A DNA stretch of 54,618 nt. Source: Deltaproteobacteria bacterium RIFOXYA12_FULL_61_11 (GTDB lineage: Bacteria > Bdellovibrionota_F > JAHFAK01 > YA12-FULL-61-11). Position 1 is the stretch's first letter, and each line of letters opens with the position of its first letter. Below the pieces are notes generated by a model. That model was not told the origin of the DNA. It ran no database searches and worked only from the letters and a program-made list of their open reading frames with translations. Shown here piece by piece: positions 1 through 54,618 of this stretch. The stretch covers positions 1 to 54,618 of the forward strand of contig MGSU01000066.1 in assembly GCA_001799195.1 (NCBI GenBank), in the 5' to 3' direction. The position numbers were made by a program, and so were the translations under genes.

Positions 1-120
1 CTCCGCAACCGGCGAGAGCGGCAAGAGCGAGGGGCACTGTAAGGATCGACCGAAACAGACGACGGCCACGCATAGCGACTCCCCCATTGTTCCCAAGATC
101 ATGGAGGATGCACCCCTACC

Positions 121-1227
121 ATGGATTTCGCGTTGCGTCAAGTTGCCGACGCGGATGCGCGAATTGACAGACTCCCCACCGTCTCTTACTATTCACACGC
201 GATGAGACCCGCACCCACTCCGACAGTTCTTGAACCCCTGCCCACGACCCCGGTATCGGCCGCGCTGATACTTTTCCTCCTCGCCGCGCCGATCCAGATC
301 CTGACCTACTCGCTCTCCCTCCTAACCGGGGCTCGCTATGCCTGGTGGTTCCCCGACCTACCCTACCTCCTGCTCGGCGTGGCGCTGATCACCCTGACCC
401 TGGGTGGGAGCATGCAATTCGCTTTGTTCCTCGCGAAGCGCCTCCGTCGGTCACAGGATTATCAGCGACCGGGAACACGGCCGTATGGTTTTTCCGGTCT
501 GGGCTGGTGGCCTTTCTGGCTGCTCGGGGTGCTCGCCGTGCTCGTCTTGTACACGTCCAACATCGCTCTGCTCGGCCTGCAATTGCACCGGCTCGGGCAT
601 GGTCCCTACGATGCGCTGCTCTACGCGCTCGAGACCGGCTTGTTCGAGTACGTCCTCGCCTGGGCCCCACGCCCCGTTTTCTGGGAATTCTTCTACTCCC
701 TTGCCTGGTCCCTGTTCATCGGTGGCTATCTCCTCTCCGTCGTCGTCACCAGATCCCTGCCCTTAGCCACGCGTCACCTTGCCAGTTATCTCTTTTTCTA
801 CCAGTTAGGCCGTTATGCCGACCTGGTCTTCCCTGTGAGAGGTCCGGCCTTTCATCGACCGGAAGCCTTCCTCCATCTCCGAGGTTCTCTGACCGAGCAG
901 ACTATGCAATGGATTTCCGAACAACTCTTCGGCACTCTCACGCCCCAGGTCAGCGGGGTGCTCGTCGGAGGCATCTCGGCCATGCCCTCCCTCCACATGG
1001 GCATGCTTGCGTTGTTCACGCTCTGGTTGGCCCGGCTGTCCCGGAAAACCCTCTACGTCACCGTGCCCCTCCTTGGACTGGTCTGGACTTCGACGATCCT
1101 GCTGGGGTGGCACTACCTTCTCGACGGCGTGATCGGCATACCTCTGGCCCTTGGCTGCGAGAGGATCTCGAGTGCCCTGGTAGGAAAAATGGAACCGTGG
1201 TTCAGCAGAACACGACGATCGCGCTGA
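121..1227 (+). CDS. PAP2-superfamily integral membrane protein (PAP2_3-like)
   Basis: 368-aa ORF with multiple hydrophobic helices. C-terminal 'SAMPSLHMG' and 'GWHYLLDGVIG' resemble the PAP2 S-x-H and H-x3-D motifs. The competing ORF 345..1337 is Arg/Pro-rich off-frame junk. Confidence 0.55.
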   Translation: MDFALRQVADADARIDRLPTVSYYSHAMRPAPTPTVLEPLPTTPVSAALILFLLAAPIQILTYSLSLLTGARYAWWFPDLPYLLLGVALITLTLGGSMQFALFLAKRLRRSQDYQRPGTRPYGFSGLGWWPFWLLGVLAVLVLYTSNIALLGLQLHRLGHGPYDALLYALETGLFEYVLAWAPRPVFWEFFYSLAWSLFIGGYLLSVVVTRSLPLATRHLASYLFFYQLGRYADLVFPVRGPAFHRPEAFLHLRGSLTEQTMQWISEQLFGTLTPQVSGVLVGGISAMPSLHMGMLALFTLWLARLSRKTLYVTVPLLGLVWTSTILLGWHYLLDGVIGIPLALGCERISSALVGKMEPWFSRTRRSR

Positions 1228-1957
1228 CGTTGTCGTCACCACCCCCGGCGTTCGCAGCCAGCACCAGGGACTCGGTGATACTAGCCGGAGTTTCTCCCTC
1301 CAGCATCATCCGCAGCAGGACCTCGGCATCGACCTGATTGGTGAGTCCATCGGAACACAACAGATAGCGATCGCCGGGCAACCACGGCTCTTCGCGGAAG
1401 GGGATGTCGAGGTGCTCCTCGACCCCCAGGGCTCTCGTGATCACGCTCTTGTCCGGGAACTCGTCGAGCTCTGCCTGGGTCATCATCCTGCGTTTGCGCT
1501 CGTCGTTGAGCAGGGAGTGGTCCTCGGTGAGCACTTCGATGCGCCGGTCCCGCACCCGATAGACCCTGCTGTCTCCGAGGTGGGCGATCACGGCAGTCGT
1601 GGGGTCGAGCGCCAGGGCGACAATGGTCGTTCCCATGCCCTGCAGCCCCCTGCGTTCAGCCTGCGCGACAATGGCACTATTGGCAAGATGATAGCCGACG
1701 AAAAGTTGGTTCTGACGGTGGGAAAGCCCCGTTTGTTTCGGGAGGGGCCACGTGATCTCCCGATCCCCGGCCGTCAAACGCCAGAACTCGACCACCGTCT
1801 CCACCGCCACGCGGCTGGCCAAGGCTCCTCCGGCATGCCCGCCCATACCATCGGCCACGAGGTACAACCCGAGCAGATCGTCGTGGAAGATGCAGTCCTC
1901 ATTGGCCGCACGCTTCAAACCGCGATCGCTGAGTCCATGGGAACGCCGTTCAAGCAT
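1202..1957 (-). CDS. PP2C/PPM-family Ser/Thr protein phosphatase
   Basis: 251 aa with 'NEDC', 'VADGMGGHAGG', 'HLGDSR', 'LLCSDGL' and 'GGGDDNVSAIVV', the PPM metal-binding motif series. It is the last gene of the minus-strand Tad string; its start lies 3 nt after the stop of the upstream FHA gene. Confidence 0.9.
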   Translation of the reverse strand: MLERRSHGLSDRGLKRAANEDCIFHDDLLGLYLVADGMGGHAGGALASRVAVETVVEFWRLTAGDREITWPLPKQTGLSHRQNQLFVGYHLANSAIVAQAERRGLQGMGTTIVALALDPTTAVIAHLGDSRVYRVRDRRIEVLTEDHSLLNDERKRRMMTQAELDEFPDKSVITRALGVEEHLDIPFREEPWLPGDRYLLCSDGLTNQVDAEVLLRMMLEGETPASITESLVLAANAGGGDDNVSAIVVFC

Positions 1958-1960
1958 CGT

Positions 1961-4675
1961 TCATTCCAGCTTGGCCAGACGTTCGCTCACCTTCTTGTAC
2001 AGCTCGGCCGTGGGTTCGAGCAGTTTGAGGGCTTCGCGATAGTCTTGTTTTGCTGCCTCGTAATCGTTCAGGAACTCTTCCTTCAATCGGCCGTTGCGGT
2101 AGAAACCGTTGGCCTTGTCCAAGAGCAACCCATCGTACTCATTGAAACGTTTTTCCAGATCCTGGTTATCCGGATACTTCTGGCGCAGATCGGCGAGCAA
2201 CTTGCGCGCCTGCACGAAATCCCCGCCCTGCCACATCGCCTCGGCCTGGTTGATCTCGCGCTTGAGCAGGTCGTTGATCGAGGACTCCCACAATTCGATG
2301 TTCTTGGTGATGGTGGGGATGAAGCTGTTCTCCCGGGCATACTCGTTGTCGAGCAGCTTCCGCGAATAGGTGATGGCCGCGTGCAGGTCGCCGCTCTCCG
2401 CCGCTTCTTGGGCCTTGGCGAAGAAGTCGCTGAAGACCTTTTTCGATTCCTCGAGCGAACGATTCCGTTCTCCATCGGTCAATTCGTACTGGACCTTCTC
2501 GACCCATTCCCGGGCATCGCGGTTCTCGGGTTCGAGTTCGAGGACCCGTTGGAACATTTCCAGCGCCCCGACATAATCGGCCTGGCGGAATTGCTGTTCT
2601 CCCCGGGTCAGGAGGTCTTTGATCTCCTGCTTCTGGGTCAGCTCGTCCTTGAGCAGCCGTTGCTTCTCGGCAATCTCATTCTCCAGCAACACTCCGCAGT
2701 TCGCCCTGGAAAGATAGTCCTTGACGATGACGCTTGCGGGATCGAGTTTTTGCGCTTTCTCGAACTCGGTCCTGGCATCGAGATAGTTGCCGATCTCGAA
2801 CTTCTCCAGGCCGTGCTGGTAATACAGATCGAAACGGGTCCGCAACTCCCCCTGCAAGGAGGTCGCTCCTTGCGCCGTGGAAGCCCCGGGCCCTGCTCCA
2901 GTTTCTCCCTGACCCTGGCCCGGGGGCGCTCCGACGAAGGTATCGAGTATGGCATAGAGGAAGCCCAACCCCAGCAGGATGAAGAGCAGCCGCCGAGCCT
3001 TGGGACTGAGCATCCCCTTGCTCTGTGCTGCTTTCGCGGGAGAGGGCGATAAGGTCTTGGAGCCGCCCAACAATCCCTTGAGTTTTCCCAAGGGGTTGTT
3101 CCCCAGCGGGTTCGTTTCCAACGGAAAAGCGGTCGGAGGCGCCTGGGCCAGCGTGCGCTCCTCGTCGGGAGCTGCCGTTGGTGCGACTCGGGTGGAACCA
3201 TCGGTCCCGACCTCGAGCACGCGGACGAAGCGGAAAAGAAAGTCCCCGACCTGGACCTCGTCCCCGTCTCCGAGCAACGCTTTACGGACCTTCTGCTTGT
3301 TGATCTGGATACCGTTGGTACTGCCCATATCGACGATGTGGAATGCCCCGCCCGCGTGGAGAATCGCCGCGTGTTGGCGCGAACAACTCGTATGGGGGAT
3401 GACGACGTCGTTCTGGCTGGAACGGCCCAACACCGTCTTCTCCTTGATGATGCTGTGGCGTTTCCAGGGCAGCTTCCCATCGAGGCATTCCAGATAGGCT
3501 TCGGCCGCGAGCGCCACGACCTGGGTTGCCGCGCGATCGTCCGGTACTTCTGCGGGTTCACCGACGGGGAGGGCCGGGGGGCTCGGCGGTGGGAACTCGG
3601 GGAAGGACGGTTCTATCGGCGCGAACGTCGCGGTCGAGGAGGTAGGACCCTCGACAATCTTGCGCGTGTAGGCTTCGAGTTCGCCCACCGTGACTTTCTC
3701 GGTACCATCCTCGCGATCATCTCCCAGAGCTACGGTCCTGGCTGTTCCCGCTTCTGCACCGGTTGCCCTCGGCAAAGGAGCGGGACTATCGGACGTACCC
3801 CCGGCTCCCGGGTGGGAACCTTCGAGTCCATCGAGCGCCTGATCGATCAGTTTGTTGATCGAAACCCCGCTGTTCTTGGCCGGCGCAGGTGTTGGAGCAT
3901 CCTTGTCCTCGAGCACGATCAACGACGGATCTTCGGGAGGTACGGGGGTCTTGGTCGGCCCCGCCACTTTTTCCTTCCACTTGATGCTGTCCAACTCCAG
4001 GGAATCCCTGCGTTTCTTCGTCACCCGGGCACTGCCGTGGTCGATGTGGCGCAAGAAGGAGGGGTCGAGGGTCAAGTCGTCGTCGTCGTCTTCGACGTGG
4101 AGGACGAAATCCCGCCGCTGACCCTTCCGCTCTCCCTTCTCGGCCTTGCCTCCCGCAGCGGGTGTTGCGGGTTTCGGCCGGACCGTGGCCCGCTCCGGGA
4201 CCTCGACGTCTTCGGTCGGAGGAGGTTCAGGCGGCAGGATGCCGGTCTTTTCCTCCACCGGCTCCAGGGTCGCGGTCCGTTCGGCCCGCCTCGTCCTCCC
4301 GTGAGGTTCCTGCGGAGTCACGGTCTGCGGCGGTTCGATGGATGCGCCTGGCAGGGAGCGGGTCGTCTCCCGTTCCTCGGGGGGCTCGCAGGGGGGAGGA
4401 CTCTCGGGTGGGGCTTCGTTCTCACCAACTCGGGGTGCTACCGAGGCCTCGGAGGTGGCCGGCGGAGCGTCTGTCCCACCCCCACCGAGAAAATCGAGGT
4501 CCTCGCCGCGATAGGCCCGTTCCAGGGTGTCCTCGCCGACCGATGCTTCGCTCCGCTCGGCCTTCGGCTCCGCCGTCTGTTCGACGACCGAGACGGCCTC
4601 CGCATCGGTGCTCTCGCCGCCGAAGAGGTCCACCGAGGAATTCAGCCCTACCGGGTTGTCGTCGTCCTTGCCCAT
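1961..4675 (-). CDS. FHA domain - single TM - TPR repeat protein (904 aa) with long acidic Pro/Thr-rich N-terminal region
   Basis: FHA core 'TVLGRSSQNDVVIPHTSCSRQHAAILH...VDMGSTNGIQINKQKV...GDEVQVGDFLFRF'. One hydrophobic helix 'RRLLFILLGLGFLYAILDTFVGA'. The C-terminal ~300 aa contain TPR-like repeats ('YYQHGLEKFEIGNYLDARTEFEKAQKLDP', 'ALEMFQRVLELEPENRDA', and others). Confidence 0.85.
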   Translation of the reverse strand: MGKDDDNPVGLNSSVDLFGGESTDAEAVSVVEQTAEPKAERSEASVGEDTLERAYRGEDLDFLGGGGTDAPPATSEASVAPRVGENEAPPESPPPCEPPEERETTRSLPGASIEPPQTVTPQEPHGRTRRAERTATLEPVEEKTGILPPEPPPTEDVEVPERATVRPKPATPAAGGKAEKGERKGQRRDFVLHVEDDDDDLTLDPSFLRHIDHGSARVTKKRRDSLELDSIKWKEKVAGPTKTPVPPEDPSLIVLEDKDAPTPAPAKNSGVSINKLIDQALDGLEGSHPGAGGTSDSPAPLPRATGAEAGTARTVALGDDREDGTEKVTVGELEAYTRKIVEGPTSSTATFAPIEPSFPEFPPPSPPALPVGEPAEVPDDRAATQVVALAAEAYLECLDGKLPWKRHSIIKEKTVLGRSSQNDVVIPHTSCSRQHAAILHAGGAFHIVDMGSTNGIQINKQKVRKALLGDGDEVQVGDFLFRFVRVLEVGTDGSTRVAPTAAPDEERTLAQAPPTAFPLETNPLGNNPLGKLKGLLGGSKTLSPSPAKAAQSKGMLSPKARRLLFILLGLGFLYAILDTFVGAPPGQGQGETGAGPGASTAQGATSLQGELRTRFDLYYQHGLEKFEIGNYLDARTEFEKAQKLDPASVIVKDYLSRANCGVLLENEIAEKQRLLKDELTQKQEIKDLLTRGEQQFRQADYVGALEMFQRVLELEPENRDAREWVEKVQYELTDGERNRSLEESKKVFSDFFAKAQEAAESGDLHAAITYSRKLLDNEYARENSFIPTITKNIELWESSINDLLKREINQAEAMWQGGDFVQARKLLADLRQKYPDNQDLEKRFNEYDGLLLDKANGFYRNGRLKEEFLNDYEAAKQDYREALKLLEPTAELYKKVSERLAKLE

Positions 4676-4682
4676 GCTCCCT

Positions 4683-5606
4683 CTACCTGCGCATGGCCTG
4701 TTCTATCTGGGCGATACGCATCTTCGCCTGCAAATGCAGCGGATTGCGATCCTCGGGGAGGATCTGCAGGACGCGCTTGAAATCGACCAACGCGGCCGTG
4801 TACAACTTGGTGTCGAAGTGCAACATGCCCTGCCGGAAGACCTCCATGGCGTGGTCCTGGCGCGTGCGCACCCATTCCACCTTTTTGATCTTATAGAGGC
4901 TGTTGCCCGGATCGAGTCGGATGAGGGATTCGATGAGGTCCAGCGCCTGGTTCAATTTTCCCACATCATGGAGGTGGAGAGCACGGCGGAAGGTCGGCTC
5001 CTCTTCCTCCTTGGTGATGCGGATGAGCTCAAGCGGTTCGTAATCGATCTCTGCAGCTTCCATCCCCCCGGGGACGGCCGCGCCGGCAGGTACGGTTCCC
5101 GCGTCAGGGGGGGGATCCTCGGAGCGCAGCAAGGCATAGAGCAACAGGACTCCCAGACCACCGTACATGACCACGCGCTTAGCGTTGGCCCCGCCAAGGG
5201 AGAGCTTGGGGAGGGAGACCTTCGGCTTCGTCTGGGTGGACAGGCCGATCGTCCCGAGGTTTGCCGCCTGGTTCAGCCCGGTGACCCTGCTGGCCTGGGT
5301 TGCACCGCTCGGCTTCAGGGTGAGGAGAGAATCTCCGAACCGGACCACGACCCCCTCCCCGAGGAGGATCTCACCGACCCGCCGGTCTTCGACATACAGA
5401 CCATTGGTGCTGCCGAGATCGCGGAGCAGGACCCCCTCGGCCGTACGCCGCAGCTCGGCATGGTTACGGGAGAGGTTGCGATCATCGATGATAATGTCGT
5501 TGTCTTTGCCCCGGCCGATACGAATGCTGTCGCCGAGGACCTTGAACGTCTTGCCGGCGAGGGGTCCCTTGAGGAACTGGATGCGCTGGTCGGTGGCCAT
5601 GGCCAT
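4683..5606 (-). CDS. FHA domain - single TM - short TPR-like protein (307 aa)
   Basis: N-terminal FHA 'IRIGRGKDNDIIIDDRNLSRNHAELRR...LRDLGSTNGLYVEDRRV'. TM helix 'VVMYGGLGVLLLYALL'. C-terminal TPR-like helices 'ALDLIESLIRLDPGN' and 'AALVDFKRVLQILPEDRNP'. Confidence 0.85.
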   Translation of the reverse strand: MAMATDQRIQFLKGPLAGKTFKVLGDSIRIGRGKDNDIIIDDRNLSRNHAELRRTAEGVLLRDLGSTNGLYVEDRRVGEILLGEGVVVRFGDSLLTLKPSGATQASRVTGLNQAANLGTIGLSTQTKPKVSLPKLSLGGANAKRVVMYGGLGVLLLYALLRSEDPPPDAGTVPAGAAVPGGMEAAEIDYEPLELIRITKEEEEPTFRRALHLHDVGKLNQALDLIESLIRLDPGNSLYKIKKVEWVRTRQDHAMEVFRQGMLHFDTKLYTAALVDFKRVLQILPEDRNPLHLQAKMRIAQIEQAMRR

Positions 5607-5639
5607 GGCTGTCAGCCCCCCTCCTCTCCTCGTGCCCGC

Positions 5640-6521
5640 TCAGACGTCGATCCTGGTCACCTTGATGATCGCGAACATGCCCACACCGATCAAGGCCAGG
5701 GCGAGAATGGTCATGCCGATGCCGGGCAAGGTCGTGAACATCTTGATCATGGTCTCGGGTTGCATCATGTAGAAGGCGAGACCCAGGACTATCGGCAAGG
5801 TCGAGAGGGTCACCCCTTGGGCCATGCCCATGGAGGTCAGGGCCGAGATCTTGCCCTCGACTTTGCGTCTCCCCATGATCGTCGTATAGAGCGTGTCGAA
5901 GGTCTCGGTCAGATCGCCGCCGGTCTCCCGGAGGATGACGATGGAATTGACCATGATCGTCAGATCGCGGCTGAGTATTCTCGCTGCTAGGCTGTTGAAG
6001 GCCTCTTCCAGACTCGATCCGAGACGATGTTCTGCCAGCAAGAGTTTGAACTCCTGCGAGAGTGGAGCTCCGATCTCGTCGATCATGATCTGCAAAGCTT
6101 GGAGAAAGCTCAAACCGGCCTTGAGCGAACTGCCCATCAGGTTGAGTGCATCGGTAAGCTGCTCGTCGAACTTCTTGAGCCGCAATTTGTAGAGCACGGT
6201 CAGCAGCACCACCGGGGCGAACCACCCCAGCACGCCGAGCACCATGCCGAGAATCGCAGCCGGCAGGAGCCCACCCCCGAGGAGAATGATCGCGCTGAAG
6301 GAACCGAGGCCGAGCCCTATCGGGGGGCCATAGGAGAGAAGATAGACGTGGTTCTGCCCGTGCGGCAGGAAGAGTTTGTCGAGCATGGCGGCGAACCACT
6401 TCAGCCGGTGCTGGTAGCGTCGGAGGAGACGCTGCTCGACGGCATCGTAACGATCGAGGATCAGGAAGAAAATCGCCACCCCGGCGAGCGCCGGGATCAG
6501 GAACGCGAATCCTTGTTGCAT
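5640..6521 (-). CDS. Tad platform protein, type II secretion system F family (TadB/TadC-like)
   Basis: 293-aa polytopic membrane protein with a T2SSF-like cytoplasmic domain ('DALNLMGSSLKAGLSFLQALQIM...EFKLLLAEHRLGSSLEEAFNSLA'). It sits directly downstream of the ATPase gene. Confidence 0.85.
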   Translation of the reverse strand: MQQGFAFLIPALAGVAIFFLILDRYDAVEQRLLRRYQHRLKWFAAMLDKLFLPHGQNHVYLLSYGPPIGLGLGSFSAIILLGGGLLPAAILGMVLGVLGWFAPVVLLTVLYKLRLKKFDEQLTDALNLMGSSLKAGLSFLQALQIMIDEIGAPLSQEFKLLLAEHRLGSSLEEAFNSLAARILSRDLTIMVNSIVILRETGGDLTETFDTLYTTIMGRRKVEGKISALTSMGMAQGVTLSTLPIVLGLAFYMMQPETMIKMFTTLPGIGMTILALALIGVGMFAIIKVTRIDV

Positions 6522-6524
6522 CGC

Positions 6525-8708
6525 TCAGACCTCCATGCTGCCGGTGAAGATACCCTGAGGCAGCCGGATGCCCCGTTCCTTGAGCGACTGGACGAACTTG
6601 GGGATGAGGCCCGTGGCCTGGAACACCCCCTTGACCTGCCCCTTTGTATCTACACCGGTCTGTTTGTAGAGGAAGATGTCCTGCAAGGTGACCATCTGGG
6701 CCTCGATACCGGTGACCTCGGTGATGTGGGTAATCCGTCGGGAACCGTCGGAGAGCCGGTTGAGCTGGATGATCATGTCCACGGCCGACGCGATCTGTTC
6801 GCGGATGGCCTTGGAGGGAAGATCGTACCCAGCGAACATGACGAGGGTTTCTAACCGCTGGATGCAATCGCGCGGATTGTTGGAGTGCAGCGTGGTCAAG
6901 GAACCGTCGTGCCCGGTATTCATGGCCTGGAGCATGTCCAGGGCCTCGGCCCCCCGGCATTCGCCGACCACGATGCGGTCCGGTCTCATGCGCAACGAGT
7001 TGCGGACCAAATCGCGGATCGAGACCTCACCCTCGCCCTGCAGGTTGGGCGGCCGGGTCTCCAGGATGACGACGTGCTCCTGGGGGAGTTGCAGTTCGGC
7101 CGAGTCCTCGACCGTAACGATGCGTTCGGTGCTGGGGATGAACCCGGCGACGATGTTGAGCAGCGTGGTTTTCCCGGTGCCGGTGCCGCCGGAGATGACG
7201 CAGTTCAACCTCGACTCGATCACCGCGCGCAGGAAGTCGGCCATCTGCTCGGTGAAGGTGCCGTACTTGACCAAATCGCGATAGGTCAGCCGCTCTTTCT
7301 TGAACTTACGGATGGTCACCACGGCGCCGCGCAGAGCCAGCGGCGGGATGATGGCGTGTACCCGCGAACCGTCCTTGAGTCGGCTGTCCACGTAGGGGGA
7401 CTTCTCGTCGATCCGCCGGCCGGTGGGCTGGACGATGCGGTCGATGACCCCGCGCAAGTGCTTGTCCGAGGTAAAGCGCAGGTTGGTCAGGAGCAGTTTT
7501 CCGCCCTTCTCGACATAGAGCTGGTCCTTGCGATTCACCATGATCTCGTTGATGTCCGGATCGGCGATGAGGTCCTCGAGCGGCCCGAGGCCGAGGGCCT
7601 CGTCCAGGACTTCCTTGGCGTAGCGCTTGCGCTCGGCCAGATCGAGGCTGGTGCCGAGTTCATCGATGATCCGGTTGATCACGGCTCGGGTGCGATCCCA
7701 CAGCTCGGCGACCTTCTTCTCGTCCTTGGCGGCTTCCGCCTCGGTCTCGATCTTCTTGAGGTCCATGAGTTCGATCAGCCGACGGTGGACCCGCAGCTTG
7801 AATTCGGTCTCGCGGTCGAACTCTTCCTTGCTCTGGAGCTTGAATAAATCGGCCGTGCTGCCGGAACCCGCGCCCATCTCCAAACCCGCCAGAGAACGGT
7901 TGAGCAAACGGAGCGTGGCGAGGTCGATTCCGTCTTCCGGGTTCGGTTGCCGCAACTTGCGCAAGACCGAATCCTTGAGCAGGAAGGCGGAGAGCTGGTT
8001 GATGCAGGCCGTGAACTGCGATCGCGGCTGCGAGAGCACGGCGGGGCTGGCATCATAGAGCGACTTCTCCACAGGCCCGGGTTCGAAGGGAATGGTCAGG
8101 AGCACCTCTTTTTGCAGTTTCTTGCCGACAATGGCCGGATCGATCGCCCCCCCGTGCTGATAGCGGTTGAAGATGATGTTGATGATGTTCTTGGAGAGCT
8201 GGGCGGCCTGGAAATCGGCCAACCTGGCCGGTGCCTCGTTGAGGACCATGACCTCGGGGCTGACCAGGAAGAAGATCAGCGAACTCAGCTCGTAGGCCTT
8301 GAGGTTGAAGGCCGTAAAGGTCGCGCCGGCGTCCAGGAAGATGAACCTGAAGCGCGTACGGAGATACTTGAAGAAGGGCCCCAGCAGACTCTGGTCCAGT
8401 TGGTCCAGCTCGCGGGGAGTATCGTACAGTTTCAGCACGTGACAACGGCCGGCGGGATGCGTGGTGATGCCCGCGGCGATGCGGCCGTGGTCGGCCCCTT
8501 TCATGTTGCCGATGAGCGAGGCGATCGTGGCCACCCGGTCCATGCCCAAGACCTGCTGCCCATCCCCGCAGTGGTCGAGGTCCAGGTCGAGATAGAGCAC
8601 CGGGTCCGAGACTTCACGTTGCACCGAGATGGCCAGGTTCACACAGAAGGTGGTCTTGCCCAGTCCGTCGCGGGAGCCGCCGATGGCGACGAAGACCCCC
8701 GGATTCAT
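6525..8708 (-). CDS. cpaF: Fusion of a CpaE/TadZ-like ParA/MinD domain (N-term ~260 aa) to a CpaF/TadA secretion ATPase
   Basis: N-terminus has 'VAIGGSRDGLGKTTFCVNLA', a degenerate deviant Walker A (compare KGGVGKTT). C-terminal half has the T2SE/CpaF Walker A 'VISGGTGTGKTTLLN', 'RIVVGECRGAEALDMLQAMNTGHDGSLTTLHSN' and other ATPase boxes. At 727 aa it is far longer than a stand-alone CpaF. ATGA overlap with the secretin stop at 8705-8708. Confidence 0.9.
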   Translation of the reverse strand: MNPGVFVAIGGSRDGLGKTTFCVNLAISVQREVSDPVLYLDLDLDHCGDGQQVLGMDRVATIASLIGNMKGADHGRIAAGITTHPAGRCHVLKLYDTPRELDQLDQSLLGPFFKYLRTRFRFIFLDAGATFTAFNLKAYELSSLIFFLVSPEVMVLNEAPARLADFQAAQLSKNIINIIFNRYQHGGAIDPAIVGKKLQKEVLLTIPFEPGPVEKSLYDASPAVLSQPRSQFTACINQLSAFLLKDSVLRKLRQPNPEDGIDLATLRLLNRSLAGLEMGAGSGSTADLFKLQSKEEFDRETEFKLRVHRRLIELMDLKKIETEAEAAKDEKKVAELWDRTRAVINRIIDELGTSLDLAERKRYAKEVLDEALGLGPLEDLIADPDINEIMVNRKDQLYVEKGGKLLLTNLRFTSDKHLRGVIDRIVQPTGRRIDEKSPYVDSRLKDGSRVHAIIPPLALRGAVVTIRKFKKERLTYRDLVKYGTFTEQMADFLRAVIESRLNCVISGGTGTGKTTLLNIVAGFIPSTERIVTVEDSAELQLPQEHVVILETRPPNLQGEGEVSIRDLVRNSLRMRPDRIVVGECRGAEALDMLQAMNTGHDGSLTTLHSNNPRDCIQRLETLVMFAGYDLPSKAIREQIASAVDMIIQLNRLSDGSRRITHITEVTGIEAQMVTLQDIFLYKQTGVDTKGQVKGVFQATGLIPKFVQSLKERGIRLPQGIFTGSMEV

Positions 8709-10150
8709 TGCCCCCGCTCCGTGGTGGCCTTGGGCGGATAGACTTCCTGGAGGTTGAAGTAGTCCTTCAGTTCGCTGTTGGCGTCCTTGGCGAACTCCAG
8801 GATGCGCGGGGTGATGAAGATCATGAACTGGGCCCGGTGCATGGAGAAGTCGCGCGTCTTGAACAGGGTGAAGAGCCCCGGCGCGGCCTCGGTCTCAGGA
8901 GGTTGCCGGTCGCGGACGTTGGCCGTGCTGGTACGCAGGATGCCCCCAATGACCACGCTCTCGCCAGAGCGCACGATCTGGTGCGTGGACACCTCGTTGC
9001 GGTCCACGACAAAGGTCCCGGCCGCGGTCGGGGTGCCGAGGGCGGCGACCTTGACCTGGATCCCGAGTTCGATCTCGTTGAGGATCTTGCGAGGCGAGAC
9101 CATGAAGGTCACGCCGATATCCTCGGTGGTCATCTTCGAACCCTCCTCGGTGGCCACCGGGATCATGATCTTGCTGCCCGCGAAGACCATGGCCTGCCCC
9201 CCGTCCTTGACCGACACGGTAGGGTTCTCCATGACCCGAACGACACCAAGCGATTTCATATAGTTGAGTCGCGGTATCAGGTCCGAGAACATGGCCGTGA
9301 CGCCGCCGGTGGTGGTGCTGGAATTGGAGGTCGGGTCGAAGAAGACGTGCATTTCGGCCTTGGCATCCGGGAAAGGCGTCCACTTGAAGAGGAAGTTCTG
9401 GTTGAGCATCTTGGTGAGCTCGATGTAGTGGGCCGTGATCTGGATGGTGTCGGCGCGCTCCGGACGCTTCTGTTCTTCGACCACGTCGAGGGCATCCACC
9501 ACGCTGGTGGGTGGGTCCCAATAGAGCTTGGCCAGCCGCATGGCCCGGTCCCGGGCCTTCTCGCTGTAGACCCGACCCTTGAGGATGAGCTTATCGCGGA
9601 AGGCCTGTACCTCGATATCGGGTTCGCCAATTTCCCGCTTGATCTTCTGGGCCAGGATCCGCTTGAAGTCTTGGCTCACCGTGACCTTGAGCACCACGTC
9701 ATCGCTGCCGGCCACGACCTGGTTGATGACCTTGAGGTCGTCTTGGAAGAAGACCTCACCCTCGACCACGACCTTGCCCCCGACTTGCCGGACCTCGACC
9801 CCGTCGATGTCTTTGAGCATCAAGCGCAATTCCTCGGTGAAGCGCTCGAGGTCGCGGGAGAAGACGGTGATGTTGATCACCTCGCGTTGCTTACCCTTGT
9901 CGTCGTAAATGATCAGCACGGTATCGCCCTTGGCCACGGGCACCAGGGTGACCTTCTTGGTCTCGCGATCCGCGAGATAGTTGCAGACCTCGGGTTTACC
10001 GATGTGGATGTCCCCGAGGGGATAGGCGAAGAAGAGGTTCTTGGGATTACCCACGACCAGGGTGTGTTTGACCGTTTCCTCGGCTCTGACCTCCGTGGCC
10101 CCGAGGAGAACGGAGAAGATCACCGGGAGGATAATCAAACAAGGTTTCAC
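8705..10150 (-). CDS. cpaC: Tad secretin (CpaC/RcpA family)
   Basis: C-terminal secretin domain ('VSPRKILNEIELGIQVKVAAL...VVIGGILRTS...LFKTRDFSMHRAQFMIFITPRIL'). I place the start at GTG 10150 ('VKPCLIILPVIFSVLLGATEVRAEE' signal peptide, AGGAGC about 10 nt upstream). The ORF-track start at 10342 would overlap cpaB. Confidence 0.85.
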   Translation of the reverse strand: MKPCLIILPVIFSVLLGATEVRAEETVKHTLVVGNPKNLFFAYPLGDIHIGKPEVCNYLADRETKKVTLVPVAKGDTVLIIYDDKGKQREVINITVFSRDLERFTEELRLMLKDIDGVEVRQVGGKVVVEGEVFFQDDLKVINQVVAGSDDVVLKVTVSQDFKRILAQKIKREIGEPDIEVQAFRDKLILKGRVYSEKARDRAMRLAKLYWDPPTSVVDALDVVEEQKRPERADTIQITAHYIELTKMLNQNFLFKWTPFPDAKAEMHVFFDPTSNSSTTTGGVTAMFSDLIPRLNYMKSLGVVRVMENPTVSVKDGGQAMVFAGSKIMIPVATEEGSKMTTEDIGVTFMVSPRKILNEIELGIQVKVAALGTPTAAGTFVVDRNEVSTHQIVRSGESVVIGGILRTSTANVRDRQPPETEAAPGLFTLFKTRDFSMHRAQFMIFITPRILEFAKDANSELKDYFNLQEVYPPKATTERGQ

Positions 10151-10178
10151 GAGGCCCACTGCTCCTGCGGTACCGCGA

Positions 10179-11018
10179 TCACCGAACACCCCGGATGTCC
10201 AGGTAAGGAGCTTTGTCCGGCACATGAATGGGTTCCTTCTCGTTGACGATGGTATAGGGCGTCTGCGGCAACAGGGTTTCCTCGCGGCCCGCGTCGAAGT
10301 GCGAGCGCAGGACCAAACTGATGGACCCCAGATCCTGCGCATGGATCAGCTTGTGGGCCTCGACGGGACGCAGGGACAGGGTGACGTTGCGGGCGAAGGT
10401 CTGATAGTTCCGCGAGTCGTTGGGATCCTTGGAGAACGGAGCGTCGACGAACCGATAATCGCTGCCCACGGCCAGCACCAGGATGTTCTGGAAGAGCAGA
10501 TAGGTCTTGGTGTCGAGTTGCGGAGGTCGATACGCCTGCATCTGGCCCTGCTGGCGATCGGCCGAGGTGGGTACTTTGAACTTGAAGGTACCGAAGATAT
10601 CGACGAAGTTGCCCGGCCTCACCAAACCATTTAGCCCGCTGACGTCGGAAACCCCCAGGGTCAGCGCGCGCATGCCTTCGGGCACGCGCAGGGCGAGATG
10701 GGTGTCCTCGAAGCGGCTGAGTTTGGTCTTGGTAACCTGTTCACCGGCATTGACGGTCAGGGAGGTCAGGCTGCCGACCACTTCATTGGGGTCGGAGAGG
10801 GCCTGGGGTTGCACAAACTGCTTGGGTACCTGGTCGACCCTGACCATGGTCGGTTCGATGCGCTGGTTGAACAGGATGTCCTGGGTGGCCACGACCACGG
10901 GCACGGGTTCGTAGGGGCCCAGGGCTTGGTCGATCTGGTTCCGGAGATACGTGGCGTGGAGGAAGACGGCAAGGCCTCCAAGGGCAAGGGCGATCAGTAA
11001 CTTCCGGCGACTCTTCAT
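10179..11018 (-). CDS. cpaB: Flp pilus assembly protein CpaB/RcpC (SAF domain)
   Basis: 279 aa with an N-terminal TM anchor 'RKLLIALALGGLAVFLHATYL', then 'VPVVVATQDILFNQRIEPTMV', typical of the CpaB SAF domain. Located immediately upstream of the secretin. Confidence 0.85.
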   Translation of the reverse strand: MKSRRKLLIALALGGLAVFLHATYLRNQIDQALGPYEPVPVVVATQDILFNQRIEPTMVRVDQVPKQFVQPQALSDPNEVVGSLTSLTVNAGEQVTKTKLSRFEDTHLALRVPEGMRALTLGVSDVSGLNGLVRPGNFVDIFGTFKFKVPTSADRQQGQMQAYRPPQLDTKTYLLFQNILVLAVGSDYRFVDAPFSKDPNDSRNYQTFARNVTLSLRPVEAHKLIHAQDLGSISLVLRSHFDAGREETLLPQTPYTIVNEKEPIHVPDKAPYLDIRGVR

Positions 11019-11070
11019 GACTGTGCCACCACTTTTACCTGTTTATTATCAACCCGTTGAAAAACAACCG

Positions 11071-11099
11071 AGTGTACCCCGAATGCCGGTGACTGTCAA
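11071..11099 (-). promoter_or_regulatory. Candidate sigma70-type internal promoter upstream of cpaB
   Basis: The minus strand reads TTGACA (11099-11094), a 17-nt spacer, then TACACT (11076-11071), about 50 nt upstream of the cpaB ATG. It lies in the only sizeable (146 bp) gap inside the pseudopilin-to-phosphatase gene string. Confidence 0.35.
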
Positions 11100-11164
11100 C
11101 GACGCCAAGCAATTGCGCCGAGGGGTTGCGACCTGCTGCCCACCACCTTCGTGCGGCGGTTCTT

Positions 11165-11695
11165 TCAGTACGTATCCACAATATCAGCCTGACCACGCAA
11201 GAGGTTGCGTTCGCTCTCAGAGATTTGCTCAATATTGGACCGGTAACTCGAAAGATAGGGGGGGATGAACACGGGGCCAGAGGTAGGTCCGAGGTATCTC
11301 CCCATGTGATTCAACACTTTCACGGCTAAACTGGAATCGAAGTGAGACGGGAAGAACGGCAGCCGATACTCGAGGGTCACCGTTGCTCGCAGGAAATCGA
11401 AATGGCCGACCTGACTTGTCCCCGTGGTGGTAGCCGCTTGCGTGTAGGCGATCGGGCGGGTGACAAGCCCGGCATCCAATTCAGGGGCGAACGCCGACCA
11501 GTGATCGGGACGATTGAACAGCTCCTGCATGACCACATTCCTCAGGAGCAGGTGTTTCGGGAGTTCGTGCCGCATGATACGTAGATAGAAACTCGCCATC
11601 ATGAGCAAGAAGACCCAAACGAACAGCAACACAAAACTCATCTCGACGACCGCCTGACCTCTTGTACCCTGACCTCTCTTCCCTCTCACGAGCAT
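11165..11695 (-). CDS. TadE-like pseudopilin
   Basis: 176 aa. The N-terminus 'RGQAVVEMSFVLLFVWVFLLMM' fits the TadE/TadF prepilin-like motif (G/Q-x-x-V-E followed by a hydrophobic helix). Confidence 0.6.
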   Translation of the reverse strand: MLVRGKRGQGTRGQAVVEMSFVLLFVWVFLLMMASFYLRIMRHELPKHLLLRNVVMQELFNRPDHWSAFAPELDAGLVTRPIAYTQAATTTGTSQVGHFDFLRATVTLEYRLPFFPSHFDSSLAVKVLNHMGRYLGPTSGPVFIPPYLSSYRSNIEQISESERNLLRGQADIVDTY

Positions 11696-11702
11696 GGGAA
11701 CC

Positions 11703-13784
11703 TCAGTGCTTGAGTTCGGCGGCCGGGACCGGACGGTTATTGAGCCAAACCTGATCTCGAAACAGCTTCATCAGGGTGTCGAAGGTGGTACTACCCCCCA
11801 TATCGTTGAGCGGATTCGCCAACCCTCCCCCTGTCGCGGCGCGGCCATGATACGCGATGAAAGCGTGATCATTGAGAAGATATCGGGCGGTATCCATGAT
11901 CGTCCCGGGAAGCACCGGCACCGAGCCGCCGAGCAGGTGGGGAAGGTCGGCGCGCAGCGGGATCAACCCCGGCATCAGCGGGTTGACCAAGGCCTGGTCC
12001 AGGCCGACGTAATCCCAAGGAAAGGGCCACCGACGACTGATGAGTTGGGAGTAGAAGTATTCTCCTTGAGAGAAATCTGTCGGATCCCCGGGAAGGAAGG
12101 AAGGAGTCGCGGCTGTCAGCGGGAAAGCCATACCAGCCACCAGCGCGACATTCTGAGGATCGTTCTTGCTCGTGCTCCTCATCGGCAGGTTGATCGAGGC
12201 CACTTCGAAAGGCTGCACCAGAGCCGAGGTGAGGTGCATTTGCACGATCGGACTGTGATGCTGCACGTCCTTGTGCTGGGTCATGCCCTGGTTCGCGCTG
12301 CCGCGATACGCTGCGGCCGACGCCCACGCCATCACCGCCGGCGACCACTTCCGGCCGAAGGTGGACGAGAAGTTGGAATAGGTGAACGGAACCTCTTGGC
12401 GCTCGATCATCTCCAGGGGCGCAGGGGAGCGTTCCGAGCTGATGAGCCCGCGGCCGCGCGGGGTGGAGCCGTGCGCAACCCCCACGGTGACCGAGGGGGT
12501 GCCGTGGACCGTGGGATCATAGAGAATACGGCGGGGGATCATCCCCTCTTGGCAATATTTCCTGGCCAAGCGCCAAGCTTCATTGGCAACCCCTGGATCC
12601 TGACAGGTCTGCGCGGTGTTGCCGGTGCTGCACATACCCGGGCCCATCTCGTAGAGATGATACGGCACGATGTAGCGCATGTTACCGGTCAGGATGTCAC
12701 AGGTATAGGTGGGAGTACCCTCTGCGATGAAGGTGAAGGGTACGAAAGGGACACATTCCACCTTGATCCCCTCGGCCCCACCGATACCCCGGTACATGGG
12801 TTCGGCATAGACATAGATCTCTTCGTCGCGCAAGGAGCGGAGATTGCTGGCAACCACGGAGTATGCCATGCGCCGGGCGGAAGCTGCCGCAGCGGTATCG
12901 ATGTTCCTCCAGGCGGTGGAGACCAACTGGTCGAGCTCGGTGAGATAGCCCCAGAGCTCTTGTTCGATGAAGCGCAGACCGCGGATCCAGGGATTGAGCA
13001 AGGCCTTCTGGTACACGGGTAACGGTCTCGGGGGAGGCAGGGATGGATCGGTGGTGAGGCAATCCCAATCGTTCGAGCCGTTGGTGTCACAGCAGGTGAC
13101 CGCGGGATTGCCGCCCAATATATTGGAATAATAACCTGGATCGACAGCGGCATTGGAATTGTAGAACATCCAATTCGAAATGTACCGCTCGAAGGTCAGG
13201 TCCTGCAACTCCGGATTGCGCCACGCCGTGCCGGGGGCATAGACCGCATTGCTCATGGCCAGGACGTTACGGCAATTGACATAACCGGTAATCGTGCCGT
13301 TGTGGATGAAATTCGTGCCTGCAATACCGAAGGGGGGCGGGGTCAACCCCGGCATCGAGCACTGCACCCCCGAGGTCTGATGGACCAGGATGCGGAACAG
13401 GTCCATGATGCGTTCGTTGATGTGGGTCAAGCGGTTGGATTTGAGCGACGGTTGGACCGTGGCCAGTTGGGAACCGCCGAGACCCATGTGCCCCGCCACC
13501 CCGGCATACCGTTCCACCGTGCCGATGAGCGAGGCATCGGCTACTCCGGAATCGAGATAGACCGCCCGGACATGCGCCCCGACCATGGCGGCCAGATCGA
13601 CGATATTCTGCACCTTGATCTTGAAGGTCACGAGCTGGGCGGTGTTCAACACCATTTGCAGCACCACCAGGACGAGGAAGATGGAAAAGATGAAGGCGAT
13701 CATGGTCTGGCCGGGGCGAGACCTTCGCCGCAGAGGACGGATCCTGCACGGTGCGCGACGGTCAGGGTCCACAGAACCTCCCAT
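11703..13784 (-). CDS. TadG-like large pseudopilin/minor pilin (Tad_N-type N-terminus) with Cys-rich C-terminal region
   Basis: 'RPGQTMIAFIFSIFLVLVVLQMVLNTAQLV...VQNIVDLAAMVGA' matches the TadG N-terminal pattern. In-frame ATGs occur at 13784 and 13703. The ORF-track N-terminus (13785..14486) is off-frame sequence over the neighbouring TadE-like gene. No obvious vWA MIDAS motif was seen. Confidence 0.65.
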   Translation of the reverse strand: MGGSVDPDRRAPCRIRPLRRRSRPGQTMIAFIFSIFLVLVVLQMVLNTAQLVTFKIKVQNIVDLAAMVGAHVRAVYLDSGVADASLIGTVERYAGVAGHMGLGGSQLATVQPSLKSNRLTHINERIMDLFRILVHQTSGVQCSMPGLTPPPFGIAGTNFIHNGTITGYVNCRNVLAMSNAVYAPGTAWRNPELQDLTFERYISNWMFYNSNAAVDPGYYSNILGGNPAVTCCDTNGSNDWDCLTTDPSLPPPRPLPVYQKALLNPWIRGLRFIEQELWGYLTELDQLVSTAWRNIDTAAAASARRMAYSVVASNLRSLRDEEIYVYAEPMYRGIGGAEGIKVECVPFVPFTFIAEGTPTYTCDILTGNMRYIVPYHLYEMGPGMCSTGNTAQTCQDPGVANEAWRLARKYCQEGMIPRRILYDPTVHGTPSVTVGVAHGSTPRGRGLISSERSPAPLEMIERQEVPFTYSNFSSTFGRKWSPAVMAWASAAAYRGSANQGMTQHKDVQHHSPIVQMHLTSALVQPFEVASINLPMRSTSKNDPQNVALVAGMAFPLTAATPSFLPGDPTDFSQGEYFYSQLISRRWPFPWDYVGLDQALVNPLMPGLIPLRADLPHLLGGSVPVLPGTIMDTARYLLNDHAFIAYHGRAATGGGLANPLNDMGGSTTFDTLMKLFRDQVWLNNRPVPAAELKH

Positions 13785-14373
13785 ATCCGAGCACGCCGCG
13801 TTCGAGCCGATAGGGCGAGGTGACCCGGACTTCGTGCCACAATCCCTGAGCGAGGACCCCGAAGATGTTCCCGAGACCGGACCGTGACCTGAAGGGATAG
13901 GCCACCCGGAGGAGCCCGTAGCGAGGCCTTCTCGTTTCGTTGCAGCCCCCGAAGGCGATGTTCTCCGTCGCTCGATGTTCCACCGCGATATGCCCGGGTA
14001 GCCCGGCCGGAGGGAGGTAGAAGTCCATCTCGGTGCGATACCGCGGGAATTCGAGAGAGGTTTCCCCCAGTTCGATGTCCGACATCTCGGTATCGACCTT
14101 GACGACAGCCCCGGAGGACAGGCCGAGGAGACTATTCCTGGCCATGGGGAGCGCCCGCAGTAGGATCTCGTAGCCGACCTCCTTGAACAGGGGCGCACCC
14201 TGGGTGCCGGGGAAGCGCCCGTACACCTGATAGGATCGGGCAGCCATGAAGGCCGCATATTGGGCCACGGTGCGTTCGACGAAGAACATGCCCAGGTCGA
14301 AGAAGAGGAAGAGCACCCCGAGGAAGAGGGGCAGCACCAGGGCGAACTCGACGACCGTCTGGCCGCGGCGCTC
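13762..14373 (-). CDS. TadE-like pseudopilin (5' boundary unresolved)
   Basis: 'ERRGQTVVEFALVLPLFLGVLFLFFDLGMFFVERTVAQYAAFMAARS' is a strong TadE motif. No ATG/GTG/TTG lies in frame between this motif and TTG 14514. The coordinates given therefore start at the first codon after the Flp-like stop. Confidence 0.6.
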   Translation of the reverse strand, partial: ERRGQTVVEFALVLPLFLGVLFLFFDLGMFFVERTVAQYAAFMAARSYQVYGRFPGTQGAPLFKEVGYEILLRALPMARNSLLGLSSGAVVKVDTEMSDIELGETSLEFPRYRTEMDFYLPPAGLPGHIAVEHRATENIAFGGCNETRRPRYGLLRVAYPFRSRSGLGNIFGVLAQGLWHEVRVTSPYRLERGVLGYGRFCGP

Positions 14374-14644
14374 AGGGAAACGGCGCGCAGATGGTCTGCT
14401 CGGTCTGGTAGAAGAAGAGCTCCAGGAAGCCCATCTGCTCGGGTAAACCCGCCTGCACGCGCTTGGTCTGGTGAATAGGGCCCCACAGGAGGTTGTTCTC
14501 CTGATGCCTCGCAACCAACTGATGGAAGAACATGGCCAACAAATAGGCCACACAGACGCAGAGCGCGTACTCGGTGGTCGTCTGGGCTCGGCGGCGGGAG
14601 CGGTTGGCTCGGGTTCGGACCACAGCATTATTTCCCGGCCTCAT
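14372..14644 (-). CDS. Atypical Flp-family pilin-like protein (90 aa, Ala at -1)
   Basis: 'RSRRRAQTTTEYALCVCVAYLLAMFF' parallels the bona fide Flp motif 'RSRRGQTTTEYALIVGG', but Ala replaces the cleavage-site Gly and a ~45-aa C-terminal extension is present. ATGA overlap with the lipoprotein stop at 14641-14644. Confidence 0.55.
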   Translation of the reverse strand: MRPGNNAVVRTRANRSRRRAQTTTEYALCVCVAYLLAMFFHQLVARHQENNLLWGPIHQTKRVQAGLPEQMGFLELFFYQTEQTICAPFP

Positions 14645-15987
14645 CGCCAGGCCGAGGAGGAAAGGGGGGTTGCCGCGGTGGGGAGGAAACCGGGGGCCGT
14701 GGGGAGACCGGGAGCCGCCACCGCACCTGCCGGCGTACCGATGGTCGAGGGAGCGACCTGGCCCGTTGCCGCAACCGGACTAGTACCGCGCGCCATGGTC
14801 ACGTCGTTGCACGTGTTCCGACCCGTGAGCGCGGTAGGAGCGGCGCGGCGGAAGTAGAAGGACACGGGCTTGAGGCCCTCGTTCTTCTTCTGGGAAATGC
14901 CGCTGAGGGCGATCTCGATAATGGTATTGGGCAGCGCCTTGTTGGCTTCGACCATGCCGGTGGGATCGCCGGTCGCCACGCCGGCCGTCGACGTGGCGGG
15001 AATCTCGGCGCAGGTCGAGGCTCCTCGAACCGGGTTGTAACCATTGAGGGGCACCGTTGCCGCCATGGTAGGGGTGCCTTCCGGCAGGACTTCGACGTGA
15101 TCGCACCAGCCGTTGCGCGCATCGCCGACGACTCCGGGGAAGGCCGCCCACGTCGTAACCTGAGCACAGGGCGCATCCTTCACGCTGAAGGTATAGACCT
15201 CGGTGGCGCGGCTGCGCATGGGTACCAGCGCGATCTGACCGACGACGGGCAGCAGGGAATACGTTCCCTGGATGCTATCGTTGCCGCGCTGCCACGAGAA
15301 GGAGTATCCCTCTCCAAAAACAATGCGCTGGCCACTCTGATCGGTGAAGGCCACACCGATCAAGCGCTGGGCATCAAGGGGCAGCGAATTACCGGGCAAG
15401 GGGGCTCCCCCGACCCCAGCCGTGGCCGGACTGACCGCCAGGGGGGTCTCTCCGGAAACACCCCTGCTGCCGCCGAGCATCATCTTCATATAGGAGTACA
15501 TCATCATCATCTGCATGGGCATCATCATCGCACCCATGCCCTGTTGCATGATGCTCATGAGATTGGGACCACCTTCGTTCAATCCCTGGGCCGCGGCGAC
15601 CTGATCCGTGGTCTGGAGGGCACTGCTGAAAGGATCGGCATCCTGGTAGTTCAGCGCTCCGTCCCCGTCGGTGTCTCCCTGAGGATTATTCACCTGGGCG
15701 AGGTTGGGAAGCTGGCTGGTGTCGATACCGGTCTGCTCTTCCCAGGCCTTGGCCTCTTCGGTCGTCACCTGGCCGTCGCCGTCCGCGTCGGGTTCGGGGA
15801 ACGATTGGGCCGTGCGCGCTATCGGGTCATCAAGGGAGCTGACCGATGGATCTTCCGGATCGAGGCTCGGTGCTTTCACCCCCGTGCCGGAATCGTAGCC
15901 GGACCCCCCACAACCGGTCAGACCACCGACGAGGAGGATCCCGAAGAGCGCCACGGTCGAGGAACGTTTCATGCCGAAGAGGGTCAT
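14641..15987 (-). CDS. Tad-locus lipoprotein with two EF-hand-like Ca-binding loops and a Met-rich segment
   Basis: Lipobox 'LLVGGLTGC'. Loops 'DADGDGQVTTEE' and 'DTDGDGALNYQD'. Met-rich run 'LMSIMQQGMGAMMMPMQMMMMYSYMKMM'. The C-terminal ~270 aa are beta-rich with 4 Cys. An alternative start is ATG 15972. Confidence 0.7.
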   Translation of the reverse strand: MTLFGMKRSSTVALFGILLVGGLTGCGGSGYDSGTGVKAPSLDPEDPSVSSLDDPIARTAQSFPEPDADGDGQVTTEEAKAWEEQTGIDTSQLPNLAQVNNPQGDTDGDGALNYQDADPFSSALQTTDQVAAAQGLNEGGPNLMSIMQQGMGAMMMPMQMMMMYSYMKMMLGGSRGVSGETPLAVSPATAGVGGAPLPGNSLPLDAQRLIGVAFTDQSGQRIVFGEGYSFSWQRGNDSIQGTYSLLPVVGQIALVPMRSRATEVYTFSVKDAPCAQVTTWAAFPGVVGDARNGWCDHVEVLPEGTPTMAATVPLNGYNPVRGASTCAEIPATSTAGVATGDPTGMVEANKALPNTIIEIALSGISQKKNEGLKPVSFYFRRAAPTALTGRNTCNDVTMARGTSPVAATGQVAPSTIGTPAGAVAAPGLPTAPGFLPTAATPLSSSAWR

Positions 15988-16048
15988 CAGCTCACCTCGA
16001 TTGGAAGAAGACCTCGTAGGTCATGCCCCAGGACCCGTCCCAACATCT

Positions 16049-16064
16049 CCTCCACGGTTGGAGG
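16049..16064 (-). other. Perfect 6-bp/4-nt-loop hairpin in the flp-lipoprotein intergenic region
   Basis: The minus strand reads CCTCCA-ACCG-TGGAGG, 51-66 nt after the flp stop. It has no U-tract, so it is not a canonical intrinsic terminator. Confidence 0.3.
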
Positions 16065-16114
16065 TAGAAAGCCTGCTAAGATCGGAGAGTATCCCCCACC
16101 TTGCTCCGGATACC

Positions 16115-16303
16115 TCAAGGAATGACGTTCCCACCCGAAATACCGGTACTGACCTGATTGCTCAACAAGCCCAACCCGGTGCTGATCATCGTGTAGAGTT
16201 GGCTCTTGAACAACAGGAACACGACGAGGGCGACCCCCCCGACGATCAGGGCGTACTCCGTGGTCGTCTGACCACGCCTCGAACGAAGCCTCTCGAACAA
16301 CAT
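16115..16303 (-). CDS. flp: Flp/Fap-family pilin (62-aa prepilin)
   Basis: 'MLFERLRSRRGQTTTEYALIVGGVALVVFLLF...' carries the G/xxxxEY Flp motif and hydrophobic helix. GGGGAGG Shine-Dalgarno 6 nt upstream of ATG 16303. The ORF-track start 16393 is an upstream extension. Confidence 0.85.
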   Translation of the reverse strand: MLFERLRSRRGQTTTEYALIVGGVALVVFLLFKSQLYTMISTGLGLLSNQVSTGISGGNVIP

Positions 16304-16343
16304 GCTGGCCTCCCCTCGAACGAATCTCCTACCGACACTTTGG

Positions 16344-16373
16344 AATATAGCCCACGGTTCGGGCCCCACGCAA
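16344..16373 (-). promoter_or_regulatory. Candidate promoter for flp
   Basis: The minus strand reads TTGCGT (16373-16368), an 18-nt spacer, then TATATT (16349-16344), about 40 nt upstream of the flp ATG. Confidence 0.3.
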
Positions 16374-16384
16374 CTGGAAAAAGT

Positions 16385-16413
16385 TTGCAACACTCCCGCA
16401 GTTCATGTACGAT
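16385..16413 (+). promoter_or_regulatory. Candidate divergent promoter for the tadC-FHA/PAS operon
   Basis: TTGCAA (16385-16390), a 17-nt spacer, then TACGAT (16408-16413). GGAAGGAG Shine-Dalgarno precedes ATG 16481. Confidence 0.25.
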
Positions 16414-16480
16414 CATTGACCAACACACTTGGGAATATTAGCATTCGTTTTGACACAAAGCAATATGGCGGAAGGAGCGA

Positions 16481-17374
16481 ATGCACCTCGATATCGTCGA
16501 AATCTTCCTCTTCCTGACCACCGGTGGCAGCATCGTCCTGGTCGCTCTGCTGCTCCTTCCCGATCAGGAAACCCTCAAGGCGCAACGAGCGCTCAAGGTG
16601 CGCGACGAATCCGAGGAGAACAAATACCTCCTCCTCAAATACACCAAGGTAATCTATACCTTCCTAACCCCTCATATGACCGCGCTCGCCCTTCCACGGT
16701 ATCGCGAACGCAAAGAACGCGCACTCGTCAAGGCAGGTTTGCGAGATATCATCGACGTCGATGATTTCCTGGCCTTGAAATGCAGCCTGCTGCTCCTCGT
16801 GTTCGTCTTCAAGATCATTTCTGCGCTCACCTCGACCGAGGCGCTCGATGTGAGCAGTATCGTGCTCTGGTGCGTAGTCGGCTTCTTCGTGCCGGATATC
16901 TGGCTGTCGATGATCACCAAACGCCGAGAAAATCGCATCCTGCGCGAATTACCCTTGTTCATCGACCTGCTCACCCTCTCGGTCGAAGCAGGTCTCGATT
17001 TCCTGGCCGCGATCACCCGCATCGTGGAAAAGCAGAAGGACAACCTCTTGGTCTCGGAATTCGATAAAATGCTGCGCGAGGTCAAACTCGGCACCTCCCG
17101 CGCTGACGCTCTGCGTAGTCTTTCGCAACGCCTCCAGGTGAGTCAGGTATCTTCCTTCCTCTCCGTACTGATCCAGGCAAGCCAAATGGGCATCAGCATC
17201 GGCGGCGTGCTGCGCATCCAATCCGACCTCATCCGCGAACAGCGCTTCCAAAAAGCCGAGAAAGCCGGAGCCCAGGCCACGCAAAAGCTGCTCTTCCCCC
17301 TCATCTTCTTCATTCTGCCCGCCCTCGTGCTGGTTATCTTCGGCCCCATCATCCTCGATCTCATGGGGGACTGA
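16481..17374 (+). CDS. Tad platform protein, type II secretion system F family (TadC/TadB-like)
   Basis: 297 aa with a T2SSF domain ('LPLFIDLLTLSVEAGLDFLAAITRIV...LGTSRADALRSLSQRL') and terminal TM helices. Confidence 0.85.
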   Translation: MHLDIVEIFLFLTTGGSIVLVALLLLPDQETLKAQRALKVRDESEENKYLLLKYTKVIYTFLTPHMTALALPRYRERKERALVKAGLRDIIDVDDFLALKCSLLLLVFVFKIISALTSTEALDVSSIVLWCVVGFFVPDIWLSMITKRRENRILRELPLFIDLLTLSVEAGLDFLAAITRIVEKQKDNLLVSEFDKMLREVKLGTSRADALRSLSQRLQVSQVSSFLSVLIQASQMGISIGGVLRIQSDLIREQRFQKAEKAGAQATQKLLFPLIFFILPALVLVIFGPIILDLMGD

Positions 17375-17432
17375 ACACCATGCACCCGCATACCTCATCC
17401 CTGTTTCTTTGCAGCCGGTCGGAATAACCCCC

Positions 17433-19085
17433 ATGAAGGGTCCGCGCCTCAAGACACTTGCCGGACCGGCCTCGGCAGAATCCTTCCCGCTCCTGGGTGA
17501 ACTGACCACGATCGGGAGAGGACCCGACAACAACGTGGTGCTCGCCTCGGCCACGGTTTCTCGCCATCATGCCCATGTCCGACAGACCGAAGCCGGTCAT
17601 CATATCGAGGACCTCGGCAGCGCCAACGGAGTCCAGGTCAACGGACAACGGGTACACGACGCCGAACTCCGTTCCGGCGATCGTATCCGCATCGGCGAGT
17701 TCGTCTTTACCTATCAACACGAACTTCCTGGCAGGATTGGAACCACCCAAGCCGCTGTTCACCAATCACGCGAAGAATCAAACCTTTCAGTAGGCGTGGT
17801 CGAAGAGGAAGCCCCTGAAGAGAGCGCTCTGCAAGAAACGGGATCGAACGGCCCAGCACAGTTCGGTCCCGGGGAAACCGCTCTGCCTTCAACCACCACC
17901 CGACCGCGACGTGTCTTCAGCGGGTTCGTCGAACGCATCTTAGCCTATGACTGGAAGACGAAGATCGTCTTACTGGTCCTCCTCTTCACCATCATCGTCT
18001 ATCAGACCATCATCGTCGGGGTCTTCGAGTTCGCCGACAACTTCATCATCACCCGCGGCGCCCAGAAGGCAGAACTCTTGGTCTCGCTGCTCGCCGAAAA
18101 ACACCGCTACGATCTCTACCAGGGCCGAGATCTGCTCATCGACCTCGAGAGCATCCTCAACGAACCCGGCGTCGTCGAAGCCTATCTCGCGGACGAATTA
18201 GGCCGAATTCGAGTGCCGACTTCGAAACAAGGCCAAGCCCTGCACGATACCATCACGAAAACCTCTCTGTTCCAAGGCACCTTGGCGACCAATTATCGGA
18301 ACATCAACGACGTCGTTGCCTTGGCAGAGCAGGGACAACCTCTTATCTTGGCCTATCCGGTCAAGGTCTGGATCGAGGAGGAGGTTACCTATAAAGTCAT
18401 AGGGGTAGCAAAACTGCTCTATGCCCCAACCGATATCCTTCCTCCTCCCGACCAAATTTTTCGCTTGCGGCTGGAAACCTTCCTCTATTTATCATTGGGT
18501 TCGATATTCTTGTACTTCGGCATCTTCGTTTTTACGATCTATCCGTTACGCCGCCTCAAGGACGAGACCGAACTGCTCATCAAGGAGAATATTTCCCGGC
18601 TCACCCTCTCGACCTCCTCTTTTCAAGAACTGACCGGCATTGTCGAGGGTATCAACCGCATCATGGCCAAGAAATTCGCCGTCAACAGGGATGCATCAGG
18701 TCTTGATGCCAGTTCAGCACAGTCTGCGAGCACTGTCGCAGAACCTCGGCTGGAATTCCTCCTGCAAACCATCAATGAGGGCGTGTTGGAACTGGACCCC
18801 GCGGGAATCGTTCTCCGGGTGAACCAACGAGCTGCCTTGCTCCTCTCCCTCTCCTTCAATGGAGGTGTAGGTCTGCACCTCGATGAAGTGGTTCCGGACA
18901 AAGACCTCAGGGAGGATTTTCACAAGATACTCGCAAGTCTCGATCGGGAAGGGACCTTCCAGGGCCCGGTCAGAGCGGGAGGGCCTGGTCAGATCGTGCT
19001 TGCCCGTGCGTTGCGTTTCAAGACAGACCTGGGTCAGACCTCTTCCTCCTTGTTCTGCTTCACCCAACAACCGGCAAGAGACTAG
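17433..19085 (+). CDS. FHA - TM - periplasmic sensor-like domain - TM - HAMP - PAS protein (no kinase output domain)
   Basis: FHA 'TTIGRGPDNNVVLASATVSRHHAHVRQ...IEDLGSANGVQVNGQRV'. TM1 'IVLLVLLFTIIVYQTIIVGVF', about 170 aa, then TM2 'LYLSLGSIFLYFGIFVFTIY', then a HAMP-like 'PLRRLKDETELLIKEN...ELTGIVEGINRIMAKK'. PAS-like 'LLQTINEGVLELDPAGIVLRVNQRAALLL'. The ORF-track start 17409 looks like a TTG; the first ATG is 17433. Confidence 0.8.
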   Translation: MKGPRLKTLAGPASAESFPLLGELTTIGRGPDNNVVLASATVSRHHAHVRQTEAGHHIEDLGSANGVQVNGQRVHDAELRSGDRIRIGEFVFTYQHELPGRIGTTQAAVHQSREESNLSVGVVEEEAPEESALQETGSNGPAQFGPGETALPSTTTRPRRVFSGFVERILAYDWKTKIVLLVLLFTIIVYQTIIVGVFEFADNFIITRGAQKAELLVSLLAEKHRYDLYQGRDLLIDLESILNEPGVVEAYLADELGRIRVPTSKQGQALHDTITKTSLFQGTLATNYRNINDVVALAEQGQPLILAYPVKVWIEEEVTYKVIGVAKLLYAPTDILPPPDQIFRLRLETFLYLSLGSIFLYFGIFVFTIYPLRRLKDETELLIKENISRLTLSTSSFQELTGIVEGINRIMAKKFAVNRDASGLDASSAQSASTVAEPRLEFLLQTINEGVLELDPAGIVLRVNQRAALLLSLSFNGGVGLHLDEVVPDKDLREDFHKILASLDREGTFQGPVRAGGPGQIVLARALRFKTDLGQTSSSLFCFTQQPARD

Positions 19086-19265
19086 GACACTCTTTGCGAC
19101 GCTGGAGGTGCAAAGGCTGCGACACTGCAAGGACGAGCTGCGCAACCTCTGCCAAGACAATCAACCAACCTTTTGTAGTTTATACCACCCTCGGTCGGCA
19201 TTGCCTTTGCATAGATCCGCCCGTGTTGCACACGGTCGATCAATCCTGCAAGGGAGGTTCTCATT

Positions 19266-19517
19266 ATGAAGGGCTTGTTCATCATTGCGCTGACGTTGTT
19301 TGTGACCATTGGCATGGCGATGGCTGATACTCTGCAGGCGCAGACTACGGGTGGTGCGCAGGGAACCACCGTCAGTAATTGCCCGGATGTCACCGGCACT
19401 GGGGCGTCCACGGTCGTGACGAATCCTGCGACGGGCGCTGCTTCAGATTCAACGGTTCTGCCGACAGAACAACCCAAGAGAGCAGCGGACGTCGGGAATG
19501 TTTTTGGCAACCCGTGA
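19266..19517 (+). CDS. Small secreted Thr/Gly-rich protein (83 aa)
   Basis: GGGAGG Shine-Dalgarno 8 nt upstream. Signal peptide 'MKGLFIIALTLFVTIGMAMA'. Single Cys. C-terminal 'GNVFGNP'. Confidence 0.5.
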   Translation: MKGLFIIALTLFVTIGMAMADTLQAQTTGGAQGTTVSNCPDVTGTGASTVVTNPATGAASDSTVLPTEQPKRAADVGNVFGNP

Positions 19518-19839
19518 CAGGGCCCGTCGTTTGCTGTCCCTACCCCACACCCCTCTTCACCGCAGTGTAGGCATACCCTGCTTCCTCTCTGCCTGTGTGA
19601 TCATGGTGTTCTTCTCGAGTATAGCTTCGGCTCAGGTCGGAGCAGTGACACAATCGCCGGACTGCGCCACAATAGGCGCGAATTACGATGGATGGACCGT
19701 CACCACCGACCAGCACCAGATACCGAGAGTGACCCCCTTGTTACCCGTGGGAACGCCCACGGATGGTGGTGCTTCCGTGTCAGGTGTCCCGATCATTTAT
19801 ACGCCTACGGACACCGCGGGTAATGTCTGGGGACATTAG
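19498..19839 (+). CDS. Small secreted protein, probable paralogue of 19266..19517 (start uncertain)
   Basis: Hydrophobic leader 'GIPCFLSACVIMVFFSSIASAQ'. Single Cys. C-terminal 'TPTDTAGNVWGH' resembles the 'GNVFGNP' tail of the upstream ORF. Possible starts are 19498, or GTG/ATG near 19599-19605. Confidence 0.4.
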   Translation: MFLATRDRARRLLSLPHTPLHRSVGIPCFLSACVIMVFFSSIASAQVGAVTQSPDCATIGANYDGWTVTTDQHQIPRVTPLLPVGTPTDGGASVSGVPIIYTPTDTAGNVWGH

Positions 19840-19937
19840 TCCAGACAAGCATTCAACCCCTCCTGCTTTCAAGTTGCTTTTCCCCTCTGGCTGTGGTCCG
19901 TTCATTTGATTGAAAGCACTCCCGATGGAATGGCGCC

Positions 19938-21299
19938 ATGCTTCGCCCACAGTTGCTCGACTCCATCATCCTCGACGAGGCCCAGCGGCACCTGCAAGCG
20001 CTCCTGCGGCTCGATTCACGCAATCCCGGAGCCTTCGAGACCGAGGTCGCCGATTATCTGGTAGCCGTGCTCCGGGCCGACGGCCTCGCCTGCACCGTCG
20101 TCGAGCCACACCCGCGCCGCCGCAATATCTTCACCGCCCTGGAGGTTCCTACCGGAGAACCCGGGTTGCTGCTCAGCGCCCATCTCGATACCGTGCCCTT
20201 CGACGAGCGGGCTTGGTCGGTCCCTCCTCTCTCGGGCGACCTACGAGATGGGTGCATCTACGGCCGCGGCTCGGTGGACATGAAACACCACCTCGTATAC
20301 TGCTTGATGACCATACTCCTGCTGCACCGGAAGGGTATTCCTCTGTGCCGCACCGTTCGTTTCGCCGGTTTCGCAGACGAAGAAGCCGGTTGCGCCATGG
20401 GTTCACGCTTCATCGTCGACCACCACCCGGAATTGCTCTCCGCCGGCTATGCCCTGAATGAAGTTGGTGGCTTCCCCATCTATTTCAAGGGTCGTAAATA
20501 CTTCCTCCTCGGCACCGAAGAAAAGGGTTTCGCGTGGGTCCGCCTCGTCCTCCGAGGGACGCCGGGGCATGGTTCGATCCCGACCCGGGACAACGTCATC
20601 CTCCGGATCTCCGAAATTGTCGGCCGCCTCAACGCGGCGGACCGCAGGGTCAGACTCTCAAACGCAGCCTGCGCGTTCGTCGACACGCTCGCCAGAGGCC
20701 AGAACCCCCTCACCGCGCTGGCCCTGCGGCTGCTCCAGAAGCCGATCCTGACCGATCGGCTCATCGCCTTGCTCCTACCGAGCGATCGGCGAGCCACCTT
20801 CACCGCCATGTTCCACAACACTTACAACCCCACGGTAGTGCTGACCGACGAGAGCGTCAATGTAGTGCCCTCGAGCCTGATCCTCTGCCTGGACTGCCGC
20901 ATCGTTCCGGGTGGTTCGGTCGCAGAGGTCCTCGAACTCTGTCGAGCCACCTTCGATGACGAGGCAGAGGTCTCACTCATCCAAGGCAGTGAACCCGTGC
21001 AACAAAGCAAGGACCAGACCCTGGTCGAGCACGTCACGGCCATGCTCGAACGCGAGGCTCCCGATAGTACCGTGGCCCCTTATCTAACCCTCGGTTTCAC
21101 CGACAGCACTAACCTCAACCGCCTCGGTATTGCGCCGCTCGGTTTCTCCCCGCTTGACCTCCCGCCCGAGCTGAATTTCACCGCCTTGTTCCACGGACAC
21201 GACGAACGGATTCCCCTTGCCGGTTTCCGCTGGGGCATGGATTTCTTCTACCGGGTTGTCCACGATTTCGTGGCCGCAAGACCAGGAGCAGTCTCATGA
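19938..21299 (+). CDS. M20/M25/M40-family metallopeptidase (ArgE/DapE/CPG2-like)
   Basis: 'LLLSAHLDTVP', 'GRGSVDMKHHL' and 'FADEEAG' are the M20 metal ligand motifs. 453 aa. Confidence 0.85.
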   Translation: MLRPQLLDSIILDEAQRHLQALLRLDSRNPGAFETEVADYLVAVLRADGLACTVVEPHPRRRNIFTALEVPTGEPGLLLSAHLDTVPFDERAWSVPPLSGDLRDGCIYGRGSVDMKHHLVYCLMTILLLHRKGIPLCRTVRFAGFADEEAGCAMGSRFIVDHHPELLSAGYALNEVGGFPIYFKGRKYFLLGTEEKGFAWVRLVLRGTPGHGSIPTRDNVILRISEIVGRLNAADRRVRLSNAACAFVDTLARGQNPLTALALRLLQKPILTDRLIALLLPSDRRATFTAMFHNTYNPTVVLTDESVNVVPSSLILCLDCRIVPGGSVAEVLELCRATFDDEAEVSLIQGSEPVQQSKDQTLVEHVTAMLEREAPDSTVAPYLTLGFTDSTNLNRLGIAPLGFSPLDLPPELNFTALFHGHDERIPLAGFRWGMDFFYRVVHDFVAARPGAVS

Positions 21300-21832
21300 C
21301 CTTCGAAGACCTGATCATCAAGACAAAGAAAGAATTGGAAGTAGTGTTCCAGGCCTGCGCGGCCCCGGAACTCAACGCCCTCGTCGATCGCGAATACGAC
21401 GGCTACAATCTGACCCCAATGGCCGCCCTGCTCGGTATACGCAAGTTCCGCAAGGGCTTTTTCGATCCTCAGGGACATCTCGCCGGCAGCGAGGAACTCG
21501 AGGGCTACAACGTCCCGGTGTTTCAGACCGCCTTCCACGAGCGCTGGATGGCAAAACCCTGCGAGGAGAATCCCCACCGCTTCGGGTTCTACACCGTGCG
21601 ACCGGCAGAGCGCGAGGACATCGACAATGCCTACCCCAAGGCCCTGTTGCTCAATTACGGACGCAGCCCGCGCAACCCTTGGTTCAGGGTAGAACGCGCC
21701 CTCCGCGATTACCTGGTAGCCGTCAACCCCGGCGACCCCGATGTGCTCCTCGGCAAAGCCTATATCGCCGTCGGCTCCCTGCGCGTCTTCTCCAACTTCT
21801 TTGCTCTTCGCCGAGTGCCCAACACCGGCTGA
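21296..21832 (+). CDS. Hypothetical protein (178 aa, no recognisable motif)
   Basis: ATGA overlap with the M20 gene stop, and it ends 1 nt before the flippase ATG. Its amino-acid composition looks coding. Confidence 0.55.
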   Translation: MTFEDLIIKTKKELEVVFQACAAPELNALVDREYDGYNLTPMAALLGIRKFRKGFFDPQGHLAGSEELEGYNVPVFQTAFHERWMAKPCEENPHRFGFYTVRPAEREDIDNAYPKALLLNYGRSPRNPWFRVERALRDYLVAVNPGDPDVLLGKAYIAVGSLRVFSNFFALRRVPNTG

Positions 21833-21833
21833 C

Positions 21834-23294
21834 ATGACCACGATCTTCCGCGAACTCAACGTCGGCAGCGGCGTCAACCTCGTCGGTCTGGTTCTGCGCA
21901 GCAGCAAGCCACTGTATCTCATACTCGTGGCCAACCTCTTCGACCATACCGCCTTCGGGCTGTATACCCTACTCTACGCCCTGGTCGAGATCCTCTCGGG
22001 TTTCGCCATCTTCGGCATGGAACACGCGCTGTTGAACTTCATCTCCCGCTATGATGGCGTCGACGAGGCCGAGGAATACCGAGTCCTACGCAGTTCCATC
22101 TTCTTGCCGATCCTCCTCTCGTTCCTGCTCGCCGCTCCATTGTGGTTGGTGCCCGGAACCTGCACGGCTCTACTTTCACTGGAAGAGGATGTGACCCTGG
22201 CCTTGCTGCTCACCGGTTTGATGGTGCCGTGCCTGACCCTGCTCAAGGCTTTGCTCGCCGCCACCCGCGGCAAGCGCGAAATGCGCTGGCAGGTGATCAT
22301 CTATGACATGGGAGAACCGCTACTCCTGCTCGCGATCGTGCCGCTGCTCTTCTGGCTGGGCGCCACCACGCACGGTTTGCTCTCGGGCCACTTGCTGGTC
22401 CTTACCCTCTTGCTCCTCCCGGCCGGCCTCGTCTTCGATAGGATGTTCTCCCTCCGGCTCCTCTTCTCCCTGACGGCGCGGCCGTGGTTCTCGCGCCAAG
22501 CCTTGGTGTATGGGCTCGACATGAGTCTGCCGCAACTCGGCTCGAAGTTCATCCGCCGCATCGACCTGTTCATCGTCAATCACTACTTGCCCCTCGAGGT
22601 GGTCGGTATCTATGGCGTCGCAGCCGAACTCGCGCAGTTCTTCGCCAAGATCCGGGCCTCCTACACCCCTATCGTGGTCCCGGTGCTGTCCCACCAGTAC
22701 CGAGAAGGCGACCTGCAAGGAGTTCGCTTCACCGCGGCCTATATGGCGTACTTCGTGACTCTGATCTCGGTACCCTTCTTCCTAGTCTTGCTACTCCACG
22801 GTGAGCTGCTGCTCGGGCTCTACGGAAAGGATTTCGTGCAGGGGTATGAAGCCATGACCTTGCTCTGTCTGAGCGTGGTTCTGACCGGCCTTGCCGGGCC
22901 GGCGGGCGAAGTCCTCGCCGTGCATGGTTTACCGCGGCTCTTCGCCTGGTATTGCCTGCTCCAGATGATCCTGATCACGCTGCTCGGTATACTTTTCACG
23001 CCGGAGTTCGGCCTGCGCGGAGCCGCGCTGGCTTCTTCCCTGGCTCTCATCCTCAGCAGGCTGAGCCTCTATATCCACTCCCAGCACGTAACCTCGGTCT
23101 CTCCGTTCTCACCGCCGGTGCGCCGTCTCGTCGGCCTCTCGATCCTGATCCTCGGACTTGCGTGGTGGCTGCGTTCGGGACCCCTGGTCACGGCCTCGTG
23201 GAACTCCGTACTCCCGGTCACCCTCGGACTCTTGGGAGCCTACTCCGCCGCTTTGTGGTCTACCACGAGCTCCATGCTGACCTCGCGTCAATGA
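21834..23294 (+). CDS. MOP-superfamily polysaccharide/oligosaccharide flippase (Wzx-like)
   Basis: 486-aa polytopic protein with about 12-14 hydrophobic helices, 'GSKFIRRIDLFIVNHYL' and 'GVAAELAQFFAKI'. ATG at 21834; the ORF-track upstream extension overlaps the previous gene. Confidence 0.75.
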   Translation: MTTIFRELNVGSGVNLVGLVLRSSKPLYLILVANLFDHTAFGLYTLLYALVEILSGFAIFGMEHALLNFISRYDGVDEAEEYRVLRSSIFLPILLSFLLAAPLWLVPGTCTALLSLEEDVTLALLLTGLMVPCLTLLKALLAATRGKREMRWQVIIYDMGEPLLLLAIVPLLFWLGATTHGLLSGHLLVLTLLLLPAGLVFDRMFSLRLLFSLTARPWFSRQALVYGLDMSLPQLGSKFIRRIDLFIVNHYLPLEVVGIYGVAAELAQFFAKIRASYTPIVVPVLSHQYREGDLQGVRFTAAYMAYFVTLISVPFFLVLLLHGELLLGLYGKDFVQGYEAMTLLCLSVVLTGLAGPAGEVLAVHGLPRLFAWYCLLQMILITLLGILFTPEFGLRGAALASSLALILSRLSLYIHSQHVTSVSPFSPPVRRLVGLSILILGLAWWLRSGPLVTASWNSVLPVTLGLLGAYSAALWSTTSSMLTSRQ

Positions 23295-23324
23295 TCCACC
23301 TGCGGAGGCGATATCCCCAGGAAT

Positions 23325-24545
23325 TCAGGCAGGCCGCAACCAGGATCCCACAAATTGGGCCAAGCGCCGGACCGGACTCCGGCGGTTCGGAACACCTTCC
23401 AGGAGAGCCACATACAGCTCGAGATGGGCTTCGACCATGAGCTTGTCACTGTAGCTCTGGGCTCTCAGTCTCCCCGCTTCGCCGAAGCGTCGCCGCAAGG
23501 AAACATCGCGGACCAATGTGAGTACCCGCGCGACCAACCCCTCTACGTCGCCGGGACCGACCAGCCACCCGGTCGAACCGTGTTCGACCACTTCGGAGAC
23601 CCCACCTACCCGCGTGGCCACGACCGGGAGAGCGTTGAGCATGGCCTCCACAAGCACCCTGCCCATCCCTTCGTTGCGAGAGGTCAGGAGGAAGAGGTCC
23701 AGGAGAGCGAACACCTCCGAGGCATTGGGCCTGTCGGTCCACAGGTGGACCCGTTCCTCAAGACCGTGCTCGGTGAGAAAGGCGTGGATCTCGGCCTCGA
23801 GGGGACCGTCGCCGACCATCACCAGGTGAACCGCAGGTTGCGACTCGGCAACCCGAGCAAAGGCCAGGAGCGCGGTGAGAGGATCTTTGATCGGTTCCAG
23901 TCGTCCAACCCACCCGAGGACCACGGTCTCGTCATCGAAACCCGCGGCAGCTCGGGCCTCGCGACGTTCGTCTTGCTCCCGCCTGCGGTACTCCTCGAGG
24001 ACGATTCCGGAATGGATGGCCGTATACTGCTCTCGTCTGCCAATACCACGCTCGAGGTGTTCCTCGATCCCCTGCCTGGTCAGGGTCACTATCCGGTCGG
24101 TGAAGGGAGCGAGTACGCGCTCGCATACGACGAAGACCGCGACCAGAGGAGTGCTGAAATAGCCCGTGAAAACATGGCCATGGGGAGTATGCACGATCAC
24201 CGGACAGCCGGCGAACAGGGCTGCGAGGCGGCCGAGCACCCCGGCTTTGGAGGTGTGCGTGTGGACCAGGGTCACCTGCTCGCGCCGGAACAAACGCACG
24301 AGTTCCAGCAGCGCTCTCAGATCCTGTCGCGGGGAGAGGTTGCGGACCAGGGCGGGGAGGAGGACGATGTCCCCCCCTTGCTCGCGCAAGCGCCCCAGAT
24401 AACGGGTTGGTACCACGGTAGGTCCATGGACTAGCAGACTGGGAAAGCGACCCATGGTGCCGAGCACGGTCAGCACCGTGCAATCGGCAGATCCTCCAAG
24501 GTCGAGCCTGGTGATGACATGGGCGATGCGCGGTCTAGACTCCAT
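23325..24545 (-). CDS. Glycosyltransferase family 4 (GT-B, retaining)
   Basis: 'IAHVITRLDLGGS' at the N-terminus. 'GWVGRLEPIKD' and 'LLTSRNEGMGRVLVEAMLNALPVVATRVGGVSEVVEHGSTGWLV' form the E-x7-E region. Confidence 0.85.
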   Translation of the reverse strand: MESRPRIAHVITRLDLGGSADCTVLTVLGTMGRFPSLLVHGPTVVPTRYLGRLREQGGDIVLLPALVRNLSPRQDLRALLELVRLFRREQVTLVHTHTSKAGVLGRLAALFAGCPVIVHTPHGHVFTGYFSTPLVAVFVVCERVLAPFTDRIVTLTRQGIEEHLERGIGRREQYTAIHSGIVLEEYRRREQDERREARAAAGFDDETVVLGWVGRLEPIKDPLTALLAFARVAESQPAVHLVMVGDGPLEAEIHAFLTEHGLEERVHLWTDRPNASEVFALLDLFLLTSRNEGMGRVLVEAMLNALPVVATRVGGVSEVVEHGSTGWLVGPGDVEGLVARVLTLVRDVSLRRRFGEAGRLRAQSYSDKLMVEAHLELYVALLEGVPNRRSPVRRLAQFVGSWLRPA

Positions 24546-25677
24546 GAGCCAAGTCCTTCAAGCTGGCCAGAACTGCCTCGGGGGTGTGGCGTTCTTCGAC
24601 CAAACGCCGCCCTCGTTGTCCTAAGCGTTGCCGCAACCGGGGAGACTCGTCGAGTTCGCGAACCAACGCTACGATACGCGGGACATCGGTCGGCGCGACC
24701 AGATACCCGTTCTCACCGTCCACGAGCGCATCCCCACTGCCTCCGTCGACACTCGCGATCACGGGTACCCCGTGAGCTGCGGCTTCCAGCAGGACCATGC
24801 CGAAACCTTCGATCCAGGTCTCACTGCGTTCGCTGAGCAAGAGGAACACCAGGGCGATGCGATAGAGCGCCGGGAGTTCCTCGTCCTGGAGATAGCCCGT
24901 CAGAGTCACCCGTTCCTGCAAGCCTCGCCGTCGGAGATCCTCTTCAAGCCCAATCCGGTCTGGACCTTCACCGACGATGAGGTAATGGAAGCTGCTGTCG
25001 AGGAAGGTCAGAACGTCCAAGACCCGGCGATGGCCCTTGGTCGGGATCAAACGCCCCACGGTGAGCAAGACTTTTTTGCCTGCCAATCGCCGGAGTAGGG
25101 CTCCGACCTCGGGCGAAGGCCGCGCTCCGGCCTTGATCCGGGGCATGACGAAGGGAGGGTTGAGCACGGCAAGTCGGTCCCTTACCCTGGGTTCCCATTC
25201 CGCGAGCAGCGCCGCGGTCTTGCTGCTATTCGCGACGACGACCTCGGCTTGTCGCAACAGAGCCAGGACCAAGGGACGGAGTAGGGGATGCTTCACATAC
25301 TCGAGGAAATCCCCTCCGTGGAAGAAGACGACCAGCCTCGTGCCGAAGAGTCGACGTGCCACCAAGCCACCAAGACCAGCGAGCAGGGGTTGGAAGGCAA
25401 TCACGGCGACCGGCTTCCGGCCCCTCGTCTCGCACAACACATAGACCGTCATCACCAGAACCCGCAGAATCCTGTTCAGCGGCTTCGTACCGAGGGGCAG
25501 GTAACGGCGCACCAGGAGGGAATGTCCCCCGCCGGGTGGTTCGGCCAGGTGCGGGACCAAAACCACCAAATGCCCGTCTCGATCGGCTCGGACCAGGCCG
25601 GACGCGAAACGGGCCTCGCCTCCGCTGGCCGGGGGGAAGTCGCCGCTCACGAAGAGCAGAGGCCGTTGATCGTTCAT
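24535..25677 (-). CDS. Glycosyltransferase family 4
   Basis: 'TVGRLIPTKGH' and 'EGFGMVLLEAAAHGVPVIASVDGGSGDALVDGENGYLV'. ATG 25677 forms an ATGA overlap with the upstream GT stop; the ORF-track start 25851 is an extension. Confidence 0.85.
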   Translation of the reverse strand: MNDQRPLLFVSGDFPPASGGEARFASGLVRADRDGHLVVLVPHLAEPPGGGHSLLVRRYLPLGTKPLNRILRVLVMTVYVLCETRGRKPVAVIAFQPLLAGLGGLVARRLFGTRLVVFFHGGDFLEYVKHPLLRPLVLALLRQAEVVVANSSKTAALLAEWEPRVRDRLAVLNPPFVMPRIKAGARPSPEVGALLRRLAGKKVLLTVGRLIPTKGHRRVLDVLTFLDSSFHYLIVGEGPDRIGLEEDLRRRGLQERVTLTGYLQDEELPALYRIALVFLLLSERSETWIEGFGMVLLEAAAHGVPVIASVDGGSGDALVDGENGYLVAPTDVPRIVALVRELDESPRLRQRLGQRGRRLVEERHTPEAVLASLKDLAHGV

Positions 25678-26759
25678 AGGCTCGAGGCTTCCTCGAGAGC
25701 CCGCACGAAGAGCTTCGCCGTCTCGGTCCAAGAGTACGAGGCTGCGCTCTGCAACCCTCTCGCGACGCATTCCTCGCGCAACGTCGGCGCCAGGAGCATC
25801 CTGGTCATGGCCGCGAGGATGGCTTGATCGTCCCGGGGATCGACCATCCAAGCCCCACCCGAACCTACCTCACGGAGGGCTCCGTTCGCCGAGCACAGGA
25901 CCGCCACACCACTGGCATACGCTTCCACGACGGGAAGTCCGAACCCTTCGGCGAGGCTCAAGACCGCGACCAAGTCCGCTCCTCGGTACAAAGCCGGTAC
26001 TGCATGCTCCGAACAGGGTCCGAGCGCACGTTGCCAGGGGCACCCCTCCTGCGTCTTGCCGGTACCGACCAGGACCAGCGGGTGTTGTTGCTGCAAAGCC
26101 AGGGGGAGTGAAGCATGGCAACGGCGCAACCGATCGAGATTCTTGTGCGGTTTTTCATTCGCGACCGCGAGGACATACCCGGGTCTCACCCCATGCCGCT
26201 CCCACACGCTCGCATCATTTTGCACGGGGCCAGGACGGAAACTCGGCTCGACCCCTAAACGCAGGAGCACGACCTTCTCAGGACAACACCCCAACCAGGA
26301 CAACAGCTCAGTGCGGGAATACCGCGAGACCGTAAAAACCCGGGTAGCTCGACGGCACGAGAGTCGCCCCTGGGCGAGCTGATAGAGGTTGTGGCAAAGG
26401 TCTCGGGGCCGCAACCAGTATCGCGGCTGACTCAAGTACAGTAGGTCATGGACCGTCACCGCGGCCGGGCAGGGCAACCGCAACGGCGCCTTGAGGTAAG
26501 GGGAGAAGAAGAAATCGACCCGGTCGCGGCGAAGCCGGCCCGGCAGCTCGACCTGTTCCCAGTACAAGCGAGGTCCGGAAGGCATCACGACCTCTTCGCA
26601 CTCGAGCCCGGCGGGCCTGTCCATCGGTTCGGACGAATACAACCTGAGCTTCCAGGCCGGCCGCTCCTGCATGACGCCAAGCAGGAGATTGCTCAAGAAC
26701 CGCTTGATCCCGGTTCCGCGCCCCGGAACCAACTCCCGACCGTCTATCCCGAGGATCAT
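25674..26759 (-). CDS. Glycosyltransferase family 4 (mannosyltransferase-like)
   Basis: 'MILGIDGRELVPGRGTGIKRF' and 'LSLAEGFGLPVVEAYASGVAVLCSANGALREVGSGGAWMVDP'. Confidence 0.8.
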   Translation of the reverse strand: MILGIDGRELVPGRGTGIKRFLSNLLLGVMQERPAWKLRLYSSEPMDRPAGLECEEVVMPSGPRLYWEQVELPGRLRRDRVDFFFSPYLKAPLRLPCPAAVTVHDLLYLSQPRYWLRPRDLCHNLYQLAQGRLSCRRATRVFTVSRYSRTELLSWLGCCPEKVVLLRLGVEPSFRPGPVQNDASVWERHGVRPGYVLAVANEKPHKNLDRLRRCHASLPLALQQQHPLVLVGTGKTQEGCPWQRALGPCSEHAVPALYRGADLVAVLSLAEGFGLPVVEAYASGVAVLCSANGALREVGSGGAWMVDPRDDQAILAAMTRMLLAPTLREECVARGLQSAASYSWTETAKLFVRALEEASSL

Positions 26760-28027
26760 AACGGGAACCCGAGGGAGCCGAATTGGTAGTTCAAGCTCGA
26801 GGTCACGATCAGATTGCTGAAGCTACGCACCGACAAGGCCGAGACCTCGTCGGCGTGATTCCACTGCCGCACATAGCGAGCTCCGAGGACGGCTTCCAAT
26901 TCGGGGAACACGACCAACCGCAGCTCGAGCGACGGTTGGCCCGTGCTCACCTTATAGAGAGGGTCGCCCTCGACCCGGGACAACAACACCCCCCCGGCAA
27001 CCCACAAGATATTTCGCGAGGTGAACCGGTGGGCCAAGACCTCCCCCTCGGCCCAGACAGCGTTGCGTTGGAAGTAGGCATTGAAGACCGGAAGAAAGGT
27101 CATTTCCCTCACCAGTCCGTACCGGAAGCGACCCCGATCCCTTTCGAGCGGAATTTCGCCCCTCAGATTGAACCTCAGACCATAGTCCGTGCTGTCCTTC
27201 ACACTATCACTGATACGCTCCAAACCCGTTTCGAACTCAATCATCGAGCGACCGGGCCGGAACGTGATGCGGCCGGAGGTACTCAAGAGCATTGTCGAAA
27301 TTGTATACCCCTGGACTGTCGCAACCTCGCCCGACAGTCCATAGAACAACTTTCGGCGGGGATCGGCCACTTCAGCGGCAGGTTGGCAGGAGAGCCGATG
27401 GGTATCTTGGAAACCTCGAGCCTCCAAGGACTCCCCAGAGGGAGGAGTTTCGGCCTCGAAGTGCCGAAACGCATAGCTGGTATCGAGGGTCATGCGGCCA
27501 GAATGCCCAAAAACCCGATTGGCGGTCGCCAGCAGCGTATTGTCCAGCATATCGATGATCGGCACGTCGAGCGGAGCACCGATCACGATGCCTTGGTTGG
27601 CTTCCAGCCCGGAAGGATCGAGCATGACTCTATTCGGCTGGTAGACGAGATCGTCGCGCAGGCTCAACTCGAGCTTCGGCACGACCGTGGTACTGAAGGT
27701 CAACGCATTGACCAGACCCACCGCAAGCGTGCCTCCGAAACTGGCATTGAGACTCAGCTCGCTGGGCTGCTCGGCAAGTTCATCGAAGAGATAGCGCGAG
27801 AGGGAGAGTCGGACGAGGTCCTCCACCTCGACGAAGGGCCGCCGGTAGGACGCTTTCAAACCCGGGGTCAAGCCGAGCTGGAGATCTTCCTGGGCTTGGG
27901 CATTGTCACTCTGGTAGAGGTTGTCGTTGAAGGTGCCGAACCATCCGAGGCCCGGGACGATCTTGAGGTAGCCGGCCTCGGCAAGGGCGGCCCAGCAGAG
28001 GGACATGACCATCAGCCCTATGCGCAT
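26756..28027 (-). CDS. Predicted outer-membrane beta-barrel protein linked to the glycosyltransferase operon
   Basis: Signal peptide 'MRIGLMVMSLCWAALAEA'. Alternating hydrophobic beta-strand pattern throughout. C-terminal '...SSLNYQFGSLGFPL'. ATGA overlap with the downstream GT. Confidence 0.5.
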   Translation of the reverse strand: MRIGLMVMSLCWAALAEAGYLKIVPGLGWFGTFNDNLYQSDNAQAQEDLQLGLTPGLKASYRRPFVEVEDLVRLSLSRYLFDELAEQPSELSLNASFGGTLAVGLVNALTFSTTVVPKLELSLRDDLVYQPNRVMLDPSGLEANQGIVIGAPLDVPIIDMLDNTLLATANRVFGHSGRMTLDTSYAFRHFEAETPPSGESLEARGFQDTHRLSCQPAAEVADPRRKLFYGLSGEVATVQGYTISTMLLSTSGRITFRPGRSMIEFETGLERISDSVKDSTDYGLRFNLRGEIPLERDRGRFRYGLVREMTFLPVFNAYFQRNAVWAEGEVLAHRFTSRNILWVAGGVLLSRVEGDPLYKVSTGQPSLELRLVVFPELEAVLGARYVRQWNHADEVSALSVRSFSNLIVTSSLNYQFGSLGFPL

Positions 28028-28030
28028 CGA

Positions 28031-28780
28031 TCACGTCTGGACATCGGCATCACGGCAGACCTGACGACGGCCATCGGGGAATTCGACCAGCAGTCCACCG
28101 CTCTCGTCGAGCCCGAGGATGGTCCCCAGGGTCTTGCCTCCCGGCAGGTCCAACGACACTTCACAACCGCGCCGGTACAAACGAGCTTCCGCCGCAGTAA
28201 GCAAGTCACAAGCATCCCCTCGTTCCAAACGTTGGTACCACGTCAATAATGAGGAAACCACTGCTTCGGCCAAGTGCCGGTTGGACACCTCGCGCGCGCC
28301 GGCCTCGGCCAGGCTGACTACCGGACGGCGGAAGGGCTCGAGCTGAGGTTCGGGGGAGCATGCGGTGTTGACCCCCAGGCCCAGGATCACATAGTCGTAC
28401 CGTTCACCGCGTACCTTGCCCTCGAGGAGGCAACCCGCCAGTTTCCGGCCGTCGAGCAGCACATCGTTCGGCCACTTGAGTTGGGGCCTGAGTTGGAACA
28501 TGCCCTCCAGGACCTCGCACAGGGCGAGGGCTGGAAGAAGGGTCAACAGTCCACCGTGCTGAGCCGAGAGGGTCGGCCGCACGATCAGCGAAAGGTACAG
28601 GTTGCCCTCGGGCGAAGCCCAGCGCCGCCCATACCGTCCTCGTCCCACACGTTGCTTGCCGGCCAGAACTACCGTGCCCTCGAGCCCTCCTGACTCGGCG
28701 AGGGAGGTGGCGAGTTCGTTGGTGGAATCGACCTCGTCGTACCACAGGAAGGTAGCCTCTCTTGCCTTCACCCCGACCAT
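28031..28780 (-). CDS. birA: Biotin-[acetyl-CoA-carboxylase] ligase (class I, no HTH)
   Basis: 'VDSTNELA', 'AGKQRVGRGRYGRRWASPEGNLYLSLIVRP' and 'KWPNDVLLDGRKLAGCLLE'. ATG at 28780; the ORF-track N-terminal extension is discounted. Confidence 0.85.
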   Translation of the reverse strand: MVGVKAREATFLWYDEVDSTNELATSLAESGGLEGTVVLAGKQRVGRGRYGRRWASPEGNLYLSLIVRPTLSAQHGGLLTLLPALALCEVLEGMFQLRPQLKWPNDVLLDGRKLAGCLLEGKVRGERYDYVILGLGVNTACSPEPQLEPFRRPVVSLAEAGAREVSNRHLAEAVVSSLLTWYQRLERGDACDLLTAAEARLYRRGCEVSLDLPGGKTLGTILGLDESGGLLVEFPDGRRQVCRDADVQT

Positions 28781-28823
28781 GCTCGATAATGGATCCCCTT
28801 GAAACGCAGTATTGTACCGAGCG

Positions 28824-30401
28824 ATGATGGACCAGACAAGGAGAAAGGCCCCCGGGCTCAACGGTTGTGTGCTCACCCTGCGCCGGACAGAAGGTTCGGC
28901 GTCCGACGCGACCTTCCTCCACGACGTGCGCAACGAAGAGGAGACCCGAGCAGCCTCGTTGCACCAAGAGCCCATTCCCTTCTCCGATCATCTCGCCTGG
29001 TTCCAACGGGTCCTGGCCTCCGACAGGACCATTGTCCTCATCGCCGAAGAACGGGCCGTTCCCATCGGTTACCTCCGGCTTGACCGCACGGACGGACAAG
29101 AGAACGTCATGACCCTCAGCATCGCCCTTGCCCCGGCTTGGCGCGGGCAAGGTCTCGGCACCACGATCTTGCACGCGGCCGCGGCCTGGCTCGAGGAACA
29201 CTTCCCAGGGACCATCCTCGAAGCAGTCGTCCTGCAGAGCAATCCCCGTTCGGCCCGGGTCTTCCTCCAGGCGGGCTACCGGAACATCGCCACCACGACC
29301 ATGCAAGGACACGAGGTCGATATCTACCGCTATGAACATCGCGGGCCGAACTTCACCGACACCTTCCTGGTCGGGGGTCGCGCGATAGGCCGGACGCATT
29401 CCTGTTTCCTCATCGCCGAGGCGGGCAGCAATCACGACGGCAAGCTCGACCAAGCCTTGCGCCTGATCGACGTCGCCGCCACCTGTCATGCCGACGCGGT
29501 GAAGTTCCAGCTCTTCCGAGCCAAGAACCTGTATCCTCGCGACGCCGGTCAGGCAGACTACCTCGCTGGCCGTACCGACATCTATTCCTTGATCCAATCG
29601 ATGGAATTACCGGAAACATGGCTACCGCGACTGGCCCAGCACAGCCACGAGCAGGGACTCCTCTTCCTCGTCACGCCGTTCTACCCCGAAGCCGTTGCAA
29701 CCCTCCTCCCCTTCGTCCCGGCCTTCAAGATGTCCTCCTACGAGTTGACCCATGTCCCCTTGTTGGAGGCAGTCGCCGCGACCGGTCTACCGGTGTTCGC
29801 CTCCACCGGCGCGTCGAACCTGGTCGATATCGATACGGCGATCGCACGGTATCGATCGGCAGGACTTCGGGAACTGGTCTTGTTGCATTGCACCGCGGCC
29901 TATCCTGCGCCGCTGCTGCAGGCCAACTTGCGGTCCATCACGTTCCTCCACCAGCGCTACCAGGTGCTGACCGGCCTTTCCGATCACACTGCCGATCCGT
30001 TGCTCGCTCCTGTCATCGCCCGTACCTTGGGAGCCTGCGTCCTGGAGAAACACTTCACCCTCGACCGCACCTTGCCGGGGCCGGATCACTCCTTTGCCCT
30101 CGAACCGCAGCAACTCGAACTCATGGTCAAAGCCGTGCGCGAGACAGAACAAGCTCTCGGCCTCGAGGACAAGCAGGTCGAGCAGTGCGAACGTGAGCTC
30201 CACCACTTCGCCCGTCCCGCACTCTTCGCCAGCAGGGAGCTCGCGGTCGGCGACGTGTTCGACCAGTCCGCTATCCAGGTCCTGCGCCGGGGAGCCACGA
30301 AAGCCAGTCTCGATGCCACCTACCTCGATCGCCTGCTCGGACGCAAAGCTCGCAAGGCCTATCACCCCGGCGAGCCCGTAGCCCTCGACGAGTTGGCCTG
30401 A
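28824..30401 (+). CDS. GNAT N-acetyltransferase fused to NeuB/PseI-type nonulosonic acid synthase with C-terminal SAF domain
   Basis: N-terminal 'IGYLRLDR...WRGQGLGTTILHAAAAWLEE' is a GNAT motif A. Then 'CFLIAEAGSNHDGKLDQALRLIDVAATCHADAVKFQLF' and 'LSDHT' indicate NeuB. The C-terminal 'LFASRELAVGDVFDQSAIQVLRRG' is SAF-like. Confidence 0.8.
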   Translation: MMDQTRRKAPGLNGCVLTLRRTEGSASDATFLHDVRNEEETRAASLHQEPIPFSDHLAWFQRVLASDRTIVLIAEERAVPIGYLRLDRTDGQENVMTLSIALAPAWRGQGLGTTILHAAAAWLEEHFPGTILEAVVLQSNPRSARVFLQAGYRNIATTTMQGHEVDIYRYEHRGPNFTDTFLVGGRAIGRTHSCFLIAEAGSNHDGKLDQALRLIDVAATCHADAVKFQLFRAKNLYPRDAGQADYLAGRTDIYSLIQSMELPETWLPRLAQHSHEQGLLFLVTPFYPEAVATLLPFVPAFKMSSYELTHVPLLEAVAATGLPVFASTGASNLVDIDTAIARYRSAGLRELVLLHCTAAYPAPLLQANLRSITFLHQRYQVLTGLSDHTADPLLAPVIARTLGACVLEKHFTLDRTLPGPDHSFALEPQQLELMVKAVRETEQALGLEDKQVEQCERELHHFARPALFASRELAVGDVFDQSAIQVLRRGATKASLDATYLDRLLGRKARKAYHPGEPVALDELA

Positions 30402-30479
30402 AGTGTGTATTTTGCACAAGCCGTGCCGGGAAGTCCGCCAGCCACAAGGGTTTTCTGCAGGTCGAAGGAAAAATAGTGT

Positions 30480-30508
30480 TTGCCCAAACGAGAGGCCTGG
30501 GCTATACT
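30480..30508 (+). promoter_or_regulatory. Candidate sigma70-type promoter of the putative sRNA
   Basis: TTGCCC (30480-30485), a 17-nt spacer, then TATACT (30503-30508). The predicted transcription start at ~30515/16 coincides with the first base of the closing helix. Confidence 0.3.
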
Positions 30509-30515
30509 CCCAATT

Positions 30516-30700
30516 GTCTCTGCGGACGATGGGGAAAACGTATTGCTATGCCCGATAGGATAACGTACGGGATTTGTCCCTTGTTGCGGTGTGCATGCCT
30601 GCCGGTTCGCCGTTGTAGGAAGCCTGATGCAGCAATTACGAAGCCCACTTTGTAAAGGGGGCGTATCAAATCCGATCCCATCTCACCCGCAGAGACTTTT
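30516..30700 (+). ncRNA. Candidate ~185-nt structured sRNA (rod-like, 6S-RNA-like size and architecture; identity unproven)
   Basis: A 10-bp perfect 5'/3' closing helix GTCTCTGCGG (30516-25) / CCGCAGAGAC (30687-96) is followed by TTTT. Further co-linear pairings are GATGGG/CCCATC, GGATTTG/CAAATCC, CCCTT/AAGGG and TGCAT/ATGCA. The apical hairpin CGG-TTCG-CCG (30603-12) sits at the exact midpoint. No ORF of 60 aa or more occurs on either strand. Confidence 0.3.
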
Positions 30701-30840
30701 CCACCCTCGTGTATGAAACGCTGTCACACCGCCGCGATGCGTGAACTCTGCCGGATGTACGAGGTGCTGCCTCCCCTCGCGAGGATAACGAGCAGACGGT
30801 CGATCATTGCCCCCTGGAACCCGGTCACCTCTCTAACCCC

Positions 30841-31959
30841 CTAATGGATGCTTTTCTCAAAGAAATCGAGAGTCTTATCGAGGAGGGATTTCTTCTTGTC
30901 CGGGTTTTCTCCACCCTCTTGGGCGAATTCGACGAGTAGTTCTTCTTGTCGTTTCGTCAATCTGGTCGGAGTCTTGACCAGGAGCTGCACCAGGAGTTCT
31001 CCGCGGCTGTTACCGCGCAACCCATAGAAACCCTGACCCGGGACCCGCACAACCTCTCCCGACTGAGTCCCCCGAGGAATGGTCAGCATGGTCGGCTGTT
31101 CCAGGGTCGGAATTTCCACCTCGGCACCAAGCGCAGCCTGGACGAAGCTGATCGGCAACCTCAGGACGAGATCCTCCCCCTGCCGTTCGAACAGCTCATG
31201 GGGTTGCACCTCGATGTCGATATAGAGATCCCCTGGAGGACCTCCTCCGGAGCTGGGATCACCTTCTCCGGGCAAACGCAGGCGCAATCCACTGTCCACA
31301 CCGCGTGGTACTTTGACACTGAGCCGTTTGCGTTTCTGGACCACACCCTGACCTCTGCAGGTCTTGCAGGCCTGTTCAATGACCTTGCCGGTCCCGCGAC
31401 AATAGGCGCATACCGTAGCAATGGTGAAGAAACCCTGGGCGTGCCGGAGCTGACCCGTGCCACCGCAATGGGTACAACGCGCCGCAGAAGTCCCCGGTTT
31501 TGCTCCACTGCCCGAACAAGTCTCGCAGGGTTCACTCCGCTCCACTTCGAGGTCTTTCGAAGTTCCGAAGGCAGCTTCAGTAAAGTCGATGGTCAGGGTT
31601 TGCCGCAGGTCCGCGCCGCGCCGAGAGCGCGTGGAGCTTCGACCACGCCCACCAAAGCCGAAGAAATCTTCGAACAGATCGCCGAAGCTGGAGAAAATAT
31701 CTGAGACATCGGAGAAGCCGTGGAACCCGCTGGAAGAAAGCCCCTCGTGCCCATACTGGTCATACAAGCGGCGTTTCTGAGTATCACGCAGGACCTCGTA
31801 GGCTTCCGCTGCTTCTTTGAAGCGGGCCTCGGCCTCGCTGTCCCCCGGATTCCGATCGGGGTGAAATTGCATGGCCATCTTCCGATAGGCCTTCTTGATC
31901 TCACCTTCGTCGCAGGTGCGGTCCAGACCCAGAATGTCGTAGTAGTCGCGTTTGGCCAT
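30841..31959 (-). CDS. dnaJ: Molecular chaperone DnaJ
   Basis: J domain 'DYYDILGL...AYRKMAMQFHPDRNPG', a G/F region, and four CxxCxGxG zinc-finger repeats ('CETCSGSG', 'CTHCGGTG', 'CAYCRGTG', 'CKTCRGQG'). Confidence 0.95.
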   Translation of the reverse strand: MAKRDYYDILGLDRTCDEGEIKKAYRKMAMQFHPDRNPGDSEAEARFKEAAEAYEVLRDTQKRRLYDQYGHEGLSSSGFHGFSDVSDIFSSFGDLFEDFFGFGGRGRSSTRSRRGADLRQTLTIDFTEAAFGTSKDLEVERSEPCETCSGSGAKPGTSAARCTHCGGTGQLRHAQGFFTIATVCAYCRGTGKVIEQACKTCRGQGVVQKRKRLSVKVPRGVDSGLRLRLPGEGDPSSGGGPPGDLYIDIEVQPHELFERQGEDLVLRLPISFVQAALGAEVEIPTLEQPTMLTIPRGTQSGEVVRVPGQGFYGLRGNSRGELLVQLLVKTPTRLTKRQEELLVEFAQEGGENPDKKKSLLDKTLDFFEKSIH

Positions 31960-32111
31960 GTCCTCGCTCGCTCGAGTCCGTCACCCGCGGGCCTATAGCA
32001 CAAGTTGGAGGGCCGAGGCCACACCCTTCTCCGGAAAAGGATCTCTCGGTCGAATCCTGTTAGTGCAGAGATAGAAACTCACCCCGAAAAGGAATGCAGA
32101 CGCGGCGGGAT

Positions 32112-34031
32112 TCAGTTTGCATCCTCGAACTCGGCATCGACCACACCGTCATCGCGTTTTTCTCCCGCCGGGCCGCTCTGGCTCCCTGCGGTGCCACCAG
32201 CAGCGCCGTTCCCACCGCTCGAGGATGCATTGGCCTGCTTGTACATGACCTCAGCGAGTTTGTAGGATGCCTGCTGGAGTTTCTCGGTGGCGGCCTTGAT
32301 ATTTTCGACCTCGGAAGCACCCTCGAGTACTTTCTTGGCCTCGCCGAGAGCCTCGTCGATGGCTCCCGCATCGGCCGCGGAAAGCTTGTCCCGGTGTTCG
32401 GAGAGGGTCCGTTCGGTACTGAAGATCAAGGTGTCGAGGCTGTTACGGGCCTCAATGCGTTCGCGCTTGGCTTTGTCCTCCTCGGCATGTCCCTCGGCAT
32501 CCTGGACCATGCGCTGGACTTCGTCCTTGTTCAGATTAGAACTGGCGCTGATGGTGATACGCTGTTCCTTGTTGGTAGCGAGGTCCTTCGCCGTGACGTT
32601 GACGATGCCGTTGGCGTCGAGATCAAAGGCAACCTCGATCTGCGGTACGCCTCGCGGAGCCGGCGGGATACCGGCGAGCTGGAACTTGCCGAGTGTGCGG
32701 TTGTCGGAAGCCATCTCGCGCTCGCCCTGCAGAACGTGGATGTCCACGGCCGGCTGGCTGTCCGCGGCGGTCGAGAAGATCTGACTGCGCTTGGTCGGGA
32801 TGGTGGTGTTGCGCTCGATCAGGCGGGTCATCACCCCTCCCAGGGTCTCGATACCGAGGGAGAGCGGGGTCACGTCGAGCAGGAGTACGTCTTTGACATC
32901 CCCGGAGAGCACGCCGGCCTGCACCGCCGCACCTGCTGCAACGACCTCGTCGGGATTAACCGAACGATTGGGTTCACGGCCGAAGAACTCCTTCACCAAC
33001 TGTTGAACCCTGGGAATACGGGTCGATCCACCGACCAGGACCACTTCGTTGATTTTACTAACCTCAACCTTGGCATCTTTGATGGCCTGACGGCAGGGTT
33101 GGATGGTTTTTTGGATCAGGTCGTCGACGAGTTGCTCGAACTTCGCTCTGGTCAGCTTGATGTTGAGGTGTTTGGGGCCTGAGGCATCGGCGGTCAAGAA
33201 GGGGAGGTTGACCTCGGTCTCCACGGTCGAGGAGAGTTCGATCTTGGCCTTCTCGGCCGCATCCTTCAGCCGTTGCAGGACCATCTTGTCCTTGCTCACG
33301 TCCAAACCGGTGTCCTTGCGAAATTCGTCGATCAACCATTCGATGACTCGCTGGTCCAGGTTGTCGCCGCCGAGGTGGGTATCGCCGTTGGTCGATTTGA
33401 CCTCGACCACGTTGTCGCCGACCTCGAGGATAGAAATATCGAACGTGCCACCACCGAAATCGTAGACCGCGATCAACTCGTCGCGTTTCTTGTCCATGCC
33501 GTAGGCCAGAGCCGCCGCGGTGGGTTCGTTGATGATCCGCTTGACCTCGAGACCGGCGATCTTACCCGCATCCTTCGTCGCCTGGCGCTGACTATCATTG
33601 AAATACGCAGGTACGGTGATGACCGCTTCGGTAACCGTTTCCCCCAGGTAATCCTCCGCTGCCTTCTTCAGTTTCTGCAGGATCATGGCCGAGATCTCGG
33701 GCGGGGAATAGACCTTGCCGCCGGTCTCGACCCGGGCATCATCTCCTTGGCCCTTGATCACCTTGTAGGGTACGAGCCTGATTTCTTCGGGAACCTCACC
33801 ATAGCGACGGCCCATGAAGCGCTTGATGGAATACACGGTGTTCTCGGGATTCGTGACGCTCTGGCGCCTGGCCAATTGCCCGACCAGCCTATTCCCATCT
33901 TTGGTGAAACCGACCACCGACGGGGTGGTGCGACCACCTTCCTCGTTGGTGATGATCTTCGGTTCATTGCCCTCCATAATCGCCACGACCGAATTCGTCG
34001 TGCCCAGGTCTATCCCGATTATCTTTCCCAT
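32112..34031 (-). CDS. dnaK: Molecular chaperone DnaK (Hsp70)
   Basis: '[12 protein letters not shown]', '[20 protein letters not shown]' and '[12 protein letters not shown]' are the Hsp70 signatures. 639 aa. Confidence 0.97.
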
Positions 34032-34183
34032 GACCGATCCTCCCTGTTCAATAATATCTATCTTTACAATTTGTTATAATACGATCAGCCCGACCCAGAG
34101 GTAATCACTGCCGGCACCATTGTCAAGGCGAGATCCGAGTCGTGGTTTCAGCAGAGAGGGAGACTACGGGTCGACCGGCTATC

Positions 34184-35245
34184 TCAGCGCCCGGCCAGCT
34201 CTTCGTCGATCATCTCTTTGAACGCAGCGAAGGGCTGAGCGCCGGAGAGTTTCTTGCCATTGATGAAGAACGCTGGAGTGCCGCGTACCCCGACCTTCGA
34301 ACCGTCCTCGATGTCCCGGTCGATGAGGGCTCGATGCTTGCGTTCCTCGAAGCAGGGTTTGAACTGCGTCATGTCGAGACCGAGCTTCTCTGCGCGCGCC
34401 GAGAGATCGGTGTCCTCAAGGCTCTGCACATTCTCGAAGATGGAGTCGTGGAACTCCCAGAACTTGCCCTGGTCCTTGGCGCACAGGGCAGCCTCGGAGG
34501 CACGGCGGCCTTTGGGATGGAAGCCCAGGGGGAAGCTCTTGTAGACGAACTTGAGCTTCCCTTCATAGGCCTTCAAGACCTCATGCACCGTATCCTCGGA
34601 GCGCTTGCAGAACGGGCATTGGAAATCGGTGAAGGCAATGAAGGTGACCTTCGCATCCGCCGGTCCACGCACTGGATCCTCGGGGTATAGGGGAACCGTG
34701 TAGGCAGGTCGTAACGGCTTGGGCAGGAGGATCTCGACCTGGTGCTCCTTGCGCAGCTTTTCGATGAACTCGGCCCTCAGGTCGCCCTTGCGCATGGAAC
34801 CCAGGTACCGCTGGATGCGCTCCCGGGAGTCCTCGAAGGTCCCCTGGATCCGGTCTTTATTCTCATCGAAGAACTTGCGCAGCTCCGGCTCGGGTATCTC
34901 GCTGAATTTGTTCTCCACCTCGGCATCGAGCAGTTCCTTCTCGGTGATCTTCCGCTTCTCCGCCTCGAGCTTGAGCAAGCGTCCTTCGACCAACTCGTCG
35001 ACCTTGCGCTTCTTGATCTTGTAGATCTCGTCCTCGAGATCGAATACTTGGGCCTTGACCTCCTCCTCGATCTCGGAACGCAGGATCTTGGCGCCGTCAA
35101 TGGTCGCGACGGCATCGTCAGGCCCCGACACCATAGCCGGAGCAGCGGCCTGTTGCTTGGTTTGTTGGTTTTGGGGAGTGATTGGCTGACAGGCCAGGAC
35201 GAGCAGTCCCAGGGCCATGACTACGACCATGATCCTTGCTTTCAT
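34184..35245 (-). CDS. DsbA/thioredoxin-fold thiol:disulfide oxidoreductase lipoprotein with N-terminal helical chaperone-like region
   Basis: Lipobox 'LLVLAC'. Active site '[11 protein letters not shown]'. '[20 protein letters not shown]' resembles the DsbA cis-Pro loop region. Confidence 0.8.
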
Positions 35246-35397
35246 TGCTGCCTCGACGTTCGGGTTGCCACCACAATTCTGGTGTGGACCGTACCATAGC
35301 GAATGGCCACTCGCTGTTCAAATACTTTTTCATGCTTGCCCGAACCTGAGTACCCGTGCTCTACCTAAAAATCGAGACAACCACTCCAGAGTCCAGG

Positions 35398-36219
35398 ATG
35401 CAACCACTCCAGCAACTCCTCCTCGACCTGCAACTGATCGCTCGCACCGCGGGGGGACTCCTGCTCGACCATCATCAGGTCCGCGCTCCGCTCGAGGTCA
35501 CAACAAAGCGCACCGCAATGGACCTCGTCACCGAGCTGGATGTTCTCTGCGAGCGCCTCATCGCCGCGGAACTCGCAAAGCGATACCCCGGGGTACCCTA
35601 CGTGGGCGAAGAACTCAGCGCCGGAACGATTCCCGAAGGCCCCTGTTTCGTTGTCGACCCCCTGGACGGAACCACCAATTTCGTCCATGGACATCCATCT
35701 TTCTGTGTTTCCCTCGCCTATTGCGAACATGGCGTCCCCAAGGTCGGCGTGGTCTTCGCACCGGCCCTCGGAGAACTGTATGCAGCGGCCGAGGGGCTGG
35801 GCAGCGAGCTGAACGGTCGCCCCCTGCGGGTTTCAGCCTGTTCCTCCCTCTCCACCGCCCTGCTCGGTACCGGCTTCGCCTGCATTCGCAGCTACCCGAC
35901 GTATCGCGGCTCCCTCGATTTCCTGTCCACGCTGCTTGCCGGCACTCATGGTTTCCGACGCGCCGGAAGCGCTGCCCTAGATCTTTGCTTTGTCGCCGCA
36001 GGCCGCCTCGATTGCTTCTGGGAACAATGCCTCTCATCCTGGGACATCGCCGCGGGTACTCTCCTCGTGCGCGAGGCAGGCGGCCTCGTCAGCGACTTCC
36101 AAGGCTGCTCCGACCTCCTGCAGAGCAACACCATCGTGGCCGCCCCACCCTCTCTGCACGCGGAACTCCTCGCCCGGCTGGCCGGACTCGTGCTAGCGGA
36201 CGACAGCGTGAGGACTTGA
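35398..36219 (+). CDS. Inositol monophosphatase family protein (SuhB-like)
   Basis: '[15 protein letters not shown]' and '[16 protein letters not shown]'. The ATG at 35398 is preferred over the GTG at 35356. Confidence 0.85.
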
Positions 36220-36311
36220 CTGCCGAACCCCCCTTGGTACACTCCCTTGCTTCGCGTCGTCGCCTTCGCGACACGCACCCCTTTGACAGCCCCCCACGAG
36301 GAGGTGAGCCC

Positions 36312-36488
36312 ATGGCCGAGACCGTGCTCCGTTATGTTTGCATTCCCTGCGGTTACGTCTACGACCCCCTAACCGGGGATCCCGATGGAGGAATTGCCCC
36401 GGGCACGGCGTTCACCGACATCCCCGAGGACTGGGTTTGTCCGGTCTGTGGGGCTTCCAAGTCCGACTTCGAACCCCTGACCGAGTGA
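36312..36488 (+). CDS. Rubredoxin
   Basis: 58 aa with '[12 protein letters not shown]' and '[16 protein letters not shown]' (two CxxCG knuckles). GAGGAGGTGA Shine-Dalgarno upstream. It is embedded at the end of the artefactual 423-aa ORF 35217..36488. Confidence 0.9.
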
Positions 36489-36502
36489 GTCACTCGACCT
36501 CG

Positions 36503-37630
36503 ATGCTACTTCTCCCTTGGATGGGACTTTACCTGCTCTGCCTCCTCTTCACCTTGCCGGCATGGAGCGAACCGATGATCCGGGTTGCCGTTGAGGAAGC
36601 GGCCTCGAAGGTCTCGGTCACGGGGCAGGAGATGAGCCTGACCTCTCGCGGGGGACAAGGCGATACCAAACCGAAGAGAACGCTACCCGGACGATCGGTG
36701 TTGCACTTCTCGGTCCAGGAGAAGCTCGTTCGATGGGAGGGAGGCGAAGCCGAGGAACTCACGCTCACCTCCGCAAAGGGAAAAACCCTCCAGGTGGGGG
36801 AAAAGCACTTTCCCGGTTTCCTCCAGCTCCGAGTTAACGACCGAAAGCTCGTGGTCATCAATCACCTTCCCCTCGAACGATACCTGGAAGGCGTCGTCAG
36901 TCACGAACTACCGACCTCGTGGCCCTTGGAAATACTCAAAGCCCAGGCCGTCCTCTCCCGCACCTTCGCGCTCCAGCGAATGCAACAAAACAAGCAACGT
37001 CCCTACGACCTCAAGGCCACGATCCTCGACCAAGTCTACGGCGGCCACACCACTGCCACCTCGGTACGGCAAGCCGTCGCCGATACCCAGGGCCTCGTGC
37101 TCGTCCACCGCGGTTCTCCGATCGAAGCCTTCTTCCATAGTTGTTGCGGCGGCAAGACCGAGTTGCCGCAGAATGTCTGGCGGAACGAACTCCCCTACTA
37201 TGCCTCGGTGACCTGTCCCTACTGCGCCGAAGCCCCAGATTTCTTTTGGGAATATCGGCTCTCCCGGACCGAACTCCTCTCCCGGCTCCGTCCCTCGTTC
37301 CCTGAATTGCGGCGGCTCTACGACCTCTCGATCGCAGAGCGCACCCCGGCCAATCGGAACCGCACCATCAAGGTCAAGGCACACTTCAAGCACCAACTCA
37401 TGATCCCCGGGGACCAATTCCGGGCCTTGCTCGGCTACTTCAACCTCAAAAGCACCTGGTTCAAGGTCTTCCACACCGAGGAAGAGATACAATTCCTCGG
37501 CAGCGGCTCGGGACACGGTGTGGGGTTATGCCAGTGGGGTGGCCGCGCAATGGCGGAGCTCGGTAAGGACTTCCGACAGATCCTGGCCTTCTACTTCCCC
37601 GGAGTGAGCGTCTCGGTCGTGGCTCGCTGA
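36503..37630 (+). CDS. SpoIID/LytB domain-containing protein
   Basis: Signal peptide 'MLLLPWMGLYLLCLLFTLPAWS'. 'LERYLEGVVSHELP', 'LKAQAVLSRTFAL', 'DQVYGG' and 'FHSCCGGKTE'. Confidence 0.85.
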   Translation: MLLLPWMGLYLLCLLFTLPAWSEPMIRVAVEEAASKVSVTGQEMSLTSRGGQGDTKPKRTLPGRSVLHFSVQEKLVRWEGGEAEELTLTSAKGKTLQVGEKHFPGFLQLRVNDRKLVVINHLPLERYLEGVVSHELPTSWPLEILKAQAVLSRTFALQRMQQNKQRPYDLKATILDQVYGGHTTATSVRQAVADTQGLVLVHRGSPIEAFFHSCCGGKTELPQNVWRNELPYYASVTCPYCAEAPDFFWEYRLSRTELLSRLRPSFPELRRLYDLSIAERTPANRNRTIKVKAHFKHQLMIPGDQFRALLGYFNLKSTWFKVFHTEEEIQFLGSGSGHGVGLCQWGGRAMAELGKDFRQILAFYFPGVSVSVVAR

Positions 37631-39756
37631 GCCTCCTCGGCTTTGACCGGCCGGGCAGGAGGTACCACCTCGCGAGGTGTACCATGCTCGACGGCAATCA
37701 GGACTTCGTGCTTCTTGCTGAGCGCCTTCCCGGCGAGAACACGGAAACCAGGGGCGAGCTTGGCAAGGTAGTCTTTGCTCCTCTCGGGAGCGAGCGACAA
37801 ACACATCGAGCGGCCCCAGGTATGGCAACTGGCCCCCTGGCCGATCGGGCGCAAGCGATAGAAGGTACCCTCGAGAGCAGCGCGCAAGGCCACGGCGAAG
37901 GACGCGTGGAACGAGCCGATTTGCTTGGCGAAAGCGACGAAATGTTCCAGACCCTTCTTCGCGCTGCTGCGGAATCGCTGTTCGCCGGTCAGGTCAGCCA
38001 GCCGGATCAGGGCCAGGATAGCCCGGGCTTCTGCCGAAGGTAACAGGGAATCGTGCATCGGGGTGCGGTCGATGGTACTCACCGCGAGCGAACGTTCGGC
38101 GAGTGGGGGTTGAGCATCCCGGAACCGTGTACCATCGAAGGCCCAGGCCAGGATCCCCTCGGCCAATCTCCGGGCACGTTGCAACCACAGGGGATCTCCG
38201 GTCACGGCAAGACGATCGAGGAAACAGTGCAACACCTCAGCCTGATCGTTGAGCCAAGTCACCTCGTCGAGGAGGACGAGCCGCTTGTCGGCACCGAGCA
38301 CCGCGGCATGCGTTACCCGCTTGCCATTCTCTACAAGAAACGTGGAGACGAGGCGCTCTGCCAAGTTCGCGGCAAGAGCCTCATCTTCCGGGGCTTGTGT
38401 TATCTGGGCCAGATCCCCGAAAGCGCTGCACGCCATTGCATTGTAAGCGGCAACGAAGAGCGGTTCCACTGAAGGTGCTTTTCTGGAAGCCCTGATCCTC
38501 CTGAGCGCGTCGAGCCCCGTGGAGAGAATCCGTTCGAACTCTTGCGGGGACTGCCCCTTCTGCACCGCGAACTCCATCCTCGAGACCTCGGAATACAGGA
38601 CATTGCCGGTGGGGTGCCCGAGTAAATCGCGAGGGTTTTCCCGGATCTGGAAAAAATCCTTGACGAGTCTTGCTGCTTGCAGCGGGATCTCGGTCTCGAT
38701 CTCCTGCCGGGTGAAGGTGTAGTACCAACCTGGACGCTGCGGCTCATCACCAGCGGCCTGACTCGTTGCAAAGAGACCACAAGGATGCAGCAACGTGCGC
38801 CGCAGGTAGGAGGCGATTTCCTCCGCGGTGTTCCGGAAATCGGCTCGCCCGGTGGAACGATGGGCCTGGAGGTATACGCGGAGGAGTTCAGCGTTGCTCA
38901 CGAGCAATTTTTCGAAATGCGGCACATACCATTTGGGATCTGCGCCGAAACGATGGAAACCGCCTTCGACATGGTCGCGAATACCCCCTCGTTGCATGGA
39001 ACCGAGAGCCTTCTCGACCATAGTCAAGGCCCCGATGTCACCGGTTCTCTCCCAGCGGGCCATCAAATAGGCCAAGGCTTCGGTATTGGGTGCTTTGGGT
39101 CCACTTGCCAGTCCGAACCCGCCGCTGCGTTCGTCGAAATCCCGTTGCATCCTGCGAAAAACGATTTCATCCAAACGCAAATCGAAGGGCAGGACGAAGC
39201 GTTTGCCTTTGTTCGAGTACAGGAGCGCTTCCTCGTGCCAATGTTCTCGGGTCTTGCGAACCTCCTGAGCGTTGCTCGAGTATTGTTGGATCGCATCGTC
39301 GAGTACATCCTCGAAGGAGGGTTGCATGACATGCCCCTTGAGCGGCAGATAGGTTGCGCCCCAGAAGGCCTTGCTATCATGGTCGACCATGACAGTGAGC
39401 GGCCAACCGCTCACCTCTTCCATTGCGCCGATCACGGTCTGGTAACGGTAATCGAGATCGGGACGTAGTTCGCGGTCGAGCTTGATCGGAAGGAAATGCT
39501 GATTGACCTTGCGAGCCACGGCTTCGTTGCGGAAGACATCTCGATCCATCAATCCACAGGAACTGCACCACGCTGCGCCGATATACAGGAGGATGGGTTT
39601 GTGTTCTTTGGCGGCCCGCTCGAAGGTCGCCTTGCCCCAGGGTTGCCACTGGACTAATTCGCCCTCGGCAGTAGTGAGGTAAGGACTGGTCTGGGCCGAG
39701 AGCAGCCCCCCCTGCGCGCCCCAGAGCAAGAGCAGGATCAAGCAGGTCCCTCTCAT
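37591..39756 (-). CDS. Thioredoxin-domain (DUF255) / six-hairpin glycosidase-like protein (YyaL family)
   Basis: 'WQPWGKATFERAAKEHKPILLYIGAAWCSSCGLMDRDVF' at the N-terminus, followed by a long alpha/alpha-toroid-like region. 721 aa. 40-nt convergent overlap with spoIID. Confidence 0.85.
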   Translation of the reverse strand: MRGTCLILLLLWGAQGGLLSAQTSPYLTTAEGELVQWQPWGKATFERAAKEHKPILLYIGAAWCSSCGLMDRDVFRNEAVARKVNQHFLPIKLDRELRPDLDYRYQTVIGAMEEVSGWPLTVMVDHDSKAFWGATYLPLKGHVMQPSFEDVLDDAIQQYSSNAQEVRKTREHWHEEALLYSNKGKRFVLPFDLRLDEIVFRRMQRDFDERSGGFGLASGPKAPNTEALAYLMARWERTGDIGALTMVEKALGSMQRGGIRDHVEGGFHRFGADPKWYVPHFEKLLVSNAELLRVYLQAHRSTGRADFRNTAEEIASYLRRTLLHPCGLFATSQAAGDEPQRPGWYYTFTRQEIETEIPLQAARLVKDFFQIRENPRDLLGHPTGNVLYSEVSRMEFAVQKGQSPQEFERILSTGLDALRRIRASRKAPSVEPLFVAAYNAMACSAFGDLAQITQAPEDEALAANLAERLVSTFLVENGKRVTHAAVLGADKRLVLLDEVTWLNDQAEVLHCFLDRLAVTGDPLWLQRARRLAEGILAWAFDGTRFRDAQPPLAERSLAVSTIDRTPMHDSLLPSAEARAILALIRLADLTGEQRFRSSAKKGLEHFVAFAKQIGSFHASFAVALRAALEGTFYRLRPIGQGASCHTWGRSMCLSLAPERSKDYLAKLAPGFRVLAGKALSKKHEVLIAVEHGTPREVVPPARPVKAEEAQRATTETLTPGK

Positions 39757-40595
39757 GGAGTCACCTCGCTATGCAGGACTTCGTTGAGGGTGACTTTTGC
39801 ATCAGTGGAGGCGTCCCGATATTTCACGATGACCGCGATGCTCAGCGCTACCCCTTGCCCCCGCGGCCCAACAGCGGTGAGCGGACGGGTGCCCGGAACC
39901 AGGACAGCTCCCTCGGGGATCTCCAGGGGGTGACCTTCTGTCCTTTCCAACCAGCGATCGCGGACAGCGTCGTAGACCTTGGTCGAACCGTTGAGGATGG
40001 TGCCGGACGACAGCACTGCCCGGCGTCTCACAAGTACGCCTTCATAGATGCCGCACTGACCACCGATCAGGACCTCGTCCTCGATGATGACCGGCCTGCT
40101 CCCCACGGGCTCCAACACTCCGCCGAGGATCACCCCCGCACTGACGTGGACCTTGTGACCAACCTGTGCGCATGATCCGAGCAGCGCGTGGGAGTCCAGC
40201 ATGCTGCCATCCCCGAGATACGAGCCGATATTCATATAAGAAGGAGGCATCAGTACGACGTTGTTGCCCACGAAGGCCCCGGCTCGTACCGTACTCCCCC
40301 CTGGAACGACTCGGACGTTCCCGCAGCTCTGATCGAGCAGTCGCGGCGCCAGACTAGCCTTATCTCGAGCTCCTCGGGAAAAACCTGCCAGGCGATCCGT
40401 CTTGAAGATCAGCAGGATACCCTGTTGAACCCAGGTGTTGACCCTCCACCCCCCCTGTCCGTCGGGTTCGGCTGCTCGCACGCGACCAGCCTCCAGCGCT
40501 GCCAAAAAGATGCTTTTGAAACGCACCAGCTCGGGCTCATCCGACCGAACACCTTGCTCGAATTGTGCAACAAGTCGCCCTATCGTCTCTTTCAC
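39753..40595 (-). CDS. dapD: 2,3,4,5-tetrahydropyridine-2,6-dicarboxylate N-succinyltransferase
   Basis: 'RVVPGGSTVRAGAFVGNNVVLMPPSYMNIGSYLGDGSMLDSHALLGSCAQVGHKVHVSAGVILGGVLEP' is co-linear with E. coli DapD hexapeptide repeats. GTG start at 40595. Confidence 0.9.
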   Translation of the reverse strand: MKETIGRLVAQFEQGVRSDEPELVRFKSIFLAALEAGRVRAAEPDGQGGWRVNTWVQQGILLIFKTDRLAGFSRGARDKASLAPRLLDQSCGNVRVVPGGSTVRAGAFVGNNVVLMPPSYMNIGSYLGDGSMLDSHALLGSCAQVGHKVHVSAGVILGGVLEPVGSRPVIIEDEVLIGGQCGIYEGVLVRRRAVLSSGTILNGSTKVYDAVRDRWLERTEGHPLEIPEGAVLVPGTRPLTAVGPRGQGVALSIAVIVKYRDASTDAKVTLNEVLHSEVTP

Positions 40596-40838
40596 GTCAG
40601 CCTCATCCCTCCCCGGTTCATTCGAGCAGGTACCAAATTCTCACCTCGCGGGCAAACTCAATCCTGGGTTTTCCGTAAGAGGATCGGAAAGGATCCCCCA
40701 GGATCTCGTTTTCGGATTGCCGATTGCACTTGCATTGTCTTCACATTGGGATAGCATTTCTGGTCCGAGGCAACGCGGCACCCTACTCGAAGGCCGACTG
40801 TCCTCATCGAACGCTTTCGTCCTGCGGAGGAGACCTTC

Positions 40839-41648
40839 ATGGCCCGACGCCACCCCGTGCCCCCATCGAACGAACCAACCGGGACCCTCGCCACGAAAAC
40901 CCTCCTGCAGCGCCTGCTCAATCGGGCCGACGAGGCCCGTTCTCTGGCCATTATCGTGGTGGTCATTCTGATCATCCGCTCCAGCTTCGCTGCGCCGTAT
41001 AGGATTCCCTCTGGCTCCATGATCCCCTCCCTCGAGGTCGGAGATCATATCTTCGTCTCCAAACTATCCTTCGCCCTCAAGCTCCCCATACCCTTCACCA
41101 ACCTCAACCTGCTCGAATGGGACACTCCTCGGCGCGGACAAATCATCGTCTTCGAGTACCCCGAGGATCCCTCCTTGGATTTCATCAAACGGGTGGTCGG
41201 GGTTCCGGGGGATACACTCCGCTTGCAGGATAAACGTTTGTACATCAATGACCAAGAGGTCCAGCGCACCCCTGTTGAGGTCGGGGATCGGACCAACCGC
41301 TTCGGCGGCAGCCTCGAGATCGGGGTCGAACGTCTCGGAGAAGTTTCGCACCTTGTGCAGTTCTATCCTCAGGTACCGGCCGACGATTTCGACGTCTCGA
41401 TCTTCGTGCGTGAACTCAAAGCCCAGGGAAAAATTGCAAAGGACGATCCGGACGACCGTATCCCACAAGGGTACTACTTCGTCATGGGGGATAATCGCGA
41501 TGACAGCCGCGACAGCCGTTGGTGGGGCTTCGTGCCATTCGAGAACATCCGCGGCCTGGCCAAGATCGTCTGGCTCTCGGTCGACACAGAGAACACCAAC
41601 CCCTTGCGTTGGGTCCGCTTCGATCGTCTCTTCCTCCTCATCGACTGA
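40839..41648 (+). CDS. lepB: Signal peptidase I
   Basis: 'IPSGSMIPSL' (catalytic Ser box), 'FIKRVVGVPGDTL' (Lys box) and 'GDNRDDSRDSRWWGFV'. Confidence 0.9.
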   Translation: MARRHPVPPSNEPTGTLATKTLLQRLLNRADEARSLAIIVVVILIIRSSFAAPYRIPSGSMIPSLEVGDHIFVSKLSFALKLPIPFTNLNLLEWDTPRRGQIIVFEYPEDPSLDFIKRVVGVPGDTLRLQDKRLYINDQEVQRTPVEVGDRTNRFGGSLEIGVERLGEVSHLVQFYPQVPADDFDVSIFVRELKAQGKIAKDDPDDRIPQGYYFVMGDNRDDSRDSRWWGFVPFENIRGLAKIVWLSVDTENTNPLRWVRFDRLFLLID

Positions 41649-42381
41649 CCCTGCGCCGTAGCAGTTCCACTATCAGGCGACTTGCGAACCGTGGGTTGTC
41701 CACGAGGTAACGCGGTCCGAGTGCGAACGGTCGGTCAAGCAGGCGCAAGGCCCACTCCCCACCATACGCCGAGATCCTGCGCGAAGGCATGGTTGCGGCA
41801 CCACCAAAATAATCAAGCAAGCCGCCGACACTCCAGAGCACCGTGGTCGGGAGGAGGGATTTGAGCCGCGAACACAGGAGTTCCTGCCGCGGTGTGCCCA
41901 GGCCGCAAAGCAGTAACCGGAGTTCGAGCTTGGTAGCTTTTTCAGCAAGTGAAGCCTCATCGACAGCATCGGAATAGCCATCGGCAAGGTACTGCAACGC
42001 GAGTCCCGGGTAGAGCCGCCTCAACCGTTCGATCCCGGCTGCACTGACTTCGCGCTTTCCCCCGATAAAACCCAGGCCAAGACCTGCTGCGCAGAGCTCT
42101 GCCAGGAAGGCGGGCAGGAAGTCGAGCGCCGTGGAGCGTTCCACGGGAACCCCATACAGCGCGGTAGCTGCCAGCTTGACCCCGAAACCATCACAGTAGA
42201 TCAGGTCAGTACCATGGAGGGCGTCGCGAAGACGTGAGTTCTGCAACGCCTGCTCGACGACATGGACATTGAGATAGCCGACGGTGAGACCTCGGTTGCC
42301 GCGCACGGCCTCGCGCACGCGCTCGAGGGTCGCGGCGAGGGGTTGGACGTCGAGGGGCAGACCGAACAGGGTACAGCGCAT
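41638..42381 (-). CDS. WecB/TagA/CpsF-family glycosyltransferase
   Basis: 247 aa with 'LFGLPLDVQPLAATLERV', 'GYLNVHVVEQA' and 'IYCDGFGVKLA...GFIGG...LLLCGLGTPRQE'. Confidence 0.8.
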   Translation of the reverse strand: MRCTLFGLPLDVQPLAATLERVREAVRGNRGLTVGYLNVHVVEQALQNSRLRDALHGTDLIYCDGFGVKLAATALYGVPVERSTALDFLPAFLAELCAAGLGLGFIGGKREVSAAGIERLRRLYPGLALQYLADGYSDAVDEASLAEKATKLELRLLLCGLGTPRQELLCSRLKSLLPTTVLWSVGGLLDYFGGAATMPSRRISAYGGEWALRLLDRPFALGPRYLVDNPRFASRLIVELLRRRVSR

Positions 42382-42390
42382 GGTCGCGGC

Positions 42391-43287
42391 TCAGAGGTCA
42401 AAGTCCTTCTCGCTGAAGGTACGGCCGGTCTCGACCTTTTCATAGTGATAATTGTTGAACAGCCGGCCCTGGTGGTCATAGATTTCTTGCCCCACCAACC
42501 ACCCATGCTCCTGGTCGAGGAAGACGTAGAGCCACGAACCGTAGCCCTCGGGCACAAAAACCGTGGTCCCGGGAGTAAGATCGGCGTAGTCGTCCACACC
42601 GTCATTGACGTTGAGCAGCACGTTGATGCTCGTGCCGAGCTTCTGTTCCAGTTCCAGATAGGTATCACCTTTCTGGAGGGTATAACGCCTGCCCTTGCCC
42701 GAGGTTGCATATACCAACTTGATACGCCACAGCTTGCGACCGTACTTGACCACTTCTTCCGGTTCGCCCATGTCCCCGGTGCGAGCTTCGTAGGCGGGCG
42801 TGAAGAAGCGGTGAAAGGTGTCGGCGAACTGCTGCAATCCCAATTTGTGAACGGAGTGGTGGTTGTTGGCCAAGGCGCGGCTGTCGAAGGGATCGAGCTC
42901 GAGGGCGAAGGGCATGACCGCGAGCTTGGCCCTGAGCGTGCCCTTCTTGAGATCGAAGACGAATTGTTTTCCGGACCAGCCCGAGGACTTGCCCGCGAGC
43001 TTGCCCAGCCGCGCGGAGTACGAGAGGGCGATGCTCTCTGCCGAGAACTCCTTGCCGCGATAGTACTCCCGTTTGTTGAACACGGCGCTGTAGTCGCCCA
43101 CCCCTCGGGCAGCGTCCTTGGTCTTGAGGACCAGGGCCAGACTTCGTTCGGAGAAGGTCCCTGGGCGGGAAGTCGTCGGTTGGGTTTGCGCTGGAGGAGG
43201 AGCCGCGGGCTGTTGGGCCTCGGTTGACCCGAGGATGACAAGCAACCACGGAACGGCTATGAGGAGGAGACGGAACGTGGTACGCAT
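42391..43287 (-). CDS. Secreted hypothetical protein with LysM-like segment
   Basis: Signal peptide 'MRTTFRLLLIAVPWLLVILGSTEAQ'. 'YTLQKGDTYLELEQKLGTSINVLLNVNDG...LTPGTTVFVP' is LysM-like. ATG at 43287; the ORF-track upstream extension is discounted. Confidence 0.55.
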   Translation of the reverse strand: MRTTFRLLLIAVPWLLVILGSTEAQQPAAPPPAQTQPTTSRPGTFSERSLALVLKTKDAARGVGDYSAVFNKREYYRGKEFSAESIALSYSARLGKLAGKSSGWSGKQFVFDLKKGTLRAKLAVMPFALELDPFDSRALANNHHSVHKLGLQQFADTFHRFFTPAYEARTGDMGEPEEVVKYGRKLWRIKLVYATSGKGRRYTLQKGDTYLELEQKLGTSINVLLNVNDGVDDYADLTPGTTVFVPEGYGSWLYVFLDQEHGWLVGQEIYDHQGRLFNNYHYEKVETGRTFSEKDFDL

Positions 43288-44269
43288 GACTACCCTCGAG
43301 GGAATGGTGACCATGGAAGAGGAGTTCGAACCCGACGTCCCCTCCCCGGACCAGCTCTCGGCAGAACTTGCGACCCTCGATCCGCTGGCCGTCCTTCCCC
43401 GGCCGCGGGGCTTCTCGGCCGACGGCGCGCACCTGTGCCTCGCCGACGCGGACGGGATCGAGACAGAGCTGTCCAGGGCCTCGCTTCTGACACATCGGCG
43501 CCGGAAATGCATCAAAAAAATCGCCCTCGACCCCGGCCATATCGGCGGCGCCCATGCTCGATCGGAAGACCGTTCATGGTCATGGAGCGGACAAGAGATC
43601 CGAGAAGGAGATCTCAACCTGCGCGTAGCCCTCCACCTCGAGCGCCGGCTTCTGGACTTGGGCTTCGAGGTCCTCTTGACCAGGCGCTCGGCAGAGCCGC
43701 TCTTCACCGCACCGCCCCAGGACCTCGCGACCAGAGAACTCGAGGCCCGGGCCGGGCTTCTCGAGGCCTTCCGTCCCGACCTGACCCTGTCCTTGCACCA
43801 CAACGCCACAGACCTGTGCCCCTGGATCGAGAAGAGCCTGGGAATAATGGTGTTTCTCTTCGGTCACCCCCTGCCCGAAGAAGTGCCCCTGCAGCGCGAA
43901 GAGCTGTTACACCGGATGCTCGACGGCAGCCACGCACGCGCCCTCCCCCTCGGCCGTACCGTGGTAGCGACGCTCTGTCGCCGGCTCGGCCTGCCTCCTT
44001 GCACAGACCATCTCCACCGTTTCACGGCCGCCACTGGCCGCCGGTTCTCTGCCTTGGAACCCGGCATCTTCCTGCGCAACCTCTCTGTATTGCGCCACGC
44101 GCCCGGTCCGGCGTTGCTCGTCGAAGGCCCGACCATGAACCACTGCGCCGAGGCCGCGGCGCTCGCCGAGGCTTGTGCCCGTCCGTTGGAGGATCCACAC
44201 CCGCGTATTGTGCAGTATGCCGAGGGTCTCTACGAAGCGCTCGCGCCCCTCTCAGATACTCCGGCCTGA
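43286..44269 (+). CDS. N-acetylmuramoyl-L-alanine amidase (Amidase_3 family); start uncertain
   Basis: 'KIALDPGHIGG', 'LNLRVALHLERRLLDLGFEVLLTRR' and 'DLTLSLHHNA'. In-frame ATGs occur at 43286, 43304 and 43313. Confidence 0.8.
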   Translation: MTTLEGMVTMEEEFEPDVPSPDQLSAELATLDPLAVLPRPRGFSADGAHLCLADADGIETELSRASLLTHRRRKCIKKIALDPGHIGGAHARSEDRSWSWSGQEIREGDLNLRVALHLERRLLDLGFEVLLTRRSAEPLFTAPPQDLATRELEARAGLLEAFRPDLTLSLHHNATDLCPWIEKSLGIMVFLFGHPLPEEVPLQREELLHRMLDGSHARALPLGRTVVATLCRRLGLPPCTDHLHRFTAATGRRFSALEPGIFLRNLSVLRHAPGPALLVEGPTMNHCAEAAALAEACARPLEDPHPRIVQYAEGLYEALAPLSDTPA

Positions 44270-44285
44270 GTATTCTCCCGAGGTC

Positions 44286-45227
44286 TCACGCGTGGAGAAC
44301 GGGCAGGCTGCCCCGTACCCGTTCGTAGTCGCGGACCAGGGCGGTGACGATCTCCCCGGCCGTAGGCAGGTCCCGCAGCAACCCGGAGATCTGGCCGATC
44401 TCCAGTTCACCTTCCTCGAGTTCGCCCTCGAGCATACCCAGGCGCGAGCGCTGCCGCCCGAGCAGGGTGAGTAATTCTTCACCGCTCGCTCCTCGCTCTT
44501 CGGCCTGGAGGATCCTCTCGACAAAAGCGTTACGCAGGCAGCGTACCGGGACGAGCTTGCGGAGGATCAGCCGGGTATCCTCGGGTGCGGCCGCCACAAT
44601 GGCCTGCTTGAAGCGTTCATGGAGACCGGATTCTCGGCAGGCGGCGAAACGCGAACCGAGTTGGACCCCGGAGGCCCCCAGGGAGAGGGCCGCCGCAAGT
44701 CCCCGGCCATCACCGATGCCGCCGGCAGCCAGGACCGGAATGGTAACCGCGTCGACCACCTGTGGCACCAAGACCAGGGTGGTCAACTCGTCGCGGCCGT
44801 TGTGCCCTCCGGCCTCGAAACCTTCGGCCACCACGGCATCGCACCCGCAATCCTGACACTTCTTGGCCAATCGAGGCGTTGAGACCACGTGCACCACCGT
44901 GGCTCCTGCTGCCTTGAGCCGTGGGGTGGTCTTGGCGGGATTCCCGGCCGAGGTGAAGAACAGTCGCACTCCGGCGGCCAGCGCGAGGTCGAGGACCTCT
45001 CCGGCGTGACTATACAGGAGCGGTACGTTCACACCGAAAGGACGGTCCGTCAGGCGCCGGGTCTCCACCAGAGCCGCGGTGAAGGACTCCGGCGTCATCG
45101 AACCGCTGCCGAGCAGACCCAGCCCGCCGGCATTGGAGACGGCGGCGGCCAAGGCAGGCCCCGAGGCCCAGATCATGCCGCCCTGTACGATGGGGTACGT
45201 GATGCCGAGCAGTGCGCAGAGCTTCAT
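44286..45227 (-). CDS. Nitronate monooxygenase / FabK-like NAD(P)H-dependent flavin oxidoreductase
   Basis: 'LLGITYPIVQGGMIWASGPALAAAVSNAGGLGLLGSG' and 'VLAAGGIGDGRGLAAALSLGASGVQLGSRF'. ATG 45227 forms an ATGA overlap with the ACAD stop. Confidence 0.85.
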   Translation of the reverse strand: MKLCALLGITYPIVQGGMIWASGPALAAAVSNAGGLGLLGSGSMTPESFTAALVETRRLTDRPFGVNVPLLYSHAGEVLDLALAAGVRLFFTSAGNPAKTTPRLKAAGATVVHVVSTPRLAKKCQDCGCDAVVAEGFEAGGHNGRDELTTLVLVPQVVDAVTIPVLAAGGIGDGRGLAAALSLGASGVQLGSRFAACRESGLHERFKQAIVAAAPEDTRLILRKLVPVRCLRNAFVERILQAEERGASGEELLTLLGRQRSRLGMLEGELEEGELEIGQISGLLRDLPTAGEIVTALVRDYERVRGSLPVLHA

Positions 45228-46384
45228 GCGAAACACCCCAGCGAACGGGCAATTACCAGCCGTTGTATCTCCGAGGTTCCTTCGCCGATCTCCAGCAAGC
45301 GCTGGTCGCGGTAGAAGCGCTCGGCCTCGTACTCTTCGAGCAATCCATAGCCGCCGTGGAGTTGGACGCAGTGGTCCGCGCAGCGCTTGGCCACCTCGCT
45401 GCAGTACAGCTTGGCCATGGCGGATTCCCGGCTGAAGGGTTGGTGCTGGTCGAGCAACCAACAGGCCCGATAGAGCATCCAGCGAGCCGCGTCGATCTCG
45501 GTGGCCATGTCGGCGAGTTTGAAAGCATTGGCCTGGAAGGTGCTGATCGGCTTCCCGAAGGCCTTGCGCTCTCGGGCATACGCGAGCGCGACGTCGAACG
45601 CTCCCTGGGCGCACCCTAGCCCCATGGCCGCGATGGAGAGGCGGCCCTTGTCCAAGGTTTGGAGCATCTGTTTGAAGCCATCGCCGCGCTTGCCCAGAAT
45701 AGCGGCCTCTCCGATTCGGCACTCGTCGAAGTACAGCTCGGCGGTGTTGGACGCGCGCCAAACCATCTTCTTGTGCATGGTCCTGGCCTCGAACCCGGGA
45801 GTGCCGTTCTCGACGAGAAAACAGGACATTTCCTTCTTCCCGCCCGGCAACTCGCCGGAGATGGCCTGCACAGTATTGCCGAGGGTGACCTCCGAGGAAC
45901 CATTGGTGATGAAGATCTTGCTGCCGTTGAGGCTCCAACCATTGTCCTCCTTCCGAGCCGTGGTCTTCGACGCTCCGGCGTCGGAGCCGGCATCCGGCTC
46001 GGTGAGACCGAAACCCCAGAGGTGCTCGCCGGTACATAACCGCGGAAGATAGGTCCGCTTCTGCTCTTCATTGCCGAAATACTGCAGGGGACCGATGCCG
46101 AGGGAGTTGTGCGCGGCCACGGTGGCGGCCTGCGACCCGTCGATCCTGGCGACTTCCTCGACGGCGATGATGTACGAGACGTAATCCAGGCCGTGCCCAC
46201 CGTATTCCTCGGACACGGTCATGCCGAATAACCCGACCTGCCCCATCTTGCGGGTCAGGTCGGCAGAGAAACGTTCTTCTCTGCTCAACGCTCCGGCCAA
46301 CGGTCTGATCTCCGTCTCGGCAAAGCGCCGGATGCTCTCGCGGATCATGTGTTGGGTGTCGGACAACTCGAAACACAGGCTCAT
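45224..46384 (-). CDS. Acyl-CoA dehydrogenase (isovaleryl-CoA dehydrogenase-like by context)
   Basis: 'GLTEPDAGSDAGA', 'KIFITNG' and 'QLHGGYGLLEEYEAERFYRDQRLLEIGEGTSEIQRLVIAR'. GGGAGGAGGA Shine-Dalgarno precedes ATG 46384. Divergent from the MCC genes. Confidence 0.85.
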   Translation of the reverse strand: MSLCFELSDTQHMIRESIRRFAETEIRPLAGALSREERFSADLTRKMGQVGLFGMTVSEEYGGHGLDYVSYIIAVEEVARIDGSQAATVAAHNSLGIGPLQYFGNEEQKRTYLPRLCTGEHLWGFGLTEPDAGSDAGASKTTARKEDNGWSLNGSKIFITNGSSEVTLGNTVQAISGELPGGKKEMSCFLVENGTPGFEARTMHKKMVWRASNTAELYFDECRIGEAAILGKRGDGFKQMLQTLDKGRLSIAAMGLGCAQGAFDVALAYARERKAFGKPISTFQANAFKLADMATEIDAARWMLYRACWLLDQHQPFSRESAMAKLYCSEVAKRCADHCVQLHGGYGLLEEYEAERFYRDQRLLEIGEGTSEIQRLVIARSLGCFA

Positions 46385-46588
46385 CGGCTCCTCCTCCCGT
46401 GCGGCTTCTCGATCCTCAGCCTCCATCGACCAGGGATTATGCCCTGCCCTCGACGGTATGGCAAACCCGGAGCACCGAAGATCGAGCCTTCCCCCCCATT
46501 TGCCGACTTTTCCCTTCCCAGGTTATGTCCGACATGCTAGAGTGTTGCCCTGTTTTTCATTCCATACAACAAGTTGGATGCCGTTGCC

Positions 46589-48193
46589 ATGCAGAAGATC
46601 CAGTCGAAGGTGACTCGCAACGCCGATTTCGAGGAGAACGCCAGGCAACAGCGGGCCAGACTCGCCGACTACCGCGAGCTCCTGGCCAAGGTGCGCCGAG
46701 GAGGCCCCCCCGAGGCGGTCGAGAAGCACACCTCTCGCGGAAAATTGACCGCTCGGCAACGCCTTGCCGGATTGCTCGACCCGGGCACGCCCTTCCTGGA
46801 GCTCTCCGCTCTCGCCGCTTACGGTATGTATGACGACGCCGCGCCGAGCGCCGGGATCGTCACCGGCATAGGGGTTGTCCACGGCAAGGAAGTGATGCTC
46901 GTGGCCAACGATGCCACGGTCAAGGGCGGCACCTATTTCCCGATGACCATCAAGAAGCACGTCCGGGCTCAGGAGATCGCCCTGGAAAACCGACTCCCCT
47001 GTATCTATCTGGTCGATTCCGGCGGCATCTTCCTGCCCATGCAGGACGGTACCTTCCCGGACAAGGAACACTTCGGTCGGATCTTCTACAACCAAGCGGT
47101 CATGTCCGCGGCCGGGATCGCCCAGATCGCCGTGGTGCTCGGCTCCTGTACCGCCGGTGGAGCCTATGTCCCTGCGATGAGCGACGAATGCGTGATCGTG
47201 CGGAAACAAGGCACCATCTTCATCGGCGGCCCACCGCTGGTCAAGGCGGCAACGGGCGTCGACGTCAGCGCGGAAGAACTCGGCGGCGCCGACGTGCACT
47301 GCCGCATCTCCGGGGTCTCGGACCACTACGCGGAGAACGACGAGCACGCGCTGCGGCTGACCAGGAGCATCCTGGAAGCAGTACCGAAGGCGCCCAAGCA
47401 CCAGCTCGACCTAACCCCCCCGGCCGACCCGGCCTACGACCCCGAAGAACTCTACGGCATCGTGCCCATCGACCTGCGCAAACCCTTCGACGCCCGGGAG
47501 GTCATCGCCCGCATCGTCGACGAGAGCCGCTTCCAGGAATTCAAGACCACCTACGGGACGACCCTGGTCACCGGTTTCGCCAGGATCATGGGCTACCCGG
47601 TCGGTATCGTGGCCAATAACGGGGTGCTTTTCTCAGAGAGTGCCCAGAAGGGCGCCCACTTCGTCAACCTCTGCTCCCTGCGCAAGATCCCCTTGGTCTT
47701 CCTGCAGAACATCACCGGCTTCATCGTCGGCAAGCAGTACGAGCACGGCGGTATCGCCAAGGACGGCGCCAAGATGGTCCATGCCGTCTCCGTCGCCCAG
47801 GTCCCCAAGTTCACGGTCGTCTTCGGCGCGTCGAACGGCGCCGGCAATTATGCCATGTGCGGCCGGGGCTATCTGCCCAGGTTCCTGTGGATGTGGCCCG
47901 CGGCGCGAATCTCGGTGATGGGCGGCGAGCAGGCCGCGGACGTCCTCTGCACGGTCAAGGCCTCCCAACTGGCGGAACAAGGCCGGGAGCTGTCTCTGGA
48001 AGATCGAGAAGAACTCAGACGCCCCATCCTGCAGAAATACCAGCACGAGAGCAGTGCCTACTACAGCACAGCGCGCCTGTGGGACGATGGTATCATCGAC
48101 CCCGTGGACACTCGCAAGGTCTTAGCCCTGGGACTCTCGATCAGTCTGAACCAACCCATTCCAGACCATCGCTTCGGCATTTTCAGGATGTGA
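46589..48193 (+). CDS. Methylcrotonyl-CoA carboxylase beta subunit (carboxyltransferase)
   Basis: Acyl-CoA carboxyltransferase motifs '[14 protein letters not shown]', '[14 protein letters not shown]', '[13 protein letters not shown]', '[17 protein letters not shown]' and '[11 protein letters not shown]'. Followed by hydratase and biotin carboxylase genes. Confidence 0.88.
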
Positions 48194-48210
48194 CCACAGG
48201 AGAGGTTGCC

Positions 48211-49011
48211 ATGACCACGTTGACCACCCTCACCACGCTCGAATACTACGAGAGTACCGGAGTCGGCTATGTGACCCTGTCCCGGCCGGAGGTGCGCAAC
48301 GCCTTCGACGAGACCATGATCGCCGAGTTGAGCTCCCTGCTGCAGGAACTCGCCGCGAGAGGCGATCTGCGAGCCCTGGTCCTCTCGGGTCGAGGCAAGG
48401 CCTTCTGCGCCGGTGCCGACCTAAACTATATGAGGCGGATGCGCGAGTACGATGCGGGCCGCAACCTGGAAGACAGCCTGGCCATCGCCGAGTGCTTCCA
48501 CCTCCTGGCCCGCTTCCCACGCCCGACCCTGTGCAAGGTCCATGGTGCTGCCATCGGCGGCGGAGTCGGCTTCGTCGCCGCCTGCGACTTCGTCTTCGCC
48601 GAAGAACACACCATGTTCAGCCTCAGCGAGGTCAAGATCGGCCTCGTCCCCGCCTGTATCTCGCCCTTCGTCATCAAACGCATGGGGGAAACCAAGGCCC
48701 GCCAGTATTTCATCAGCGGAGCCCGCTTCGCCGCACCTCTGGCCGAGAGCCTCGGGTTGTGCGATCGCTCCCTGCCCCAGGGCGACCTCGACCCATCCAT
48801 GGAGCAACTCCTCGAGATGATCAAGTCCAGCGGTCCCGAGGCCGTCACCTGCGCCAAGAGATTGGTCCAGGACGTGGTCGACCTGCCGCGCCTCGACGAT
48901 GCCAAGCATTTCACCGCCGAGGTGATCGCCGCAATCCGGGTGGGTGCCGAGGCCCAGGAAGGGATGACCGCCTTCCTCGAGAAACGCACCCCGACCTGGG
49001 TGCAATCATGA
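48211..49011 (+). CDS. Enoyl-CoA hydratase/isomerase family (methylglutaconyl-CoA hydratase by context)
   Basis: 'GYVTLSRPEVRNAFDE', 'VLSGRGKAFCAGADL' and 'KVHGAAIGGGVGFVAACDF'. ATG at 48211. Confidence 0.85.
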   Translation: MTTLTTLTTLEYYESTGVGYVTLSRPEVRNAFDETMIAELSSLLQELAARGDLRALVLSGRGKAFCAGADLNYMRRMREYDAGRNLEDSLAIAECFHLLARFPRPTLCKVHGAAIGGGVGFVAACDFVFAEEHTMFSLSEVKIGLVPACISPFVIKRMGETKARQYFISGARFAAPLAESLGLCDRSLPQGDLDPSMEQLLEMIKSSGPEAVTCAKRLVQDVVDLPRLDDAKHFTAEVIAAIRVGAEAQEGMTAFLEKRTPTWVQS

Positions 49012-50492
49012 AGCGCCTTTTGGTGGCGAACCGTGGCGAGATCGCGGTTCGCATTCTCCGCGCCGCTCGCGAACTCGAGCTCGAGACCGTGGCCGTCTAT
49101 TCGGAAGCCGACGCCGACCTGCCGCACGTGCGCCTGGCAGACCGGGCGGTCTGCGTGGGACCGGCCAACCCCCTGGAGAGTTACCTGAACCAAGAACGCT
49201 TGCTAGCCGCGGCCGCCACCCAAGGCGCGGATGCCCTCCATCCCGGCTATGGCTTCCTCTCCGAGAACCCGGCGTTTGCCCGCCGTTGCGAACAAGCCGG
49301 TTTGACCTTCGTCGGACCGACCAGCGGAACCATCGAACTGATGGGCAACAAGATCGCCTCGCGCAAGACCGTGACAGCCCACGGGGTCCCGGTGGTCCCC
49401 GGTTACCAGGGCTCTTGCGAAGACCTCGATGCCTTGACCGAGGCTGCAACCGCAATCGGCTTCCCGGTCATCCTCAAAGCCGCTGCAGGCGGCGGCGGCA
49501 AGGGCATGCAGATCGTTCGCAAGCCCTCGGAACTCCAGGCCGCGTTGGAATCGGCTCGCCGTATCGCCTTCCAAGCCTTCGGCGACTCCAGCGTCTTCCT
49601 CGAACGCTACCTCGTGCAACCCCGACATATCGAATTCCAGATCCTGGGCGACCATCACGGCAACCTGGTCCACCTCTTCGAACGGGAGTGTTCGATCCAG
49701 CGCCGCCACCAAAAGATCGTCGAGGAAACCCCCTCGACCGCTCTCGACCCAGAGCGCCGCGCGGCGATGGGGGAGATTGCCGTCACCGCAGCCCGCAGCG
49801 TCGGCTATCGCAACGCCGGGACCGTCGAGTTCATCGTCGCCCGCGACGGGAGCTACTACTTCCTCGAGATGAACACGCGCATCCAGGTCGAGCATCCGAT
49901 CACCGAGCTGGTCACCGGTCTCGACCTCGTCCAGTGGCAATTGCGTATCGCGGCCGGAGAACCGCTCGGGTTCACGCAGGAACAACTCCGGCAGCGCGGG
50001 CATGCAATCGAGTGCCGGATCTATGCCGAGGATCCCGGCCAAGGCTTCCTGCCCAGCCCGGGGACCCTGTCCCTGTTGGTCGAACCCTCGGGACCAGGGA
50101 TCCGCAACGATTGCGGCTTCGTCACCGGGAACCACATCTCGCCGCATTACGATTCCCTCCTTTCCAAGCTGATCACCTACGGAGAAGACCGCGAACAAGC
50201 TCGCAGGCGCATGCTCCGGGCGCTGCAAGACTATACGATCCTCGGCGTCAAGACGACCCTCCCCTTCCTGCGCGACGTGCTCGACCATCCGGCCTTCCGG
50301 GAGGGAACCACCTTCACCGATTTCATCCCCGCTCACTTCGGCCAATGGCACGACCCCACCGATGAAACCGGCCGACGGATCGCCCTGTTGGCTGCAGCTC
50401 TGGAGACCTGCCTCTCCTCTCACGGGTCCAACCCCTCGACCGCGACGCACCAGCACGATCCCTGGACCTCACTGGGAGCATGGCAACCCTGA
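49008..50492 (+). CDS. Biotin carboxylase portion of methylcrotonyl-CoA carboxylase alpha subunit
   Basis: 'MKRLLVANRGEIAVRILRAAREL', 'HPGYGFLSENPAFA', 'ILKAAAGGGGKGM' and 'EMNTRIQVEHPITE'. It stops 13 nt after the start of the BCCP-containing ORF, which is in another frame. Confidence 0.9.
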   Translation: MKRLLVANRGEIAVRILRAARELELETVAVYSEADADLPHVRLADRAVCVGPANPLESYLNQERLLAAAATQGADALHPGYGFLSENPAFARRCEQAGLTFVGPTSGTIELMGNKIASRKTVTAHGVPVVPGYQGSCEDLDALTEAATAIGFPVILKAAAGGGGKGMQIVRKPSELQAALESARRIAFQAFGDSSVFLERYLVQPRHIEFQILGDHHGNLVHLFERECSIQRRHQKIVEETPSTALDPERRAAMGEIAVTAARSVGYRNAGTVEFIVARDGSYYFLEMNTRIQVEHPITELVTGLDLVQWQLRIAAGEPLGFTQEQLRQRGHAIECRIYAEDPGQGFLPSPGTLSLLVEPSGPGIRNDCGFVTGNHISPHYDSLLSKLITYGEDREQARRRMLRALQDYTILGVKTTLPFLRDVLDHPAFREGTTFTDFIPAHFGQWHDPTDETGRRIALLAAALETCLSSHGSNPSTATHQHDPWTSLGAWQP

Positions 50493-51001
50493 TGGAACGA
50501 GCACTGACCTTCACCTCGGGTACGGATCGATATCTGGTGCGCCTCGACCTCGAGGGCGAACGCTTCGTCGCCCATATCGACGACACCATGCTGGCCGGCA
50601 CCTTCCGCCGGCTTCCTCCGGGGTTCTACACCCTGTTCTTCGAGGACGGGACGGTCGAGGAAGTATCGCTGGTCGAGGCCGGAGACCTCCTTGCCTGGCA
50701 CCGGGGGCAGGTGCACACCCTCCACCGTCCCCACCCCGATGACGACGCCGCACCGGCGGCAGCTGGACAGCTCGGCTTCGACGGCACGATCACCACGCCG
50801 ATGCCGGGCAAGGTGGTCAAGGTATGCGTGACTCTCGGGCAAAGGGTTGAGGCCGGTGCCGAATGCGTGGTCCTCGAGGCAATGAAGATGGAACACGTCC
50901 TCACCACCCCGAAGGCAGGGACCATACGCGCTCTGCACGTTGTCCCCGGCCAACAAACCGAGTTCGGCCAGGTCCTGGTCGAGATTTCCTGTGAGGCCTG
51001 A
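50480..51001 (+). CDS. C-terminal BT/biotinyl-carrier portion of MCC alpha (separate ORF or frameshifted continuation)
   Basis: 'ITTPMPGKVVKVCVTLGQRVEAGAECVVLEAMKMEHVLTTPKAGTI' is a biotinyl-lysine (AMKM) domain. Confidence 0.8.
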   Translation: MATLMERALTFTSGTDRYLVRLDLEGERFVAHIDDTMLAGTFRRLPPGFYTLFFEDGTVEEVSLVEAGDLLAWHRGQVHTLHRPHPDDDAAPAAAGQLGFDGTITTPMPGKVVKVCVTLGQRVEAGAECVVLEAMKMEHVLTTPKAGTIRALHVVPGQQTEFGQVLVEISCEA

Positions 51002-51021
51002 GCTTCGGCGAGGACCGGCGT

Positions 51022-52131
51022 ATGCATGATTGCGTGGTGATCGGAGGTGGACCTGCCGGCGGGAGCGCGGCCTATCACCTCGCACGTCGGGGCTACGATG
51101 TGGTCGTGCTGGAAAAAGAGCACCTGCCGCGTGCCAAGCCTTGCCGGGGCTGTGTCTCTCCCCGCTTCACCCCATGGTTCGACCTCGACTTCACTCCTGT
51201 CGTCACCCGACACATCCACCAGGTCTGCCTCTCCTGGAGTCTCCGAGACCCCCTCGAAGTGAGTCTGCCCCAACCCTTGTGGATGGTCCTGCGGCCGCAC
51301 TTCGACCAACTCCTGCTCGAGGCGGCCGTAGCCCGCGGCGCAACCCTGCACCAAGGAGCCGAGGTCACAGCCCTCCTGCCGGTGGGTCAGGGGTGGAGGA
51401 TCACCACCAGTGGACAGGTCTTCACCGCCCGTTACCTCGTCCTGGCCGATGGTACCCTGGGTCGAGCCTCGGCCATGGCGGGGTTCACGCACCGAGTCCA
51501 CCAGGTCGGGGCCGGCCTCGAAGCCCAGGTGACGCTCGACGTTCCCCCGCGGGAGATCGCCTACCTGGATCTGGGGTGGGTACGCAACGGCCTTGCCTGG
51601 AGTTTTCCACGGGCGAACGGGTATTCGGTCGGGGTGTCGGTCGTCCGGCAAACCGGCAGAGCGGAACTCGCCTTGCAACTCAGACGTTTCCTGCGAGCCA
51701 ACGGTCACATCGCCAAGGACTGTCCGGTCACCGCTCATCCGACCTTCGCCTGGAGGGAACGTCAAGCGCTGCACACTCCCGACCTCCGTGCGCTGCGGGT
51801 CGGCGACGCGGCTGCCCTCTTCGATCCCCTAGCCGGAGCCGGGATAGGACACGCACTCTTCAGTGGCTTAGAGGCTGCCAAGGCAATACACCTTTCCCTG
51901 TCCGGCCAAGCCCAGGCAATACCCGCCTACAGCGCGCTCATCAACCACGGGCTAGGCCGCCATCTCCTCGGTTCACGCCTCCTAGCCGACTTGGTCTACT
52001 ATAACCCCAAGTTCTCTCTGCATCTCCTCTCGGCCTCCCCAGGGCTTCTCCAGACTCTAGCGTCCTTCGTCACCAGCGATCGCGGCCATCTCGGCCCCCT
52101 GCGTGGCCTTGCCCTCCGCCTGATACCCTAA
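51022..52131 (+). CDS. FAD-dependent oxidoreductase, geranylgeranyl reductase family
   Basis: 'DCVVIGGGPAGGSAAYHLARRGYDVVVLEK' is a GxGxxG Rossmann motif. 'RVGDAAALFDPLAGAGIGHALFSG' is also present. Confidence 0.75.
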   Translation: MHDCVVIGGGPAGGSAAYHLARRGYDVVVLEKEHLPRAKPCRGCVSPRFTPWFDLDFTPVVTRHIHQVCLSWSLRDPLEVSLPQPLWMVLRPHFDQLLLEAAVARGATLHQGAEVTALLPVGQGWRITTSGQVFTARYLVLADGTLGRASAMAGFTHRVHQVGAGLEAQVTLDVPPREIAYLDLGWVRNGLAWSFPRANGYSVGVSVVRQTGRAELALQLRRFLRANGHIAKDCPVTAHPTFAWRERQALHTPDLRALRVGDAAALFDPLAGAGIGHALFSGLEAAKAIHLSLSGQAQAIPAYSALINHGLGRHLLGSRLLADLVYYNPKFSLHLLSASPGLLQTLASFVTSDRGHLGPLRGLALRLIP

Positions 52132-52274
52132 GCCTTCCAGCAATGGGGGCACAGTGTCCCCACTCACCCGCACGACAACTTCATTTTCCACAAATACTAC
52201 AATGCTCTAGCTAGTCATCGAAACGGCACAACATTTGCTGATTGAACGATCGAGGTTTTCAGCGGAAGGTACCG

Positions 52275-52742
52275 ATGCGCTGGATGTTGCTCACTCTCCT
52301 GCTCTCCACGCTCAGCTTTGCCAATGCCGAGCCCCAAGAAGAGGTCGTGGAACTCGAGGACGCAAGTTGGATGGTCTGCAGTCGTGCCACCGGAACAGCC
52401 GTGATCATTACCTTCAACAACGGCCATTTCGTGTTTACCTCGGGCATGAACACCCCCTCGAGCTTGCACAAGATCCTCGACTATTCGTACTCCGAAGAAG
52501 CGAATCTTGCCACCTTCTACCTCTCCGAGAACCTGCTCTCCGAGAAGAAGGTTCTGTTCGTGACCATGGTCCCGGCCTATGGCGAGGGTCTCCCGCGCTT
52601 CACCTTCGCCTTGCCCGAGAAGCACAGGCAGGTCGTCGATACCCTCGGAGTCGAGTACTGTCGTGACCCCGAGGCTGCCAGAGCGGCCAATGCCAGCGCA
52701 TTGCCGCTCGGCGAGCTCATGAGCAACATCCGGTCACGCTGA
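52275..52742 (+). CDS. Small secreted hypothetical protein
   Basis: Signal peptide 'MRWMLLTLLLSTLSFANA'. About 135-aa mature part with no recognised motif. Confidence 0.5.
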   Translation: MRWMLLTLLLSTLSFANAEPQEEVVELEDASWMVCSRATGTAVIITFNNGHFVFTSGMNTPSSLHKILDYSYSEEANLATFYLSENLLSEKKVLFVTMVPAYGEGLPRFTFALPEKHRQVVDTLGVEYCRDPEAARAANASALPLGELMSNIRSR

Positions 52743-53816
52743 AGCGCGTGCGCTCGCACATCTCCTCGGGGCCCCTTCGGGAGGCCGCTTTCTCGACCAG
52801 GTCCTGCTGATCCAACCGAGGGACAACCCGGCGAGTAGGAGCCAGCTACCCTCGTGGGATGGAACCATCGCGACCAGACCACACCCTCCCGACACGGTTT
52901 CCTCGCGCTCATAGCTAGGCTGCACAGCCGTTGGGGTCGCCCGCTGCCCGAACACAAGAGGTTCAGGATCTTCAGGTTCTTCGACGGCAGGGGGAATGAC
53001 CGGTGGCTGGGCAGGGTTCGGCTGGAACGGCTCTACCGCCGGCTCAGGTTCGGCCTGGGGCACTTCTGGTTCGGGTGGAGGATCCTGCCCAGGGGTCCAA
53101 CCCGGTTGATAGGAGTCGAGGAACACCTGTTTCGGCACGAGTTCGACAAGCGTACCCGCACACTTGGGATGATCGGCATAGACTTGTTCGTCCCGTCGAC
53201 CGCCGACCTCGGCTGCGACCAACTCGTAGAACTTGCGCCCAACGCCGGCGTGGATGTCGATGCGTTGTCCCTTGATCGCACCACCGGTGTCCTTCGCGGC
53301 AAAACAGCCATCGTGCGTGGCTCCGTTCGGAAGGACATAGCCATCCCAGAGCGGAATATACAGCCTCGTGTGCATGGGAATAACCGCACGATCCACCGCT
53401 ACCCCCCGGAAGGGTATAGGGGATTCGCCCGAGGCACCGGAACCGTAGGGATAGGCTTGAGGGTCCAATTCACTGAAACAACGGTTCGTGCACCAATGCG
53501 AACTGAACGTGGTGCCAGAGCAGCCGGACCAGGAGAGACTCATGACCACTCCCTCTGCGGTCATACCCGAGCCCTGCAGGCAGAGATCATCGAGGAAACC
53601 CGCGGGAAACCAGCCCAAGCTGAGTCCTGCCTTGTCGTAAGCCTGGGTGGTCTCGTCTTCGAAATCGGCCTCGAACGCCAGGATGTAGAGCGTCCTCGAA
53701 AACGTGCCCAGAGAGCGGCCTTCCCCGGCAAGAAAGGTCTTGAAACCCGCGAACGGCTCTTCCCCGCAACCGCACAGTGCGGCTGCCAGGAAGAGCACGG
53801 GCAGGAGGGTCTTCAT
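52734..53816 (-). CDS. 3D-domain (MltA/RlpA-like double-psi beta-barrel) lipoprotein with Pro-rich linker and MYXO-CTERM-like tail
   Basis: Lipobox 'LAAALCGC'. 'DGCFAAKDTGGAIKGQRIDIHAGVG' is a 3D-domain Asp motif. Pro-rich 'PPEPEVPQAEPEPAVEPFQPNPAQPPVIPP'. The tail is 'SGGCGLVAMVPSHEGSWLLLAGLSLGWISRTWSRKR'. Confidence 0.7.
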   Translation of the reverse strand: MKTLLPVLFLAAALCGCGEEPFAGFKTFLAGEGRSLGTFSRTLYILAFEADFEDETTQAYDKAGLSLGWFPAGFLDDLCLQGSGMTAEGVVMSLSWSGCSGTTFSSHWCTNRCFSELDPQAYPYGSGASGESPIPFRGVAVDRAVIPMHTRLYIPLWDGYVLPNGATHDGCFAAKDTGGAIKGQRIDIHAGVGRKFYELVAAEVGGRRDEQVYADHPKCAGTLVELVPKQVFLDSYQPGWTPGQDPPPEPEVPQAEPEPAVEPFQPNPAQPPVIPPAVEEPEDPEPLVFGQRATPTAVQPSYEREETVSGGCGLVAMVPSHEGSWLLLAGLSLGWISRTWSRKRPPEGAPRRCASARASA

Positions 53817-54618
53817 GCCTCGATCAGCTCGGCGACATAGGTGGGCAAGGCGAAGGAGCCGCGATGGAGCTCGGTGTTGTAATACCGCAACCCTTCTATG
53901 GAGCTGGGCTGCAGGACTTCGAGCGGGTCGTGCTGCTTGGAACAGAAAGCGAAGCTCCAGATCGCACCGGGGTAGGTCGGGATGTGCGCTAAGTACATGC
54001 GTACGATCGGGAAGACCTGCCGCAGGTTGCGATAGAGCTTGCGGATGGTGTCGTGGTGGTAATAGGGCGACTGGGTCTGAGCGACAAAGATGCCGTCGTC
54101 ATTGAGCCGATCGAATACGTTCAGGTGGAAGGGCTTTTGGAATACAACCTCAGCCGGTCCTACCGGATCGGAGACATCGGCCAGGACTAGGTCGTAGCGT
54201 TCGTTGGTTTCCGCCATGTAGACGGCCCCGTCCTGGAACACCAGTCTGGTCTTGGGAGAGTCGATGGCGCAAGCCACGGACGGGAAGTATTGCTTGCAGA
54301 TGCGACAGACTTCCCGATCGATCTCGACCAGGGTGGCCCGTTCGACCCGGTCGTGTTTCACCACCTCGCGCAGGGTCCCGCCGTCACCTCCGCCGACAAT
54401 GAGCACCTTTTTCGGCGCGGGGTGGACGTGCAAGGCGGGGTGGGCGAGCATTTCGTGGTAGACGAACTCGTCCTTCTCCGTGAGCATGACCGAACCGTAC
54501 ATGACCAGGACTTTTCCGAAAGCCGGCGTGTCGAAGACCTCGATGCGCTGGAAATCACTATGCCCGGAGTAGAGCACTTGGCCGACGCGGAAGGTCAAGC
54601 CGGAGCGGTTGCGGTCCA
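53813..54618 (-). CDS. speE: Spermidine synthase (N-terminus runs off the window)
   Basis: 'DEFVYHEMLAHPAL', 'VLIVGGGDGGTLREVVKH' and 'DLVLADVSDPVGPAE' are co-linear with E. coli SpeE. The reading frame stays open to position 54618. Confidence 0.9.
   Translation of the reverse strand, partial: DRNRSGLTFRVGQVLYSGHSDFQRIEVFDTPAFGKVLVMYGSVMLTEKDEFVYHEMLAHPALHVHPAPKKVLIVGGGDGGTLREVVKHDRVERATLVEIDREVCRICKQYFPSVACAIDSPKTRLVFQDGAVYMAETNERYDLVLADVSDPVGPAEVVFQKPFHLNVFDRLNDDGIFVAQTQSPYYHHDTIRKLYRNLRQVFPIVRMYLAHIPTYPGAIWSFAFCSKQHDPLEVLQPSSIEGLRYYNTELHRGSFALPTYVAELIEA

What the first reader, a model, noticed from the sequence alone, without database searches (positions are those of the whole stretch)
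14641..15987. Tad-locus lipoprotein combining two canonical EF-hand Ca2+ loops with an extreme methionine-rich segment
Seen in sequence: a lipobox (LTGC) is followed by two 12-residue loops that fit the EF-hand pattern D-x-D-x-D-G-x-(V/L)-x-x-x-(E/D). These are 'DADGDGQVTTEE' (15754-15789) and 'DTDGDGALNYQD' (15640-15675). Then comes a 27-residue stretch with 15 Met, 'MSIMQQGMGAMMMPMQMMMMYSYMKMM' (15478-15558). A ~270-aa beta-rich, 4-Cys domain of unknown type follows. The gene sits between the two flp genes and is translationally coupled (ATGA) to the second. Established knowledge: P. aeruginosa PilY1 uses an EF-hand-like Ca site to bias type IV pilus extension and retraction. Met-rich tracts occur in periplasmic Cu(I)-handling proteins and in the SRP54 M-domain, where flexible Met side chains bind hydrophobic helices. 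Inference: this is a novel Tad accessory factor. Candidate roles are a Ca-responsive pilus or tip regulator, or a periplasmic or outer-membrane chaperone for the very hydrophobic Flp helix. It does not resemble the TPR lipoprotein TadD or RcpB.
Basis: partly seen in the sequence, partly recalled or inferred. Interest (0 to 1): 0.6.

Follow-up and report, generated by a model that had tools for sequence, protein, structure and literature searches.

The report
Tip-module lipoprotein of a Tad pilus
This gene encodes a membrane-anchored, probably calcium-binding protein from a very rare family that always sits beside the small "tip" pilin genes of a Tad pilus in one uncultured bacterial class, so it is most likely a lineage-specific helper of the pilus tip, while its striking methionine-rich stretch is a local quirk.

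Summary
The ORF (14641-15987, minus strand, 448 aa) and all its motifs are at the stated coordinates. One correction: the Met-rich stretch has 14 Met of 27, not 15.

It is not an orphan. A scan of 1.84 billion representative proteins gave two true relatives. Synteny-guided searching gave four more in two same-class genomes (hhalign 98.8 %, E 8.6e-17).

All five genomic copies lie directly upstream of tadE, a TadG-like gene and a TadF-like gene. This is the Tad counterpart of the Myxococcus Kil "Tip" module. In the two relatives that module sits apart from the Tad core genes.

Family-wide features:
- a lipobox
- a moderately hydrophobic helix
- a disulfide-containing domain modelled, at low to moderate confidence, as a lipocalin-like 8-stranded barrel with a hypervariable Cys loop

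The first EF-hand loop occurs only in this protein. Met-richness occurs only in its sub-branch.

Best reading: a lineage-specific accessory lipoprotein of the minor-pilin tip module of a Kil/Bdellovibrio-like Tad machine (TadZ-TadA fusion, FHA regulators). Its mechanism is inferred, not shown. Pilotin, immunity-protein, exported-cargo and copper-handling readings remain as rivals.

The parts
14641..15987 (-). Gene X: 448-aa lipoprotein, member of a 7-sequence family (alignment A7)
   Evidence: ORF and translation. Family membership by phmmer and hhalign.
15910..15987 (-). Signal peptide with lipobox L-T-G-C (aa 1-26; Cys26 is the predicted lipidated residue)
   Evidence: Read from the sequence. 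Lipobox-type motifs are found in 5 of 6 members that have an N-terminus, and an atypical SLTC in the sixth.
15754..15789 (-). EF-hand-type 12-residue loop DADGDGQVTTEE (aa 67-78), unique to this protein within the family
   Evidence: Pfam EF-hand_1 E 0.0066, 16.4 bits, below the 25.4 cut-off. Residues 53-128 align to calmodulin N-lobe / EhCaBP with E about 3e-4. The other six members have a gap here in A7.
15622..15678 (-). Bacterial TSP3-type Ca loop DTDGDGALNYQDADPF (aa 104-122), conserved in all 7 family members
   Evidence: D105, D107, G108, D109 and P119 are invariant in A7. PF18884 TSP3_bac hits 3 of 7 members with best E 5.2e-5, and TSP_3 hits 2 of 7.
15478..15558 (-). Met-rich segment (14 Met of 27), predicted helical. 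It aligns to a moderately hydrophobic, non-Met helix in relatives.
   Evidence: statistics; helices 130-148 and 156-171, low pLDDT; Met counts 14/8/4/0/2/1/0; mean Kyte-Doolittle 0.2-0.8, which is not transmembrane-like.
14803..15375 (-). C-terminal disulfide-containing domain (aa 205-395), modelled as a lipocalin-like 8-stranded beta-barrel
   Evidence: AF2 models have core pLDDT of 56-83 but only 40-43 overall. VIA-align top hits are lipocalin-like lipoproteins with Z 9.0-9.5. Foldseek finds nothing at E<=0.001.
14932..15165 (-). Hypervariable Cys-containing insert inside the barrel (aa 275-352; 78 aa here, 11-48 aa in relatives)
   Evidence: insert length is 11-78 aa with 2-4 Cys. Identity among the three G002 paralogues is 14-35 % here, against 76-92 % in the TSP3 loop.
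14644..14802 (-). Pro/Ala/Thr-rich tail (aa 396-448), predicted disordered
   Evidence: Composition. pLDDT is below 50.
16115..16303 (-). flp1, Flp-type pilin (62 aa)
   Evidence: Pfam Flp_Fap E 7.2e-5. The exact protein was seen on 11 contigs.
14372..14644 (-). flp2, a second Flp-like pilin (90 aa). Its ATG overlaps the stop of X (ATGA). It is a candidate 'adapter' pilin.
   Evidence: GC3 is 0.80 in this frame. An orthologue with the same C-terminal motif is in G001. The exact protein is on 5 contigs.
13762..14364 (-). TadE-like minor pilin (KilL-like position)
   Evidence: Pfam TadE E 7e-11. Genome search gives 46.3 bits.
11703..13703 (-). Large TadG-like minor pilin (KilN-like position)
   Evidence: Weak matches to G001-G003 homologues. 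The G001 homologue hits PF13400 Tad at 31.3 bits. ESM Atlas feature hits score 0.96-0.97 to Tad (PF13400) clusters.
11165..11695 (-). Small prepilin-like protein (176 aa; RGQAVVEMSF motif), in the TadF/KilM-like position
   Evidence: Sequence. Syntenic prepilin-like ORFs are in G001, G002 and G003. There is no Pfam hit.
1202..11018 (-). Tad core and regulators: RcpC 10179-11018, secretin 8705-10342, TadZ-TadA fusion 6525-8708, TadB 5640-6521, FHA-TPR 4683-5606, FHA-TPR 1961-4675, PP2C 1202-1957
   Evidence: Pfam.
16481..19085 (+). Divergent TadC-like T2SSF gene (16481-17374) and FHA-PAS protein (17409-19085)
   Evidence: Pfam.

Best explanation
Gene X encodes a lineage-specific accessory lipoprotein of the minor-pilin ("Tip") module of a Kil/Bdellovibrio-like Tad pilus machine.

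Shown here:
- It has a lipoprotein signal.
- It belongs to a small family whose genomic copies all lie immediately upstream of tadE, a TadG-like gene and a TadF-like gene.
- In two relatives that module is physically separate from the secretin/ATPase core.
- The family keeps a TSP3-type DxDGDG loop and a Cys-containing C-terminal domain.
- Within one genome the N-terminal part is conserved while the C-terminal domain diverges.

Inferred:
- After export and lipidation the protein hangs from a membrane on a long acidic tether of about 120 aa that is rigidified by Ca2+.
- The hydrophobic (here Met-rich) helix and the lipocalin-like barrel with its variable disulfide loop form a binding module.
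- That module engages the tip complex (Flp2 adapter plus TadE/TadG/TadF-like pilins) in the periplasm or at the outer membrane.
- It either helps the tip assemble or pass the secretin, or it acts as a tip-associated specificity subunit. This would be functionally analogous to PilY1 beside the minor pilins of type IVa pili.
For: Locus identity. The Tad locus is confirmed by Pfam.

Gene linkage. The stop of X overlaps the start of flp2 (ATGA), and that frame is coding by GC3.

Family.
- phmmer against 1.84e9 representatives gave two full-domain relatives, P0009 and P0023.
- Synteny-guided inspection found G001 lipB and G002 b1-b3.
- hhalign of A1 against A5 gives probability 98.8 %, E 8.6e-17, over 269 columns.

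Context. All 5 genomic copies (G000 x1, G001 x1, G002 x3) lie on the same strand within 12 nt to 5.2 kb upstream of a TadE gene. The TadE gene is followed by a TadG-like gene and a small prepilin gene.

Split loci. In G001 the core locus flp-rcpC-secretin-tadZA-tadB lacks these genes. The linkage is therefore to the minor pilins.

Distribution. The family profile A7 found full-length members only in these three genomes out of 401 searched.

Match to the Kil system.
- The gene order matches Myxococcus Kil cluster II: KilK pilin, two unknown genes, KilL, a TadG-like gene, KilM (supplementary file 1 of PMC8460266, read).
- KilL/M/N are reported to form pilus-tip complexes, with small Flp 'adapter' pilins (PMC12075869, sections 8, 13 and 16, read).

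Periplasmic or extracytoplasmic location. This is supported by the lipobox and by 4-8 Cys after the lipobox Cys in the mature protein.

Ca loop. D105, D107, G108 and D109 are invariant, and PF18884 hits 3 of 7 members.

Fold. Both models return the same lipocalin-like lipoprotein set, with Z 9.0-9.5.

Diversification. Among the G002 paralogues, identity is 55-92 % in the N-terminal, TSP3 and linker regions, 21-48 % in the barrel and 14-35 % in the insert.
Against: - No physical or expression evidence exists. The organism is an uncultured MAG, 87 % complete.
- Both structure models are poor overall (mean pLDDT 40 and 43), and Foldseek found no match at E<=0.001. The barrel assignment is therefore tentative.
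- Three out-of-class Tad loci of the same TadZA/FHA type (G351, G145, G032) have flp-tadE-TadG-like genes with no lipoprotein ORF between them. The protein is therefore dispensable for this kind of machine in general.
- A membrane-anchored lipoprotein is an odd candidate for a filament-tip subunit.
- The context of the two metagenomic relatives (contigs of 2.3 kb) could not be read.
- The main text of the Kil tip paper mentions no lipoprotein.
Confidence: 0.55

Rival explanations
1. Immunity or inhibitor lipoprotein. The barrel domain is a periplasmic, membrane-anchored inhibitor, of the kind seen in small beta-barrel lipoprotein inhibitors. It would protect the producer from a lytic activity associated with, or delivered alongside, the Tad tip of a contact-killing (Kil-like) machine.
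For: - G002 carries tandem arrays of three diverged a/b lipoprotein pairs next to a single tip module.
- The N-terminus is conserved and the C-terminal domain is fast-diverging. I recall that arrays of this kind are typical of immunity genes; no call tested this.
- Potempin E, a lipoprotein protease inhibitor, is among the fold matches (Z 7.7-8.7).
- The locus is Kil/Bdellovibrio-like: it has FHA proteins and a TadZA fusion (passages of 10.64898/2026.07.08.737194).
Against: - No toxin or hydrolase domain was found in the neighbouring genes. The TadG-like protein has no Pfam or PDB match beyond its pilin N-terminus.
- G000 has one copy only.
- The fold matches are generic 8-stranded barrels.
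- A predatory lifestyle for this lineage is not shown.
Confidence: 0.12
2. Secretin pilotin or outer-membrane assembly factor. It would replace the missing TadD/RcpB(CpaD) lipoproteins.
For: - It is the only lipobox ORF I saw among the Tad genes of the locus.
- No TPR lipoprotein is present, and Pilus_CpaD (PF09476) was not found in the 87 %-complete genome.
- I recall that a barrel-like lipoprotein pilotin (MxiM of Shigella) is a precedent; this was not tested here.
Against: - In G001 and G002 the homologues travel with the minor pilins, away from the secretin.
- The secretin's C-terminal tail is equally conserved in G001.
- Out-of-class loci with 27-41 % identical secretins have no such lipoprotein at this place.
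Confidence: 0.1
3. Exported surface lipoprotein. The Tad machine would act like a type II secretion system, and X and its relatives would be cargo or adhesins displayed on the cell surface.
For: - The architecture is a long disordered tether plus a variable, disulfide-bonded domain.
- G002 shows paralogue expansion.
- The Kil authors leave open whether their Tad-like system also secretes (PMC8460266 discussion, passages).
- I recall that lipoproteins exported by type II systems are known.
Against: No evidence of export exists. Tight coupling to flp2 suggests a structural or assembly partner rather than a substrate.
Confidence: 0.1
4. Either the Met-rich helix is an SRP54-M-domain-like chaperone for the hydrophobic Flp helix, or it is a periplasmic Cu(I)-binding element.
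For: - Met enrichment is extreme: 14 of 27, P about 6e-10.
- It is partly shared by the nearest relative P0009, which has 8 Met in the aligned segment.
- The segment is predicted helical.
Against: - Four of 7 family members have 0-2 Met in the aligned segment, so Met cannot be essential to the family's function.
- The stretch contains no His.
- No copper genes were seen among the locus ORFs scanned.
- Pilins are held in the inner membrane before assembly (general knowledge).
Confidence: 0.06

Closest known systems
Myxococcus xanthus Kil system tip clusters (KilK/KilO Flp adapters; KilL, KilN, KilM = TadE-, TadG-, TadF-like), PMC8460266 and PMC12075869
   Same: - The gene order is small Flp pilin, unknown gene(s), TadE-like, large TadG-like, small minor pilin.
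- FHA-TPR (KilD-like) and further FHA proteins are present.
- In G001 and G002 the tip module is split from the core, as in Kil.
   Different: - No sequence relative of X was found outside its class, with E<=0.001 against 1.84e9 representatives and 401 genomes.
- MXAN_4656/4657, which sit at the same position, could not be fetched or compared.
- The ATPase here is fused to TadZ rather than to FHA.
- The Kil papers describe no tip-module lipoprotein in the text I read.
PilY1 of type IVa pili (Pseudomonas aeruginosa)
   Same: It is a non-pilin protein encoded among the minor-pilin genes and carries an EF-hand-like Ca site.
   Different: - X has no PilY1/PilC beta-propeller Pfam hit.
- X is a lipoprotein about one third the size.
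- No homology is detected.
Bacterial lipocalin-like lipoproteins (e.g. BACOVA_00364 4gzv, Treponema Tp0751 5jk2 and TP0435 4u3q, Vibrio ToxS/VtrC, Tannerella potempin E)
   Same: The predicted core is an 8-stranded up-and-down barrel preceded by a short helix. Z is 7.1-9.5 and rmsd 2.0-4.3 A over 78-105 residues. Many of these proteins are lipoproteins.
   Different: - Sequence identity is 4-19 %.
- Foldseek is not significant.
- The models have low confidence.
- X carries a long Cys-containing insert and N-terminal Ca loops.
Secreted bacterial EF-hand repeat proteins and bacterial TSP3 repeats (PF13202/PF13499; PF18884)
   Same: - The DxDGDG loops are shared.
- 47 of the 49 non-self hits match only this region.
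- 12 of the 14 hits scanned are multi-EF-hand proteins.
   Different: - X has only one loop of each kind.
- Its Pfam scores are below the cut-offs.
- The rest of the protein is unrelated.
TadD (TPR pilotin) and RcpB/CpaD of canonical Tad systems
   Same: They are lipoproteins or outer-membrane accessory factors encoded in Tad loci.
   Different: X has no TPR and no Pilus_CpaD match. Its gene neighbourhood is the minor pilins, not the secretin.

Membership tests
Bacterial lipoprotein (SPase II substrate) | N-terminal signal peptide ending in a lipobox [LVI][ASTVI][GAS]C | tested here: met
   MKRSSTVALFGILLVGG-LTGC, with Cys26. The consensus is recalled. No dedicated predictor was run.
EF-hand (PF00036 / paired PF13499) | 12-residue loop with D1, D/N3, D/N/S5, G6, hydrophobic 8 and E12 | tested here: met
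   Loop 1, DADGDGQVTTEE, fits at every position. Loop 2 has D at position 12. The consensus is recalled.
EF-hand (PF00036 / paired PF13499) | Pfam score above the gathering cut-off | tested here: not met
   EF-hand_1 scores 16.4 bits against a cut-off of 25.4. EF-hand_5 and EF-hand_6 are weaker. EF-hand_7 (the pair model) gives no hit.
EF-hand (PF00036 / paired PF13499) | Helix-loop-helix pair architecture | tested here: inconclusive
   Residues 53-128 align to the calmodulin N-lobe across both loops, with E 3e-4 to 1e-2. A helix at 76-86 follows loop 1. However, Pro-Glu-Pro precedes loop 1, the model pLDDT is below 50, and loop 1 is absent from all 6 relatives.
EF-hand / TSP3 | Binds Ca2+ | not testable with these tools
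   This needs ITC, DSF or 45Ca overlay on recombinant protein.
Bacterial TSP3 repeat (PF18884 / PF02412) | DxDxDGxxDxxE/D...DP motif recognised by the Pfam model | tested here: inconclusive
   PF18884 hits 3 of 7 family members (best E 5.2e-5). TSP_3 hits 2 of 7: P0009 at E 0.0058 and P0001 at only E 0.81. The motif residues are invariant in A7.
Lipocalin-like / calycin beta-barrel | 8-stranded antiparallel up-and-down barrel | tested here: inconclusive
   Two models (core pLDDT 56-83, overall 40-43) give Z 9.0-9.5 to lipocalin-like lipoproteins. Foldseek's best E is 0.057. There is no Pfam or PDB sequence match.
TadD pilotin | TPR repeats in a lipoprotein | tested here: not met
   X has no TPR family hit even at E<=10.
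RcpB / CpaD (PF09476) | Match to Pilus_CpaD | tested here: not met
   X has no hit, and the own genome has none (the control Caulobacter genome matched).
PilY1 / PilC | C-terminal beta-propeller domain (Pfam Neisseria_PilC; family name recalled) | tested here: not met
   No such Pfam hit at E<=10. The predicted fold is a small barrel.
Met-rich Cu(I)-binding periplasmic proteins | Conserved Met (and His) metal-binding motifs | tested here: not met
   Met counts in the aligned segment are 14, 8, 4, 0, 2, 1 and 0 across the 7 members. The stretch contains no His.
Kil-type / Tad tip (minor pilin) module | Adjacent TadE-like, large TadG-like and small TadF-like prepilin genes with a small Flp adapter | tested here: met
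   - TadE Pfam E 7e-11.
- TadG-like status rests on the G001 homologue's PF13400 hit and on Atlas scores of 0.96-0.97.
- The prepilin motif RGQAVVEMSF is in the 176-aa ORF.
- flp2 is present.
- The order matches supplementary file 1 of PMC8460266.
Kil-type / Tad tip (minor pilin) module | X itself is a described component of such modules | tested here: not met
   The word 'lipoprotein' has no occurrence in the main text of PMC12075869. Full-text searches returned no paper on a tip-module lipoprotein.

The most novel reading that the evidence does not exclude
The X family, together with the unrelated 'a-type' lipoproteins paired with it in G001 and G002, would be interchangeable specificity or cargo modules of Tad tips. 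These polymorphic, Ca-stabilised lipoproteins would be handed to, or displayed by, the minor-pilin tip of a contact-dependent (Kil-like) Tad machine. Tip function would then be diversified by swapping lipoprotein partners rather than by changing only the TadG-like pilin.
Probability: 0.12. Interest if true: 0.75.

Novelty: new variant of a known kind. Interest (0 to 1): 0.45.

Why it matters
Recent work on Myxococcus proposes that Tad pili carry exchangeable minor-pilin "tips" that decide what the pilus recognises or kills. The genes of unknown function inside those tip clusters are unexplained.

This locus, and its relatives in an uncultured class, show a conserved and diversifying lipoprotein family that is genetically locked to the tip module rather than to the secretion core. 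If the family is a tip assembly factor or a tip partner, it adds a new component class to type IVc pilus biology. It also gives a concrete hypothesis for the unknown genes at the same position in Kil-type systems.

The practical limits are that the family is very rare and the hosts are uncultured.

Tried and rejected
Searches that did not extend the family:
- Word-indexed homologue searches with P0001, with alignment A1 and with P0009 residues 108-325 returned only the queries and P0023.
- Scans of genome contigs and metagenome contigs with A1 used the TSP3 motif as the pattern. L006 is a 1669-aa protein, not a member.
- The single-sequence genome search over 41 genomes missed the class homologues. 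They were found only through synteny.
- NCBIfam gave nothing.
- ESM Atlas on the barrel domain scored 0.76, which is noise.
- The PDB profile search with A7 gave nothing significant.
- The search of earlier findings was empty twice.

Other steps that led nowhere:
- The promoter/terminator scan gave nothing above the shuffled expectation near the gene.
- P0054, a (DG)n lipoprotein beside rcpC in G002, shares only the DG repeat (hhalign probability 24 %).
- The a-type lipoproteins share only the N-terminus with X (hhalign probability 72 % over 69 columns), and none was found in G000.
- Complex prediction with X residues 130-405 and mature Flp2 gave 'no answer' (ipSAE 0.00). This is no evidence either way.
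Expression, strain variation of the ATG repeat and the flp2/tadE junction therefore could not be checked against reads.

Ideas considered and rejected:
- The Met-rich segment as a transmembrane helix: mean hydropathy is only 0.2.
- A pilotin binding the secretin C-tail: the tail is conserved in G001, where the homologue is encoded elsewhere.
Full report
OBSERVATION

The ORF at 14641-15987 on the minus strand encodes 448 residues. The stretch contains 14 Met in 27 residues, not 15.

The enrichment is far beyond chance. The binomial P is about 6e-10 over all windows, and no more than 8 Met appeared in a 27-residue window in 20000 shuffles. The EF-hand-like pattern occurs only twice in the six-frame translation of the whole window, both times in this ORF.

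The stop of the gene overlaps the ATG of a second Flp-like ORF (14372-14644) in an ATGA. The GC3 of that ORF (0.80) matches real genes of the locus. Pfam confirms the surrounding Tad locus:
- Flp
- TadE
- RcpC
- secretin
- a 727-aa protein with an N-terminal CbiA/ParA-like part and a T2SSE ATPase (a TadZ-TadA fusion)
- two T2SSF proteins
- three FHA proteins, two of them with TPR and one with PAS
- a PP2C phosphatase

IS IT AN ORPHAN?

Pfam gives only a sub-threshold EF-hand_1 hit (16.4 bits against a cut-off of 25.4), and NCBIfam gives nothing.

An exhaustive phmmer scan of 1.84 billion representatives returned 49 non-self hits.
- 47 of them match only the acidic loop region. Of the 14 hits I scanned, 12 are multi-EF-hand proteins.
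- The other two, P0009 (325 aa, a lipoprotein) and P0023 (301 aa, N-terminally cut), align through the Met-rich region and the C-terminal domain.
- Each is a singleton on a contig of about 2.3 kb, so their context is unknown.

Word-indexed searches and collection scans added nothing. Forty related genomes gave no hit with the single sequence.

SYNTENY FINDS THE FAMILY

The genome is a MAG, 87 % complete, with only three same-class genomes in the collection.

The Tad cores of those genomes are clearly orthologous. RcpC is 37-39 % identical, the secretin 46-47 % and TadZA 52-54 %. In G001, however, flp is followed directly by rcpC.

The minor-pilin genes lie elsewhere:
- G001:C132 carries lipoprotein A (465 aa), an flp2-like gene, lipoprotein B (287 aa), TadE, a TadG-like gene and a TadF-like gene, packed as one operon.
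- G002:C88 carries three tandem A/B lipoprotein pairs followed by TadE, a TadG-like gene and a TadF-like gene.
- The G003 contig ends inside tadE, so its upstream region is unknown.

The B-type lipoproteins are homologues of X. hhalign of A1 against A5 gives probability 98.8 %, E 8.6e-17, over 269 columns. The A-type proteins share only the signal peptide and the DxDGDG region.

A 7-sequence profile (A7) searched over 401 genomes found full-length members only in G000, G001 and G002. Four other genomes matched only the TSP3 motif.

All five genomic copies therefore sit on the same strand just upstream of a tadE / TadG-like / small-prepilin block. In two of the three genomes that block is detached from the secretin and ATPase genes.

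WHAT THE FAMILY CONSERVES

1. A lipobox.
2. One DxDGDG loop followed by a D/N-rich segment and Pro. Pfam recognises it as a bacterial TSP3 repeat in 3 of 7 members (best E 5.2e-5).
3. A moderately hydrophobic segment, predicted helical. It is Met-rich only in P0001 (14 Met) and P0009 (8), with 4 in P0023 and 0-2 in the other four. Its mean hydropathy of 0.2-0.8 is too low for a membrane span.
4. A Cys-containing domain.

The first loop (aa 67-78) is a textbook EF-hand loop. Together with the second loop it aligns to the calmodulin N-lobe at E about 3e-4. It lies, however, in an insertion that the six relatives lack.

FOLD

Two AlphaFold2 models, one of P0001 and one of P0009, each built on only three sequences, are poor overall (mean pLDDT 40 and 43). 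Both give a helix followed by eight strands, with pLDDT 56-83 in the core.

An all-against-representatives structural search returns the same set for both models:
- lipocalin-like bacterial lipoproteins 4gzv (Z 9.0 and 9.5), Tp0751 and TP0435
- Vibrio ToxS/VtrC
- potempin E
- designed 8-stranded barrels

Foldseek finds nothing at E<=0.001. I treat "lipocalin-like barrel" as likely but unproven.

Between the sixth and seventh strands lies an insert of 11-78 residues with 2-4 Cys. It is the most variable part of the family. Among the three G002 paralogues, identity is 76-92 % in the TSP3 loop, 21-48 % in the barrel and 14-35 % in the insert.

COMPARISON WITH KNOWN SYSTEMS

The locus type (FHA-TPR proteins, further FHA proteins, PP2C) recalls the Myxococcus Kil system.
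- I read passages of PMC8460266 and its supplementary file 1. Kil cluster II reads KilK (Flp), two genes of unknown function, KilL, a TadG-like gene and KilM. This is the arrangement found here, with X and flp2 in the middle.
- I read sections 8, 13 and 16 of PMC12075869. It reports that KilL/M/N form exchangeable pilus "Tips" and that the small Flp proteins KilK and KilO act as adapters.
- Its main text does not contain the word lipoprotein.

A TadZ-TadA fusion is described for Bdellovibrio bacteriovorus in a 2026 preprint (passages only). By my count from the table, full-length fusion homologues occur in about 25 of 401 genomes.

In three such out-of-class loci (G351, G145, G032) flp is followed by tadE and a TadG-like gene with no lipoprotein ORF between them. 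X is therefore an add-on of one lineage and not a core part.

The large neighbour (11703-13703) is TadG-like on three lines of evidence: its G001 homologue hits PF13400, and its ESM Atlas feature scores to Tad clusters are 0.96-0.97, one of those clusters being mostly Bdellovibrionota.

MECHANISM

Shown:
- an export and lipidation signal
- extracytoplasmic Cys content
- a conserved Ca-type loop
- strict genetic linkage to the tip module
- translational coupling to flp2
- divergence concentrated in the barrel and its insert

Inferred: a Ca-stiffened acidic tether holds a helix-plus-barrel binding module that acts on, or with, the tip complex.

I put 0.55 on "tip-module accessory lipoprotein" and much less on any particular interaction.

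Full-text searches for a Tad or minor-pilin lipoprotein with Ca loops, a lipocalin fold or Met-rich segments found no such description. Supplements of PMC12075869 were not opened and might list neighbouring genes.

VERDICT

The interpretation as a novel Tad accessory factor is supported, and it is sharpened to the minor-pilin tip module. The two eye-catching features, the canonical EF-hand and the Met run, are idiosyncrasies of this one protein or its sub-branch. It is a new component variant of a known kind of machine, of moderate interest.

Noticed in passing
window 14364-14644 (-): The TadE-like gene has no usable start codon near its prepilin motif. The nearest in-frame ATG/GTG/TTG is a TTG at 14514, 50 codons upstream, inside the flp2 coding region and without a Shine-Dalgarno sequence. 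flp2 ends ...CCC TGA, and the TadE motif (ERRGQTVVEF) begins at that stop in the +1 frame. This could be an assembly indel, an unusual initiation, or +1 frameshifting at CCC_UGA that fuses Flp2 to TadE. The G001 orthologue of tadE has its own ATG.
   Followed up: partly
window 6525-8708 (-): The Tad ATPase is a 727-aa fusion of a ParA/MinD-like TadZ part and TadA. Full-length homologues (39-54 % identity) occur in about 25 of 401 genomes searched. The same fusion is described for Bdellovibrio bacteriovorus in a 2026 preprint.
   Followed up: partly
L022 (G001:C132) 5880-10933; L023 (G002:C88) 1632-12630; L012 (G001:C101): In the two same-class genomes the Tad genes are split. The core (flp-rcpC-secretin-tadZA-tadB) is at one place, and the lipoprotein plus minor-pilin module is on another contig. 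This resembles the split Kil clusters of Myxococcus.
   Followed up: yes
L022 5880-7277; L023 1632-2786, 4454-5587, 6891-8069: A second, unrelated lipoprotein family ('A-type', 377-465 aa, 9-12 Cys, with the DSDGDG..GTDP motif) is paired with each X-type gene in G001 and G002. It was not found in G000. G002 has three tandem A/B pairs.
   Followed up: partly
L011 (G002:C15) 7400-8368 (+): A 322-aa lipoprotein with a long (DG)n repeat is encoded divergently next to rcpC in G002. It is not homologous to X beyond the repeat.
   Followed up: partly
window 8705-8830 (-); L012 3484-3600: The secretin carries a C-terminal tail, KDANxELKDYFNLxEVYP, after the secretin domain. It is almost identical between G000 and the 46 %-identical G001 protein, so it is a possible docking site for an unknown partner.
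   Followed up: no
window 1202-5606 (-), 17409-19085 (+): Three FHA-domain proteins (two with TPR, one with PAS) and a PP2C phosphatase flank the Tad genes. This suggests control of the machine by Ser/Thr phosphorylation, as proposed for Kil.
   Followed up: no
window 15478-15558 (-): The Met run is encoded by short (ATG)3-4 repeats. Two strain variants from other assemblies differ by single substitutions (M161I, G172C), not by repeat length.
   Followed up: yes
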